Assembly: GCA_038128265.1 (NCBI GenBank)
Contig: JAYPJE010000032.1
Span: 1 to 49,659, forward strand
Direction of reading: 5' to 3'
Length of the DNA stretch: 49,659 nt
Origin: Gemmatimonadota bacterium
Lineage (GTDB): Bacteria > Latescibacterota > UBA2968 > UBA8231
Under the pieces are notes generated by a model. That model had not been told where the DNA came from and did no database searches. It saw nothing but the letters and a program-made list of their open reading frames with translations. The position numbers were made by a program, and so were the translations under genes. This document shows positions 1-49,659 of this stretch, piece by piece; positions within the stretch are counted from its first letter, which is position 1, and each line of letters starts with the position of its first letter.

Positions 1-136
1 GCGGAGCCGATAGCTGGCGGCCGGCCACGCTAAATTGCTCAAAGGTCGATATTCTGCCGCGCAGATAAAATCCGACGCCGAGCATGGCCAGCGCGTAGAT
101 CGCTACGATCAATTGGTCCAGCGGTTGGATCTGCAC
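1..136 (-). CDS. Sodium:solute symporter (SSS family), N-terminal part; truncated by window edge
   Basis: Not in the ORF track; read manually from GTG at 136: MQIQPLDQLIVAIYALAMLGVGFYLRGRISTFEQFSVAGRQLSAP. Matches the SSS N-terminal pattern D-x2-I-x3-Y...G...(D/Q)F-x-VAGR-x-L. Starts 17 nt after the decarboxylase stop. Confidence 0.75.
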   Translation of the reverse strand, partial: MQIQPLDQLIVAIYALAMLGVGFYLRGRISTFEQFSVAGRQLSAP

Positions 137-153
137 GGCGCGGCTCAGCTTGC

Positions 154-1518
154 TTAGGCCAGCTGCTGTGCGCTGTCGCGCAGAGATGGATAGCGATCGG
201 CTAGAGTTTCGGCCGCCTCGACCCGCTCCAACTGACCATCGGTGCTCCAGTAGACAGTCTGGCAGACGGGCTTGATAAAGCGCTGTGCCAGCGTTTGCAC
301 ATAGGAACCCTGCGCTGGTAATAGCAGGATATCTCCCACTGCTAAATGCGTTCCGTAATAGGCGTACCCCCACAGGTCATGGGGCGTGCACAGCGATCCG
401 TAGACTCGGCAGCGCCGCTGCTGGGTCGATGGGTGGCTCAGGTTGATAAGCGGGCAGTGTTCGCTCTCCAGGCGCTCCCATCCCAGCAAATTGGTGCCCC
501 CATCGGCAATAGCGATATCGTCGCTTTTGACATCGGCCACCTGCAGCAAGATATGCACGCCCTTATTCGCTATGTAGCGACCAGGTTCCAGCCACAGTGC
601 GAGCGGGCCGACTTTCGAGCTGACGGATTGGTCAAAGGCGGTGAAGACCTCGCTGGCCATATCCTCTATCGGCTGCACGTCGTGCAGCAGGTAGCGCAGG
701 TCCCAATCCGCGGCCGGTGCATCGGCGCCGTCTTGGCCGCTGAGCGCGCGCAGGCGCTGGGCATCGGTTAGCCACGGATAGACCGCCTCGTCGTCTTCGG
801 GGTAAAAGCCGCCGCCTATATCGACAAATTTCCAACCGTCAGTCGGTATATGAGCGGCCAGCAAAGGGCCTAGGGCGCGCAGGGTTTCCACATAGCCGCG
901 AGCCTGGCGATTCCAGCTGAGATGGAACTGCACCCCCTGCAACTGCACCCAATTCATCATTCTAGCTGCTGCCGCGAATTCACCGAGAGCGCCGGCGGGA
1001 ATGCCGAACTTTGTCCAGTTGCCGTGTGCATCCGTATTGAGTCGGATGCCCGTGCGAATGGGCGTTTGGCGCCGTGCGGCCAGCGCTTCCAGACGCTCCA
1101 ACTCCGCAAAGCTGTCTAGGTGCACCGTGACTCTATCGGCGTGGTCGAGCGCTAGCTCGAGCTCGCTGTCGCTCTTGGCCGGGCCCGAAAGGACGATGTG
1201 GGGAAAGGCGCAGTGCAGGGCCAGTTCGAGTTCGAGTCCGGACGATGCGTCGGCACACAGGCCGGCACGACAGGCCGTCTGCACGACGGGCAGAGATGGG
1301 TTGGACTTGAGGGCGTAGTGCGTTCGCGTCGGCTGCTGTGGGTGGCTAAAAGCGCGTAAGAACCGCTCGGCTTGGGCATGGATACGCGCCTCGTCGACCA
1401 AGTATTGTGGCGTGCCGAATGTTTCGCTCGCGGCGAGGAAATATCCGCGCTGTGATAGGCACTGGTCGACCAGTGAGCTGAGTTCACCGGCGCGGAGGGT
1501 AGGCGTAGAAGATATCAT
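154..1518 (-). CDS. PLP-dependent decarboxylase, Orn/DAP/Arg (LysA-like, fold type III) family; substrate unknown
   Basis: Motifs YALKSN (PLP lysine), DASSGLE, KFG, DIGGGF, EPGRY, GSLCTPHD. FHLSWN replaces the usual HIGSQ, and there is a long insert after GGGF, so it is probably not housekeeping LysA. Confidence 0.85.
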   Translation of the reverse strand: MISSTPTLRAGELSSLVDQCLSQRGYFLAASETFGTPQYLVDEARIHAQAERFLRAFSHPQQPTRTHYALKSNPSLPVVQTACRAGLCADASSGLELELALHCAFPHIVLSGPAKSDSELELALDHADRVTVHLDSFAELERLEALAARRQTPIRTGIRLNTDAHGNWTKFGIPAGALGEFAAAARMMNWVQLQGVQFHLSWNRQARGYVETLRALGPLLAAHIPTDGWKFVDIGGGFYPEDDEAVYPWLTDAQRLRALSGQDGADAPAADWDLRYLLHDVQPIEDMASEVFTAFDQSVSSKVGPLALWLEPGRYIANKGVHILLQVADVKSDDIAIADGGTNLLGWERLESEHCPLINLSHPSTQQRRCRVYGSLCTPHDLWGYAYYGTHLAVGDILLLPAQGSYVQTLAQRFIKPVCQTVYWSTDGQLERVEAAETLADRYPSLRDSAQQLA

Positions 1519-2777
1519 AGCGGATTTGGTTCCAATTCGTTGGCGAAGGTGATATGCACGGCATCAGACAATTCTCTCCACAGATCTGCTAGGCCGCTTG
1601 AATCGGGGCAATAAGCGAGGCAAGAAGCGACAATACGATCTTCGTAGCTACCGGCCCAATGGCGCAGCGTATCGCCTGGTTCGCAGTAGGCCTCGATCAA
1701 TTTGTAAAAGCTGCCGTGGGCGCGCAGGGCGGAAAAATCGATCTGCTGTATCGTGCCTTCGCGATCGCTCATGAGGTGCAGTGCACACAGCGGACGCCGC
1801 GGATGCGGCCAGTGAATGGCACGCGGGGTTTCGCCGATGGCCGCCTCGCAGGTAGCGCGTATGGGATCGTAATTAAACGCTGCTCTGCACAGGTCGGGCA
1901 AGCAGTCTCCGCCCGGACGGGGGGCCATCTCCAGCAGGTAAAACACGTCGTTAGAGAGGATGAGATCGGCCATGCCGATGCCGCGCATCATGCCCACCGC
2001 GCGCGCGGCTTGGCGCAGCGTGTCCTGTAGCTGGCGGCGCAGTCGCTGCGGTAGGTGTGGGATGCAATAGCCGCCGACGACGCCTGCCTGTGTGGGCGTT
2101 TCAACGAGGAACTTTTCACATAGGCGCAGAATGCGCAGGCGCTGTCCCTCGATAAAAAAGTCGACGCCAAACTCGCGGCCTTGAATACACCGCTGGGCTA
2201 GGTAGGCGGGCGATGGATCGTTGGGAAAGCGCTCCCGCAGACCGTGCTGGATGCGCGTATGGGCATCGGCTAACTGGCTTGGGTCGTCGATGCGCAAGAC
2301 CCATTCGCTGCCCGTCGCATCGATGGGCTTTATTATCCAAGGGGGAGAGCAGGTCGAAGCAAAGGTTTCCAATTCACTCAGGTCGTCGATGCGCTGTGCG
2401 GTCGGCACGGGAACGCCGCTGCGCTCCCACAGCGCGCCGCACCGCGCCTTGTCGCGCAGGAGAGCGGCCGTCTGTACGTCGACGTAGGGCAGACCCAGTC
2501 CAGCTGCTAAGAGTGCAGTTAGGGGTAGGTATTCACAGACAAAGCAGGCGATACCCGCGTAGCAAAGACGCTGTGTGAGAGCGTAGTCGGTGGCGCAGCG
2601 CAGCGCAGCTCGACCGTCGCTCAGATCGGCAGCGAGCGCGCGGAAGCCGGCCGTACGCAGCTCTTTAGCACGGGCTGGCCGCGCGATAAATACGGCGTTG
2701 GGGAAGTGGCTACATACTCGTCTGGCATAGTCCAGACTGGGGTGTACCACCAGTAATGGATTGTTTGAATGGGTCAT
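1515..2777 (-). CDS. ATP-grasp ligase (L-amino-acid ligase-like) 3
   Basis: LRDK, IKPIDATGSEWV, QRCIQGREFGVD, LEMAPRPGGD; LAL-type C-terminal domain. Stop overlaps the decarboxylase start. Confidence 0.85.
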   Translation of the reverse strand: MTHSNNPLLVVHPSLDYARRVCSHFPNAVFIARPARAKELRTAGFRALAADLSDGRAALRCATDYALTQRLCYAGIACFVCEYLPLTALLAAGLGLPYVDVQTAALLRDKARCGALWERSGVPVPTAQRIDDLSELETFASTCSPPWIIKPIDATGSEWVLRIDDPSQLADAHTRIQHGLRERFPNDPSPAYLAQRCIQGREFGVDFFIEGQRLRILRLCEKFLVETPTQAGVVGGYCIPHLPQRLRRQLQDTLRQAARAVGMMRGIGMADLILSNDVFYLLEMAPRPGGDCLPDLCRAAFNYDPIRATCEAAIGETPRAIHWPHPRRPLCALHLMSDREGTIQQIDFSALRAHGSFYKLIEAYCEPGDTLRHWAGSYEDRIVASCLAYCPDSSGLADLWRELSDAVHITFANELEPNPL

Positions 2778-2778
2778 G

Positions 2779-4095
2779 TCAGGATGTAATTGGATCGGTG
2801 TCGATATGAAATACGACGCGTGAGTACAGCGACTCTAGTGCGGCATCGGCACCGGGTAGGTCGGCAGCACACACGCTCATATAGCCTAGAAACTCAAAGC
2901 CGTCAGGCGGGATCAACACCCGTTCGCCAACGGAAAAGTCGAGGCACAGTTCGCTCAGGCGCGGGTCACTTTGCACGTCATCAATACCGTCGATACGCGC
3001 AATGATGCCCGACTTTTCGGGCAAAAAATAGCGCATTTTCATTGCCCCCTGCGGATGTCGACGCGGGTAGTTTCGGGGCTGTCCACTGGCAATAAGCGCG
3101 CCTTCAGCGTAGATGTCGATGCCGTGCAGCGAGTGCAGGAAGTCGGCAATATTGTCGGCGCCGCGCCGCGCCGCGATTTCGAGCACGCAGATGGCATCGC
3201 CGTCGATTTTTAACTCGCAGTGAAAACAGCTGTTGCGCAGGCCCAGTGCCCGAACGGCGCTGGCGGCGGCATCTTGGATGGCCTCTTCGCGCGCCGAGCC
3301 CAGATGTGTTGGCATCCATTCCTCGTATTCGAGAAAGTAGTCCTCGTCTTTGATGCGCTCGATTTCAATAACGCCAAAGCAGCTCACCTCGCCGTCGCTG
3401 ACAATGCCGTCAACGCTCACCTGCTGTCCGGGGATAAAGCCCTCTAATAGGAAGTGCTCTCGCGGGTCGAAGACGTCGGCTGAGGCAATGCCACGACCTG
3501 CTTCAGGCAGCCAAAATTCGAACGGATACTGGGGATTTTCCTCGCGGTAGCTATCGATGTAGGTCCGCACTGATTCAACGTGTGCGGCGATGGTGTCCAA
3601 TCCGTCCTCCGGCATGAGGCGCACGACGCCGTAGCTCGAAGAGCCGCTAATCGGTTTGAGCACCATCGGGCGGTCGTGCTGCTGTAGTATAGAACGTGCC
3701 TGCTGAGCGCTGTTGACCAAGTGGAACTCGGGTGTGGGCAGGCCGGCGTCGCGCATCGCTGTGCGCATGAGGTATTTGTTGCGCGCGCGCAGCGCGGCGG
3801 CCGGAGCGTTGGCCGGTAGGCCGAGGTGTTCGGCGATAAAGCTGGCGCCGAGCACGCCGCTTTCTGAAAAGCTAAGCACGCCGTCGACGGGGTCGCGCCT
3901 GTTGAGGTCAACCGCACAGGCTAGTGCTGCACTGAGGTCTTCCTGGTAGTCGATGTCAAACGTCGCATCGAAACAGGCCTGATCGCTGGCGTTTGGGCAG
4001 CGCTTTATTAGGCTGGCGCGAAAGCCGAGCGCGCGCAGACGCTCAACATAGGGGCGCGCATCACCGGCCGTATGAACAAAGAGTAGATGTTTCAT
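2779..4095 (-). CDS. ATP-grasp ligase (L-amino-acid ligase-like) 2
   Basis: ARNKYLMR, LKPISGSSSYGV, EGFIPGQQVSVDG, HCELK, LEIAARRGAD; LAL-type C-terminal domain. Confidence 0.88.
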   Translation of the reverse strand: MKHLLFVHTAGDARPYVERLRALGFRASLIKRCPNASDQACFDATFDIDYQEDLSAALACAVDLNRRDPVDGVLSFSESGVLGASFIAEHLGLPANAPAAALRARNKYLMRTAMRDAGLPTPEFHLVNSAQQARSILQQHDRPMVLKPISGSSSYGVVRLMPEDGLDTIAAHVESVRTYIDSYREENPQYPFEFWLPEAGRGIASADVFDPREHFLLEGFIPGQQVSVDGIVSDGEVSCFGVIEIERIKDEDYFLEYEEWMPTHLGSAREEAIQDAAASAVRALGLRNSCFHCELKIDGDAICVLEIAARRGADNIADFLHSLHGIDIYAEGALIASGQPRNYPRRHPQGAMKMRYFLPEKSGIIARIDGIDDVQSDPRLSELCLDFSVGERVLIPPDGFEFLGYMSVCAADLPGADAALESLYSRVVFHIDTDPITS

Positions 4096-5366
4096 CCTGC
4101 GGCCTCGGTATGGTAGAATACCTGCTGCTGGTCCTCAATGACAAAGGCGCTTTGCAGGCGAGCAGCCTGCGCATCTATGCGCCGGCTGGCCTCGCGGTAG
4201 CTGCGTCCCCATACGCTGATCCAAGCAAGGTTGTCATAGCCGTGCGGCGGGACGGCTACGCAGTCGCCGGGCCCCTTGGTGAGCACCACTTCGATGAGGT
4301 TGCGGCTAGCCCGCGGTTGGCCTCTGCGCTCGAGGCGCACGAGCCCCGGTTTTTCCGGAACGAGCGTGCGCGAGATACCGTAGCCTAGGGCGGCAGTCGC
4401 CGGACTGACTGGCTGACCGAGTGCGGCGCGTATGTTTTCTATAGCTAGGTCAATTCCATAGACGCGCTGTACCAGTGCGTGAATGCAGTCGCCGCCCATG
4501 CGCGCACCTATTTCGATAATGCGGGGGCCGTCAGCGGTGATTTTGACTTCTGCATGGATGCCGCAGTTGTCTAATTCCAGCGCGGCGACGCCGTTGCGCA
4601 CCATGGTGCGAATCTGTTGCTGCACGTCCTCGGGAAAGAGCGAGGGCGTGGTTTCGCCGCGCTCTACAAAGCTGTCTTCGTCCATCTTGGCCTTGTCGAT
4701 GATGGCATAGATGGTCACCTGTCCGTTTTGCACAACGCCTTCGACGCTGACCTCCGGGCCGATGAGCAGGCTTTCGAGCACGTAGGTTCCGCTCTGGTAG
4801 CGATAGATGCAGTCTTGAATGCGCACGTCATCGCGTATGGACTGGAAGGTCTGGATGGCCTGCGGCGGCGTTTCGACGCGCAGCACCCATTCGCTATCGG
4901 AACCCCATTCCGGTTTCAGCACGGCGGGTGTGCCGACCGCGGCGCAGGCCTCGATCAGCGAGCTGTGGTCGAAAAAGCGGCGAAATGTGGGAACCGGCAC
5001 GCCGGCCTGTTCAAAGGCGCGCCGCATGCGGTATTTGCTGCGTGCGGCGAGTGCGGCCTGCGGGGCGTTGCCGGGCAAGCCGAGGCGAGCGCTGATCAGC
5101 GCACAGGTTGGCACGTCTTCCTCCCAGAAGGTCACGATGCCGTCGAACTGCTCGCGGCTATGGAGATCTTCGGCGAGTGCGACAACTTCGGGAATGCTGA
5201 GTCCGGCTGTGCAGTGCGTTTGTTGGACGAGAGAAGAGGCCCAGTTGGTCTCTGGATTCAACAGGTGGACCTGGGCGCCGAGTTGGCTGGCGGCGACAAA
5301 GGTCATGCGCTTCTTCGGGGATCCGCTATGGACGAAGAGCAGCTTGGGCGAGCGGGGTTCGATCAT
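4092..5366 (-). CDS. ATP-grasp ligase (L-amino-acid ligase-like) 1
   Basis: ARSKYRMR, LKPEWGSDSEWV, ESLLIGPEVSVEG, HAEVK, IEIGARMGGD; GGAGG RBS upstream; ATGA overlap with the next gene. Confidence 0.9.
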   Translation of the reverse strand: MIEPRSPKLLFVHSGSPKKRMTFVAASQLGAQVHLLNPETNWASSLVQQTHCTAGLSIPEVVALAEDLHSREQFDGIVTFWEEDVPTCALISARLGLPGNAPQAALAARSKYRMRRAFEQAGVPVPTFRRFFDHSSLIEACAAVGTPAVLKPEWGSDSEWVLRVETPPQAIQTFQSIRDDVRIQDCIYRYQSGTYVLESLLIGPEVSVEGVVQNGQVTIYAIIDKAKMDEDSFVERGETTPSLFPEDVQQQIRTMVRNGVAALELDNCGIHAEVKITADGPRIIEIGARMGGDCIHALVQRVYGIDLAIENIRAALGQPVSPATAALGYGISRTLVPEKPGLVRLERRGQPRASRNLIEVVLTKGPGDCVAVPPHGYDNLAWISVWGRSYREASRRIDAQAARLQSAFVIEDQQQVFYHTEAAG

Positions 5367-5370
5367 CTAG

Positions 5371-5442
5371 CTAACGACCTCCGTAGGCAAGGTAGAACAG
5401 TTGAAGTGTGGATTTGCATTGGTTCGCGTCGCGCATTGACAT
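5371..5442 (-). CDS. Possible 23-aa small ORF MSMRDANQCKSTLQLFYLAYGGR
   Basis: Read manually: AAGGA followed by ATG at 5442 and TAG at 5373-5371. Fills the gap between fliG and the first ATP-grasp gene. May be spurious. Confidence 0.25.
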   Translation of the reverse strand: MSMRDANQCKSTLQLFYLAYGGR

Positions 5443-5461
5443 AGGACGTCCTTTGCTGGGA

Positions 5462-6487
5462 TTAAACGAATTGATCGTCGGAGTCGCCGCGGACAACGGT
5501 GATTTGTCCCTGCTCCTCCAACTGGCGGACCTGCTGCACGATGCGCAGCTGGACCTCTTCTACTTCGGATACGCGCATCGGTCCGAGGAATTCCATCTCC
5601 TCGGTTATGTAGGTTCGCACGCGCTCGGACATATTGCCGAGAATCTTGTTTTTCAGCTCTTCACCGGCCGTCTTGAGCGCAATGACCAGATCCTTCTGAT
5701 CGACTTCGCGCATCAGCGTCTGTATTTCTCGATCGGTCAGCCGTACGATGTCGGCAAAGACGAACATCAGGTTGCGCACCGACTCTGCTACTTCTGGGTC
5801 CATGGCATCCATCTGGTCGAGGACGTTTTTTTCGACGGATGAGCCGGTCAGGTTGAGCATATCGGCAATGACGCGGGGGCCGCCGACGTCCTGGTTGCCG
5901 CCCAGCACGTCGCGCAGCGAGGCCTCGAGGCTTTCTTCGATCTGCTTGAGGACGGCGGGCGTGATGTTTTCCATCGTGGCTATGCGATAAGCAACGCCGG
6001 CCTGCAGGCGCTCGGGTAGCTGTGAGAGAATGCCCGAAGCCTGAGCCGAATCCAGCTGCGATAGGATAAGCGCGATGGTTTGTGGATGTTCGTGGCTTAT
6101 AAAGGGAGCAATCTGCTCGGGCGAGACGTTGCGCAGCATGTAGAAACCAGAGGCCACGCGGCTGCTGACGCGGTCGAGTATTTCCTGTGCCTTGCGCGGG
6201 CCAACCGCGCGTTCGAGAGCATTGCGGGCAAAGTCGATGCCGCCCTGACTGATCCATTCACCGGCCAGCAGGTGCTGTTCGAAGTCCTCGAGAACGCGGT
6301 CCATCACTTCGACGGAAACGCTCTTGAGTGCTGCTATAGACTGGGTTATTTCCTCGACCTCGTAATCGGAGAGGTGCTTCATTACCTCTCCGGCCACGTC
6401 GTGGCCGAGGGCGACCATGACGATGGCTACGCGCTGGCGCAGGGGGATTTCGGGTTCTTCGCTAACTTCTGCTGTAGCTGAGGCCAT
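5462..6487 (-). CDS. fliG: Flagellar motor switch protein FliG (full length, stand-alone)
   Basis: QGGIDFARNALERAVG, EHPQTIALILSQL, GG linker, MFVF motif, NMSER..EEMEFLGPMRVSEVEEVQ. ATG at 6487 preferred over the track's TTG at 6496. Confidence 0.95.
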   Translation of the reverse strand: MASATAEVSEEPEIPLRQRVAIVMVALGHDVAGEVMKHLSDYEVEEITQSIAALKSVSVEVMDRVLEDFEQHLLAGEWISQGGIDFARNALERAVGPRKAQEILDRVSSRVASGFYMLRNVSPEQIAPFISHEHPQTIALILSQLDSAQASGILSQLPERLQAGVAYRIATMENITPAVLKQIEESLEASLRDVLGGNQDVGGPRVIADMLNLTGSSVEKNVLDQMDAMDPEVAESVRNLMFVFADIVRLTDREIQTLMREVDQKDLVIALKTAGEELKNKILGNMSERVRTYITEEMEFLGPMRVSEVEEVQLRIVQQVRQLEEQGQITVVRGDSDDQFV

Positions 6488-6494
6488 TGGCAAC

Positions 6495-6529
6495 AAAAAA
6501 ACCGCACAAGTAAACTATACCAGTGCGGC
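6495..6529 (-). terminator. Intrinsic terminator in the fliG leader (riboswitch expression platform)
   Basis: Minus strand GCCGCAC-TGGTATAGTTTACTT-GTGCGG-TTTTTTT, ending about 8 nt before the fliG ATG. Confidence 0.8.
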
Positions 6530-6582
6530 CTTTGCTACTCGCGCGAAGGAGTTGTCTAAATAGACCGCACTGAACGAATGGC

Positions 6583-6675
6583 CTTCGACAGTGCGGCTGT
6601 CCTTAGGTGGCCAGAGGCCAGATGAGGACCCGTTCCTTCGCGTCCTACGCTTTCGCGTAGTTTGCCTTTTCGAAA
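6583..6675 (-). ncRNA. c-di-GMP-I (GEMM-I)-like riboswitch aptamer, variant ligand pocket
   Basis: Minus strand TTTCG-AAAAGGCAAA-CTACGC-GAAA-GCGTAG-GACGC-GAAGGAACGG-GTCCTCA..TGGCC-TCT-GGCCA..CTAAGGAC-AGCCG-CACTGT-CGAAG. Shows P1 (TTTCG/CGAAG), P2 with GAAA tetraloop, GGCAAAC/GACGC core, receptor-like element and AGCCG. Lies upstream of a flagellar gene and a terminator. Confidence 0.85.
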
Positions 6676-6789
6676 CGAAGACTGAGTGAAAATGTGAATA
6701 TTATGCCCAAAAAAATCAAGGGCATATTTTTCCGACGAAGCATTATTTTTTTTCGCATCGTCAGTGGCGCTTCTTGGGCATATCGGATG

Positions 6790-7710
6790 CTATGGTTCTT
6801 GGGCCAGTCCGGCGTCGCCCTTGAGCCACTGGGGATCTTCAAAAACGGGATCGGGGTAGGTGTAAAAGCCCCTGCCGGTCTTGCAGCCCAGCTCGCCGCG
6901 AGCGACGCGGTCGGTCAGGATGGGCGGGGGTGCGTCTCGCTCCAGGCCCGATTCGCGATAGTACACGTTTTCGATATCGCATATGACGTCCAGCCCTACG
7001 CGATCCATCAGGGCAAAAGGCCCCATTTTCATACCCGTAAAAATCATCCAAGCGCGGTCGACGTTTTCGTGCGAAGTGACGCCGTCGTTCACTAGGTGTA
7101 AGGTCTCGCGTTTGATGGCGCGCCAGACGCGGTTAAAGATAAATCCGGTGCTCTCTTTATCTACGACGAGAGGCGTTACGCCGATGCGCTGGGCACAGCG
7201 GTACACGGCCTCAATGGTCTCTTCGGACGTCGCGCTGCCGCGCATCAACTCGACCATCGGGCGCTGCCAAATAAGGCCGTAAAAATGCATATTGAGGACT
7301 TTGTCGAGGCGCTGTGTGGCGCTTTCGATCGCAGAGATTTTAATCGAGGAGCTGTTGGTAGCCAAAATTGTGTCGGGGGGCGTTAATGCGTCGAGTTGGG
7401 CAAAGAGCTGGCGCTTGAGTTCGAGGCGTTCGGGAATGGCTTCTATGACTAGGCCAGCGTCGGCCACGCCCTGTTCTAGCTCTTCGACATAGGTCATGCG
7501 CGCTCGCACGGCATCACTCTCGGCCGCGTCGTGTTCGCCGTCGTCGGTGCGGCGCTGCAGCTCCGTTGCCACGGTCTGCTGTGACTGCGCGCGCGCGTGG
7601 GAAGAGGGCTCGACCAGTCGCGTCTGATAGCCGTGGGCGGCGCACTGCAGGCCGATTTGCGTGCCGAGAAAACCCGACCCAACTACGCATATATACTGAA
7701 AATCGCTCAT
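6790..7710 (-). CDS. 3-hydroxyacyl-CoA dehydrogenase family protein (NAD-binding)
   Basis: VVGSGFLGTQIG Rossmann motif, IEAIPERLELK, ATNSSS, MHF, GFIFNR, MGPFALMDRVGLD, GCKTGRGFY. Confidence 0.92.
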   Translation of the reverse strand: MSDFQYICVVGSGFLGTQIGLQCAAHGYQTRLVEPSSHARAQSQQTVATELQRRTDDGEHDAAESDAVRARMTYVEELEQGVADAGLVIEAIPERLELKRQLFAQLDALTPPDTILATNSSSIKISAIESATQRLDKVLNMHFYGLIWQRPMVELMRGSATSEETIEAVYRCAQRIGVTPLVVDKESTGFIFNRVWRAIKRETLHLVNDGVTSHENVDRAWMIFTGMKMGPFALMDRVGLDVICDIENVYYRESGLERDAPPPILTDRVARGELGCKTGRGFYTYPDPVFEDPQWLKGDAGLAQEP

Positions 7711-9479
7711 TCTACGTTCCCTTCGATAGCGGCCGCAGCACCAAAGGCATTGCGCAGGCGCTCGGCATCAAACTTCAGCGTCCGATCATAGGTGTAAATT
7801 CCGTTTTGCTCCTGCTCGATATCGGTCAACTGCGTGTAGGTAAATCCGGCCATATGGGGGTGGGCCGTCAGCGCACCGGTTAATTTTTCAATGCGTTCGT
7901 ATACCTCTTCGATGCGCTGTGGCCGGTTGCCATAGCCCCAGCCGGCCTCTCTATCGGTCCCATCGCCCGCGCTGGATTCGACCCACCAGGTGCCGCCGTA
8001 CTCATCTACCAAGTAGGGTTGGCCTCGATAGGGAATAGATAGCTCGGGGAAGCAGACGCGCGCTTGCTCCGGTCTATCCGGATGCACGGAGCGATAGGTT
8101 TCACAGAATGTGTCCGGATCCTGCTCGTAGTCGTGTACGGTAAAGATATCGGTCTTGACGTGTACGTAGCCGCTCGCATCGTGCACGGGGCGGCTTGGAT
8201 CGAGGGCGCGGGTCAGGTCATACGTGCTTTCAAGGGCGCGGCGATGAGCCTCCCGATGGCTGCGGGCGGCACCGATCGTCTCGTTAAAAGGAGTCCACGC
8301 GACGATCGATGGATGGTTGAGGTCGCGCAGGACGATTTCGCGCCATTCGCGCTGCTGGTTGGCCAGCGCCTGCGGCTGGCCAAAGTCGAGGCCCCAGTCG
8401 GAAAACTCGCCCCAAGTCAGGTAGCCCAGACGGTCTGCCCAGTAGTGAAAGCGCTCCTCGAAGACCTTCTGATGCAGGCGCGCGCCGTTAAAACCGACGG
8501 CCATAGCGCGCTCAATATCGGCTTTTAGCTCGCCGTCCGATGGGGCGGTCCACAGGCCGTCTGGATAGAAGCCCTGATCGAGCACAAAGCGCAGAAAAAT
8601 GGGCTGGTTATTCAGGTAAAATACATGGCCTTCAATGTGGAACTTGCGCAGGCCGGCGTAGGACTGCACGGAGTCGAGCACGGCTTCGTCGTCAACGAGC
8701 TCGAAACGGAGGTCGTATAGGTGAGGATCGGTCGGGCTCCACGGGCGCACCTGCGGGATATCAAGAACCAGCGAGGCGCCGCTGAGCGCAGACATGGAAG
8801 CGCTGTGTAGGATGCGTTCGCCATCGAGCAGCACCGCGCGAAAGCGCTGTCCGCGCGCGGTGCATTCAAGCGAGGGCGTCAGCACAAAGCGCTGCCCATC
8901 TAGGTCGGGCACGATGCGCACGGATTCTATGTGCGCCGCTGGAACGGCCTCTAGCCACACCGTTTGCCAGATCCCCGTTGTGCGCGTGTAGTGACAGCCG
9001 TGTGAATGCAGCTGCGCGCTCTGCTTGCCGGCCGGCTGCAGCCCCGAGCGCACGTCGTCGCGGGCCAGTACGACCAAGTCGTTGGAGCCCGTGCGCAGTG
9101 CGTCGGTGATATCAAAGTGAAACGACGAAGACGTGCCGTAGTGAACCCCTACTTCGACGCCGTTGAGCCAGGCGCGGCACTCGTAGTCGACGGCGCCAAA
9201 GTGCAGGCGCACGCGCTGGCCGAGCCACTGGGCGGGCACTTCGATGGTGCGATGGTACCACACGGCGGGCATGAAGTCGGTGTGCCCGATACCCGAAAGG
9301 TGGCTCTCAGGGCAGAAGGGAACGTTGATTTTGTCTGTTAGCACAGACGGCTGTTCATGCCAGTGGGCCTGGTGGCCTGAATCGCCGTGGTCGATGCGAA
9401 AATTCCACTCGCCGTTGAGGTTGATCCACTGCCGGCGCTGGAACTGCGGGCGCGGATGTTCGGGACGCGGAGTCATCAC
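7707..9479 (-). CDS. Glycoside hydrolase family 2 (beta-galactosidase/glucuronidase-like), no signal peptide seen
   Basis: PRPEHPRPQF, LNGEWNF, HFGAVDY, GIWQTVWLE, LDQGFYPDG, RLHQKV, NHPSIVAWTPFNE (acid/base), DEYGG (nucleophile), YTQLTDIEQEQNG. Confidence 0.93.
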   Translation of the reverse strand: MMTPRPEHPRPQFQRRQWINLNGEWNFRIDHGDSGHQAHWHEQPSVLTDKINVPFCPESHLSGIGHTDFMPAVWYHRTIEVPAQWLGQRVRLHFGAVDYECRAWLNGVEVGVHYGTSSSFHFDITDALRTGSNDLVVLARDDVRSGLQPAGKQSAQLHSHGCHYTRTTGIWQTVWLEAVPAAHIESVRIVPDLDGQRFVLTPSLECTARGQRFRAVLLDGERILHSASMSALSGASLVLDIPQVRPWSPTDPHLYDLRFELVDDEAVLDSVQSYAGLRKFHIEGHVFYLNNQPIFLRFVLDQGFYPDGLWTAPSDGELKADIERAMAVGFNGARLHQKVFEERFHYWADRLGYLTWGEFSDWGLDFGQPQALANQQREWREIVLRDLNHPSIVAWTPFNETIGAARSHREAHRRALESTYDLTRALDPSRPVHDASGYVHVKTDIFTVHDYEQDPDTFCETYRSVHPDRPEQARVCFPELSIPYRGQPYLVDEYGGTWWVESSAGDGTDREAGWGYGNRPQRIEEVYERIEKLTGALTAHPHMAGFTYTQLTDIEQEQNGIYTYDRTLKFDAERLRNAFGAAAAIEGNVE

Positions 9480-10228
9480 GTCCGTCCCGCTTGCAGAAAG
9501 TTGTTAATCGTTCCGGCAAGGTGGTCGACAACTTGGGCGAGACCTTCTTCGCCGTGGGCGGCCGTCGCCTCGCGCGCATCGTCGCCCATCTGAGCAAAGA
9601 GCGGGTGGGCGGGTTCGAAGTTGACGCGCGGGTGGCGCTGGTCTGCCGGCGGTGGTCCGGCCGGCGGCCAGACGTCGTCGTGATGGCCCTCTTGCAGGGC
9701 GCCCAGATCGACCAACTCGGGAAAGAGCGCTAGACCGAACGACGTTTCTTCCTTGGCGGCGTGGTCTCCTTTGAGCTGGACGGCATCGCCGCAGATGCTG
9801 ACTTCAGTGCCGGCGAGCACCAGCGCATCGGGATAGTCTGCGCGCAGGGCAGGCACTGTCTCGTCGAGAAACGACTGCCAGGGATAGTGGCCTGCCAGCA
9901 GCACCAGCGCGCGTGCGCCAAAGTCGAGCAGCTGGCGCGCCGTAGTGTCGAGCATAGCGGTTATGGCCTCTGGCGGCTGGTAGTGACTCCATTTGAACAC
10001 GTCGTGACCGCCGCCGCCGCCCCACCACATCGTCGGCAGCATTAGGCCGCCGGTGCGCGCGGCAATGCGCTCGCAGGTGCGGCGCGCCTTGATGCCGTCA
10101 AAACCAACCGGCAGGTGCCAGCCGTGATGCTCGAGAAGGCCCAGCGGCCAGTAGGCGACGGGGGATGCGGACAGGAGCGCTTCTAGCTGGTCGGGTCGCA
10201 GCTCTTCGTAGTTTTTCCACTCGGGCAT
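9476..10228 (-). CDS. Creatininase-family amidohydrolase
   Basis: PLGLLEHHGWHLPVGFD, AGH, DHAAKEETS. Start moved to ATG 10228, which has an AGGAG RBS. Confidence 0.85.
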   Translation of the reverse strand: MPEWKNYEELRPDQLEALLSASPVAYWPLGLLEHHGWHLPVGFDGIKARRTCERIAARTGGLMLPTMWWGGGGGHDVFKWSHYQPPEAITAMLDTTARQLLDFGARALVLLAGHYPWQSFLDETVPALRADYPDALVLAGTEVSICGDAVQLKGDHAAKEETSFGLALFPELVDLGALQEGHHDDVWPPAGPPPADQRHPRVNFEPAHPLFAQMGDDAREATAAHGEEGLAQVVDHLAGTINNFLQAGRT

Positions 10229-10236
10229 ATCGTCTC

Positions 10237-12018
10237 CTAAAAAATCGTCGCCGCGCACAGGCGGTGCTCATCGGCGAAAAAGATGCTGTCGCCGACGATG
10301 GGACCGGCGACGGAAAAGGCGTTCTCTCGTGCAACGACGGGCTCTATGTGCAGCGTAGTGGGATCGAGGCGATAGACGCAGGAGCGGGTAAACCCGTATA
10401 TCTTTGCGTCTGGGCCGGTTTGCAGCCCGAGATCGAGCGGAGCGCCGTCGGGCAGTTGGAGGGTGTCGGTAAATGCTAGCGCCTGCGGATCGAAGACAAA
10501 GAGCGTGGGGTTAGTGCCCCCTACCGTCGTGCCATAAAGCCGTCCGTCGGGGCCGACGAGTAGGGCATTGATCGCTCTGCAGTCGAGCGCCTGTTCCCAG
10601 GTCTTTTCCTCCGCGTGGTAATCCCACAAAAACAGTTCGGCCCGATCGACGCGCGGCTGGGTGCCCGAACCAGCGTCAATCGTCGTGCCAACGGCGATGC
10701 GCTCCTGGTGCTGTAGCCAAGCCAGCGTATAGCAGGAGGCATCGCCGCAGATGCGCTGGTACGACGACGTCGTATTGCTCTGCGGGTCGTAGCAGGACAG
10801 CGGTCCACCCCAGCGGCCGTAGTCGGGTATTGATGCGGTCCAGACGCGGCCAAGCGGGCCTGTGAGCGTGCTGCGCGGTCGATACGAAAGCTCGTCCATG
10901 CGCCCTAGATCGCGCGGGTTGGCATCCGCGTCTTCGCCAAAGCGGTAGGCTTGCGCGGGATCGTAGACGGACAGCTTGGCCTGCGGATAGGAAGCGATAT
11001 ACATCTTGCCGTCGAGGTTGGCCATTGAGTAGGCTTCGCCCGTTGCCGACGAACAGACGCCGAGGTCGACCAATTCGCCGTTTTTCGGGTTGTGCCGAAA
11101 CAGGTGCAGAGGCAGAATACTCGAACCGTAAATGCATTCGTCGGGGCCCTGATGCACGTAGAATAGGCGGCTGCCGCTAGCCTCGTAGTCGAGCTCAAAA
11201 GAGCGCGTGCTGCCGTCGGGAGCGCTGAGCACCAGCGTCCTATAGCGTTGCTGTCCGGCATCGGCGAAGGCCGCTCTGCTGCCATCGGGCAGTGCGGGAG
11301 CTGAACGCGGTGGAGGCAGCGCATCAACGGGAATGGCCTCGTTGCCTTCTATGCGAAAATCGCCAAGCGAAGAGGCGATATACAGGTTACCATCGTCGCC
11401 GCGCACGAGGTCGAGCTCGCTTTCGCCTTTTATCGACACGGGTCCGACGACTGCCTTCTGGCCAGACTGTGGGTCGTAGCGCACCACGTGTGGCTGCGTC
11501 ATACGCACCAGATTGGCGATGCTGCCGTCGCCGGCGACGAGCGGATAGTTATACATATCTACGTCGTCCATGCGACCGCAGCGCTGGAACGTATGGGTCG
11601 CTGGGTCGTAGGCTGTTAGATCGGCCGTTGGGTAGCTGCCAATCCACAGGCGGCCGTCTTCTCCCTCGTCGATACGGCAGGGAAAAGTCGCCGCTTCGGG
11701 ATGGATCGCTCCCAGGTCGATTAGGGCATCCTGCTGTGGATCAAAGCAGAGCAGATGGCCAGCGTAGGACGAGCCGATGTAGAGGCGGTTGGAGCGGCTC
11801 ATATAGGTAGCCGTAGGATAGTTTGCATTGGCCAAGTCGCAGATGAACTGGCGGCACTTGCCGCTGTCTAAATCGATCTGCAGGACAAACAGGCCGGCGG
11901 CCTGCTGACCCATGACGGCGTAGAGGCAGGGCTGTCCTGCACACGTAATGCCGGGGTGTAGATGCACCCAGTTGACCGAGCGCACGGGGATGCCAATTTC
12001 GCGGATAGGTGCTGACAT
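10237..12018 (-). CDS. Beta-propeller repeat protein, function unknown
   Basis: Repeated blade motifs (GEDGRLWIGS, GDDGNLYIAS, GPDECIYGSS, GPDGRLYGTT, GPDAKIYG; YDP repeats). Confidence 0.7.
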   Translation of the reverse strand: MSAPIREIGIPVRSVNWVHLHPGITCAGQPCLYAVMGQQAAGLFVLQIDLDSGKCRQFICDLANANYPTATYMSRSNRLYIGSSYAGHLLCFDPQQDALIDLGAIHPEAATFPCRIDEGEDGRLWIGSYPTADLTAYDPATHTFQRCGRMDDVDMYNYPLVAGDGSIANLVRMTQPHVVRYDPQSGQKAVVGPVSIKGESELDLVRGDDGNLYIASSLGDFRIEGNEAIPVDALPPPRSAPALPDGSRAAFADAGQQRYRTLVLSAPDGSTRSFELDYEASGSRLFYVHQGPDECIYGSSILPLHLFRHNPKNGELVDLGVCSSATGEAYSMANLDGKMYIASYPQAKLSVYDPAQAYRFGEDADANPRDLGRMDELSYRPRSTLTGPLGRVWTASIPDYGRWGGPLSCYDPQSNTTSSYQRICGDASCYTLAWLQHQERIAVGTTIDAGSGTQPRVDRAELFLWDYHAEEKTWEQALDCRAINALLVGPDGRLYGTTVGGTNPTLFVFDPQALAFTDTLQLPDGAPLDLGLQTGPDAKIYGFTRSCVYRLDPTTLHIEPVVARENAFSVAGPIVGDSIFFADEHRLCAATIF

Positions 12019-12122
12019 AGATGGTCCTCGTTGCCTTGTTCCTTGTGCGCGTAAGCATCGTATGGAGACAGGGGTGTGTCAAGCAGCCGCGCGGCGTATA
12101 TTGCTCTGTAAAAGGAGGTCCC

Positions 12123-12944
12123 ATGCGCATTGATACGCATGCTCACATATACGCCGGGGACGAAGCAACGTATCCCATGAAAGAGGATCCATATCGCCCG
12201 GCAGCAGGTGTGGGCGATATAGAGCACCTGAGGCGCGAAGCAGCGTCTAACGGCATTGACCGCGTCGTGCTGGTGCAAACGGGATCGGCCTATCGTTGGG
12301 ACAACCGCCTCTTGGCCGATACGGCGCGGGACCATGCCGATTGGACCCGGGGCGTGTGCACGCTGGATCCCACCGCAGAGGAGAGCGTGGCCGAACTCGA
12401 ACGGTTGGTCGGGGAATACAACGTCAAGGGAGTGCGCATCGAAGCGGCGGCCGGGCACCTTCGTCACGCCGCGTCCGAGCGGCTGTGGGCTGCAGCCGGC
12501 GCGCTGCAGGCGGTTGTGTGTGCGCACGTGCACGCGGAGCATCTGTGCGAATTAGGCGAACTCCTAGCGCGTTTTCCCGGAGTGCCTGTGGTGCTCGATC
12601 ACTGCGCCTATCCCCAGGTGGAAGAGGGAGCAGGCGGCGATGTCCTGCGCCAGGTCCGCGCCCTTGCCAACTGCGAGAATCTGTATGCCAAGCTGACCTT
12701 TGGTATCACGTCGTCGCGGCAGTCCTATCCCTTTGTCGACACGCACGCTATGCTGCGTTATGCAATTGATGCGTTTGGTCCGGAGCGCTGTATGTGGGGC
12801 TCGGACTTTCCCTGCGAGCACTGGCTCAAAAAGGCGTCATACGCGCAGCACCTCGCCGTCTTTACCGACGAGTTGGGACTGAGCGAGAACGAGAAGGACC
12901 AGGTGCTCGGCCGCGTGGCTGAGCGCGTTTTCTGGGGCAGCTAA
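12123..12944 (+). CDS. Amidohydrolase family 2 protein (lactonase-like TIM barrel)
   Basis: IDTHAH, VVLDHCA, NLYAKLT, FGPERCMWGSDFP; AAGGAGG RBS before ATG 12123. Confidence 0.9.
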   Translation: MRIDTHAHIYAGDEATYPMKEDPYRPAAGVGDIEHLRREAASNGIDRVVLVQTGSAYRWDNRLLADTARDHADWTRGVCTLDPTAEESVAELERLVGEYNVKGVRIEAAAGHLRHAASERLWAAAGALQAVVCAHVHAEHLCELGELLARFPGVPVVLDHCAYPQVEEGAGGDVLRQVRALANCENLYAKLTFGITSSRQSYPFVDTHAMLRYAIDAFGPERCMWGSDFPCEHWLKKASYAQHLAVFTDELGLSENEKDQVLGRVAERVFWGS

Positions 12945-13702
12945 AACGGCCAGAGTGCGCGCAGTCGACGGAGCACAGAGGGGTGGGCCGTCTGGTAATA
13001 CTCCGTCAAGCGCAGGCGCCAATCGCTGGGCAGTGCCTGTAGGGGCGGAAGGTCACGGCGTGCGCGTTGCACGTGCGCGGTGATATCGATGCGTGACCGC
13101 TGCGGACTGGGGGTGAGCTGGCGTGAAAAAAGCGCCTGTTTGTTGAGGCGTTCGATGCAGACGTCGGCTTTTTCCAGCAGTGTGCGATAGTGTTGGATAC
13201 AGGTTTCGATCTGTCGGTTGTACGCTAGCAGGTATTCGTTCACGTTCTCTACCTGGCAAAGCCAGACGCGTAGGGAAGGGATATGGGCTCCAGTGGGTTC
13301 GGCCAGACCGTTGGGCCACTGCTGCCAGCCGAGTGCGTCGAGCAGGGCCGCGCGCGAGGAGAAGGGCGCGCTGAGTGCTTGAGTGTGGTCCGGAACCTGT
13401 GCGCGCAGCGAAGCCAGTCGAGCCGTTTGCTCGCCTATGTAGTGGGTGGCCTGCGCCTGGTGCTGTTCGGCATCGCGCCGCTCCTGCAGCGCCTGCGGCA
13501 GAACCTGATTGTCCTTGAGTAATTTGCCGGCCATGCGGTGCTCTGGACCGCTGGCGAAATAGTCACTCAGGTCGATAGGCCTACCGCTCTCTGGGAGCGC
13601 AGATAGGTCTTCTCTGGCAATGGCATCGGCCAGGAGCTCGTCCGGCGTGCAGTGCTCGGGTGAGCCATCTGGCCGGCGCAGGGGCCTGCGTGGGCGGGGC
13701 AT
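12941..13702 (-). CDS. DUF1992 (DnaJ-family associated) domain protein
   Basis: DELLADAIAREDLSALPESGRPIDL..HRMAGKLLKDNQVLP resembles DUF1992. Start set at ATG 13702; the longer track ORF overlaps the divergent gene. Confidence 0.7.
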   Translation of the reverse strand: MPRPRRPLRRPDGSPEHCTPDELLADAIAREDLSALPESGRPIDLSDYFASGPEHRMAGKLLKDNQVLPQALQERRDAEQHQAQATHYIGEQTARLASLRAQVPDHTQALSAPFSSRAALLDALGWQQWPNGLAEPTGAHIPSLRVWLCQVENVNEYLLAYNRQIETCIQHYRTLLEKADVCIERLNKQALFSRQLTPSPQRSRIDITAHVQRARRDLPPLQALPSDWRLRLTEYYQTAHPSVLRRLRALWPF

Positions 13703-13810
13703 ATAGTTTTCCGCTGTAATTTGCCGTCGGGCGCAGTCTGCTGTAAAGATAGGTTGGAGTACGCTCGCGTTCAATCGATGGCATATTGGGCGCAAATAGG
13801 ATTGCATGTT

Positions 13811-14704
13811 ATGAAATGCGAACGCGCGCACAGGCGGCGCTGGCTGGTGGTTGGGTCGGCGACGGTCGATTGCGTCGTGCAAGGGGAGCGAACGCGCTAC
13901 AAGCGCGGTGGCGTAGCCGTCTACGGCGGGTTGACGCTGCTGCGTTTGGGACAGGATGTCGCCGTGTGCACCAATCTGGCTCCCGGCGACGCCGATGTGG
14001 TCGCTGCACTGAGCCGAGCGGGGGCTGATGTGCATTGGGGAGAGAGTGAGACTACGACGCACTTTGTCAATTGCGTCGTAGGGGATCGCCGCCAACAGCG
14101 CATGCCAAGAGCTGCTGTGCCGATTGGCTGCAACGCGCTGGCGTCTGCTGCGCAAGGAGCCGAATGCGTGCTGCTAGGGCCGCTGCACCCGCTCGATATA
14201 GAGGTCGCTGCGCTGGTTTGGTTGGAGGGTGCGGAGGACGTGGCGGTTTGTGCCGACGTCCAGGGTATGGTGAGGAATGTGGTCGATGGCGTCGTGCACG
14301 CTGGAGTTGATGCATCGATGGATGCGCTGCTGCGGGCCGCTTCGTGGATCAAAGTGGCGCAGGAGGAGCTAAACCTGCTGCTGCAGTGGGCGTCGTGTGA
14401 CCTAAATGTTCTGATGCGGCGCTATGCGCTGAGCGAAGTCGTCGTGACGGATGGTTCGCGCGGCGGCTATATCCAGCGGCACGACGGACACGTTCATCCC
14501 TTTCGCGCCGTTGCCGTGGTGAATACACGCGATCCCACCGGAGCGGGCGATGTGTTCTTTGCAACGTATATGAGCGAGCGTTTAGCTCGCGGCCAGCCAG
14601 TAGAGGCTGCGGCTGGCCGCGCCGCTGATTTGGCGGCTCGACAGGTCGCGGGTGAGTTTCTGGGAGGGGATGTGCTGTTGTTGGTGCGCTGTGGAACGGA
14701 CTAG
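13811..14704 (+). CDS. PfkB-family carbohydrate kinase
   Basis: VVGSATVD, GGVAVYGG, ADVQG, VVTDGSRGG, DPTGAGDVF. Confidence 0.88.
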   Translation: MKCERAHRRRWLVVGSATVDCVVQGERTRYKRGGVAVYGGLTLLRLGQDVAVCTNLAPGDADVVAALSRAGADVHWGESETTTHFVNCVVGDRRQQRMPRAAVPIGCNALASAAQGAECVLLGPLHPLDIEVAALVWLEGAEDVAVCADVQGMVRNVVDGVVHAGVDASMDALLRAASWIKVAQEELNLLLQWASCDLNVLMRRYALSEVVVTDGSRGGYIQRHDGHVHPFRAVAVVNTRDPTGAGDVFFATYMSERLARGQPVEAAAGRAADLAARQVAGEFLGGDVLLLVRCGTD

Positions 14705-15537
14705 CAGGTAGCGCCGCGCACGTCGCCGCCGAAGTGCTGCATGCGCTCGTCGGTGCTAACGCGCGTGCTGGAGGTGGGCCTGTAGTGAAACTGCAGGGCG
14801 CGTCGCATTTTGGTGGAGCGGTTAGTCGGACTGCCGTGGTGCAGCATGCCGTGCCAGATAAGACAGCCTCCAGGCGGCAGAGGCACGGCGACATCGAGCT
14901 CCGTCTGCACCGCGCTATCGCAAATCTGCCAGTCGCGCACTTTGAAGTGTTCAGCTGGACCCTGACGATGCGTGCCGGGTAGGATGTGCATGCAGCCGTT
15001 GTCGAGCGCGGCTTCGTCGAGGGCGATCCAGATGCCAATAACGGCGGTGCCGAGCGCTAAGTCGAAGTAGGCGCTGTCTTGGTGCCAGGGTTTTTCCCTT
15101 CCCCCTGGACCCTTTAGGAGTGCCATATCCTGGAATAGTTCGGGAGTATCCCCCATCAGACGCTGCATGAGCGCGCCCAGTCCGGCGTGGTGGGCAAGAG
15201 CGGTTAGGCGTGCATCGTGATCGACAAAATGCATCAATTTGCGCACGGGGCGTTCCGCGCCCGCACCGTTGCCCGCTTCGCGCTGCACGCCGCGAAAGGC
15301 AGGTGCCTTGCCGGCAATCAGGTCGTCAATGGCCGCGCATGCGGAGGCGACTTCGGCTTCGGAAAAAACGCGCTGCACGGCCAGGTAGCCCAAGGAATGA
15401 AACGCGTCAATGGCCGCGTCGTCGATGGAGTGGAGGTCGGCCGAGTAGTCGGACAGCAGGCGCTGGCCGTATAGGTCGGGAGCGTGTTCGGGTATGTGCG
15501 CTTCGGCCACGACGGGCCCTGCGCCTACGGTACTCAT
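14701..15537 (-). CDS. Phytanoyl-CoA dioxygenase (PhyH)-family Fe(II)/2OG oxygenase
   Basis: KPWHQDSAY, WIALD, NGCMHILPGTH, HHGSPTNRS..RRA. Confidence 0.9.
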   Translation of the reverse strand: MSTVGAGPVVAEAHIPEHAPDLYGQRLLSDYSADLHSIDDAAIDAFHSLGYLAVQRVFSEAEVASACAAIDDLIAGKAPAFRGVQREAGNGAGAERPVRKLMHFVDHDARLTALAHHAGLGALMQRLMGDTPELFQDMALLKGPGGREKPWHQDSAYFDLALGTAVIGIWIALDEAALDNGCMHILPGTHRQGPAEHFKVRDWQICDSAVQTELDVAVPLPPGGCLIWHGMLHHGSPTNRSTKMRRALQFHYRPTSSTRVSTDERMQHFGGDVRGATC

Positions 15538-15558
15538 AGACTGTCGCAGATACGGTTT

Positions 15559-16206
15559 CTATTCGGGCTGGTCGCCCGTTTCCTTCTCTTTGGCGACCGA
15601 GTTTTGCAGAGCCTGTATTTCCGGTTTTACGACTGTGTCGTAGCAGTCCGGACAGATGCTGTGGCTGAACGCCACATTTGCGTGGTGTTCAATATAGCGT
15701 TCTACCTGAGACCAGTAGTTGTTGTCGTCGCGAATTTTCTTGCAGTACGAACAAATGGGCAACAGGCCTTGTAACTGCTTTTCACGCTGGATGGATTCTT
15801 CCAATTCCTTTACGCGATGGGCCAGAGTCATCTGTAGCTCGAGCACGCGCAGGCCGACGTTGATGCGCGCCTGGAGCTCTTTGCGATTAAAGGGCTTGTT
15901 GACGTAGTCATCGGCTCCAGCACCTAGGGCTTCTGCTATATCGTCCTTCGTGTCGCGGGTCGTGAGCATGATGATGTACAGGTGAGACAGCGTGTCGAGC
16001 GTGCGCGCTCTGCGGGCGACTTCTACGCCGTCCAAAACGGGCATCATCCAGTCGAATATGGCGAGGTTGGGAGGATCTTCTCCCTGGAGAATATCCCATG
16101 CCTCGTTGCCGTTTGTCGCCGTGACCACATCGTGGTCCCACTGTTTGAGCGTGACCTCTAAGAGGAGGCGCGACGTGGAGTCATCTTCGGCTATCAGAAT
16201 TCGCAT
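15559..16206 (-). CDS. Response regulator: REC domain, coiled coil and C-terminal Cys/His (putative Zn) domain
   Basis: ILIAEDD, DWMMP, GADDYVNKPF; C-terminal LLPICSYCKKIRDD..W..FSHSICPDC. Confidence 0.88.
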   Translation of the reverse strand: MRILIAEDDSTSRLLLEVTLKQWDHDVVTATNGNEAWDILQGEDPPNLAIFDWMMPVLDGVEVARRARTLDTLSHLYIIMLTTRDTKDDIAEALGAGADDYVNKPFNRKELQARINVGLRVLELQMTLAHRVKELEESIQREKQLQGLLPICSYCKKIRDDNNYWSQVERYIEHHANVAFSHSICPDCYDTVVKPEIQALQNSVAKEKETGDQPE

Positions 16207-16237
16207 AACTCAAGTTTCCCCGTACAGGCAAGAGCGT

Positions 16238-16462
16238 TTAGGAGGACTCGCTTTCCTTTAGCTCACTGCCCTTATGCAGAATGGCCATGGGTAATAAAGC
16301 ACAATAGCCTACCACGAGCAAGAGAGGGGCCAGCGTGAGCGAAAAGAAGCCATCGGCTGGCGGTATGCGGAGGAAGACGTATCCCAAGGCGATACTCGCC
16401 AGCCCAGCGGCCAATAGAATCCAGTTCTTGCGCGTGAAAGGAGGAGCAGTCGGTTCGGCCAT
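16238..16462 (-). CDS. Small two-TM membrane protein (DUF3098-like)
   Basis: FTRKNWILLAAG..LGY..SLTLAPLLLVVGY..PMAIL; GAGG RBS. Confidence 0.7.
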   Translation of the reverse strand: MAEPTAPPFTRKNWILLAAGLASIALGYVFLRIPPADGFFSLTLAPLLLVVGYCALLPMAILHKGSELKESESS

Positions 16463-16477
16463 GACCCGATACCTCGT

Positions 16478-16825
16478 TTAGCGCTTCTCGCGGATGCGAG
16501 CAGAGCGTCCTTTGCGGCTGCGCAGGTAAAACAGGCGCGCGCGGCGAACGCGACCGCGGCGGGTGCACTCGATCTGCGCGATGCGCGGCGAGTGCAGGGG
16601 AAAGATGCGCTCAGTGGCAACGCCTTGGGTGATTTTGCGGACCGTAACGGTCTCCTGTATGCCGCTGCCCTTGCGTTGGATAACGGTGCCTTCGAAAACC
16701 TGAATGCGTTCCTTGTCACCCTCGATTACGCGCACGTGCACGCGCAGCGTATCGCCGGCAGAAAAGGTGGGTAAGTCGGTCTTGAGCTGGTCGGATGTCA
16801 GCTCGCGCATGATGCTTGCGTCCAT
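16478..16825 (-). CDS. rplS: 50S ribosomal protein L19
   Basis: [53 protein letters not shown]. Confidence 0.99.
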
Positions 16826-16849
16826 TGTGTACCTTCTACTTTAAGGGGC

Positions 16850-17581
16850 TTATTCCAGCCCTTCTCGTTCCCATTGGTGTATCAGTCGCACTTCTTCTTC
16901 ATCGAGGTGCGCCCGTTCTAACAAATCCGGCCGGCGTTCAAATGTTCTGCGCAGCGCCTGCTGGCGCCTCCACCGGCGCACTCGTTCGTGGTCGCCGCTC
17001 TGCAAAACGGGCGGAACGCCCTGGCCATTAAATTCTGCTGGGCGCGTATACCAGGGACAGTCGAGCACGGCATCCTGAAAGGAGTCTTCCAGAGCCGAAC
17101 TGAAGTTGCCCAACACGCCCGGCACTAGGCGAACCATCGCGTCCATCAGCACGAGTGCTGCGGGCTCGCCGCCGGTCAGCACAAAGTCTCCAACCGAGAC
17201 TTCGCGGTCTATCAGGTGCGTGCGAACGCGCTCGTCGACTCCCTTGTAGTGGCCGCAGAGCAGCACCAAGTGATCGCAAAGCGACAGCTCGACACTCAGG
17301 TCGTGGTCGAGCGTTTGCCCGTCCGCCGTCAGGTAGATGCAGTGGGCGCGCTCAAAATGGCGCGCCTGCCACAGGGCGAACAGAGGCTCGGGCTTCATGA
17401 CCATGCCGCCGCCGCCGCCGTAGGGCTCATCGTCGACGCTTTTGTGCTTGTCGGTGGCAAAGTCGCGCGGGTTATGCGCTTCCACCGAAAGCAGCCCGTC
17501 GCGCGCTGCGCGCGCCAATATGCTCGTCTGCAGCGGCGTGGTAAAAAAATCTGGGAAGAGCGTTACGACGTCGATATGCAC
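16850..17581 (-). CDS. trmD: tRNA (guanine37-N1)-methyltransferase
   Basis: VTLFPD, VDDEPYGGGGGMVMKPEP, LCGHYKGVDER, SVGDFVLTGGE, EDSF, YTRP. GTG start at 17581. Confidence 0.98.
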   Translation of the reverse strand: MHIDVVTLFPDFFTTPLQTSILARAARDGLLSVEAHNPRDFATDKHKSVDDEPYGGGGGMVMKPEPLFALWQARHFERAHCIYLTADGQTLDHDLSVELSLCDHLVLLCGHYKGVDERVRTHLIDREVSVGDFVLTGGEPAALVLMDAMVRLVPGVLGNFSSALEDSFQDAVLDCPWYTRPAEFNGQGVPPVLQSGDHERVRRWRRQQALRRTFERRPDLLERAHLDEEEVRLIHQWEREGLE

Positions 17582-17582
17582 G

Positions 17583-18095
17583 CTACGACAGCAGCTCTTC
17601 AATGCCGGCAACGACGATGCGTCGCTGGTCTATAGAAACGTCTTTGACGTAGTCCTTCACAGCGGGTATGAGCACCTCGCCGCGAGGCCCCCGCACGACG
17701 TACACGTCGGTCGACGGCATCTCCAGCACTTCGTCGACCGTGCCAATGGCTCCACCCTGTTCGTCCTCGACCGCGCAGCCAACCAGATCAAAGATGTAGT
17801 ACGAGTCGCTTGGCAGCGTCGGCACCTGATCGCGCTCTACCGTAACGTAGCCTTTGACGAGCCGTTCGCGCGCCTCTTCAGGCGTGTCGATGCCGACAAA
17901 TTTGAGCAGCACGCCGGGCTTTTCGGGCCGCCACTGTTCCAACCGAAAAGGTTGGTCTGGATGCCCCTCTTTCTGCACGACGACGGCGTCGAGCGCATCG
18001 TAGCGCCGCAGGTCATCGGTGAGCGGTTCGGCCATTACGTGACCGCGCACGCCCTTGCTGCGACTTATATAGGCTACGGCGATGCGTTGATCCAA
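17583..18095 (-). CDS. rimM: 16S rRNA processing protein RimM
   Basis: GVRG, YYIFDLVGCAV, DVYVV, VLIPAV; lies between rpsP and trmD. Confidence 0.95.
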   Translation of the reverse strand: MDQRIAVAYISRSKGVRGHVMAEPLTDDLRRYDALDAVVVQKEGHPDQPFRLEQWRPEKPGVLLKFVGIDTPEEARERLVKGYVTVERDQVPTLPSDSYYIFDLVGCAVEDEQGGAIGTVDEVLEMPSTDVYVVRGPRGEVLIPAVKDYVKDVSIDQRRIVVAGIEELLS

Positions 18096-18113
18096 AGCGC
18101 GCGCGCTCCGCGC

Positions 18114-18542
18114 TTATTCTTCGCTGGCTTCCTCAGCCGCCTCTTCAGCGGCGGGTGCTTCTTCTGCCGCTGCTTCCGCTGCCGGAGCCTCTTCGGCCAC
18201 CTCTTCGGCGGCGGGCGCTGCCGCTGCACTGGCCAACTTGCGGCGACGCTTTGGCTTATCGGTGCTAAGCGCACCTTCCTTTACCGCGCCCTCGAAGCCA
18301 CGCCAGCGCGCCAAAACGCCTTGGCTGCGGAACAGGGCCTCGACGGTTTCGGTCATTTCGGCGCCGCGGTTGAGCCAGAGCAGGGCATTCTCCTCGTTTA
18401 TTTTGACGCTGGAGTGGAGCGGATCGTAGGTGCCGATCAGTCCCAGTGCCTGGCCCTGGCGCCCCGTCGTGCTGTGCATGGCGACGATGCGGTAGAAGGG
18501 CTGCTTTTTCTTTCCGATTCTCGTGAGGCGAAGTTTAACCAA
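18114..18542 (-). CDS. rpsP: 30S ribosomal protein S16 with acidic Ala/Glu-rich tail
   Basis: [41 protein letters not shown] start. Confidence 0.98.
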
Positions 18543-18565
18543 CGGAGTTTTCTCCTTTTAAGTGT

Positions 18566-19900
18566 TCAGCCCGGAAAGGGCATTCTAAATTTCTTACCCA
18601 TTTTGCCCATTTTACTCCGGCTCATCTGCTTCATCATTTTCTGCATCTGCTGAAACTGCTTGACGAGCCGGTTGACGTCTTGAATCGTGGTGCCGCTGCC
18701 GCGGGCTATGCGCTTGCGGCGGCTGCCGTTGAGCACCTGTGGCCGGCGGCGCTCTTCCATCGTCATGGAGCGAATAATGGCCTCTACCTGGCCAAAGGCA
18801 CCGTCGTCTACCTGCATGCCTTTCATGGCTTTGCCGGCTCCTGGTATCATGCCGACCAACTGATCCAAGGGCCCCATTTTTTTCACCGCCTGCAGCTGTT
18901 CGAGAAAATCCTCAAACGTGAACGTAGCCTTGCGCAGGCGCTCCTCCATTTTTACTGCTTTGTCGCGCTCTATCGCGGCTTCGGCGCGCTCGACCAGCGA
19001 CAGCACGTCGCCCATGCCGAGAATGCGCGAGGCCATGCGGTCGGGGTGGAAGGTTTCTAGGTCTTCCACTTTCTCGCCCGTGCCGATAAACTTAATCGCT
19101 TGGCCCGTCACCTCGCGGATGGAGAGCGCTGCTCCGCCGCGGGCGTCGCTGTCCATCTTGGTCAATACAACGCCGCTAAAGGCGAGCTTTTCGTAGAATC
19201 GCTCAGCCGTCTCTACGGCGTCCTGGCCGATCATGCTATCGGCCGTGAACAGGATCTCATGCGGCTCGATTGAAGCCTTTATGCGCACCAACTCATCCAT
19301 CATCTGCTCGTCGATGCTCAGACGACCGGCCGTGTCGACGATGACGACGCTGCGATTGGTCGCCCGGCCCTGCGCCACGCCTTGGCGGCAGATCTCGACC
19401 GGGTCCGTGCCCGGCGCAGCGCTGAAGACGGGCACGTCGATCGAAGCCCCCAGCGTTTGTAACTGGTCGATCGCCGCGGGACGATAGATGTCGGCTGCGA
19501 CTAACTGCGCCGGACGACCCTGCTCTTTAAAATGGCGCGCTAGCTTGGCGGCCATGGTCGTTTTGCCGCCGCCCTGAAGGCCGACCATCATGACGATCGT
19601 CGGCGGGTGGTCGGCGAGCTTGATCGGCGCGCTGTGGCCGCCCAGCAGGACGACGAGCTCGTCGTGCACGATCTTGACTAGCTGCTGGCCCGCCGTCAGG
19701 CTCTTTATGACTTGCTGGCCGAGTGCCTGCTCCTTGACGCGCTGGATAAAGGTGCGCGCCACGGTAAAGTTGACGTCTGCCTCGAGCAGCGAACGGCGAA
19801 TTTCGCGCAGCGACTCATCTATGTTGCGCTCGGTAATGCGCCCCTGACCGCGCAGTTGGCGGAAGATGTCATCAAAGCGTTCGCTGAGTCGGTCAAACAT
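18566..19900 (-). CDS. ffh: Signal recognition particle protein Ffh
   Basis: LLEADVN, GLQGGGKTT, DIYRPAA, DTAGR, TKMDSDARGG, FHPDRMASRILGMGD; Met-rich M domain. Confidence 0.99.
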   Translation of the reverse strand: MFDRLSERFDDIFRQLRGQGRITERNIDESLREIRRSLLEADVNFTVARTFIQRVKEQALGQQVIKSLTAGQQLVKIVHDELVVLLGGHSAPIKLADHPPTIVMMVGLQGGGKTTMAAKLARHFKEQGRPAQLVAADIYRPAAIDQLQTLGASIDVPVFSAAPGTDPVEICRQGVAQGRATNRSVVIVDTAGRLSIDEQMMDELVRIKASIEPHEILFTADSMIGQDAVETAERFYEKLAFSGVVLTKMDSDARGGAALSIREVTGQAIKFIGTGEKVEDLETFHPDRMASRILGMGDVLSLVERAEAAIERDKAVKMEERLRKATFTFEDFLEQLQAVKKMGPLDQLVGMIPGAGKAMKGMQVDDGAFGQVEAIIRSMTMEERRRPQVLNGSRRKRIARGSGTTIQDVNRLVKQFQQMQKMMKQMSRSKMGKMGKKFRMPFPG

Positions 19901-19976
19901 GAAACTCGGGCCTTGCCCCTTTTTGCATCCGCCCTGCCTTCGGGCTTTAAAAAGCTACAAAATCAGTGAAACACAT

Positions 19977-20005
19977 AATATAGAGTTGTGATTTCAATCG
20001 AGCAA
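19977..20005 (-). promoter_or_regulatory. Putative sigma70 promoter of the ffh-rpsP-rimM-trmD-rplS operon
   Basis: Minus strand TTGCTC-N17-TATATT in an AT-rich gap. Confidence 0.55.
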
Positions 20006-20023
20006 TAGAAATGGCACGACGTC

Positions 20024-20683
20024 TCAGCCGCGCAAATCGGCGATGGCGCGGTCCGGATCTGCTGCTCGGAAAACGGCCGAACCCGCTACCAGAATGCTGG
20101 CGCCTGCACTGCGGCACGCGGCGGCGTTGTCCGGGTTTACGCCGCCGTCGATCTGAATGGGAAGCTGGAGTGCGCGTCGCTCAATTTCGTCGCGCAGTGC
20201 CTCGACTTTGTGCAGCGCCTGGGGTTGGAATGACTGGCCTCCAAAGCCGGGCTCGACGGACATGACGAGGACCAGATCGAGCTCATCGAGGAAGGGAAAT
20301 AGTACCTCGACGGGGGTCGCAGGGTTGAGCACCAAACCGCACTGGAGGTCGATTGCGCGCATTTCGGCAAAGAGGGGCACCGGATCGGGACAGGTTTCGA
20401 TATGAATCGTCAGCGAGTCGGCGCCAGCAGCCTTGAAGGGCTCAATATAGGGTCGGGGATCGGCAATCATTAGGTGCGTGTCAAAAAAGAGCTGTGTCGT
20501 CGGGCGAATCGATTCGAGTACGGGTATGCCGAAGCTGATATTGGGCACGAAACGCCCGTCCATGACGTCTAAGTGCAGCCAGTCGGCCCCCGCTTCTTCC
20601 ACTCGGTGGATCTGCTCGGCCAGGCGGGCAAAATCGGCGGCGAGCAGAGAGGGGGCGATGCGGGTAGTCAGGTTTGTGGACAT
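20024..20683 (-). CDS. rpe: Ribulose-phosphate 3-epimerase
   Basis: IAPSLLAADF, HLDVMDGRFVPNISFG, DTHLM, MSVEPGFGGQ, IDGGVN, VAGSAVF. Confidence 0.98.
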   Translation of the reverse strand: MSTNLTTRIAPSLLAADFARLAEQIHRVEEAGADWLHLDVMDGRFVPNISFGIPVLESIRPTTQLFFDTHLMIADPRPYIEPFKAAGADSLTIHIETCPDPVPLFAEMRAIDLQCGLVLNPATPVEVLFPFLDELDLVLVMSVEPGFGGQSFQPQALHKVEALRDEIERRALQLPIQIDGGVNPDNAAACRSAGASILVAGSAVFRAADPDRAIADLRG

Positions 20684-20685
20684 AG

Positions 20686-21435
20686 TTAGCGGCCTCCGTC
20701 GTCTCTGCGTTTGGCACTAACGCGCAAATTGATGCGCGTGTTGCGCGGCGTGGGCGTGCCCGGGGCAGGCACTTGACTGAGGATCGTGCCCGGTGCGGCG
20801 CTGTTGTCGATTCCGTTTTCCACGCGCCCGAGCTGCATCTCGTACTTGCGCAAGGTGTCTTCTACGACTTCAATGGACAGGTTGAGCAGGCTTGGAGTCG
20901 ACTTCAGGGATGTGGGGGAACCGTTGCTTATGCGCAAGTCGACGAGGCTGCCGCGCACTAGGGCTGTGCCGGCTGCTGGCTCCTGGTCGATGACGACGCC
21001 CTCGGGCACATTATTCGACGATACGTAGAGAATCGAGCCGATGCCAAGTTGTTGAGACTCTAGCTGAAGGCGCGCTTCGCGCTGGCTGACTCTGCGCAGG
21101 TCGGGCGCGGAGTAGTAGCGTGGTCCTCGGCTCAAGAGCACGGTGACGGCGCGTCCCCGTTTGACCCGCTGACCCGCTTCGGGAATGTGGTCAATGACAG
21201 AGCCCATGGGTATGCGTTCGTGGTGCATGCTGTCGCCGAGTGCCATTTTTAGGCCCCACTGCTGCAGGCGCTCGGACGCCTGTGTGGAAGATAGGTTTAC
21301 GAGCCGCGGTATTTTTACGCTTGGCACATCGACGATGTATGGCATGATGACCGTGTCGGCCAGCGCTAGGATGAGCACGCCAGCCATACCCGCAGACGCG
21401 GCGGCCAGACCGAGGTGGGCGATAAGTCTCTTCAT
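20686..21435 (-). CDS. Membrane-anchored PASTA-domain protein (three PASTA repeats)
   Basis: N-terminal TM, then repeats P-x-L...G-x-(V/I)-(I/L)-x-Q-x-P-x-xG. Confidence 0.88.
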   Translation of the reverse strand: MKRLIAHLGLAAASAGMAGVLILALADTVIMPYIVDVPSVKIPRLVNLSSTQASERLQQWGLKMALGDSMHHERIPMGSVIDHIPEAGQRVKRGRAVTVLLSRGPRYYSAPDLRRVSQREARLQLESQQLGIGSILYVSSNNVPEGVVIDQEPAAGTALVRGSLVDLRISNGSPTSLKSTPSLLNLSIEVVEDTLRKYEMQLGRVENGIDNSAAPGTILSQVPAPGTPTPRNTRINLRVSAKRRDDGGR

Positions 21436-22745
21436 GTGGTCACCTTGCGTATACGCGCCGCAAAGGCTCCGTCGCCGGGGTGTTGACCAGGCAGCGCCTG
21501 TGCGTAGCGCGCCGCGCGTTCGTCGTTGCGCAGGTATTCTCGCGCCTCTTCTATGCGCGCCGTCGGCGTTTCGTTGAGCAAGGCCTCGACGACGTCTTCG
21601 TTTTCCTCCCGCTCTAAGCTGCAGGTGCTGTATACTAGCACGCCACCGGGACGCAGGTGGGTGAATGCGGCCGCGAGCATTTTGCTCTGGCGTGCGACTA
21701 GTGCTGGCAGCTGGTCGATGCCCTTGGTCCAGCGCGCGTCGGGGTGTCGCCCCAAAATGCCGGTGCCGCTGCAGGGTGCGTCGACGAGAATGCGATCAAA
21801 ATGCGGGCTTCCCACGGTGCAAGCATCCCACGTCATGGGGCGTATGCAGTGCAAGTGAAGGCGTTGGGTGTTTTCGCGCAGACGCTGCAGGCGCTGCAGA
21901 GACCGGTCGGCCGCTACGACCACTCCGCAATCGTCCATCTTTTCGGCTATTTGCGTGGCCTTGCCTCCGGGCGCGCTGCACGCATCCAGCACGCGTTCAC
22001 CTGGTTGGGGATCGAGCAGGTCAACGGCCATTCCGGCGCTGGGATCCTGGATCTGAAAGTGACCGTCGGCATAGGTTGGAGAACGAAAGACCGCGCGCGG
22101 CTCCAGCGCGCGCAGATAGCCGCCGGGACCCTGCTCGAGCTCGAGCTCGCCGCATAGCGCTGCCGATGTGCTGCGCAGTGGGTTGGGTCGCAGCCAGACG
22201 GGCGCTGGCAGGTTGTTGGCCTCGACGAGCCGAAGCGTCTTTTCCCGTCCCAGCCGTTCGAGCCAGCGCTCGACGAGCCACTGTGGGTGCGAATGGTAGA
22301 GCGAGAGATGCCGCGCCGTTTCGCCGTTGGGATCGGGGTAGCGCACGCGCTTGGGCTGTCGAATAAACGCGCGCAAGATGGCGTTAATCAGACCGCTGGC
22401 CGAACGAGCACCGTGGCGTTTGGCCAATTCGACCGAAGTGTGCACTGCCGCGCGCTCGGGCACGCGGTCCATAAAGCCCACTTGCAGTATGCCGAGTCGC
22501 AGGATCGTCAGCACGCGCGCTTCGAGTTCGTCTACGGGGCGGCGGCAGAAGTGTCCAATGATCCAGTCTAAGCGCAGCCGCCAGCGCAGAGTGCCGAGCA
22601 CTAGCTGGCGAGCAAAGCGCTGGTCGCGTCCATCGGAAAGGGAGGCGTCCAGCTCGGCCAGCAGCTCGTCGACCGGGACGGGGTTTTCTTCCCAGCGGTC
22701 TAGTAGCAGCAGGGCCGCCGCACGCGCGGGGTCGCCGTGTGCCAT
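21432..22745 (-). CDS. rsmB: 16S rRNA m5C967 methyltransferase RsmB/Sun
   Basis: NusB-like N-terminus, SHPQWLV, IQD, LDACSAPGGK, DAPCSGTG, VYSTCS. ATG 22745 overlaps the upstream stop (TGATG). Confidence 0.93.
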   Translation of the reverse strand: MAHGDPARAAALLLLDRWEENPVPVDELLAELDASLSDGRDQRFARQLVLGTLRWRLRLDWIIGHFCRRPVDELEARVLTILRLGILQVGFMDRVPERAAVHTSVELAKRHGARSASGLINAILRAFIRQPKRVRYPDPNGETARHLSLYHSHPQWLVERWLERLGREKTLRLVEANNLPAPVWLRPNPLRSTSAALCGELELEQGPGGYLRALEPRAVFRSPTYADGHFQIQDPSAGMAVDLLDPQPGERVLDACSAPGGKATQIAEKMDDCGVVVAADRSLQRLQRLRENTQRLHLHCIRPMTWDACTVGSPHFDRILVDAPCSGTGILGRHPDARWTKGIDQLPALVARQSKMLAAAFTHLRPGGVLVYSTCSLEREENEDVVEALLNETPTARIEEAREYLRNDERAARYAQALPGQHPGDGAFAARIRKVTT

Positions 22746-23983
22746 CAGCGCAGGAGCAGCATGCGCTGCACCTGAGTGCCGCGATGGGATGTGAGCCGAG
22801 CGAAGTACACCCCACTTGCCGCCGCGCGCCCGTCCTCGTAGCGACCGTTCCAACGCGCGCGCTGTTGGCCTACAGAGGGCACTCCGTCAAAGAGCGTTGC
22901 AACGCGCTGCCCGAGCGCGCTGTAAACGACCAGCGTTGCGGGGTAGTCTGCGTCGAGTGCGCCGACGTCAAACGCCAGTTCCGTGCCGGCGTTAAACGGG
23001 TTGGGGTAGTTTAACCGCAGGCGACTTTCGTTGGGCCGAGCGGCTTCTCCGAGTTCTGTGACGGCGGTGATTGGCGACCGCCATACGAGCAGCTGCTCGT
23101 CGCACAGGTCCTGTCCCCGCGGAGCGGCACAGGCTCGCACGCGCGCGGTCGTTTCACCAGCCTGTCCGCTGGCATCCAGGCGCAGCTGGGCGCTGCCCTG
23201 ACGATCGCTCATGCCCGGCAGTTCGGCTACTGTGCCAGGAGCCAGCGCTCGTGCGCTGTCCTCCGTCAGCACGTAGAGGGTGCCGGGCCCGGGGTTGTCC
23301 ACCTGCCACGTTACGTCTGTCCCTGCGGCAAAGACAGGTCCGTCTAATAGGCGCGCAACAAGGCCGACCTCTCCCTGACTGGCGTCGCTGAGTGCGGCCT
23401 CCTCTGCGCTCGAATAGAGGCGCGTAGAAGCCGATGCCTCGATGAAAACGCCGCTGTCCAGGGGTTGGCCTGCCGCATCGCAATAGTTGGCCAGCGCCAC
23501 GGCTTCGACGGGGTAAACGGTGTCGCGCTCGGTAGACGAGGGCCCCAGCGACACTAGTTCGAGATAGAGTGCAAGCGGCGTTTCTGGCGTTATGCCCGGC
23601 GCAATTTCAAAGCCCAATAGGGCTAGTTCGCCGTCACCGCTGAGTCCATTGCCGCCGAAAACGGCTATGCCATAGCCGGCGGTGTCGCCTTCTATTTGCG
23701 GTGGGCCGGGGGCGATAAACGACTTGGATTCCGTCGTTGCTCCCGTGCCGCCGACGGCTGAGGATACGGCGCCCGAGGGGGTCCAACGAAAGTCAAATTT
23801 TATTTGGCGAACGCCCTCCATCTGTCGGGCATTGACGAGAAACTCTATGCGCTGCCCTGCCTCCAGGCCGCAGGCCGGCGATAGGCGAGTAAGCTCAATT
23901 TCCACGCCGGCGTTGGGGCCGGCATGTGCGGTGGACGCGGCGAAGGCAAAAAGCGCAGCGGAAAGTAGGCGGAGAAAATGCAA
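22745..23983 (-). CDS. Secreted protein with C-terminal FlgD-Ig/T9SS type-A-like sorting domain
   Basis: Signal peptide ending AHA; beta-rich cohesin/Ig-like N-terminal region; C-terminus LNYPNPFN..VYSALGQRVATL..WNG..ASGVYFARL..RMLLLR. Confidence 0.8.
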   Translation of the reverse strand: MHFLRLLSAALFAFAASTAHAGPNAGVEIELTRLSPACGLEAGQRIEFLVNARQMEGVRQIKFDFRWTPSGAVSSAVGGTGATTESKSFIAPGPPQIEGDTAGYGIAVFGGNGLSGDGELALLGFEIAPGITPETPLALYLELVSLGPSSTERDTVYPVEAVALANYCDAAGQPLDSGVFIEASASTRLYSSAEEAALSDASQGEVGLVARLLDGPVFAAGTDVTWQVDNPGPGTLYVLTEDSARALAPGTVAELPGMSDRQGSAQLRLDASGQAGETTARVRACAAPRGQDLCDEQLLVWRSPITAVTELGEAARPNESRLRLNYPNPFNAGTELAFDVGALDADYPATLVVYSALGQRVATLFDGVPSVGQQRARWNGRYEDGRAAASGVYFARLTSHRGTQVQRMLLLR

Positions 23984-24145
23984 AATTAGCTCCTGGGGTA
24001 CAGGCGTTCGTTGACGACAAATCTAAGCAAGACCCAGAGAGGGGCAAGCGCGTGGCGGCGGCTCTTGACGAGATTTTCCGCTGGGGTCTATATTGCTCAG
24101 GCGTGCAGCTGTGTCCCTTGCCTACACCCGAACCCCTGTCTACCC

Positions 24146-25816
24146 ATGCGCCTCTATCCCGTCTGGAATATTCGCCATAGTGCACCCTATGATTCGCTTG
24201 TAGATGCCGTGCTGGGCGTGCGCTCGCTGTGCCGATCCGACTTGGATGTTGGCCCGGAAGCTATGCACGACCCCGGTCTCCTGCGCGATATGGACCGTGC
24301 GGTCGAGCGCATCGTGCACGCTATCGCACAGCACGAGAAGATCGTCGTGTTTGGTGATTACGACGTAGATGGGGTATCGAGCACCGCCGTTATGCTGGAT
24401 TTTCTCGAGGCGTCAGGGGCCGACTGTGCCTATCTGCTGCCCGACCGCCACGTAGATGGTTATGGCCTGAAGCCGCCGGGCGTGGAGCGCGCGCTGGCGC
24501 TAGGGGCCAAGCTGATCGTGACGGTGGACAATGGAATCTCGGCTTTTGAAGCACTCGCTCTGGCGCGTGAGCGCGGCGTCGATGTAGTGGTCGTCGACCA
24601 TCATCAGCAGCTGGACGATCTGCCCGATGCGCTGGCCATCGTCAATCCCAACCGTCGCGACTGCTCGTATCCCTTTAAAGAGCTTGCGGGGGTAGGCGTC
24701 ACCTTCAAACTGGTGCAGGCGCTCAGCGCGTCGTTTTTTGCGCCCGACGAGCGCCGCCGCTACTTGAATAGCCTACTCGACTTGGTCGTCTTGGGGACCG
24801 TGGCCGACGTCATGCCGGTGCTGGGTGAGAACAGAGTCTTTGTTCAGCGCGGATTGCAGATTCTCAACAATACGGCGCGGCCCGGACTGCGCCAGCTCAA
24901 AGCCGTGGCTGGATACGCTGAAAAGCCGGTGAAGACGACGGGTGTCGGGTTTCATTTGGGGCCGCGGATTAACGTGGCTGGCCGTTTGGAAAAGCCGGAT
25001 ATCGCACTGGAACTGCTGCGGGCGGGCAGCGACGCCCAGGCCGCCCAGTTGGCCGACGAGTTAAACAAGTTGAATGCGCGTCGCCAGGCTCTTCAGCGCG
25101 AGGGCATAGAAGAGGCGGAGGCCCTTGTGAGCGACGAGGATTTGCAGCGCGACCGGATCGTCGTCGTCCTCGGCGATTGGAAACTCGGCATCGTCGGGTT
25201 GCTGGCGAGCAAACTGTGCGAAAAGCACATGCGCCCCGCTGTTGTGTGCAGCGAAGAGGCCGGAGGGGAACTGTACGTTGGCTCTGCGCGGAGTATTCCC
25301 GGTTACGACATCAGCCAGGGCATTAGTGCCTGCGCCGATCATCTAGTCGCCTACGGAGGTCATCCCGCCGCCGCCGGATTTTCTCTGCGCGCAGAGGCAT
25401 TCGAGGCATTTCGCATGGGATTGATTGAGCACGCCAATGCCCACATTGGCGCCGAGCAAATGCAGGCCGAGCTCGATGTCGATATCGAACTGGCAGCGCG
25501 CGATTTACACATTAGCACGATCGAAGCACTCGAATCGTTGGAGCCCTTTGGCAACGGCAACGAAGCACCGCTATTTGCCATGCGCGGGTGCAAGGTGCTA
25601 TCGCGTCGGCAGATCGGCAAGGGAGGTAGCCATCTCAAGGTGGAGATTGAAGCGGATGGCAGGCACTGCAACGCCCTGTGGTGGAACCAGGGCGACGTGG
25701 CCGATAAAATCTATCCTGGCCAGCGCGTGAGCGCGGCCTTTGTGCTCGAAGAAGATTCGTACGCCGGCGGGGGTGCCGTGCAAATGATTGTACGAGACAT
25801 GTATCTGGAAAGGTGA
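24146..25816 (+). CDS. recJ: Single-stranded DNA exonuclease RecJ
   Basis: GDYDVDG, TVDNG, VDHH, LAGVGV, GTVADVMP..ENR, PRINVAGR, GSARS, YGGH.AAAG, EPFGNGN. Start set at ATG 24146. Confidence 0.97.
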   Translation: MRLYPVWNIRHSAPYDSLVDAVLGVRSLCRSDLDVGPEAMHDPGLLRDMDRAVERIVHAIAQHEKIVVFGDYDVDGVSSTAVMLDFLEASGADCAYLLPDRHVDGYGLKPPGVERALALGAKLIVTVDNGISAFEALALARERGVDVVVVDHHQQLDDLPDALAIVNPNRRDCSYPFKELAGVGVTFKLVQALSASFFAPDERRRYLNSLLDLVVLGTVADVMPVLGENRVFVQRGLQILNNTARPGLRQLKAVAGYAEKPVKTTGVGFHLGPRINVAGRLEKPDIALELLRAGSDAQAAQLADELNKLNARRQALQREGIEEAEALVSDEDLQRDRIVVVLGDWKLGIVGLLASKLCEKHMRPAVVCSEEAGGELYVGSARSIPGYDISQGISACADHLVAYGGHPAAAGFSLRAEAFEAFRMGLIEHANAHIGAEQMQAELDVDIELAARDLHISTIEALESLEPFGNGNEAPLFAMRGCKVLSRRQIGKGGSHLKVEIEADGRHCNALWWNQGDVADKIYPGQRVSAAFVLEEDSYAGGGAVQMIVRDMYLER

Positions 25817-25824
25817 TTTGGTCG

Positions 25825-27033
25825 ATGATTAGCAGCGAATACACGCGCGATCTATGCATCCGCGGAGCCAAGAGCAAGATTCTCATGTTGGTCATAGATG
25901 GCCTCGGAGGATTGCCCCATCCGGAGACGGGCCGGTCCGAGTTGGAAACGGCCCGGCTGCCCAACCTCGATGCGTTGGCCGCTGCCGGTAGCTGCGGACT
26001 TATTTCGCCGCTGGGCGGCGGTTTTACGCCGGGCAGCGGACCGGCGCACCTCGCGCTCTTTGGCTACGATCCATGGAAGAGCGAAATCGGCCGCGGCGCG
26101 CTTTCGGCGCTGGGCTTGGGCGTTGACTTTCGTCCCGGCGACGTGGCATCGCGCCTCAACTTCTGCACGATCGATGCCGACGGCAACGTGACGGACCGGC
26201 GCGCGGGCCGCATTCCCACTGAAAAGGGGCGCGAGCTGTGCGAACTGCTGGGGGCGGTCGACATTCCCGGTGTGCAGGTGACGGTGGCGGCAGAAATGGA
26301 GTACCGCGCGGGCGTGGTGTTTCGCGGCGACGGACTCAGCGATGGAGTCGGCGACTCCGATCCACAGGGTACGGGCGTGCCGCCGCGGCCGCTGGCCGCG
26401 CACGATGCAGCTTCTGAACGGATGGTCGAAGTGGCCAACGCGTTTCTGGATCAGGCGCGTCAGATTCTGGCGGACCAGAGCCCGGCCAACATGGTTTTGA
26501 TGCGCGGGTTTGGTCGCTATCCCGAGCTGGCCCAATTCGATGACGTGTACGGGCTGCGCGCGTTGGGTATTGCCGGCTACCCAATGTATCGGGGTGTGGC
26601 CGGTGCCGTTGGGATGGATACGGTCGAAGTCGGGTGGGATCTCGCGTCGGAGTGCGCGGTGTACGAGGAGCATTTCGCTGAATACGACTACGTCTACATG
26701 CACGTTAAAAAGACGGACAGCGCGGGCGAAGACGGGGACTTTGATCGCAAAGTAGCCCTGTTGGAAGAAGTGGATGCGCACGTGCCGCGCCTGCTGGAGC
26801 AAGGGCCAGACGTGGTCGTAGTAACCGGCGATCACTCGACGCCGTCGATTATGCGCAGCCACAGCTGGCATCCCGTTCCGACCCTCATTCACAGCGGTTT
26901 TGCGCTGGCCGATGCCGCGAGCACGTTCTCCGAACGCGGCTGTCAGCAGGGCAGCCTTGGCGTCCTGCCGTCATCGGCGCTGATGTCGCTGGCGCTAGCG
27001 CACGCCCAGCGCTTAGACAAGTTTGGCGCTTAG
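25825..27033 (+). CDS. apgM: 2,3-bisphosphoglycerate-independent phosphoglycerate mutase, ApgM (archaeal-like) type
   Basis: IDGLGG, LETARLPNLD, PGSGPAHLALFGYDP, GRG, DRRAGRI, HVKKTDSAGEDG, TGDHSTP, HSWHPVP. Confidence 0.92.
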   Translation: MISSEYTRDLCIRGAKSKILMLVIDGLGGLPHPETGRSELETARLPNLDALAAAGSCGLISPLGGGFTPGSGPAHLALFGYDPWKSEIGRGALSALGLGVDFRPGDVASRLNFCTIDADGNVTDRRAGRIPTEKGRELCELLGAVDIPGVQVTVAAEMEYRAGVVFRGDGLSDGVGDSDPQGTGVPPRPLAAHDAASERMVEVANAFLDQARQILADQSPANMVLMRGFGRYPELAQFDDVYGLRALGIAGYPMYRGVAGAVGMDTVEVGWDLASECAVYEEHFAEYDYVYMHVKKTDSAGEDGDFDRKVALLEEVDAHVPRLLEQGPDVVVVTGDHSTPSIMRSHSWHPVPTLIHSGFALADAASTFSERGCQQGSLGVLPSSALMSLALAHAQRLDKFGA

Positions 27034-27035
27034 CT

Positions 27036-27869
27036 GTGATTCCTCCTCTGCGCATTGCCCACCGCGGTGCCTCTGGTCGCGGTCTGGCGCCCGAGAATAC
27101 GCTGGCGGCGTTTGAAAAGGCCGTTGAGATTGGCGTCGATTTACTGGAGATCGACGTGCGTATTACCGGCGACGGCCACCTGATCGTCCTGCACGATCCG
27201 AGTCTCGATCGCACGACCGATCGCCAGGGACTTGTGCGCGATTTAACGCTGGAACAAGTGCGCCAGGCCGATGCGGGCAACGGCGAGCGCGTGCCGCTGC
27301 TGATGGAAGTGCTCGACCTGGCTCGGCACCGAGCCCAGGTGCTGTTGGAGATAAAGTCGGACTTTATTGCCGAACGCGTTCTGCAGGTTGTTTTCGAAGG
27401 GCGAGCAGAAGAGCAGGTCGTCCTGCAGTCGTTTAATCCGCAGACGGTGCAGCGGACCAAGCTGCTGGCACCTCAGCTGCCGGCAGCCCTATTGGTGGGC
27501 CAGTTGCCGACTACGCCGTCGCGCGTGCGCGCTCGCCGCTTGGTGACGCAGGTGTTGGAAGTCGGTGCCAACGCGCTTTCTATCTGGCATGCGACGCTCA
27601 CGCCGCCGCTCGTCGAGGAAATGCGTCGACGGGGCATTGCCGTGTGGGGCTGGACCGTCGACGAGGAGATTGCCATGCGCGATTTGGCGATGATGGGCGT
27701 GCAGGGCATTATCACCAACTATCCCGATGTGCTCAACCAGGTGCTTGACGATCTGGTTGACAGTGGGCAAGTGCAACCGCCCCTAGGGCGGCGCCAGCGG
27801 CAAAAGCGCAGCCGCTGGGGGCGTCGTCGGCAGCTGCGCAAGATGCGGGCTATGCGTCGTCGCTACTAG
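27036..27869 (+). CDS. Glycerophosphodiester phosphodiesterase family protein with Arg-rich tail
   Basis: AHRGA, PENTLAAF, EIDV, HD..LDRTT, EIK, SFN, WTVD, GIITNYP. Confidence 0.92.
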   Translation: MIPPLRIAHRGASGRGLAPENTLAAFEKAVEIGVDLLEIDVRITGDGHLIVLHDPSLDRTTDRQGLVRDLTLEQVRQADAGNGERVPLLMEVLDLARHRAQVLLEIKSDFIAERVLQVVFEGRAEEQVVLQSFNPQTVQRTKLLAPQLPAALLVGQLPTTPSRVRARRLVTQVLEVGANALSIWHATLTPPLVEEMRRRGIAVWGWTVDEEIAMRDLAMMGVQGIITNYPDVLNQVLDDLVDSGQVQPPLGRRQRQKRSRWGRRRQLRKMRAMRRRY

Positions 27870-27953
27870 CGTTTGTTGCCCTTCCCGCAGGGTAGCTCAA
27901 GGCACAGCTATTGTGCTGCCGCACAGCAGCATAGATGGGCGAAGAAAAACCGC

Positions 27954-27983
27954 TTGACGCGCTGTGGGCGGCAAATCTATATT
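27954..27983 (+). promoter_or_regulatory. Putative sigma70 promoter for the cNMP-domain gene cluster
   Basis: TTGACG-N18-TATATT, 45 nt upstream of ATG 28029. Confidence 0.55.
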
Positions 27984-28028
27984 GAGTTTATATGTGTGTA
28001 TCTCGTTATCTTTCGATAGGTTAGCTAT

Positions 28029-28514
28029 ATGTCTGCGCCTGAACTTGGCGTGTTGCGATCCTCGCCGCTTATGCATGGGATGGGGGAAGCCGATTTAGAG
28101 GCCCTGCTGGGCACGGCCGAGCGCCGTCTCTACGAGGCCGGCGATCTGATTGTCGAAGAGGACACGCCGAGCGACTGTTTGTTTATCCTGGCCGATGGGG
28201 CCGTGCGCGTCACCAAGGGCACCGGCGAAGACGCCGTTGAGCTATGCGTCCTCGAGGATAGCGGTGAGTTCTTTGGCGAGATGTCGCTTATCGATATTCT
28301 GCCTCGTTCGGCTAGCGTAGTAGCCAACAGCCAAACGCGTATATTGGCCTTTCCAAAGCGGGTTCTGACCACTCTGTTTACAAAAGTGCCGCGCGTGCAG
28401 ATGACGCTCGTGTTGAATATTGCTCGCAATTTATCGCTGCGACTGCGCGATGCCGACGAACTGATCGCAAAACTTGCACTCGAGGGCGGATCAAGCAGTA
28501 GGGGCTTAGTCTAA
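28029..28514 (+). CDS. Stand-alone cyclic nucleotide-binding domain protein
   Basis: GEFFGEMSLIDILPRSASV phosphate-binding cassette, C-helix IARNLSLRLR, no HTH. Confidence 0.9.
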   Translation: MSAPELGVLRSSPLMHGMGEADLEALLGTAERRLYEAGDLIVEEDTPSDCLFILADGAVRVTKGTGEDAVELCVLEDSGEFFGEMSLIDILPRSASVVANSQTRILAFPKRVLTTLFTKVPRVQMTLVLNIARNLSLRLRDADELIAKLALEGGSSSRGLV

Positions 28515-28985
28515 ATGGTTGATAAAGTAGAATTTATGTTCGCTTTACTCGAGGGTTCTCCCCTCTTTGAAGGCCTGAGTGAGGCCGAGATTAACGGCCT
28601 GTTGGAATGCGCTGAAGTCGATGATTTTGCCGATGGGCAAACGGTTGTTGAGGAAGGTTCGTTGGGCGACGCCATTTTTCTTCTCTGCGACGGCAAACTG
28701 TCTATCTCGACGTGCGATGCCCAGGGGCGCAAGGTAGAACTGGCCCAGTTAGATCAGCGCGGCGCCTTTTTTGGCGAGATCTCCATTGCCGATCCCGGCC
28801 CGCGCTCGGCGACTGTGTGTGCGTCCGGCAGCGCCTTGCTGCTAAAGCTTCCCCTGGAGGCGCTCGATGCATTCTTTGCTAAATTCTCCAACGCTCAGGT
28901 CGTAATTTTGCGCAATATTGCCTGCGTGCTCGCCCGGCGCCTGCGCGACTCCAACGCCCTCGTTTCGTCGCTATCTTCGTCTTAA
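28515..28985 (+). CDS. Stand-alone cyclic nucleotide-binding domain protein
   Basis: PLFEGL, VEEGSLGD, FFGEISIADPGPRSATV, IACVLARRLR. Confidence 0.9.
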   Translation: MVDKVEFMFALLEGSPLFEGLSEAEINGLLECAEVDDFADGQTVVEEGSLGDAIFLLCDGKLSISTCDAQGRKVELAQLDQRGAFFGEISIADPGPRSATVCASGSALLLKLPLEALDAFFAKFSNAQVVILRNIACVLARRLRDSNALVSSLSSS

Positions 28986-28997
28986 GCGCCTGCTGCG

Positions 28998-29198
28998 GTG
29001 CTGGAGACTGCGTTTGCCTGCCTGCTGCTGGTCGTGATTGCACTGCGCTACTTAAAACCCTTTGCCGCCCGCTGCCCTGGATGCAACGAGCGTCGGGAGG
29101 ACGCCGAAGCGCCTCTCTGTCCCCACTGCGGGTGGGTGTACGAGGTGGAGGGCGAAGACGATGACTACGTCGGCAGCGAAGAGGATTCAGGTCTCTGA
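28998..29198 (+). CDS. Small membrane-anchored zinc-ribbon protein
   Basis: N-terminal hydrophobic helix, CPGC..CPHCG, acidic tail; stop overlaps the next ATG. Confidence 0.6.
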   Translation: MLETAFACLLLVVIALRYLKPFAARCPGCNERREDAEAPLCPHCGWVYEVEGEDDDYVGSEEDSGL

Positions 29199-29509
29199 TG
29201 GAATGGGTAATTGCTGTACTGGCTATAGGCTGTTTGTTTTTTGCCTTTCAGATCGCCATGGATTTCATCAAGTATAAGGGGGTTGTCGAGCCGCGTATTC
29301 AGCGCCTCGAGTCGGCGCGGGCCGATTTGGAGCGCCGCATCGCCGAGGCGCGCAGTGGGTTGGAAAAAGCCCAGAGCGAATTGGAGCCGACAAAGGAGGA
29401 AGTTGAAGCGCTTGAGCGCGAGTATCTGGCCCTGCAGGAGCAGATTCGCGTGGAACGCACTAAGACGCGCCGTCGCTCGCCCGTAGTGGAGGGCGAAGAG
29501 AGCGATTAA
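29198..29509 (+). CDS. Small membrane-anchored coiled-coil protein
   Basis: N-terminal TM followed by a heptad-rich charged helix. Confidence 0.65.
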   Translation: MEWVIAVLAIGCLFFAFQIAMDFIKYKGVVEPRIQRLESARADLERRIAEARSGLEKAQSELEPTKEEVEALEREYLALQEQIRVERTKTRRRSPVVEGEESD

Positions 29510-29534
29510 ACAAGTATTTATGGGCGTTTTATGC

Positions 29535-29564
29535 TTGACAAGCCTGCGTGCTTATTTTTAGATT
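29535..29564 (+). promoter_or_regulatory. Putative sigma70 promoter of the lipoprotein gene
   Basis: TTGACA-N18-TAGATT in an AT-rich intergenic region. Confidence 0.6.
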
Positions 29565-29629
29565 GTTTTTGCTCTATTTGGTGCGTTTAAAACGATTGAA
29601 AACGCCGTTATTACAACGGGAAGGTGATC

Positions 29630-30259
29630 ATGAAAATGCGGGTTGTTTCGCTCTTTTGGGCCCTGGCCAGTATGGCGCTGTTTGTCGGCTGTGGTGGCGA
29701 GCCCCCCACGTCTGATTTGGCTGCGGCCAAGCAAGCGCTGGATGCGGCGCGTGCCGCTGGTGCAGAAAAGTTTGCTTCTTCCGACTATTCGGCCGCCCAG
29801 GGAGCCTATGGCGGTGCCGAACAGGCGGTCAATACCGAGGCCGAGAAGCTGTTCAAGAATTTTGATCAGGCAAAGGGCATGATTGCCGATGCCAAGGCCA
29901 AGGCCGACCGTGCCAAGGCCGCTGCCGAAGCGGAAAAGGGTCGTTTGCGCAGCGCGGCTGAAGGTGCTATTTCGGCGGCCTCTTCGGCCGTCCAGCAGGC
30001 GCGCGCCGGCGTTGATGCCGCGCCCGCAGGCAAAGGCACGGAGAGCGATATCGAGCAGCTTCGCGCCGACCTAGGTGGTGCCGACGCTGATATAAACGCC
30101 GCGCGCTCGGCCGTGTCCAGCGAAGACTTTGACCAGGCGCAGGCGCGCGCGAAGAGCGCACAGGACAAGGCCGCACAGGTGGCCAGCGGCGTGCAGGCTG
30201 CGACGCAGAAGTACGAAGAGCTGGTTGAGAAGATGCGTCCCTGGTACGATCGCATCTAA
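29630..30259 (+). CDS. Ala-rich helical lipoprotein (DUF4398-like)
   Basis: Lipobox LFVG-C; PP..LAAAKQALDAARAAGAEKFA..Y..A is typical of DUF4398. Has its own promoter and terminator. Confidence 0.8.
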   Translation: MKMRVVSLFWALASMALFVGCGGEPPTSDLAAAKQALDAARAAGAEKFASSDYSAAQGAYGGAEQAVNTEAEKLFKNFDQAKGMIADAKAKADRAKAAAEAEKGRLRSAAEGAISAASSAVQQARAGVDAAPAGKGTESDIEQLRADLGGADADINAARSAVSSEDFDQAQARAKSAQDKAAQVASGVQAATQKYEELVEKMRPWYDRI

Positions 30260-30280
30260 CAGACGATCTCTGACGATGAG

Positions 30281-30317
30281 AGGCGGTCGGGAGGCAGGTT
30301 CCTCCCGACCGCTTTTT
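30281..30317 (+). terminator. Rho-independent terminator
   Basis: GCGGTCGGGAGG-CAGGTT-CCTCCCGACCGC-TTTTT (perfect 12-bp stem). Confidence 0.9.
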
Positions 30318-30322
30318 CGTGT

Positions 30323-30904
30323 ATGCTACGCCCCTATTGGACCTTCTTATTGCTCACGTGTCTGGTGGTGGAGGTGCATGTCGCCGCCGGCTCGCCTCCA
30401 CCCGAGACGGAGTCCACGCGCCAGCAGCTGCGCGCGGCCGTTCGCGCGCGCCTGCTTTCCGAACCCTACATCGTCATAGATACGCAGGATAACCGCCTGC
30501 AGCTTCGCCGAGCGGGGGAGGTCGTGCACGAAGCCGTGTGTGCGACGGGCAGCGGGCGCAAGCTGGAAGGGGAAAAGAAATGGCACCAATGGCAGTTTTA
30601 CACGCCAAAGGGCCGCTTTTCCATCGTGCGCAAGGAAGAGGATCCGCTGTGGATTCGCCCGGTATGGGACTTTATCGAAAACGATGAAGAGATCCCCGTA
30701 TTTGCGGAAGATCGCCGGCGTTTTCAGCGCGGCGTGCTGGGCGAGTATGCCCTGTATTTTGCCCCCGATTACATGATTCACGGCACGCTCTTTGAGGTCA
30801 ACTTGGGCAAGAGCATCACGCATGGCTGCGTTCGCTTGGGCGCAGACGACCTGCGCTACCTATATGCGAACGCGGATGTGGGCTGTCCGGTTTTCATTTA
30901 CTGA
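30323..30904 (+). CDS. L,D-transpeptidase (YkuD family), exported
   Basis: Signal peptide; YIVID, ATGSG, FYTPKGRF, PLW, LGEYALY, IHGT, ITHGCVRL catalytic motif. Confidence 0.92.
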   Translation: MLRPYWTFLLLTCLVVEVHVAAGSPPPETESTRQQLRAAVRARLLSEPYIVIDTQDNRLQLRRAGEVVHEAVCATGSGRKLEGEKKWHQWQFYTPKGRFSIVRKEEDPLWIRPVWDFIENDEEIPVFAEDRRRFQRGVLGEYALYFAPDYMIHGTLFEVNLGKSITHGCVRLGADDLRYLYANADVGCPVFIY

Positions 30905-30921
30905 TTGTCAGGGGGCAGCAG

Positions 30922-31881
30922 ATGAGGGGTCTTGAGCTGAGGGAGGGAAACGTGGCGCTGCGCACGGATCTACCCGTCCCCGAGCCTGCTCACGGCGAGG
31001 CGCTGGTGCGCGTGCTGAAAGCGGGAATCTGCAATACGGACCTGGAATTGTGCAAAGGATACTATCCCTTTAACGGCGTGCTGGGCCATGAGTTTGTCGG
31101 CGTTGTCGAGCGCGGCGATGCTGCATGGCTCGGTCGGCGCGTGGTTGGTGAAATCAATGCGGTATGCGGCCGGTGTGTGGCGTGTCGCGCCGGGCGTCGG
31201 CCGCACTGCCTACAGCGCACCGTGCTGGGCATCGTCGGACGCGATGGGGCCTTTGCCGAGTATTTGACCCTGCCGCAGGAGAATTTGCACGCCGTTCCCG
31301 ATGCGGTTACAACGGATCGAGCTACTTTTGTCGAGCCGCTGGCCGCCGCGCTGCAGATTCAGGAACAAGTCCAAATTGGTTCGGATGCGCGCGTGTTGGT
31401 CATAGGTGAGGGCAAACTAGGCCAGCTCGTGGCACAAACGCTGGCATTGACCGGGTGCCAATTGGTCGTCGTCGGGCGTCATGAACGCAAGCTGGCGATG
31501 CTGTCTGCGAGAGGTATTGCAACGGCGCGTGAGGGCGAAGTCGAAGCAGGCGCATTCGACGTGGCGGTGGAGTGCACTGGCAATGCAAGCGGTTTTGCCG
31601 CGGCTCGTCAGGCATTGAGGGCGCGTGGAACCCTAGTTATGAAGAGCACGTATGTCGGATCCCTACCCATCGATGCCTCGGCTATCGTCGTAGATGAAAT
31701 TACGCTCATCGGTTCGCGCTGTGGCCCGTTCCGCCCGGCGCTGCGCGCGCTCGAATGCGGCGACATAGACGTCGACGGCCTAGTAGAGGCACGCGTTGAT
31801 TTAGCGCGCGGAGTGGAGGCTTTTGCGCGTGCCGGAGAGCGCGGTGCAATGAAAATACTGCTCGATATTGGCGAGGAATAG
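30922..31881 (+). CDS. Zn-dependent medium-chain dehydrogenase/reductase
   Basis: GICNTD, GHEFVG, CGRCVAC...HC structural Zn site, FVEPLAA, GEGKLG. Confidence 0.92.
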   Translation: MRGLELREGNVALRTDLPVPEPAHGEALVRVLKAGICNTDLELCKGYYPFNGVLGHEFVGVVERGDAAWLGRRVVGEINAVCGRCVACRAGRRPHCLQRTVLGIVGRDGAFAEYLTLPQENLHAVPDAVTTDRATFVEPLAAALQIQEQVQIGSDARVLVIGEGKLGQLVAQTLALTGCQLVVVGRHERKLAMLSARGIATAREGEVEAGAFDVAVECTGNASGFAAARQALRARGTLVMKSTYVGSLPIDASAIVVDEITLIGSRCGPFRPALRALECGDIDVDGLVEARVDLARGVEAFARAGERGAMKILLDIGEE

Positions 31882-32406
31882 ATGGGGGTCTTCGGCATGC
31901 TTATGCTCGCGGCCTATCTGGCCAGTCCGCATTGGCTGCACGCTAGCCCAAAGCCGGTTGACGTCGATGAGTCGCTGCGCGCATGGCTCGAACAGCTGTC
32001 GGCCGACGAGCCCTACCTGCTGGTCGACGGGACCGCGCAAACGGTTTCGCTAATGCACGCCGGCGCCGTGCTGCGCGTTTGTGCGCTGCGCGGAGAGCAG
32101 CCCATTGCCCTACCTGCTGCCCGCGATACGCTGGAGGCGCATCTGCGCCGCTATCGTCCACTTGTTCCGCTGGCGCAGCTGCAGCCTGGGTCGTTTGACT
32201 GGGAGGACCGTCTCGTGCGCGAAGCACCGGACGACGGCGCCCTGTATTTTGCCAGCGGCGCTCTGCTCGCCGCCGATGACGTCTGGCAGCGGCAGCAGGG
32301 GACTGTCCTGTTGGTTGATGTGCGCGACTTTCGAGCCCTGTATAACGCAGGTGTCGACGGTATGCCGCTCGTTTTTCTGCCCGTAGGCTGGCAGCTCGAT
32401 GAGTGA
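31882..32406 (+). CDS. Degenerate YkuD-like (L,D-transpeptidase fold) protein lacking the catalytic motif
   Basis: Segments align by eye with 30323..30904 (EPYLLVD/EPYIVID; GALYFASG/YALYFAPD; DFRALYNAGVDGMPL/DLRYLYANADVGCPV), but HGT and HGC are absent. Confidence 0.55.
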   Translation: MGVFGMLMLAAYLASPHWLHASPKPVDVDESLRAWLEQLSADEPYLLVDGTAQTVSLMHAGAVLRVCALRGEQPIALPAARDTLEAHLRRYRPLVPLAQLQPGSFDWEDRLVREAPDDGALYFASGALLAADDVWQRQQGTVLLVDVRDFRALYNAGVDGMPLVFLPVGWQLDE

Positions 32407-33664
32407 GCTGTGCGCCGGCGGTGCACGCATCGATATAACGCCCAGCGTCGGTACGTCCATGGGGGGCTATTGGGAACGGAGCGGTGCGGCTGTTGGCGTA
32501 GCGGCACCGCTCTACGCGCGCGCTGCGGCTTTTCAGCGCGGCGATCAGCGCTGTGCCTTAGTTAGCTTGGATCTGGTTGCCGTTGGAGCCGACAGCGCGC
32601 GGCGGATACGCGCCCATGCCCAAGAGCGCATAGCTCTACCAGCTGCGGCGCTCATGGTATGCGCTTCGCATACGCACTCCGGTCCTCTGACGCTGTCCTA
32701 TCGCGGCATGGGTAGGTTGGATGCCGATTATTTAGCCCGCCTCGAGCAGGCGGCGGCAGCGGCAGTGGAGGAGGCATTTGCACGCGTAGAGCCCGTGCAG
32801 CTTCGCTATGCGCGCGCGCCGGTTCATATCGGTGTTAATCGCCGCTGGGAAGCGCGCACCGGCATTGAACACGCCCATGTAATATGGTGTGAGGGAAGGA
32901 ACGGGGCGTCGGTCACTGTTTTTCACTACGCGTGTCATCCCGTGGTGTTGGGGGCCCACAATCGGCACATAAGCGGCGATTTTGTCGGCGAGGCCGCGCG
33001 GCGCATCGAGGGCCAAACCGGTGGGACGGCTCTTTTTGTGAATGGTGCCTGCGGCGATATAAATCCGAGGAAAACCAATGGCACGGCTGAAGATGTGGTG
33101 GAGTTGGGAGAGGAGTTGGCGGCGATCGCGTTGGAGACTCGCTCCCGCGCGAAACCGCTCGCGGTAGGCTCTATTCGCAGCGCACTGCACGCGGTTGATT
33201 TGCCGCTGAGTGAAGAGCGCCCCACGCGCCGTTTACTGATCGCGCTGTCGGTAAAATACGCGCTGCGCAAAATCCTCAGCGGTTCCAATAGCGGCTTGCT
33301 CAATGCGGCGCGTGCCCGCTTGCAGTGGGCTGTCGATGCGGCGCGCGAACGGGGAGAGGCCACCCAAGCATTTTCCATACACGGGATGGCGCTCGGGCAG
33401 TTGGTATTTTTGGGCTGTGAGGGTGAACTTTTTGCGCGCTACCAGCTAGCGGCTGAAGAGGCCAGCTCACAGTGCGTCTTGCTGTGTGGATTGGCCAATG
33501 GCTGTATTGGCTATGTGCCGACGGCAGACGAGTATGCGCGCGGTGGCTATGAGATTGAAGAGGCCTACAAGGTGTATCCCGGCACGCGCTGCGTCGCGCC
33601 CGAGAGCGAAGCGCTCATCCTGCGCGCGGTAGAGCAGATGCTGGCCGGGCTGGGCGGAGACTAA
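32399..33664 (+). CDS. Neutral/alkaline ceramidase N-terminal-domain amidohydrolase-like protein
   Basis: IDITP, MGGY, PLYARA, VSLDL, ASHTHSGP, VNRR, YACHP, ISGDF, NGACGDINP, GYVPT...GGYE. Confidence 0.82.
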   Translation: MSELCAGGARIDITPSVGTSMGGYWERSGAAVGVAAPLYARAAAFQRGDQRCALVSLDLVAVGADSARRIRAHAQERIALPAAALMVCASHTHSGPLTLSYRGMGRLDADYLARLEQAAAAAVEEAFARVEPVQLRYARAPVHIGVNRRWEARTGIEHAHVIWCEGRNGASVTVFHYACHPVVLGAHNRHISGDFVGEAARRIEGQTGGTALFVNGACGDINPRKTNGTAEDVVELGEELAAIALETRSRAKPLAVGSIRSALHAVDLPLSEERPTRRLLIALSVKYALRKILSGSNSGLLNAARARLQWAVDAARERGEATQAFSIHGMALGQLVFLGCEGELFARYQLAAEEASSQCVLLCGLANGCIGYVPTADEYARGGYEIEEAYKVYPGTRCVAPESEALILRAVEQMLAGLGGD

Positions 33665-33847
33665 TTAGCGAGCCGAGAAAAAGCGCGCGTCTGTACCGCC
33701 TTCGCCAATGCGCAGGGACACGCGCTTGCCGCAGCGCGGACAGCCGCCCTCATATGCGTTTTTCGCTTGGTTTATATAGACCCGCGAATACACGTTGCAG
33801 CACGTGAAGTGCACGCCGAGAAATTTGCGTTTTTCTGCCTGGTTCAT
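33665..33847 (-). CDS. Small conserved-looking Cys-rich protein (60 aa)
   Basis: MNQAEKRKFLGVHFTCCNVYSRVY..GGCPRCG..GGTDARFF; CC and CxxC motifs; promoter directly upstream. Confidence 0.7.
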   Translation of the reverse strand: MNQAEKRKFLGVHFTCCNVYSRVYINQAKNAYEGGCPRCGKRVSLRIGEGGTDARFFSAR

Positions 33848-33859
33848 CGCCTTTCGACC

Positions 33860-33889
33860 AATATAGAAAGGCCTGTTAAACGCTGTCAA
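33860..33889 (-). promoter_or_regulatory. Putative sigma70 promoter for the small Cys-rich gene
   Basis: Minus strand TTGACA-N18-TATATT; the -10 box ends 12 nt before ATG 33847. Confidence 0.6.
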
Positions 33890-33950
33890 GCGCGGCTGCG
33901 TCGACCAGTGGCGTTGTGCGTTTTTTTGTGATAATTTACCTATAAAAGCC

Positions 33951-34640
33951 ATGATGAAATCGATTAAACGGGATTTACAGGCGCTCTACGATCAGGTGCC
34001 GGCCACGCGCTGCGCCGGCTCGGGCGAGTGCTGTGAGCTGACCCAAGATGAGTTCGACAACCACTATGCGACGATGTTTCCGCTCTACCGGGTCGAGTAT
34101 GTGCACATCGTCGACTACGTGGAGAGGGAAGTGCCCGCCGAGCGCCGCGAGCAATGGCTGGCACACACGGAGGAACGGCCTCGGCGCTGCCCCTTTCTCG
34201 GCGCCGATCAGGGTTGCTCGATCTATCCTGTTCGACCGCTGATCTGCCGAACGTATGGGGCGATGAATCCGCGCTCCATTCACCGGGAAGCACAGCGGGT
34301 TAGTGGACAGCTGCCCGACCGCTGGATTCGCGACTTTCAGCGGCGTGAAAGTGCGATGGTCTGTCCGCGGGTTGCCGTGCTCGAGCCCGAGAAAGTGCAG
34401 CGCCATGCGCAACATATTATGGACGGAACCTACGAGCGCGAGCTGACGCGGCTCAGCGCACAAGTCGATATCGCCGCAGGCGAGCGCCGCGCCATCTTTC
34501 GCCGCGTTAGCGGACGTCGCAGTTGGCCGCTGCGCTGGAGTTGGGGTGGGTACAACAGCATTCGCTTTGCGCCGCTGACATGGCTACGCGAACATTTTGC
34601 CGCCTATTGGAAGCGGGCGGTGCTGGCCGATGCGGGCTGA
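33951..34640 (+). CDS. YkgJ/FliB-like cysteine-cluster protein
   Basis: CAGSGECC, CPFL...CSIYPVRPLICRTYG, later CP. Confidence 0.8.
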   Translation: MMKSIKRDLQALYDQVPATRCAGSGECCELTQDEFDNHYATMFPLYRVEYVHIVDYVEREVPAERREQWLAHTEERPRRCPFLGADQGCSIYPVRPLICRTYGAMNPRSIHREAQRVSGQLPDRWIRDFQRRESAMVCPRVAVLEPEKVQRHAQHIMDGTYERELTRLSAQVDIAAGERRAIFRRVSGRRSWPLRWSWGGYNSIRFAPLTWLREHFAAYWKRAVLADAG

Positions 34641-34651
34641 GGGTAAACGAC

Positions 34652-34948
34652 GTGCTACAGATACCTGCTGAAGAAGCGCAGGTCGGCGATCGGGTCGCCG
34701 AGCCGGTGCGCGACGAGAGCGGGCGCGTGTTGCTGCCCGTAGGGGCGCGCCTTTCTCCAGCGGTCCTATCGCGCCTGAGCGGCTGGGGCGTACGGGAAAT
34801 TGCGGTGGAAAGGGATGGTGCTGCCGGCGGCAAGAGCACCGCGGATTTGATCGGCGAATTGGATCGACGCTTTGCCGACCACCAGGATGACGCGCTGATG
34901 ATGCGGATTAAGGCGGTGGCTCACAGGCATATCGACCAGCGCCGATGA
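34652..34948 (+). CDS. Small protein resembling the N-terminal module of HD-GYP/HDOD-associated proteins
   Basis: GTG start; G-x2-VA-x-PV-x-D-x2-GRVLL-x2-G-x2-LS-x3-L-x2-L-x2-WGV pattern; ATGA overlap with the HDOD gene. Confidence 0.6.
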   Translation: MLQIPAEEAQVGDRVAEPVRDESGRVLLPVGARLSPAVLSRLSGWGVREIAVERDGAAGGKSTADLIGELDRRFADHQDDALMMRIKAVAHRHIDQRR

Positions 34949-35772
34949 GCGTGGATAGAGACCAACTTCGGCTGCGCGTAGAGCAGGTTGGCAATTTGCC
35001 GACGCTGCCTGGCATCGTAACGCGTATTGCCGAGATGGTCGATCGCGCAGAGACGACGGGCCGACAGCTGGGGCTGGAAATCGCCCGAGATCAGGTCATT
35101 TCCGCCAAGGTGCTCAAGCTGGTCAACTCGGGTTTTTACGGCTTCTCGCAGCCGATAACGACGATTTCCCACGCCGTTACGCTCCTCGGTTTTAATACAG
35201 TGAAAAGCTTAGTGCTGAGCTCGACCGTGCTCGAAATGATGAAGGATTCGCTGCCCGGGCTGTGGGAGCATTCTATGGCCTGTGCGCGAACGTGCTCGCT
35301 TATCGCTGGCCATTTGCAGATGGACGATCCCGAAGAAATCAGCACAGCAGGACTGTTGCACGACTTGGGCAAGGTGGTGCTGCGCCAGACAATGGAGCGG
35401 GAGTTCAACCAAGTCGTAGAAATGGTAGAAGAGCAGGATGTGCTGTTTGTGGAGGCGGAAAGAGCGATTGTAGGGGCACACCACGGGGAGTTGGCTGGCT
35501 GGTTGCTCGAAAAATGGGCGCTGCCGGAGCGTCTAGTCCATCCTATCGTCTCTCATCACGACTTTAACCCAGACTCCGACTATGCGCGCATTACGGCCGT
35601 GTTGCACCTAGCTGACATTCTCTGCCGAGCCGAGTCTTTTGGCAGCGGCGGCGATCGGAAAATTCCGCGCTTGCTGCCCGATGCGTTGGTGGTGCTCGAG
35701 ATGACGGGCGATGACGTAGTCGCTATCATGGACGAGATGAACGAGGAGCTGCGCGATATCGCGCGAATGTGA
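34945..35772 (+). CDS. HDOD domain protein
   Basis: LPTLP, DQVISAKVLKLVNSGFYG, AVTLLG, WEHS, GLLHDLGK, E...G..H...G.WLLEKWALP...HH. Confidence 0.93.
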   Translation: MSVDRDQLRLRVEQVGNLPTLPGIVTRIAEMVDRAETTGRQLGLEIARDQVISAKVLKLVNSGFYGFSQPITTISHAVTLLGFNTVKSLVLSSTVLEMMKDSLPGLWEHSMACARTCSLIAGHLQMDDPEEISTAGLLHDLGKVVLRQTMEREFNQVVEMVEEQDVLFVEAERAIVGAHHGELAGWLLEKWALPERLVHPIVSHHDFNPDSDYARITAVLHLADILCRAESFGSGGDRKIPRLLPDALVVLEMTGDDVVAIMDEMNEELRDIARM

Positions 35773-35773
35773 T

Positions 35774-36805
35774 ATGGAAGAATTTGTGCGCGACTTTCCG
35801 CGCCCGCTGCTGATAGTCGACAGCGCGCTGCGCATTATCGCTTACAGTTACAAGACGCTCTCTGTTTTTGGCCTGCGCGCGCGCGCGGAAGGGGCCGAAC
35901 CGAAAGACGCGCTGGACAATGCGGTCGAGGGGGAGCGCGGTTTAGTAGACGAACTCGCGCTAGCTACCGCGCGTTTGCTGCGCCCCGGAGACGAAGACGT
36001 ATTTGTCTGGACTCATCGCAAGCGCACCTACGACGTCTCGGTGCACGCGCAGACAGAGGGCACATTTTTGGTCTTGTTTGAAGATACGACGGACTATGCC
36101 ATATCCGAAGAAATCCTGATGAGTGCGCGCCGCTATTTGGAGCATATACTTGGGAATATTCCGCTCGGCGTAATCGTGCTCAACAGCGAGCTGCGCATCT
36201 CTTCAACAAACAGGCAGGCACTCAATTTTATGCGCGGGCTCGGTTTTGAGCGCACGCTGATTGATGCGATCGGTGCCACCTTAGAAGAGCTGATTCCGGG
36301 TGAAACGGGGTCTGGCTGGCAGGCGCTATGCGCGCAGGCGTTGGAACGCGATGCGCGCTGCCAAGAGCCAAGGCAAACCTACGAGGGATCTGGCGGGTCG
36401 CTCGTGTTATCGACTTTGGCTACGCCGCTTCCCGACCTGGGTGGGCGTTCGGCTGGGGTTATGTTTGTCGCTGAGGATGCGACCGAAAAGGCACGATTAG
36501 AGGACCAGCTCGTCGCTGCGGAAAAACTGGCTACGGTGGGGCAGATGGTCGTTACTATCAACCACGAGATCAACAATCCCCTAAGCATTATTTCTACCAA
36601 CGCGCAGACGCTGCGGATGCTGGAGAAAGGGATTAGCGAAAAAGCGGTAGACAAGCTGCTAAAAATTGAGGAGCAGGTAAAGCGCATTGCCGAAGTGACG
36701 GAGCGGCTGCGCCAGATGGATCAGATTGCTACTGAGCAGTACATTCGCGGGGGAGAGCAGATGATTGACGCGTGGCACAATGCGACATCGGGAGAAAACG
36801 GATGA
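35774..36805 (+). CDS. PAS-like + HisKA (DHp) protein without HATPase domain
   Basis: ILGNIPLGVIVLN PAS start, EDAT, EKLATVGQMVVTINHEINNPL H-box; ends about 80 aa later with no N/G1/F/G2 boxes. Confidence 0.82.
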   Translation: MEEFVRDFPRPLLIVDSALRIIAYSYKTLSVFGLRARAEGAEPKDALDNAVEGERGLVDELALATARLLRPGDEDVFVWTHRKRTYDVSVHAQTEGTFLVLFEDTTDYAISEEILMSARRYLEHILGNIPLGVIVLNSELRISSTNRQALNFMRGLGFERTLIDAIGATLEELIPGETGSGWQALCAQALERDARCQEPRQTYEGSGGSLVLSTLATPLPDLGGRSAGVMFVAEDATEKARLEDQLVAAEKLATVGQMVVTINHEINNPLSIISTNAQTLRMLEKGISEKAVDKLLKIEEQVKRIAEVTERLRQMDQIATEQYIRGGEQMIDAWHNATSGENG

Positions 36806-37953
36806 AAACCTATCGCACTGCGATTCTGGGATGTCGGGGGCGCGGAACGGCTGCCGCCCGCGCCTATGCAGCCCATCCGCGCACGGAGGTCGTGGCCCTG
36901 TGCGACCTGCTGCCCGAGCGCATGCAGGTGCTGGGAGAAGAGCTCAATGTGCGGGCTCTATACAGCGACTTTCATCAGATGATAACGACGGAACAGCCGG
37001 ATATAGTAGCCATTCCGACGGCAACGGAACTGCACTACGAGCTGTCTATGGCCGTGCTGGAATACGGCGTGCACATCGACGTAGAGAAACCGCTGTGCAC
37101 CGATTTGGTCGAAGCCGACCGGCTTTTGGCCAAGGCCAAAGCCGCCGGCGTGCAGGTGGCCGTGCACCACCAGGGGCGCAGCGGCGCTGCGATGAAGGCG
37201 GTGCGCGCGGCCGTCGCTGAGGGCAAGATTGGCCAGCTGCGTTTTGTGCAGGGCAGCGGCAAGGGCTATTACGCCGGCTATGGCTTAATGAATATCGGCA
37301 CACATGCGCTCAACGCCATGCTCGGCGTAGCCGGTCCCGTGCGTGCGCTGACGGCGGTGGCGCAGGTAGCGGGGCGACCGGCAGAGCCGGACGACGTGCT
37401 GGTTGCGGCTGGCGGTATGGGCTACGTGCTGGGCGAAGACATAACGGCCGCGCTGGAATTTGCCAACGGGGTGCAGGGCGTGCATTTGCAGCAGCGTTTT
37501 TCAACGGTTGACTCGCGGGCCTATAAGGTGGAGTTCGCTGGAAGCGAGGGGCGCCTGCTGTGGCGCACGGATGCGGCCTGGTGGCTGCCGGACCCCCACT
37601 ACCTGCCGGGCGAGCGCGAATGGCAAAAGCTGCCGCTGGCGCTGCCCGAGGGTGTTGACGCTGCGGGTGCCGCCAGCGAGCCGGATGTTTCCTTTGTCGA
37701 AGACTATGTGCGTGCGCTCGACGCGGGCGGCGAACACGAGAGCAGTGGGGCCCAGGGCGTCCACGTATTGGAAATCCTGCTGGGTATCTTTGAGGGAGCG
37801 GCGTACGGTCGCCGCGTTCGGCTTCCGCAGACCGATCGGCAGCATCCGCTGCTGCGCTGGCGTGCCGAAGCCGGCATGGCGCCGCCCGAAGCGGGGCGAC
37901 GCGCCTACGGCGACTGGTTACAGGACGAGGATCGGCGCTTGAGGCGCGTATAA
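36802..37953 (+). CDS. Gfo/Idh/MocA-family oxidoreductase
   Basis: ILGCRGRG, ALCD, PDIVAIPT..LH, VEKP, NIGTH. ATG 36802 overlaps the upstream stop. Confidence 0.9.
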   Translation: MKTYRTAILGCRGRGTAAARAYAAHPRTEVVALCDLLPERMQVLGEELNVRALYSDFHQMITTEQPDIVAIPTATELHYELSMAVLEYGVHIDVEKPLCTDLVEADRLLAKAKAAGVQVAVHHQGRSGAAMKAVRAAVAEGKIGQLRFVQGSGKGYYAGYGLMNIGTHALNAMLGVAGPVRALTAVAQVAGRPAEPDDVLVAAGGMGYVLGEDITAALEFANGVQGVHLQQRFSTVDSRAYKVEFAGSEGRLLWRTDAAWWLPDPHYLPGEREWQKLPLALPEGVDAAGAASEPDVSFVEDYVRALDAGGEHESSGAQGVHVLEILLGIFEGAAYGRRVRLPQTDRQHPLLRWRAEAGMAPPEAGRRAYGDWLQDEDRRLRRV

Positions 37954-37959
37954 GAGAGC

Positions 37960-40900
37960 ATGAATTACGTACTTCGATTGCTCGACGTGCGGCGCAGCGA
38001 AGTCGCACGGTTGCTCTTGGCCTCGGCCGTTTTCTTTCTCGCCCAGGTCGACGATGGCATCGTCAAGAGCGTTGCTTCGGCCGTATTTAACGTGCGCGCT
38101 GGAGTCGATAAACTGCCGCTGATGTATACCTGGATTGCGGTGGTATTCTCCCTTAGTATGGCCTTGCTATCCTGGCTCACGTCAAAGCTGGCACGGCAGC
38201 GCATGCTGATGGGGCTCATGCTCTCCGTCGCAGCAGTGCTGGCGGCAAACGCCCTGTTGCTTTTATACGACCACAGCACGCCGACCAATTTGGGAGAGAA
38301 TGCCTACTCTTTTCTCTTTGTCTCTTCCGAGCTCGCGCGCACGCTGATGAATTTCCAAATCTGGATCGTGGCCGGCGGTATTTGCTATACATCGCGCGCC
38401 AAAGTGCTCTTTCCGCTCTTGGCTTCCAGTGCAGTACTCGGCGATATTGCCGGTGGTTTCATCGTGCGCTTCCTCAGTGCAGTGCTCGCTTCCCACATGC
38501 TCTACATGCTGGCCGTAGTCAATATGGTTGTTGTGCTTGTTCTGCTGCGCCAGTTGCTGCGCCGCTACTTTGTCGTGCAGGGCGGCGATGCAAACGAGGT
38601 TGGGGCCAGTCTAAAGGAAAACCTGCACTACTTTGCGCGCTCTTCGTATCTGATCCTGCTCTTTGTGCTCTCCATCGCCGTATTCGCCCTTTACACGGCG
38701 ATTCACTATGCCTTTAACGTGGTCGGCCGGCAATACTATACGTCCGAAGCCGAGATTACCGAATTTTTCGGTCTGTTTTTTGGTCTAACGGGCTTAGCGA
38801 CGCTCTTTGTAACGACGTTTTTGCTGCAGCGATTGCTGCGCTGGATGGGGACGGGCAACGTCTACTTTTGGGTTGGTGTGCTGTACGCGGGAATTGCCGG
38901 CGTGCTCTTATGTGCTTTTGAGGGCATCGTACCGCTGCCTATTGTTGCGGCGATATTTGCCGGTAATTTGCTTAACTACTTGCTGCTGGACAGCGTGATT
39001 GCTCCGGCCTACCAGGTGTTGATAAAGCTTGTTCCACCGCGCAACAGCGACGGTACGCGCATGGTTATGGAAGGCGGCTTCATGCTGCTGGGCGGCCTCG
39101 CAGGGGCCGGCATTACTTCTCTGCATGCGGGTCAGATGCTAACCTTGGGCGAGCTATTTGTCGCCCTCGGTGCGCTTGCGGTGGGTATGATCGTCTGCGG
39201 TGCGCTACTGCGGCGCAGCTACACAGCCGTGCTGGTGCGAGCCGTGCGCGAGCAAAATTTCGACCCCCAGGATGACCAGGCGATGCAGGCTACGCGCCGC
39301 TTGATTGCCCATTCCCCCGATTTCTCCCGCAGCCTACTGCTGAATAAAGACGACGGCGTGCGCCAACTTGGCATTGAGATGCTGCGGGATAATCCCGGAC
39401 CTGCCGGCGAACAGGTATGCGTAGAGCTGCTGAGCCACGACAATCCGCGCCTGCGCGGCGCGGCGCTCGATGCACTGCGTCCGCGCAGGGGGGCGGTCGG
39501 CGGCATTTTTCCCGCGGTGCTGCGCTGCTTGGACGATGCCGATGACGAGGTGCGGCTGGCCGCGGCGCGCTGTTTGGCCGCGCTGCTCGACGACGTCGTC
39601 GATGCCCAACAGCGGAATGCGGCTGGCACCGCGCTCGCCCAGCGCCTGCGCTCGGGGCAGGAGCGCGCCGCCATGCAAGCCGAATGCCTAATGGGGCTAG
39701 AGCGTCTGCAGCACGGAGAGTCGGCGACCGAGCGAGGCCAGATACTGGCAGGTCTGCTGGCCAGTGCTGACCCGGAAGAGCTCATCGCCGGAATCGAAGC
39801 GGCGGGCGGTGCGGACGATGAGCGCGTTCACTCGCAGCTGCAGGGCTTAATCGAAAGCATGCACCCCGCCGTGCGCGAGGCGGCAGTGCACAGTCTGGGA
39901 AAAATGGGAGACGAAGAGGGATACGCGCCCCTGCGACGCATGTTAGCCGATCCTGACCCCGACGTTGTTGCCGCCGCTATACAGGCATTGAGAAATATCG
40001 ATACAGCCGCCGTTCGGCGCCGTTTGGTGGACGATTTAGAGACGGCGTCGCTGCGCGAGTGGGAAGGGATATCGGCGGTGCTTATGGCGATTGAAGACGA
40101 CGCGCTCGACGATGTGCTGCTGGCGTCGTGTCGCCATCGGCTCGTCGAGGCAAACCGCTATAGGGTAGCCATTGACGCAGTGAGAGCAATCGACGACTCG
40201 GCGGGGGAGCTGCTCGTCGACCAACTGCAGTCGGAAGTCAGCGTCGTTGTCAATGGCACGGTGCGAACGCTGGGGCATATGGCCGATATGAGCGTCGTGG
40301 GCGATCTGATTGAACGGCTCGGCGGCGATGATGAGGCGGCGCGCGACAACGCGATTGAGCTGCTTGAAAATATGGCCGAGAGCGAGCTCCTATCTAGGTT
40401 GCTACCTCTGCTGTCGAGCGATGATGATGAGCAGGTGCAAGCCGCTCGAGAAATTGCAGGCTGGGAAGAGGTCGACCTGGAGCGCGTATTGGAATATCTG
40501 CTGGAAACGGGTGGGGCTTGGACACAGGTTGCCGCCCTTTGGTGTACCGTTCAGTGGCAGTATCGCTCGCTCTCTGAAAGGGCCGATATCGTGCTGGCAG
40601 AGCCTGCTCGTGGCATCATGGGCGAAATGGGTGAATATCGAGGAGATAGCGCAATGAGTGAAGAAGTGCAGCCGCTTACCACAATGGAGAAGATCACCTT
40701 TCTCAGGGGCTCTTCATTCTTTGCTGCGCTGCCGCTAGAAGAACTCTACCAGGTGGCACTGTCGATCCAGGAAGAGAGCGTGCAGGCGGGTGAAAAAGTT
40801 ATTGATGAAGGGACGATGGGGGACAAGATGTACATCGTTGTGCGCGGTGAACTCGAAGTCAAAAAAGAAGGTGGGCCGCGTCTGGCCGTGCTTGGCGAAA

Positions 40901-41091
40901 AGCAGGTATTTGGCGATATGGCCCTGCTTGACGACGAGCCGCGCTCGGCTTCTGTGCAGGCGATTGGCGATGTGCACCTGCTCTCGCTGCAGCGCGCAAA
41001 TTTAGAGCGCATACTGCGGCGCTATTCTTCGATCGCTTTCAATATGATGCGCATTCTATCTCATCGCCTGCGCGAGGCACAGGCAGGTTGA
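37960..41091 (+). CDS. MFS/NTT(TLC)-like membrane domain + HEAT repeats + cNMP-binding domain fusion
   Basis: About 12 hydrophobic segments (GVDKLPLMY, AKVLFPL), HEAT repeats (DDEVRLAAA, HPAVREAAV, DPDVVAAA), C-terminal FGDMALLDDEPRSASV. Confidence 0.85.
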   Translation: MNYVLRLLDVRRSEVARLLLASAVFFLAQVDDGIVKSVASAVFNVRAGVDKLPLMYTWIAVVFSLSMALLSWLTSKLARQRMLMGLMLSVAAVLAANALLLLYDHSTPTNLGENAYSFLFVSSELARTLMNFQIWIVAGGICYTSRAKVLFPLLASSAVLGDIAGGFIVRFLSAVLASHMLYMLAVVNMVVVLVLLRQLLRRYFVVQGGDANEVGASLKENLHYFARSSYLILLFVLSIAVFALYTAIHYAFNVVGRQYYTSEAEITEFFGLFFGLTGLATLFVTTFLLQRLLRWMGTGNVYFWVGVLYAGIAGVLLCAFEGIVPLPIVAAIFAGNLLNYLLLDSVIAPAYQVLIKLVPPRNSDGTRMVMEGGFMLLGGLAGAGITSLHAGQMLTLGELFVALGALAVGMIVCGALLRRSYTAVLVRAVREQNFDPQDDQAMQATRRLIAHSPDFSRSLLLNKDDGVRQLGIEMLRDNPGPAGEQVCVELLSHDNPRLRGAALDALRPRRGAVGGIFPAVLRCLDDADDEVRLAAARCLAALLDDVVDAQQRNAAGTALAQRLRSGQERAAMQAECLMGLERLQHGESATERGQILAGLLASADPEELIAGIEAAGGADDERVHSQLQGLIESMHPAVREAAVHSLGKMGDEEGYAPLRRMLADPDPDVVAAAIQALRNIDTAAVRRRLVDDLETASLREWEGISAVLMAIEDDALDDVLLASCRHRLVEANRYRVAIDAVRAIDDSAGELLVDQLQSEVSVVVNGTVRTLGHMADMSVVGDLIERLGGDDEAARDNAIELLENMAESELLSRLLPLLSSDDDEQVQAAREIAGWEEVDLERVLEYLLETGGAWTQVAALWCTVQWQYRSLSERADIVLAEPARGIMGEMGEYRGDSAMSEEVQPLTTMEKITFLRGSSFFAALPLEELYQVALSIQEESVQAGEKVIDEGTMGDKMYIVVRGELEVKKEGGPRLAVLGEKQVFGDMALLDDEPRSASVQAIGDVHLLSLQRANLERILRRYSSIAFNMMRILSHRLREAQAG

Positions 41092-41116
41092 ACGAGCGCC
41101 AATCACTGTATTCTGT

Positions 41117-42511
41117 CTAGCTGTCGCTGGCGAGCAGTAGGATATAGCACAGGCCGAGCGACCACGATCCAGCCCACAGCAGACCCCGTGCAAGGGTGTG
41201 CCGCAGCGGGGGCATCCACGAGACGGCGCGGCTGTGCCACTGTTTCCACAGTGCACTGGCTACAATTGCCAGCGTGACTCCGTTCCAACCAACCACTGCC
41301 AGTCGATTGGGCGTCAGCCCCCACTCAACTATTCGGAAGCAAATGGCCGTTAGAGCATAGGCGTTGAGGCCAAGGGCGAGTGCCATAAGGCCCGCTGCGG
41401 CGCAGCGCATGGTGTTGTCCCAGCGCGTCGGCAGGGGGCGCGAGGCGACGAGGGCGAGCAGCAGCAGCAGGGCAAATAGGGCACCGTTGTAAACGGCGAG
41501 CACTTCGCGCGCGTAAAAAGGTTGGCGAAAGTGCAGTGGCACAAAGCCAATAAGGTAGATGACGAGGACGGCGAGCGAGAGCGGCATGAGCAGTACGCCG
41601 AGGGTGTGCAGCAGGTGGCCAACGCTCGCGCGTTCGTCTTCCGGGGCCAGCGGCCGATGCGGATCGCAGGTGCTGGCCAGGGCGAGTAGGGGGACAGCGC
41701 CTATGCCGAAGGCCGCAAGGCGCACCATGAGCGCATCGGGCAATTCGATGCCGAGCGCGGCAAAGATGCCGTAGCTAAGTCCGCTAAAGACCAGACCGGC
41801 TGCCAGAAAAATGCCGGCGCTCAGCACGGTCGATAGTGATTTTAGGACAAAGCGATAGCCCTGGTCGGCCGGTGCATCGCCGCGCCAAGCGAGCACGCCG
41901 CCGACAATACACCAGCAGACAAAGGGCATGTGGATTGCGATAAGTGCTGCGACGTCGTCCTGGCGCCCTGTGCAGAGAACGGCCATGCTCGCCGTTAGAA
42001 CGAGCAGAGACGATAGAGCGACTGAGTAGAGTGCCCGACGATTTTGACGTGCGTCAAAGAGGGCCAGATAGACGAGAATGCACAGCGCCGTCAGCGGTGC
42101 CCAGCCCAGCCAAAAAGCCGGTGCCGAAGGGCCGGGCACTGGGATGGGCGGCTGCCCGTCGGCCAGCCATACAAAGCACGCTCCCAGCAGGGTGCTCAGA
42201 GCGAGCGCTGCTGGCCAGCGCTGCCCTCGTTCCCGATCGGCGTTTGGCGCATCGCTATCGAGCGCCGTATCTAGGCGGTAGGTCCAAGCCCGTAGCAGAA
42301 CGCTATCGGGAGCGCGCCGCGCGCACTCGAGAATACGCTCCCGGAACAGTGCATCGGCGCCGACGTCTTGTGCGCGGCGATAGAGCATTTCCAGCGCGCG
42401 TGGGTCGTCGCAGTGCTGCTCTATCTGCTGCTCCAACGTCGCTGCTTCAGGCCGTTCCATTGCGTCGGACGTCGTCTCCTGCTCCATGCTGTAAGTGATC
42501 GGATGCTGCAA
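41117..42511 (-). CDS. Multi-pass membrane protein (DUF4153-like)
   Basis: DPRALEMLYR..AWTYRL N-terminus, many TMs, YNGALF, AICFRIVEWGLTPNRLAVVGWN. Start uncertain (42511 or the later Met of MEQETT). Confidence 0.7.
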   Translation of the reverse strand: MQHPITYSMEQETTSDAMERPEAATLEQQIEQHCDDPRALEMLYRRAQDVGADALFRERILECARRAPDSVLLRAWTYRLDTALDSDAPNADRERGQRWPAALALSTLLGACFVWLADGQPPIPVPGPSAPAFWLGWAPLTALCILVYLALFDARQNRRALYSVALSSLLVLTASMAVLCTGRQDDVAALIAIHMPFVCWCIVGGVLAWRGDAPADQGYRFVLKSLSTVLSAGIFLAAGLVFSGLSYGIFAALGIELPDALMVRLAAFGIGAVPLLALASTCDPHRPLAPEDERASVGHLLHTLGVLLMPLSLAVLVIYLIGFVPLHFRQPFYAREVLAVYNGALFALLLLLALVASRPLPTRWDNTMRCAAAGLMALALGLNAYALTAICFRIVEWGLTPNRLAVVGWNGVTLAIVASALWKQWHSRAVSWMPPLRHTLARGLLWAGSWSLGLCYILLLASDS

Positions 42512-42547
42512 TCGTTCGGGTGCCTGCTGCTCCCGAAGGGCGTGCGC

Positions 42548-43927
42548 CTATCGGACCGTCGTGCGGCAGGTGCGGCCCCAAATAGGCTGTGCGCTAAGCG
42601 CATCGGTCTGCTGATGTGCGGCTAGAGCGACGGCGCGCAGTCCGATCAGCGACTCGTCGAGTGCGGTGGCCTCCTGTGTCGGGTAGTCCGACTCTATCTG
42701 CACGAGCTCTCCGACGATGGGCAGGCGGCGGGCAATGCCGCCGCTGAGCAAGACCGCTTGCATCTGTCGCATCGGATCGAATAGGCGGAGCACATCGACG
42801 TATTGTTCGACAAACGCCTTGAGCAGCGAGCACAGGTAGTTCTTGAGCGTTAGCTCGCCTTCGCCAATGCTGCGTATATAGCCACCGCCGTCATAGGCGC
42901 GCGCGCCGGGAAAGAGGCCCAGGCCAAACTGCATCGTGCTCGCCTGCACGTCTTCGACGCGGCAGGCGGCGAGCAGTTGCCAGAAATCGGTCGTTGCCTC
43001 GCCTATCTCGCCGAGAAAGCCAATGTATTCGGCCAGGGCGCGCCCGCCGGGAATATGGGTGATGGTTCTGAGCATGCGGTCGGAGAAATAGGGCCGGGTC
43101 TCCGCTTCGACAGGCGGCGATGGGCAGTAGAGGGTCGATACTTGTGCGCCGGTGCCCAAATTGATCGACAGGCTGTCAGTAGAGACTAGACCTGCTCCCA
43201 GCAGCGAGCACTGGTGGTCGCCAATGCCGACGTATATGGGCACGCGCCGTGCACCGGCATCCCAATAGCCGGCGACCTGACCCGTGTCTGCAGGGGCATC
43301 GAGCAGCACGCGCGAAGCGCTAAGATGCTGCACGGTCTCGACCAGCTCTTCGGCGATGGTGCCTTGCTGCACGTCGTACAGGGCCAGACCCGCTAACATG
43401 GTTGGGTGAGCGTAACCAGTGGAATGGCCGCCTGCTCGGCACAGCCAGCCTGGCAGGTCGACTATGCGCACGGTCGGTGGCAGGCTGACTTCGCGCGACA
43501 GGTGTAGAAAGTTCATCGGTGCAAATCCCGGGCGCGCTTTCATGCCGGTGAGCGCCGTAAAACGATCGCCTACGGCGTTTAGGACGGCGTCAAAAGCGGA
43601 TTCACCGTGTGCCGGCTCTAACGAGCGCTCGTCCTTCCAACTGATGTAGTGGGTGAGCGGTTTATCCTGCTCGTCGAGCACGACAAACCCGTGCATCTCG
43701 CTGCACAGCGCAATGCCGGCAAAGGGCGTCCGGGCGTAGTAGCGCGCGCAAATGGCCTCGAAGCGCTGGTGTACTTCAAGCGGGTCGAATTCGCTGCGTC
43801 CCGGACGCGTTGCGCGGTTTGCAAGGGCGCTGTGGCTTTCGGGCGGCGTAAATTCCCCGCTGTCTAGGTCGACCAGAGTCGACTTGGTCGAGGTGGTGCC
43901 AAAGTCGAGCAGTAGGAAGTGGGTCAC
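42548..43927 (-). CDS. FGGY-family carbohydrate kinase (sedoheptulokinase-like)
   Basis: DFGTTSTK, SEMHG, SWKDER, GDHQCS, NLGTGAQVS, LSGG. Confidence 0.82.
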   Translation of the reverse strand: MTHFLLLDFGTTSTKSTLVDLDSGEFTPPESHSALANRATRPGRSEFDPLEVHQRFEAICARYYARTPFAGIALCSEMHGFVVLDEQDKPLTHYISWKDERSLEPAHGESAFDAVLNAVGDRFTALTGMKARPGFAPMNFLHLSREVSLPPTVRIVDLPGWLCRAGGHSTGYAHPTMLAGLALYDVQQGTIAEELVETVQHLSASRVLLDAPADTGQVAGYWDAGARRVPIYVGIGDHQCSLLGAGLVSTDSLSINLGTGAQVSTLYCPSPPVEAETRPYFSDRMLRTITHIPGGRALAEYIGFLGEIGEATTDFWQLLAACRVEDVQASTMQFGLGLFPGARAYDGGGYIRSIGEGELTLKNYLCSLLKAFVEQYVDVLRLFDPMRQMQAVLLSGGIARRLPIVGELVQIESDYPTQEATALDESLIGLRAVALAAHQQTDALSAQPIWGRTCRTTVR

Positions 43928-45159
43928 GTGGCGCCGTCGGCCTGTTTGTGGATAATTTCATTGGCCATGTCGAGGTAGGTATTATCCTCTATGAGCGTGC
44001 CGGTCGATTCAGCGCTGAGGCGAATGGCGACTTTCTGCGCGCCGCTGCCCGAGTTTTCAAAGCGGTTTTTACGCAGCACCACGTCGTGTGCCGCGCCCTG
44101 AAATTCTACGGCGATGCCATCGGCTGCCGCGCCGTTATCGCGAAAGAGACAGCGTTCGACGACGTTGCGGTGGGCGCCGCGAAATTCGCTCAGCGGCTGG
44201 CGAAACAGCAGGCCGTGCTGGCCGTTATCGGCCAGCGTGCAGTCGACGAGGTGGTTGTCCGTATCGCGGTGGCCAATCGAACAGCCATAGGCGCTGTTTT
44301 CGTTTAACAGGCAGCGCTCTGCCCTTCCATCGGTTACGCCCCAGCAGAAAAAAATCCCTTGGCTGTTGCCGGTGGCCTGGCAGTCGATAAAGCGAGGGCG
44401 CTGCGAGCCGCTGCCGGGATGAAAGCCGAGGTTGACATTGTCTTCGGCGCGGCAGTGCTCAAAGTGGATGTCGTCGCAGACCTGAAAGCTGAAGCCGTCG
44501 CCGTTAAAATTGCGCGAGACGACGTTGCGGAACTGGTAGCGGTGGCAGTGCTGCAGAAAGACGCCGCCGATGTAGTTGCCGTTGAGCTCTTCGTTGGACG
44601 AGCGCTGGCCGTCCAATATCAAGTTTTCAACGACTATGTCGTCGACCCATTCGGCGGTTATAATGGGGAAGAGCGTGGCCGCCGTCGCCCCTTCTGACAG
44701 CCAGGCGTTTTTTTCTAGTCGCTTGCTCAGATACAGCACATCGCCGTCGACGGCGGTGACGGTATCCTTGATGACCTGTAGGGCTCCGGCGTGCTGGCTG
44801 CGCAGGGCTATGCCACAGCCCGCGTTAAAACCGGTCGGATCGGCGACGCGGACCTGAGACTCGTACCAGTCGGAATCACAGATTAGCGGGCTGCAGGTGC
44901 TGGGTTCTTTTTGTAAGACCGTTTCTGGGCCGCTGCCGATCACGTCGACACCCGGACGCAGGTAGAGGGCGTTGTGCATGCGGAAGAGGCCGGGTTGGAT
45001 GTGCAGGATGCCGCCGCCGAGACGGTGCAGATAGTCGACGCCGGCCTGTAGGGCTTTATCGTCGGTGCCGTCGATATCACCGCCGGGGCCGACGCGCAGC
45101 TCCATGCGCCGCAGGCGCGTGCGCGAACGGTTATCCTTGGGATCGTGTAGCACGGTCAT
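43924..45159 (-). CDS. Right-handed parallel beta-helix repeat protein
   Basis: ALQAGVDYL..GGGILHI.PG, repeated N-x-x-x-G coils (NFNGDG, NVNLG, NSQG, NSAYG, NGQHG). Confidence 0.8.
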   Translation of the reverse strand: MTVLHDPKDNRSRTRLRRMELRVGPGGDIDGTDDKALQAGVDYLHRLGGGILHIQPGLFRMHNALYLRPGVDVIGSGPETVLQKEPSTCSPLICDSDWYESQVRVADPTGFNAGCGIALRSQHAGALQVIKDTVTAVDGDVLYLSKRLEKNAWLSEGATAATLFPIITAEWVDDIVVENLILDGQRSSNEELNGNYIGGVFLQHCHRYQFRNVVSRNFNGDGFSFQVCDDIHFEHCRAEDNVNLGFHPGSGSQRPRFIDCQATGNSQGIFFCWGVTDGRAERCLLNENSAYGCSIGHRDTDNHLVDCTLADNGQHGLLFRQPLSEFRGAHRNVVERCLFRDNGAAADGIAVEFQGAAHDVVLRKNRFENSGSGAQKVAIRLSAESTGTLIEDNTYLDMANEIIHKQADGAT

Positions 45160-45329
45160 AGCTGTTCTCGCAGGTCGATGGGATCGTCTACAGCGGGCGT
45201 GTCGAGCAGCGGATCCCCATGTATACAGGAGGTGTGCCGAGGGGACAAAGTAGGTTGTGCGCTAGGCGCACGCAAGGTGGACAGCGGATGTCGAGGAGTG
45301 TACTTTTGCATACAAAAAGGAGGGCGGTC

Positions 45330-46226
45330 ATGCGATTGAACGATGGCGATATTGCTCGGTTTAACGAAGAAGGCTATTTGCTCGTGCGCGGTGCGCTGGA
45401 AGAGCGCGATCTCGATCCGGTTATTGAAGAATATGAGGCCTATATAGATCATCGGGCCGAACAGCTCTTGGCTGAGGGCAAGATTTCGCAGACCTATGCC
45501 GACGAGCCCTTTGATCGGCGTTTGGCCAGCATTTGCAGCGAAAACAGCGAGATCTACCCCGAGTTGGACATTATGCAGCTGCGCGGCCGCGCCTGCTTTG
45601 AGTTTCTCGGCAACGACAATCTGCTCGATCTGATCGAAGGGTTGGTCGGGCCGGAAATCACCTGCAGTCCCATCCAACACGTGCGCCCCAAACTCCCTGT
45701 GGGGTTAACGCCGAGCGGCAGCGATGCCCACGAGGTGCCATGGCACCAGGACGCGGGCGTTACCTGGGAAGAGGCCGATCCGTATTTCATACTAACGGTT
45801 TGGCTGCCGCTGGTTCCTGCGACGGTGGAAAAGGGTTGTTTGGAAATTATCCCGCGCACACACGGTCGCGGTTTGTGGCAGCACCACAGCAAGCGAGGTG
45901 TTGGCACGACCATTGTCGATGAAGCTATGCCGCAGGAAGAAGGGGTGATTTTGCCGATGGACAAGGGCGATGTGCTGCTCATGCACAAGGAAATACCCCA
46001 TCGCTCAAAGGCCAATTTTTCGGATGCTATTCGCTGGAGCATGGATTTGCGCTACCAGCAGACCGGCACGCCCACCGGTCGTCCTTTTCAGCCGGATTTC
46101 CCAGTGCGCAGCGCTGCGGATCCAGACTCCGTGCTGCGCGACTACAGCGAGTGGTGTCGGCGTTGGGAAACGGCGCTGGCTTCGCCGCCGTCGCGCGGAG
46201 CACACCGCTGGGCTACGGCCGAGTAG
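45330..46226 (+). CDS. Phytanoyl-CoA dioxygenase (PhyH)-family protein
   Basis: FNEEGYL, PWHQDAG, TVWLPL, GCLEIIP, HRSKANFSDAIRWSMDLRY; AAGGAGG RBS before ATG 45330. Confidence 0.9.
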   Translation: MRLNDGDIARFNEEGYLLVRGALEERDLDPVIEEYEAYIDHRAEQLLAEGKISQTYADEPFDRRLASICSENSEIYPELDIMQLRGRACFEFLGNDNLLDLIEGLVGPEITCSPIQHVRPKLPVGLTPSGSDAHEVPWHQDAGVTWEEADPYFILTVWLPLVPATVEKGCLEIIPRTHGRGLWQHHSKRGVGTTIVDEAMPQEEGVILPMDKGDVLLMHKEIPHRSKANFSDAIRWSMDLRYQQTGTPTGRPFQPDFPVRSAADPDSVLRDYSEWCRRWETALASPPSRGAHRWATAE

Positions 46227-46245
46227 GAGAATAGCCAATACAGTG

Positions 46246-46290
46246 AGAGAGGGTCGCAGCATCGCAGTGGCGGTGTTGCGACCCTCTTTT
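46246..46290 (+). terminator. Intrinsic terminator between convergent genes
   Basis: AGAGGGTCGCAGCATCGC-AGTG-GCGGTGTTGCGACCCTCT-TTT; long stem with G-U pairs. Confidence 0.85.
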
Positions 46291-46312
46291 CGTAGGGGTA
46301 GGATGTTGGCTG

Positions 46313-47836
46313 TCAGGAGCGGATTTGTGTGTCGCTCTGCAAGCCGCGCAAGAGGCTATAGCCCGCTAGTAAGACGACTAGCGCAAAGGGAAGTCCGGTA
46401 GTGATGACCCCCGTCTGCAACGCACTAAGTCCTCCTCCAACCAGCAGCACGGCGGCAATGATGCCTTCAGTCACGGCCCAAAAGACGCGCTGTGCGGTCG
46501 GTGGATCGGGGTGGCCGCCGGCTGTAATGATGTCGATGACGAGGGAAGCGGAGTCGGACGAAGTGACAAAGAAGATGGCGATGACTACGACGCTAAGTGC
46601 TGAAGTCAGTGCGGCCAGCGGTAAGCTATCCAAGAGCACAAAGAGCGCTGTCGAGACGTTTGCGTTGACGGCATCCATGATGCCCCCACTGCCGTACATT
46701 TCGCTAAAGAGGGCGCTGTTGCCAAAGACCGTTAACCAAAGAAAAGTAATGGAAGTTGGCACCAACAGAACGCCGAGCAGAAACTGGCGTATGGTCCGTC
46801 CGCGCGATATACGGGCGATGAAAATGCCGACAAAGGGAGACCAGGCAATCCACCAAGCCCAGTAGAAAATAGTCCAACTGTGTTGCCATGTGCCCTGCGC
46901 GTCGTAGGCCTCAGTCATTAGGCCAAGTTTGACGATGTTTGATAGATAGGCGCCGATATTTTGAATCAGGGAATCGAGTAGGTGCAGAGAAGGGCCGGCG
47001 AGAAATACAAAAATGAGCAGGGCCGTGGCGACAATCATATTGAGCTCTGAGAGGCGGCGAATGCCCTTGTCGATGCCCAGGACGACCGAAGCTGTTGCCA
47101 TCAGCGTGATAAAGGCGATGAGTGCGGTTTGTTGACTGCTGCCCAGGCCGATGGAGAACAGATAGTCGAGTCCGGCATTGACTTGCTGGGCGCCTAAGCC
47201 AAGGGAGGTCGCTAGGCCGAATAGCGTGGCGACGGCGGCCAATGTGTCGATCAAGTTGCCAATGGGGCCATGGATGCGTTCGCCCAATAGGGGGTAGAAG
47301 ACCGAGCGAATGGTGAGCGGTAAGGCGCGATTGAACGAGAAGTAGGCCAATCCCAGTGCCATGAGTGCATAGAGGGCCCAGGCGTGTAGCCCCCAGTGGA
47401 AGAAGGTGATACCCATCGCTAACTCGGCTGCCTGGGGGGTTTGGGCTTCTCCCCAAGGTGGAGCTGCAAAATGAAACATGGGCTCGGCAACGCTCCAGAA
47501 TACCAGTCCAATGCCCATGCCGGCGCTGAAGAGCATGGAAAACCAGCTCCACGTAGCAAACTCTGGTCGCGCATCTTCTCCGCCCAGGCGAATAGTTCCA
47601 TAACGACTGAGAAGCAGGTAGATGACGATACCCAAATAGATATTGACCGAAAGGACGAAGAGCCATCCTGCATGGGTCGTAATCGCCGTCTGCACGGCGC
47701 TGAATACCTCGCTTAGCTCCGAGAGGTAGAGCAGACTAAAGGCAACAAAAAAAGTGCTCAAACCTGCAGACGACCAGAACACGGTGGGATGTACGTGCAG
47801 TTTCCATCGATTGCTGTCGGTATCGGTCAAGTTCAA
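46313..47836 (-). CDS. BCCT-family transporter (glycine betaine, BetP/OpuD-like)
   Basis: SMLFSAGMGIGLVFW, FFHWGLHAW, WTIFYWAWWIAWSPFVGIFIARISRGRTIRQF, FFVTSSDS. AGMGIG rather than the AGIGID of choline BetT; no long C-terminal domain. Confidence 0.93.
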   Translation of the reverse strand: MNLTDTDSNRWKLHVHPTVFWSSAGLSTFFVAFSLLYLSELSEVFSAVQTAITTHAGWLFVLSVNIYLGIVIYLLLSRYGTIRLGGEDARPEFATWSWFSMLFSAGMGIGLVFWSVAEPMFHFAAPPWGEAQTPQAAELAMGITFFHWGLHAWALYALMALGLAYFSFNRALPLTIRSVFYPLLGERIHGPIGNLIDTLAAVATLFGLATSLGLGAQQVNAGLDYLFSIGLGSSQQTALIAFITLMATASVVLGIDKGIRRLSELNMIVATALLIFVFLAGPSLHLLDSLIQNIGAYLSNIVKLGLMTEAYDAQGTWQHSWTIFYWAWWIAWSPFVGIFIARISRGRTIRQFLLGVLLVPTSITFLWLTVFGNSALFSEMYGSGGIMDAVNANVSTALFVLLDSLPLAALTSALSVVVIAIFFVTSSDSASLVIDIITAGGHPDPPTAQRVFWAVTEGIIAAVLLVGGGLSALQTGVITTGLPFALVVLLAGYSLLRGLQSDTQIRS

Positions 47837-47857
47837 ATTTCCTGTTTTGGTATGGCC

Positions 47858-48688
47858 TTAGGCTTTCTCGAAATGAAAAATGCCCCAGTTCAGGTGGCGC
47901 TCGTGGCCTCCATCTACCCAGTGTTGCAAGCCCTTTACCATGCGACTTATATAGGCTAGACTGACGTGCTGACGCAGTGTAGAATCGAGGCGAACCATCT
48001 CTTCGAGCACGCGCTGATAGTGAATGGATAGCTGTGCTGTTAGGTCTTCGAAGCTGCGTTCAGTCCAACCCAGGCTCTGTGCGTTAGAGCGATAAAAACT
48101 CGGTGAACCGAGTGAGTCGAGGTGTATGCGGTCGAGAATGGGCTGTAACACGCCGTCGGGGCAGTCATCCGATTGCATGGGATCGGTGAAAATAAACTGG
48201 CCGCCCTCGCGCAGAACGCGATCGACTTCGCGCAGCACGGTTGTGCGTGCGCTGCTGTGCAGCATTGCGTCCTGCGACCAGACCACATCAAAACTTTCTG
48301 GGTCACAGGGAATGTCTTCAAAGTTGCCGTCGATCACCTCTATTGAGTCACTCAAGCCAGCGGATTCGTTAAGGCGTCGGTGGCGTTCGTTCTCGACGCT
48401 GCTGAGGTTGAGCGCCGTTACGTGAACGCCATGGGTGGAAGCCAGGTAGCGCGCGGCACCGCCAAATCCCGATCCAAGATCGAGCACGCGCATACCTGTG
48501 GTTAACCCCAAGCGCTGAGTCATGTGCTCCACGGTGCGCCGACTCGCAGCAGCAATTTCACCGTTGGGCTGATCGTAAAGGCCTATGTGGATGTCTTCTC
48601 CGCCCCAAATGAGTGCGTAGAAGTTGTCTGCGTCGGCGCTATCGTAATAGTCGCGGGCCGTTTCAACCGCTACCGATTGCTGAGGCAT
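47858..48688 (-). CDS. sdmt: Sarcosine/dimethylglycine N-methyltransferase
   Basis: ARDYYDSADADNFYALIWGGEDIHIGLY, LDLGSGFGG, WSQDAMLHS, FTDPMQ, PILDRIHL, GLQHWVDGG. Confidence 0.92.
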   Translation of the reverse strand: MPQQSVAVETARDYYDSADADNFYALIWGGEDIHIGLYDQPNGEIAAASRRTVEHMTQRLGLTTGMRVLDLGSGFGGAARYLASTHGVHVTALNLSSVENERHRRLNESAGLSDSIEVIDGNFEDIPCDPESFDVVWSQDAMLHSSARTTVLREVDRVLREGGQFIFTDPMQSDDCPDGVLQPILDRIHLDSLGSPSFYRSNAQSLGWTERSFEDLTAQLSIHYQRVLEEMVRLDSTLRQHVSLAYISRMVKGLQHWVDGGHERHLNWGIFHFEKA

Positions 48689-48691
48689 GGT

Positions 48692-49534
48692 CTATTGCTC
48701 CGCCTTTTCGGTGCTCTCTTCTACGTAGGATTTTTCGGCAATGTGGACATAGAAATCGGGTTCTTTGTCGCGGTATGTCTCCTGGAAATCGCCGTACGTG
48801 CCAATAGTTTGGAAGCCAACTTCATGCATCAATCGGCGCGTGTAGTCCTTGCGCAGGGGAAACATATTGAGGAAATAGATCGATTGATCGGGGAACTGAT
48901 AGCGGAAGCGGGCTAAGCCCTCGTCGACAAACTCGGGTTCTGCGCGGATGTCCTCGCCGCAGTAATAGTAGGTATGCTTGCTGTCAAAACCATCGTCGAG
49001 GATGCTATCGTAATTTCGCTGGTCTAGTATCAGGATGCCGTCGTGTGTGAGCATGGCGTAAAACTCGGCCAGGGCCTTGCGGCGGTCGTGCTCTTTGAAC
49101 ATATGGGTGAACGAATTGCCCAAGCAGATAATTGCGTCAAACTCTCCGTGGATGTCACGGTTGAGATAGCGCCAGTCTGCCTGTACTGTTCGCATCACCA
49201 ATCCGCGCCTGCGCGCATTCTCGAACGCCTTGTATAGCATCTGCGGGCTGCCGTCGGCGCTGACGACCTCAAAGCCGGCCTGCAGAAGGCGCACCGAGTG
49301 AAATCCCGTGCCAGTAGCCACATCGAGGATGCGCTTCGCACCGCGCTCTTTAAGTTGGTCTATAAAAAAATCGCCTTCGCCTAAGGCGCGGCGATCCCAA
49401 TCGATCAGTTCATCCCATTTATCGACGAAGCCCCACACGTACTCTTGCACGTAGTTATCCGTGTTGCGCGTGGAGATGGGATCAAGGCCGAAATCCTGTT
49501 TAGTCTGTTCTTCACTACAAGTAGTCGTTGGCAT
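48692..49534 (-). CDS. gsmt: Glycine/sarcosine N-methyltransferase
   Basis: EYVWGFVDKWDELIDW, GEGDFFI, LDVATGTGFHSVRL, CLGNSFTH, LDQRNYD, TYGDFQET. Confidence 0.93.
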   Translation of the reverse strand: MPTTTCSEEQTKQDFGLDPISTRNTDNYVQEYVWGFVDKWDELIDWDRRALGEGDFFIDQLKERGAKRILDVATGTGFHSVRLLQAGFEVVSADGSPQMLYKAFENARRRGLVMRTVQADWRYLNRDIHGEFDAIICLGNSFTHMFKEHDRRKALAEFYAMLTHDGILILDQRNYDSILDDGFDSKHTYYYCGEDIRAEPEFVDEGLARFRYQFPDQSIYFLNMFPLRKDYTRRLMHEVGFQTIGTYGDFQETYRDKEPDFYVHIAEKSYVEESTEKAEQ

Positions 49535-49582
49535 ATCTACACATTCTTTTTTGAGTTTTCGTCTCTTTATAGTCGGATCGTG

Positions 49583-49659
49583 TTATGCGTTGGCTTTGCG
49601 CTTGAGCGCAGCGGCCTTGTCGGTTTTTTCCCAGATGAATTCGGGCAGCGCACGGCCGA
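49583..49659 (-). CDS. metK: S-adenosylmethionine synthetase, C-terminal end (gene enters from right edge)
   Basis: Read manually: (F)GRALPEFIWEKTDKAAALKRKANA*, matching the MetK C-terminal HFGR...F-x-WEKTDK signature. Only about 25 codons are visible. Confidence 0.75.
   Translation of the reverse strand, partial: GRALPEFIWEKTDKAAALKRKANA

Follow-up and report, generated by a model that had tools for sequence, protein, structure and literature searches.

L-amino acid ligases (LAL) of the ATP-grasp type make bacilysin, dapdiamide and rhizocticin, and LysA-fold decarboxylases act in the rhizoferrin and staphyloferrin B pathways; BtrK and FslC act on side-chain-linked conjugates. In rhizoferrin (FslA/FslC or FigA/FigC) and staphyloferrin B (SbnH) biosynthesis, a diamino-acid side-chain amide is converted by the decarboxylase into an N-acyl-diamine. 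In the CASDH/CANSDC route to spermidine, a four-carbon amino-acid unit is placed on a polyamine and fold-III PLP-dependent alpha-decarboxylation then leaves a new terminal amine; the route of these two enzymes (carboxyspermidine dehydrogenase and decarboxylase) is mentioned in PMC10407285. In the butirosin (BtrJ/BtrK, with the carrier BtrI), closthioamide (CtaD/CtaF) and fluvirucin (FlvN/FlvO) systems a ligase likewise precedes a LysA-fold decarboxylase, and BtrK, CtaF and FlvO are described as alpha-decarboxylating Glu or Asp already ligated via the side-chain carboxyl, which gives a GABA or beta-alanine unit (PMC11350588). [quoted passage not shown]

The locus analysed here lies in a 49,659-nucleotide stretch of DNA (the window) from a marine Gemmatimonadota bacterium, whose MAG consists of 102 contigs and is 84% complete. 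Three ATP-grasp ligase genes (AG1, AG2 and AG3) and a decarboxylase gene (DC) span window positions 154-5366 on the minus strand (Table 1), and the cassette DNA is present in estuary, marine and seawater metagenome runs from 9 studies. Read from the sequence, AG1 and AG2 have an ATGA in common, as do AG3 and DC; 1 nt separates the TGA of AG2 from the ATG of AG3, and 17 nt separate the TAA of DC from the GTG start of a transporter gene. The first-pass annotation had described three LAL-type ATP-grasp genes tightly coupled to a LysA-fold decarboxylase, which is borne out by the ORFs, Pfam, the AG3 model and the junctions. It was also correct in letting the cluster run past the left edge, because contig C32 ends at window base 1; the sodium:solute symporter (SSS) gene is cut there, and its remainder was not found in genome G000.

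Table 1. Features of the cassette and the adjoining gene, in window coordinates.
Feature	Position	Strand	Basis
AG1: LAL-type ATP-grasp ligase, 424 aa	4092-5366	-	ORF list, Pfam
AG2: LAL-type ATP-grasp ligase, 438 aa, insertion in ATP-grasp domain	2779-4095	-	ORF, Pfam
AG3: divergent LAL-fold ATP-grasp ligase, 420 aa	1515-2777	-	ORF, Pfam, model
DC: putative fold-III (LysA-clade) PLP-dependent tailoring decarboxylase, 454 aa	154-1518	-	Pfam, motifs, model
SSS transporter, 5' end, 45 codons	2-136	-	Translation, homologue

All 20 related loci that extend at least 3.9 kb upstream of DC show the gene order AG1-AG2-AG3-DC, so the arrangement is not due to chance, and the conservation of synteny that the first-pass annotation had left to be checked is present. 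There is some redundancy in the locus sets (L034 and L044 represent one and the same 26,907-bp contig). Of 168 Gemmatimonadota genomes, 16 have a DC orthologue, and within this phylum the cassette is spread over 6 of 49 genera in 2 families. As the first pass had supposed, no described pathway matching the cassette was found in NCBIfam, the PDB or the literature searched.

The product of the cassette is probably a small polyamine-related molecule, peptide-like and with an amine end. We suggest, at a probability of roughly 0.55 for the whole explanation, that AG1-AG2-AG3-DC is one operon and encodes an NRPS-independent line to an amide-linked, amine-terminated product, i.e. a peptidyl or aminoacyl conjugate of the diamine or polyamine type. 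The substrates, step order, product and role given below are those that we infer.

AG1 matches Pfam ATP-grasp_4 (3e-21), ATPgrasp_N and LAL_C2 (31.6 bits, cut-off 29.4), and AG2 matches ATP-grasp_4 (1.7e-15) and LAL_C2 (45.4 bits); the nearest solved structures of both are BL00235 (3vot, 3.1e-19 for AG1) and BacD. The two proteins are 32% identical, and the identity of AG1 orthologues drops from 47% to 34% once outside the AG1-AG2-AG3-DC cluster type. AG3 matches ATP-grasp_3 (2.2e-11) and ATP-grasp_4 (3.6e-10), with no LAL_C2 match in the Pfam search; of the two ligase domains that the first pass had named for checking, both are present in AG1 and AG2 and only ATP-grasp_4 in AG3. Its AlphaFold model (pLDDT 91) superposes over its full length on BL00235 (3vot, TM 0.79), RizA and BacD. 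The fold and domain set (ATP-grasp_4, LAL_C2) are those of the L-amino acid ligases BacD/YwfE, BL00235, RizA and DdaF, which are the nearest solved structures of the three proteins. However, identity to these enzymes is below 20% in structure alignments, scores against the NCBIfam equivalog models of BacD and DdaF are 44-74 bits with cut-offs of 840-850, and the cassette combines three such paralogues with a decarboxylase.

DC matches Orn_Arg_deC_N (5.9e-23) and Orn_DAP_Arg_deC (25.8 bits, cut-off 23), the latter being the domain that the first pass had named for checking. K71, H199, G235-237, E311-R314, C377, D381 and Y406 are invariant among 16 family members. Its catalytic-Cys motif, CTPHD, is like the CTPED of BtrK, whereas LysA has CE[ST]xD and FslC has CMQHD; both the RPxxY and the CE[ST]xD of LysA are missing from DC, BtrK and FslC alike. 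DC and BtrK have Thr after the catalytic Cys, where LysA alignments show an acidic residue, the one with which LysA and ODC contact the distal amine. Against the PDB, the DC family profile scores 138 bits with LysA, 136 with FslC (7kh2, the second-best match), 130 with BtrK and 128 with SbnH. The DC model (pLDDT 88) gives a TM of about 0.74 to DokD, LysA, FslC and BtrK, and the D-Orn/D-Lys decarboxylase DokD tops the structure search. On the LysA model TIGR01048, DC reaches 130.8 bits (cut-off 297.9). A separate LysA candidate at C100:2973-4202 scores 260.8 bits and carries CESGD and RPSLY, both missing from DC; together with the lack of LysA substrate motifs in DC, it rules out DC as the housekeeping LysA and answers the objection, raised in the first pass, that DC might be the only LysA of the genome. 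The TIGR01048 score, the C100 candidate and the motifs suggest that DC is a tailoring decarboxylase. The C100 candidate is also under the curated TIGR01048 cut-off (260.8 versus 297.9 bits).

AG3 and DC form an older, widespread pair found in many phyla, which is new in this analysis, and AG1 and AG2 are a lineage-specific addition to it. An AG3-type ATP-grasp gene lies directly upstream of DC in 54 of 54 distant loci with room, a SpeD-like gene accompanies the pair in 40 of 43 loci, and a distant operon at about 40% identity (TetR, SpeD-like, FemAB-like, ATP-grasp, DC) is present in all 46 loci with room. In the ligase tree, which has no outgroup, AG3 and the distant ATP-grasp proteins stand apart from AG1 plus AG2 (SH-aLRT 100), and the DC tree shows the same split, both being quick searches with long-branch warnings. 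Five divergent proteins (39-43% identical to each other) are natural ATP-grasp(AG3)-DC fusions; all keep QFHTSW and EPGR, and four keep LCTPHD. A natural AG2-AG3 fusion, P0245 (56% identity to AG2 and 46% to AG3), and natural FemAB-AG3 fusions also exist. The three ligases, grouped as one set in the first pass, do share the LAL fold or type but are not equivalent, as AG3 pairs anciently with DC whereas AG1 and AG2 are lineage-specific.

The SSS stub shares 87% identity with the N-terminal end of a 486-aa PF00474 (SSF) protein, L005:11384-12844, which occupies the same position in a same-genus MAG. Although its 5' end is indeed present here, as first proposed, the transporter is not a conserved part of the cluster but a lineage-specific accessory, found in 4 of the 22 loci that extend far enough downstream. 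The commonest accessory gene, directly downstream of the cassette in 11 of these 22 loci, encodes an acetylpolyamine amidohydrolase (APAH) homologue with full-length matches to 9gkz (7.9e-81) and 3q9b (6e-78). An aminopropyltransferase homologue (5/69 loci) and GNAT-HDAC fusions (3/69) are infrequent near the distant operon. These neighbourhoods suggest polyamine chemistry rather than a metallophore; the polyamine link rests on accessory genes, since APAH, SSS and GNAT are all missing downstream in 7 of the 22 loci.

We propose that AG3 would join a carboxylate and an amine at the expense of ATP, with an amino acid held by its side chain as the building block, so that the alpha-amino-acid head stays free. 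This could be Glu or Asp, with the omega-carboxyl bonded to an amine (for instance a polyamine), or else a diamino acid like Orn, Lys or DAB that carries the acyl group on its omega-amine. DC would then remove the alpha-carboxylate of the AG3 product and create a new terminal primary amine, yielding a GABA- or beta-alanyl-amide in the former case and an N-acyl-diamine in the latter; the DC substrate needs a free alpha-amine because the PLP aldimine forms there. The clues to the building block diverge, as the LAL fold of AG3 points away from the omega-carboxyl route and the BtrK-like CTPxD motif of DC towards it. LAL enzymes usually activate the alpha-carboxylate, and the N-omega-acyl-diamino-acid route therefore fits AG3 better than a BtrJ-like one. 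The paralogous, L-amino-acid-ligase-type AG1 and AG2 may add one amino acid each, and the lineage-varying genes (an APAH-type deacylase, or a RimL-like GNAT with the SSS importer) may set amine acetylation or supply. The proposed pathway would thus ligate first and decarboxylate second, like BtrJ/BtrK or FslA/FslC, and would be extended by two amino-acid-adding ligases.

As in butirosin, the ligase gene adjoins the decarboxylase gene. However, identity between DC and BtrK is only about 20%, BtrJ is compared with LAL-fold AG3 by description, and the cassette has two further ligases, no aminoglycoside genes and, among the genes and neighbourhoods scanned, no acyl-carrier protein gene in or beside it. 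The rhizoferrin and staphyloferrin B systems offer the same N-acyl-diamine outcome, but their ligase is an IucA/IucC NIS synthetase whereas the cassette ligases are ATP-grasp enzymes, and siderophore uptake genes are missing near the cassette. CASDH/CANSDC follow the same attach-then-decarboxylate logic, forming a C-N amine by reductive amination where an ATP-grasp ligase would form an amide, and DC reaches just 36 bits on TIGR01047, the nspC model. The likeness to phevamine, in the two ATP-grasp additions, is one of description (PMC6187163); where the hsv operon encodes an amidinotransferase, the cassette encodes a decarboxylase, and neither has the enzyme of the other. The cassette also has no plant-pathogen context.

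DC could instead act first, on a free amino acid (Orn, Lys, Arg or DAB), to supply a diamine that the three ligases acylate stepwise to the same product class. The top rank of DokD agrees with this, as do the E-64 clusters, whose PLP decarboxylase is described as supplying the amine and as dispensable (PMC12568646), and HsvB and HsvC, reported to acylate a preformed polyamine (PMC6187163). We nevertheless consider this order unlikely, because the constant pairing with AG3 and the fusions would be unusual if the enzyme did no more than supply a common metabolite, and the Thr after the catalytic Cys is that of BtrK, not LysA. Catabolism or salvage, in which the ligases might mark an amine or acetylpolyamine for degradation after its import, would account for the SSS importer and the APAH deacylase, and gamma-glutamylation does tag putrescine in its catabolism. 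Yet a conserved core of three ATP-consuming ligases and a decarboxylase, with no oxidase, dehydrogenase or amidase, does not look like a degradative pathway, and 7 of 22 loci keep this core without the accessory genes. This reading is therefore very improbable.

The distant operon brings in another possibility, which we regard as improbable, namely that a peptidoglycan stem, exopolysaccharide or lipid receives an aminoacyl or amine group, as in PEP-CTERM/exosortase sets of FemAB plus decarboxylase. Its FemAB-family protein (PF13480) weakly matches TIGR03019 (pepcterm_femAB) and its DC scores 121.9 bits on TIGR03099 (exosortase-associated decarboxylase), but both are far under the curated cut-offs (260 and 478 bits); moreover, the surroundings of the Gemmatimonadota-type clusters showed no gene for a glycosyltransferase, Mur enzyme, flippase or exosortase, and all four proteins belong to soluble-enzyme families. 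Quite improbable, too, is a secreted bioactive di- or tripeptide (an antibiotic or toxin like bacilysin, dapdiamide or tabtoxin) or a NIS-type metallophore, the latter an option of the first-pass annotation. The BacD and DdaF matches and the rank of FslC and SbnH among the top PDB matches of the DC family profile point that way; against it stand the distance of those ligase scores from their cut-offs and the lack of IucA/IucC, TonB-dependent receptor, exporter and self-resistance genes in the conserved neighbourhoods scanned, where the SSS-family protein is the sole transporter. The metallophore option thus finds no support, whereas the rest of that proposal, an NRPS-independent amide pathway with a tailoring decarboxylase and an amine-capped amide as the putative product, stands as the best reading.

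SSS-family transporters are importers. Because the neighbourhoods hold an importer but no exporter, a secreted compound is less likely as the product of the amide pathway than a polyamine-like solute in the cytoplasm of these estuarine and marine bacteria.

The first-pass annotation described three LAL-type ATP-grasp genes and a decarboxylase in tight coupling, followed by an SSS transporter, at the start of the window (bases 1-49,659 of contig C32 of a Gemmatimonadota MAG, G000; 102 contigs, 4.29 Mb, 84% complete). The ORFs, the Pfam matches, the junctions and the identity of the transporter stub confirmed every detail of this description. The four genes, designated AG1, AG2, AG3 (the predicted ligases) and DC (the decarboxylase), form a cassette of 5.2 kb. 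As read from the sequence, ATGA overlaps join AG1 to AG2 and AG3 to DC, and AG2 and AG3 meet at TGA-C-ATG; these junctions leave no space for an additional gene within the cassette. A promoter/terminator scan of window positions 1-8000 returned three promoter-like sites against an expectation of 2.6; neither the gap between AG1 and the upstream fliG gene nor the gene junctions contained a terminator-like site. The sequencing runs listed as containing this stretch include none of RNA.

Cassette genes and other features (C, contigs of the MAG; L, genome or metagenome loci; P, proteins from protein-cluster searches)
Feature	Location	Strand	Description
AG1	window 4092-5366	-	ORF
AG2	window 2779-4095	-	ORF
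AG3	window 1515-2777	-	ORF
DC	window 154-1518	-	ORF
FliG	window 5462-6496	-	full-length; TIGR00207, 346 bits
FliG or FliF gene	C26:13709-14704		
FliG or FliF gene	C68:12806-13786		
FliG or FliF gene	C37:16772-18244		
cNMP-binding pair	window 28029-28985	+	two adjacent small cyclic-nucleotide-binding proteins
HEAT-repeat protein	window 37960-41091	+	1043 aa; C-terminal cNMP-binding domain
BCCT locus	window 46313-49534	-	betaine/carnitine/choline transporter (PF02028, 7e-193), then two SAM-dependent methyltransferases
LysA candidate	C100:2973-4202
Flank of SSS gene	C13:84234-86789		GDPD, alpha/beta hydrolase, GNAT
Flank of SSS gene	C32:1-136
MscS-type channel	L034:6618-7841
MscS-type channel	L035:5249-6472
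MscS-type channel	L027:9930-10859
Distant operon	L050:5462-10308		example
Distant operon	L060:4926-9794		example
Distant operon	L074:5556-10254		example
P0241, P0294, P0333, P0350			ATP-grasp-DC fusions
P0285			ATP-grasp-ATP-grasp-DC fusion
P0245			AG2-AG3 fusion; 56% and 46% identity to window proteins
P0247			FemAB-AG3-type fusion
P0372			2739 aa; one NRPS module (A-C-PCP-TE), two C-terminal LAL-type ATP-grasp domains, the last AG3-type

The SSS stub starts with GTG 17 nt past the DC stop and runs for 45 codons to the contig end. It shares 87% identity with the N-terminal end of a sodium:solute symporter of 486 aa (PF00474, 1.8e-31), which occupies the same position in L005, a locus of the same genus. 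The query used did not find the remainder of the gene in the 84% complete MAG. A GNAT orthologue (85% identity) lies at the extreme end of contig C13, with neighbours as in L005. As the end of C13 corresponds to one side of the L005 SSS gene and the start of C32 to the other, the two contigs are adjacent, with an unassembled stretch of about 1.3 kb between them in which most of the SSS gene was lost.

All three ligase candidates exceed the PF13535 (ATP-grasp_4) cut-off of 27 bits, with 76.1 bits for AG1, 57.4 for AG2 and 40.1 for AG3. AG1 (31.6) and AG2 (45.4) also score over the LAL_C2 cut-off, and Pfam gave no LAL_C2 match in AG3. The structural model of AG3 (pLDDT 91) aligned at full length, over 433-436 columns, with BL00235 (TM 0.76-0.80), RizA and BacD, which suggests that AG3 has the LAL fold despite the missing LAL_C2 match. 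Domain content and fold place AG1-AG3 as predicted ligases in the LAL branch of the ATP-grasp superfamily. They are distant paralogues, with pairwise identities of 32% (AG1-AG2), 28% (AG1-AG3) and 22% (AG2-AG3). A protein-cluster search (Atlas) with AG3 returned generic ATP-grasp/LAL clusters only. Homologues of AG1 carry no functional names, and their identity drops sharply, from 47% to 34%, outside this cluster type; the 47% match comes from a MAG labelled Omnitrophica, in which the same contig encodes a DC at 46% identity.

DC is a fold-type III PLP decarboxylase of the Orn/DAP/Arg group. Both decarboxylase Pfam domains (barrel and beta-sheet) were found in it, and alignment of its relatives with the LysA candidate on contig C100 showed that the PLP lysine, the GGG loop, EPG and the catalytic cysteine are retained; K71, G235-237, E311-R314 and C377 are invariant across 16 family members. 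The first-pass annotation had considered that DC might be the only LysA of the genome. On the TIGR01048 equivalog DC scores 130.8 bits (cut-off 297.9), and the C100 protein, with 260.8 bits also below the cut-off, is the better LysA candidate and carries the LysA motifs. In LysA, CE[ST]xD after the catalytic cysteine and RPxxY bind the distal end of DAP. The C100 protein and the PDB LysAs read CESGD, CETGD or CESSD and RPSLY, RPSIY or RPAMY, and DC reads CTPHD and LGWERLE at these positions. In the alignment, CESGD of the C100 LysA becomes CTPHD in the DC relatives and LRPSLY is not retained. Relative to the C100 protein, DC also carries about 45 additional residues past the GGG loop. The catalytic-cysteine motif is CMQHD in FslC, CTPED in BtrK and CTP[HQ]D in the DC family, and FslC and BtrK are devoid of RPxxY. 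The 16-member profile matched LysA 2p3e (138 bits), FslC (136), BtrK (130, among the five best PDB matches) and SbnH (128) nearly equally, and the DC model has a TM of about 0.74 to DokD, LysA, FslC and BtrK, which Foldseek does not separate. DC is therefore not LysA and looks like the tailoring enzymes of the clade, whose substrates are side-chain-linked conjugates.

In the phylum, 16 of 168 genomes, the MAG among them, carry a close orthologue of DC (58-88% identity). They represent 6 of the 49 genera and 2 of the 14 families; of the 52 high-quality genomes, 2 have one. The window-type set comprises 27 loci: the window itself, L005, L006, 13 from genomes and 11 from metagenomes. It is partly redundant, L034 and L044 being one contig. 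Synteny is conserved, as all 20 loci with at least 3.9 kb upstream of DC keep the order AG1-AG2-AG3-DC. The neighbour upstream of AG1 varies, FliG being found there in the genus of the window only. In L028, L030 and L032, an ORF of about 195 aa next to AG1 was considered as a common upstream gene, but these ORFs do not align and were deemed spurious. Downstream of DC, the 22 loci with at least 1.1 kb of sequence show Hist_deacetyl (11), an SSS transporter (4), a RimL-like GNAT (2) or none of these (7); L046, a further short locus, has a GNAT directly 3' of DC. The Hist_deacetyl protein is homologous along its full length to acetylpolyamine amidohydrolases (APAH; 9gkz 7.9e-81, 3q9b 6e-78). An HDAC-family gene on contig C19 of the MAG was rejected as the APAH orthologue, sharing about 30% identity over half the length.

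Several other genes lie near the cassette or elsewhere in the window. MscS-type channel genes were seen one to three genes from the cassette at three loci in two genera, too few for linkage, although they would fit a solute role. Immediately upstream of AG1, the FliG gene has a 3-hydroxyacyl-CoA dehydrogenase gene as its neighbour and not flagellar genes, and its adjacency to AG1 is limited to the genus (L005, L006). The MAG carries three full-length FliG paralogues on three contigs (100%, 71% and 45% identity to the FliG beside AG1) and its FliF gene on a fourth. Near the cNMP-binding genes of the window lie genes for an HDOD protein and a PAS histidine kinase. The BCCT transporter and the adjoining methyltransferases suggest an osmolyte locus combining glycine-betaine synthesis, by glycine/sarcosine methylation, with uptake.

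No match to a characterised pathway was found, in agreement with the first-pass annotation, which had recognised none: the carrier protein, amidinotransferase and NIS synthetase of the nearest systems are absent, and equivalog scores lie far under the cut-offs, so the cassette belongs to neither BtrIJK, hsv nor NIS. The BtrI/BtrJ/BtrK system uses the carrier protein BtrI, whereas no PP-binding match for a dedicated acyl-carrier protein was found in the cluster or the flanking ORFs scanned. It resembles the cassette in that an ATP-grasp gene (AG3) adjoins, via the ATGA overlap, a BtrK-like DC with the CTPxD motif of BtrK. The NIS siderophore pathways (FslA/FslC, Sbn) have an IucA/IucC-type synthetase and transport genes, in contrast to the ORFs scanned in 14 cassette neighbourhoods, among which there were no IucA/IucC-type synthetase or siderophore transport genes. 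Phevamine synthesis (hsv) combines the amidinotransferase HsvA with two ATP-grasp ligases, whereas the cassette has a decarboxylase, and no amidinotransferase domain was present in the cluster or the flanks scanned. The logic of the cassette is thus akin to BtrJ/BtrK plus LAL ligases, or to the hsv pathway with a decarboxylase. According to passages of a review (PMC11350588), BtrJ/BtrK, CtaD/CtaF and FlvN/FlvO employ Glu or Asp via the omega-carboxyl, followed by decarboxylation. HsvC and HsvB extend amidinospermidine with Val and Phe, as passages of PMC6187163 describe, and the amines of E-64 are supplied by prior decarboxylation, according to part of PMC12568646. FslA/FslC offer a precedent for an N-acyl-ornithine, FslC being an N-citrylornithine decarboxylase by its PDB title. 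A search of open-access papers and bioRxiv found no paper on this gene set. The cassette is a real, conserved and uncharacterised pathway, the logic of which has precedents.

The AG3-DC pair also occurs outside this cluster. When metagenomes were scanned with the DC alignment, at least 513 relatives were found and 80 loci retained, 69 of them (the distant loci) with a DC about 40% identical to that of the window. None of the 69 contains AG1 or AG2. An ATP-grasp gene, always best matched by AG3, lies directly upstream of DC in 54/54 distant loci with room. Further upstream follow a FemAB-like acetyltransferase (PF13480; 46/46), an AdoMet_dc-family protein (40/43) and TetR (34/38); an aminopropyltransferase homologue follows in 5/69 and a GNAT-HDAC fusion is nearby in 3/69. 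A ligase tree of 72 sequences (17 AG1, 19 AG2, 13 AG3 and, of the 45 distant ones, every second) places each group to one side of a branch (SH-aLRT 99-100) and splits AG3 plus the distant ligases from AG1 plus AG2 (100); a DC tree of 84 rows, rooted on the LysA of the MAG, has the same split (100), both trees being quick searches with long-branch warnings. Judged from the distant loci and these trees, the AG3-DC pair is older than the AG1-AG2-AG3-DC cluster.

Dozens of metagenome contigs from sediment and saline sites carry the distant operon (TetR, AdoMet_dc-like, FemAB-like, ATP-grasp, LysA-fold decarboxylase) in conserved form. The self-processing serine is retained in its SpeD-like protein, which reads ETSLISAHF, compared with ESHLAIHTWPE in the SpeD of the MAG, and may have an altered substrate. 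We found no description of this five-gene operon in the literature. In the part of PMC11237479 that cites Li et al. 2019 on AdoMetDC linkages, the linked ATP-grasp protein is a relative of glutathionylspermidine synthetase in a PspA operon, a different system from the cassette; ATP-grasp, GNAT and TetR do not come up in the passages on SpeD neofunctionalisation in PMC10407285.

Among 1.84 billion proteins, 614 representatives (50%-identity clusters) match an AG3-type ligase profile at E<=1e-30, and fused forms were drawn from the best 150 of these 614 and from one separate search. The five DC fusions are 39-43% identical to one another over the whole length, with the family motifs present, so they are maintained fusions and not assembly errors. 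The fusions link AG2, AG3 and DC to one process. In P0372, a single polypeptide combines an NRPS with ATP-grasp ligation.

PLP decarboxylation requires a free alpha-amine beside the leaving carboxylate, therefore the substrate of DC is either a free amino acid or one held via its side chain. The strict DC-AG3 linkage, the fusions and the BtrK/FslC-like motifs make a conjugate-first scheme the most likely: AG3 would form a side-chain-linked conjugate, DC would decarboxylate it, and amino acids would subsequently be attached by AG1 and AG2, in the manner of HsvC/HsvB. Decarboxylation could also come first; this reverse order, like either variant of the conjugate, would lead to the same class of product, amide-linked and with a terminal primary amine. 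APAH enzymes hydrolyse N-acyl-diamine and N-acyl-polyamine bonds. The bonds predicted for the product are of this type, which would explain the recurrent APAH gene. APAH might provide a deprotecting or recycling step, to which the GNAT of the window's lineage would act in opposition. The first-pass proposal of an NRPS-independent peptide or amine-capped amide is thus supported in part: it was right in kind, the core genes have been refined and the direction now points to polyamine chemistry.

The SSS family is known for uptake, no exporter was found in the neighbourhoods scanned, and DNA of this stretch occurs in estuary, marine and seawater metagenome runs of nine studies; we therefore lean towards a cytoplasmic polyamine-like solute, the weakest step of the argument. 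The most far-reaching reading, to which we give a chance of about one in four, is that AG3-DC is an unrecognised, widespread two-enzyme module, by which an amine or polyamine is extended by one aminoacyl unit and a new terminal amine is then unmasked. It would be the amide-forming counterpart of the carboxyspermidine dehydrogenase/decarboxylase route, leading to 'pseudo-polyamines'. Upstream modules would differ by lineage: many sediment bacteria would have a SpeD-like decarboxylase together with a FemAB-like transferase, and Gemmatimonadota two LAL ligases. The Gemmatimonadota product would be a peptidyl-polyamine serving as a cytoplasmic solute in saline habitats.

As the phevamine authors state in passages of PMC6187163, genome mining has difficulty in finding NRPS-independent ATP-grasp pathways, of which few have been solved. 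The cassette is conserved, compact and suited to heterologous expression, and it exposes a ligase-decarboxylase pair that recurs in many uncultured lineages, partly fused and near polyamine genes. Solving it could assign a function to several hundred protein clusters now labelled 'alanine racemase', 'diaminopimelate decarboxylase' or 'biotin carboxylase', and could extend the known bacterial polyamine conjugates by a new class, together with a new biosynthetic logic for terminal amines.

Follow-up and report, generated by a model that had tools for sequence, protein, structure and literature searches.

Pocket variants of riboswitches have repeatedly revealed signals, as in the case of cGAMP, which came from the A20 variants of GEMM-I, and of ppGpp, PRPP, and others, which came from ykkC. 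Among the variants of the c-di-GMP-I class, the one named GGC was reportedly described by Weinberg et al. in 2017, and RNAs with G47, which have an Rfam variant family of their own, are said to have been proposed to have an altered specificity. The positions discussed here are numbered as in Vc2, in which P1 has G14-C93 as its uppermost pair and the pocket is lined by G20, A47, A48, and C92 (available portions of PMC3764141 and PMC6140456). In a secondary source, A47 is said to be conserved throughout the class I c-di-GMP riboswitches and to be their most important stacking base, whose mutation abolishes binding (PMC9049102, in the part available). The 3',3'-cGAMP riboswitch of Geobacter (GEMM-Ib, Gs1761) is built on the GEMM-I scaffold with a pocket substitution, A20 with A47 and C92, and is described in the accessible text of PMC6140456 as having an altered specificity. 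Position 92 has been modified in the engineered Vc2 mutants C92U and G20A/C92U (PDB 3MUR, 3MUT, and 3MUV); the accessible parts of three sources describe weakened sensing of c-di-GMP for C92U and binding of c-di-AMP for G20A/C92U (PMC7288161, PMC9049102, bioRxiv 10.1101/617340). Release 15 of Rfam contains families for the GGC (RF03167) and UAU (RF03168) variants, which match the two named variants mentioned in the original prediction, and no G/G/U family. We found no publication naming a G/G/U variant in a literature search that did not extend to the variant-defining paper and its supplement, where an earlier mention is possible.

A G/G/U pocket on the c-di-GMP-I scaffold

In the 49,659-nt stretch of Gemmatimonadota DNA analyzed here (the window, from genome G000), a GEMM-I fold with an unusual ligand pocket had been predicted by eye. 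A cmscan of the whole window against Rfam returned a single match above threshold, to RF01051 (c-di-GMP-I; minus strand, 6584-6676; E 3.1e-07); its 51.4 bits exceed the gathering score of 35 bits, which places the RNA in this family and bears out the predicted fold. The RF01051 alignment is ungapped across the 5' core. Model columns were converted into Vc2 numbers via published facts on the pocket and P1 together with our own reading of the consensus: position 20 corresponds to model position 11, the G that precedes the paired GC, position 47 to model position 38, the base 3' of GACGC, and position 92 to the first C of the consensus gCCgaa. The letters found at these positions are G, G, and U (table 1). 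The same three letters were obtained with RF03167, in whose alignment the C of position 92 is marked as an unpaired junction base preceding the P1 pair, and with R1, a covariance model built here from 16 relatives, so that three models agree with the assignment made by eye and none of them places A at 47 and C at 92. A pattern with G47 and U92 matched once in the window and in none of 100 shuffles. The observation of a G/G/U pocket is thus confirmed.

The window RNA shares with Vc2 the three-helix junction, the GAAA-capped P2, the GGCAAAC and GACGC-N-AA core, G20, A48, and A49, and the G21-C46 and C22-G45 pairs and the remaining core are also unchanged. It differs from Vc2 in having G for A at position 47, where the A intercalates between the bases of the ligand, and U for C at position 92, as well as an outward-shifted P1 and a long J1/2 (9-14 unpaired bases in G/G/U RNAs). 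Judging from the sequence, the GAAA loop of P2 and a CCUAAG element seen on the 3' strand of P3 may form a tetraloop-receptor contact.

The best-scoring Rfam model for the window RNA is RF03167, with 58.6 bits for a cut-off of 59, that is, 0.4 bit short. Like the GGC variant, the window RNA has G20 and G47, but the RF03167 model has a conserved C92 and an ordinary consensus for P1 and J1/2, so that its G20/G47/C92 pocket differs from the G/G/U observed here. RF03168 gives 48.6 bits (cut-off 65.9), and only U92 of its U20/A47/U92 signature is common to both. The A20 of GEMM-Ib is replaced by G at 6666. The engineered Vc2 mutants share U92 with the window RNA, but they are laboratory made and retain A47. 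Within the phylum, the RF03167 threshold does not separate pocket variants: the cut-off is passed by three G/A/C RNAs (G061, 67.5 bits; G067, 61.4 bits; G026, 59.2 bits), and L003, which is G/A/C by the R1 alignment, is yet labeled GGC after clan competition. Automatic GGC labels therefore need a check of the pocket by eye. A weak second RF03167 match in G000, with C20 and 22 bits, was not confirmed by R1.

Table 1. Features of the riboswitch, its leader, and the downstream genes in the window
Feature	Position	Strand	Basis or remark
Position 20 = G	6666	-	RF01051, RF03167, and R1 alignments
Position 47 = G (A in ordinary members)	6639	-	same three models; constant in diverged strain contigs covering 6639
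Position 92 = U (C in ordinary members)	6588	-	same three models; constant in diverged strain contigs
P1 5' strand, conserved distal (GUCUUCG)	6676-6682	-	pairs best with the 3' strand in 9/9 G/G/U RNAs
P1 3' strand (CGAAGGC)	6581-6587	-	duplex search and covariation
Extended J1/2 (UUUCG + AAAA), 9 unpaired bases before G20	6667-6675	-	duplex-partner search
P2 hairpin, GAAA tetraloop	6645-6660	-	Rfam alignment; 3 P2 pairs change on both sides
P3, variable tip, CCUAAG on 3' strand	6590-6637	-	Rfam alignment; helices 4 and 5 100% paired, almost invariant
Putative promoter (TTGATT 6714-6719, 17-nt spacer, CACATT 6691-6696)	6691-6719	-	proposed by eye
Segment a, GCCGCACUG, 3' part of the aptamer	6589-6598	-	pairs with b
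Switching segment b, CAGUGCGGUC	6563-6572	-	complementary to a and to terminator 5' arm c
Terminator 5' arm c, GGCCGCACUG	6521-6530	-	fold
Terminator 3' arm d, GUGCGG	6502-6507	-	followed by U7 at 6495-6501
Intrinsic terminator, whole	6495-6530	-	hairpin ending at U run, about -18.8 kcal/mol including a neighboring small stem
fliG paralogue, 341 aa	5462-6487	-	Pfam FliG_N, FliG_M, FliG_C; TIGR00207, 346 bits (cut-off 226.7)
ATP-grasp (L-amino-acid-ligase-like) gene 1	4092-5366	-	profile matches
ATP-grasp (L-amino-acid-ligase-like) gene 2	2779-4095	-	profile matches
ATP-grasp (L-amino-acid-ligase-like) gene 3	1515-2777	-	profile matches
PLP decarboxylase, Orn/DAP/Arg type	154-1518	-	profile matches

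P1 was located by searching, in each of 52 RNAs, for the upstream segment that pairs best with the 12 bases past position 92. In all nine G/G/U RNAs, the 3' strand of P1 starts at position 93 and its 5' strand lies far upstream, with 9-14 unpaired bases before G20, whereas ordinary relatives have 4-7; J1/2 is lengthened by 4-9 nt in the G/G/U type. The gap before G20 is at most 8 in 33 of the 43 other RNAs, and the best P1 duplexes of the remaining 10 are weak (-2.2 to -7.4 kcal/mol). A proximal P1, made of UUUCG and CGAAG as in the Rfam alignment, can form in the window RNA but was rejected: L107 has it broken and L093 lacks it, whereas pairing of the distal strand is seen in 9/9. The aptamer had earlier been given the span 6583-6675, which captures the right fold but stops short of the conserved P1 5' strand. 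At 6671-6682 of the window, and at the equivalent place in relatives, the J1/2 insert (6671-6675) resembles an incomplete copy of the P1 5' strand, UCUUCG followed by UUUCG, which offers two alternative 5' strands to a single P1 3' strand.

The nine G/G/U sequences were aligned (A3) and evaluated with a hand-drawn structure of 28 pairs, derived from these same, related sequences, under which 94.0% of cells are standard pairs, versus 28-41% after sliding of the partners. Two-sided changes occur in six pairs, of which P1 and P2 have three each; the covariation score was reached by none of 500 shuffles, and the count of pairs changing on both sides by 17 of 500. P3 and the junction are invariant in A3 and give no covariation signal in either direction. 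The junction of P1, P2, and P3 with a GNRA-capped P2 and covariation, characteristic of c-di-GMP-I, is thus present. Homologs support the pocket that had been predicted, in that G47 and U92 are kept in 9/9 G/G/U RNAs against a background of covariation in P1 and P2. Covariation accompanies the conservation of the three-helix aptamer, and G47, U92, the outward-shifted P1, and the long J1/2 are common to the nine.

The mismatches in lower P3, which had raised the suspicion of a decaying aptamer, are real. However, seven of eight relatives have these two non-standard pairs flagged in their alignments as well, and the eighth has one of them; as these relatives include ordinary G/A/C RNAs, the mismatches are a trait of the lineage and not a sign of decay. 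Strain contigs were obtained from four metagenome runs, and the diverged pieces that cover 6482-6647, which come from two runs, have 3-14 differences, all outside 6588 and 6639; a change at 6589, next to position 92, is seen in one contig.

Distribution of the G/G/U type in the phylum

In its own genome, the window RNA is the sole match. Among 40 relatives, RNAs with G47 and U92 were found in two further genomes of the genus (G001 and G002), one upstream of fliG in each, and G001 has a second one upstream of a non-fliG gene; the RNAs of the other genera among these relatives are G/A/C. In 151 genomes of the phylum, sampled without selection, 24 genomes gave a total of 48 matches, which were aligned with R1 together with L003 and three pattern-scan matches (54 rows, 52 distinct RNAs). 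These comprise 35 G/A/C, 9 G/G/U, and 4 A/A/C RNAs and one each of G/G/C, G/A/U, A/A/U, and C/A/C. Six of the G/G/U RNAs come from the unselected sample, two of them from G001 and one each from G000, G002, G120, and G122, the last two genomes belonging to another family of the same class. L081, L089, and L093, which come from scans requiring G47 and U92, were left out of the frequencies.

These pattern scans gave 69 matches in genome_contigs, a number near chance expectation, of which only 4 are true GEMM RNAs (three from records with Gemmatimonadota in the title and one from a short contig belonging to a MAG with Latescibacterota in the title), and 11 matches in metagenomes, of which 3 are true GEMM RNAs. 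As the pattern required C93, it missed the type found in G120 and G122, which has U93, so that rarity outside the phylum holds for that pattern only. No further G/G/U member was found among 31 genomes of the G120 family, and none of the G/G/U genomes has a G/A/C copy beside the G/G/U one. We also attempted a comparison by orthologous replacement in the genus of G120 and G122; the G/A/C RNA of G094 lies upstream of a different gene, and the comparison was uninformative. G/G/U RNAs are therefore a small, rare, and coherent G20/G47/U92 subclass in a few Gemmatimonadota, marked by G47, U92, and the shifted P1.

Several other pocket combinations were encountered in the phylum. L118 (G080:C81:19636-19736) is a GEMM-I RNA with A20/A47/U92, the pocket of the engineered G20A/C92U mutant, which makes it a natural c-di-AMP candidate, and four Gemmatimonadota RNAs with A20/A47/C92 (L117, L140, L126, and L142, in G111, G116, G047, and G041) have the cGAMP-type signature. 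In genome G041, GEMM-I copies with a core of GUCGC/UUCGC number 17 or more (L105, L122, and L128-L145), and among them are single G/G/C (L130), G/A/U (L141), and A/A/C (L142) RNAs. Two tandem GEMM-I aptamers, about 30 nt apart, are found in L111 (G047:C222, 1495-1596 and 1625-1735).

Expression platform and downstream genes

The putative promoter would start the transcript a few bases before P1, and inspection by eye showed a TTGA-type hexamer at equal distance and a -10-like element upstream of all nine G/G/U leaders. A simple sigma-70/terminator scan called neither this promoter nor the terminator listed in table 1, the latter because of its loop limit of 8. In the unconstrained minimum-energy fold of the window leader, segment a pairs with segment b, and arms c and d form the terminator. 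When the aptamer was forced, the terminator was still thermodynamically preferred, so that read-through would need b to capture c during transcription, that is, kinetic control. A hairpin followed by a U run lies downstream of the aptamer in seven of the nine G/G/U leaders, and no U-run terminator was seen in those of L089 and L081. G120 and G122 have the same four-part scheme, rebuilt from sequences that differ and comprising two terminators. In the leaders of L107 and L093, which precede a methyltransferase gene, the terminator hairpin includes the aptamer's own 3' strand, and the aptamer and the terminator thus exclude each other directly.

We consider it quite likely that the G/G/U riboswitch is a transcriptional ON switch. 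In the mechanism that we propose, an aptamer held together by its ligand (P1, 6676-6682 with 6581-6587, and P3) would lock segment a in, leaving b free to pair with the terminator 5' arm and allowing read-through into fliG and the ATP-grasp/decarboxylase operon, whereas without ligand a would pair with b, the terminator would form, and transcription would stop. The methyltransferase leaders of the relatives, in which the 3' half of the aptamer serves as terminator 5' arm, would follow the same ON logic in a direct form.

The leader is followed in the window by a fliG paralogue, three ATP-grasp genes, and a decarboxylase gene, and the reading frames of the last four (154-5366, minus strand) overlap or abut. 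G000 has three FliG genes, the other two being 71% and 45% identical. These other copies (G000:C26:13709-14695 and G000:C68:12803-13783) have no flagellar neighbors, and the window copy is followed by the ligase genes; the genome also has nine flagellin-like genes. In G120, a G/G/U riboswitch directly precedes the same four genes (three ATP-grasp genes and the decarboxylase) without fliG, and in G122 the first gene after the switch, the only one read there, is of the same ATP-grasp type. The gene after the switch is fliG in L089 and a SAM methyltransferase in both L107 and L093. Within the genus, the ligase operon is found in exactly the three genomes that bear the riboswitch. More distant ATP-grasp orthologues are present in G013, G016, and G019, and no GEMM-like RNA was found in the flanks examined there with filters off. 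The riboswitch probably turns on the fliG paralogue and a small peptide-ligase operon.

Synthases and candidate ligands

The window genome, which is 84% complete, encodes one active GGDEF domain with an Asp specificity residue and a GGEEF motif, two degenerate GGDEFs, and two diadenylate cyclase domains; neither an EAL domain nor a SMODS cyclase was found in it. At its N terminus, this only active diguanylate cyclase (G000:C1:46437-47450) bears a Rossmann-like domain (GxGxxG) some 170 aa long. All active GGDEFs of G001, G002, G120, G122, and G111 are also of the Asp/GGEEF type. In the five G/G/U genomes (G000, G001, G002, G120, and G122; 84-98% complete), neither a GGDEF of the Ser (Hypr) or Asn type nor a SMODS cyclase/CD-NTase was found; Hypr enzymes have Ser at the specificity residue and only GGDE[F/Y], according to the available text of PMC6456294. 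A search for DncV-like proteins in the same five genomes gave no match, and as it gave none in any control genome either, it is uninformative. Moreover, G111 has an A/A/C riboswitch yet only an Asp/GGEEF cyclase, which limits the power of a synthase test in this phylum. Co-occurrence of cyclase and riboswitch was considered and rejected, an orthologue of the diguanylate cyclase being present in 8/8 genomes of the genus versus 3/8 for the riboswitch.

Cyclases of the Asp/GGEEF type only and the lack of a G/A/C copy in the G/G/U genomes favor c-di-GMP as the ligand, and fliG is a classic kind of c-di-GMP target. The most economical guess is therefore a working ON riboswitch of c-di-GMP-I descent that senses c-di-GMP through a G-U wobble at position 92, a tentative reading to which we give somewhat less than an even chance. 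We propose that c-di-GMP would be provided by the single active Asp/GGEEF cyclase of G000; one guanine would be read by G20 in the usual way, the other would form a wobble pair with U92, and G47 would stack between the two, with an affinity probably below that of ordinary members. Vc2 C92U is reported to keep a reduced responsiveness to c-di-GMP in vivo and to respond under cyclase overexpression (bioRxiv 10.1101/617340, in the part available). As wild-type Vc2 binds c-di-GMP at about 0.011 nM (available text of PMC9049102), a large loss could still leave a useful affinity. On the other hand, position 47 is changed here, though A47 is described as invariant, which speaks against c-di-GMP, and two pocket bases and J1/2 that changed together and were then fixed look more like a new pocket than like drift.

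Such a new pocket might have shifted specificity to an adenine-containing cyclic or linear dinucleotide, such as 3',3'-cGAMP in the register opposite to that of the Geobacter A20 class, pApG, or another mixed dinucleotide. C92 is Watson-Crick paired to the ligand's second guanine while G20 reads the Hoogsteen edge of the first (PMC5888326 and PMC6140456, in the parts available), and the engineered G20A/C92U mutant, which binds c-di-AMP according to the accessible text of PMC7288161, indicates that U92 can read an adenine. U92 and G47 are fixed in 9/9 members, and the A20 variants of the phylum (4 A/A/C and 1 A/A/U among 52) suggest that mixed-dinucleotide signaling may exist there. However, the search of the five G/G/U genomes for Ser- or Asn-type GGDEFs and for SMODS cyclases was negative, an argument whose power is limited by the case of G111, and all their active GGDEFs are Asp/GGEEF, so that the original idea of a cGAMP sensor in which U92 reads adenine finds no support. 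Nor does any of these genomes have an ordinary c-di-GMP copy beside the G/G/U one, unlike in the two-signal situation of Geobacter. We thus regard an ON switch with this changed specificity as fairly unlikely. Alternatively, the same scaffold could sense something other than the cyclic dinucleotides known from bacteria, for example, a purine-containing metabolite tied to the products of the ATP-grasp, decarboxylase, or methyltransferase enzymes, the long J1/2 being then part of the pocket. The joint change of three features (G47, U92, and a J1/2 longer by 4-9 nt) and the mostly biosynthetic nature of the regulated genes (three L-amino-acid-ligase-like enzymes, a decarboxylase, and a SAM methyltransferase) are in agreement with this scenario, and reuse of riboswitch scaffolds for other ligands is on record in the available portions of PMC7266159 and PMC9295807. 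Yet nothing else in the core has changed, G20, A48, A49, and the G21-C46 and C22-G45 pairs included, the gene set points to no candidate compound, and an ON switch on a biosynthetic operon would be unusual for the sensing of an end product. We regard such a ligand as unlikely.

Far less probable is a leader that is decaying or independent of any ligand, with a terminator that is constitutive or governed by a protein. Two pocket positions are off consensus and the constrained fold retains the terminator, which speaks for such a leader, but the G47/U92 combination is conserved in nine sequences, compensatory changes in P1 and P2 extend across two families of the class, G120 and G122 have rebuilt the four-part platforms from sequences that differ, and the core is invariant in diverged strains, so that we reject the decaying aptamer that had been put forward as the alternative to a new variant. 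A bolder possibility, which we judge doubtful though not far-fetched, is that G/G/U RNAs form a new specificity class on the GEMM-I scaffold, in which U92 would pair with an adenine or another non-guanine base while G47 and the long J1/2 reshape the pocket; a second dinucleotide-type signal, made by a synthase beyond the current family models, would then turn on the FliG paralogue and the peptide-ligase operon.

Irrespective of the ligand, G/G/U is a rare variant without an Rfam family of its own on the known c-di-GMP-I scaffold, in which two of the three ligand-contacting bases differ and stay fixed across genomes. If these RNAs bind c-di-GMP, they provide a natural G47/U92 solution with a retuned affinity, which shows how far the pocket tolerates change; if they bind another ligand, they point to a new signal and a hidden synthase. 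In the organism, the variant would tie a signal of the cyclic-dinucleotide type to output genes of an unusual kind, namely one FliG paralogue out of three together with an uncharacterized operon of three ATP-grasp enzymes and a decarboxylase.
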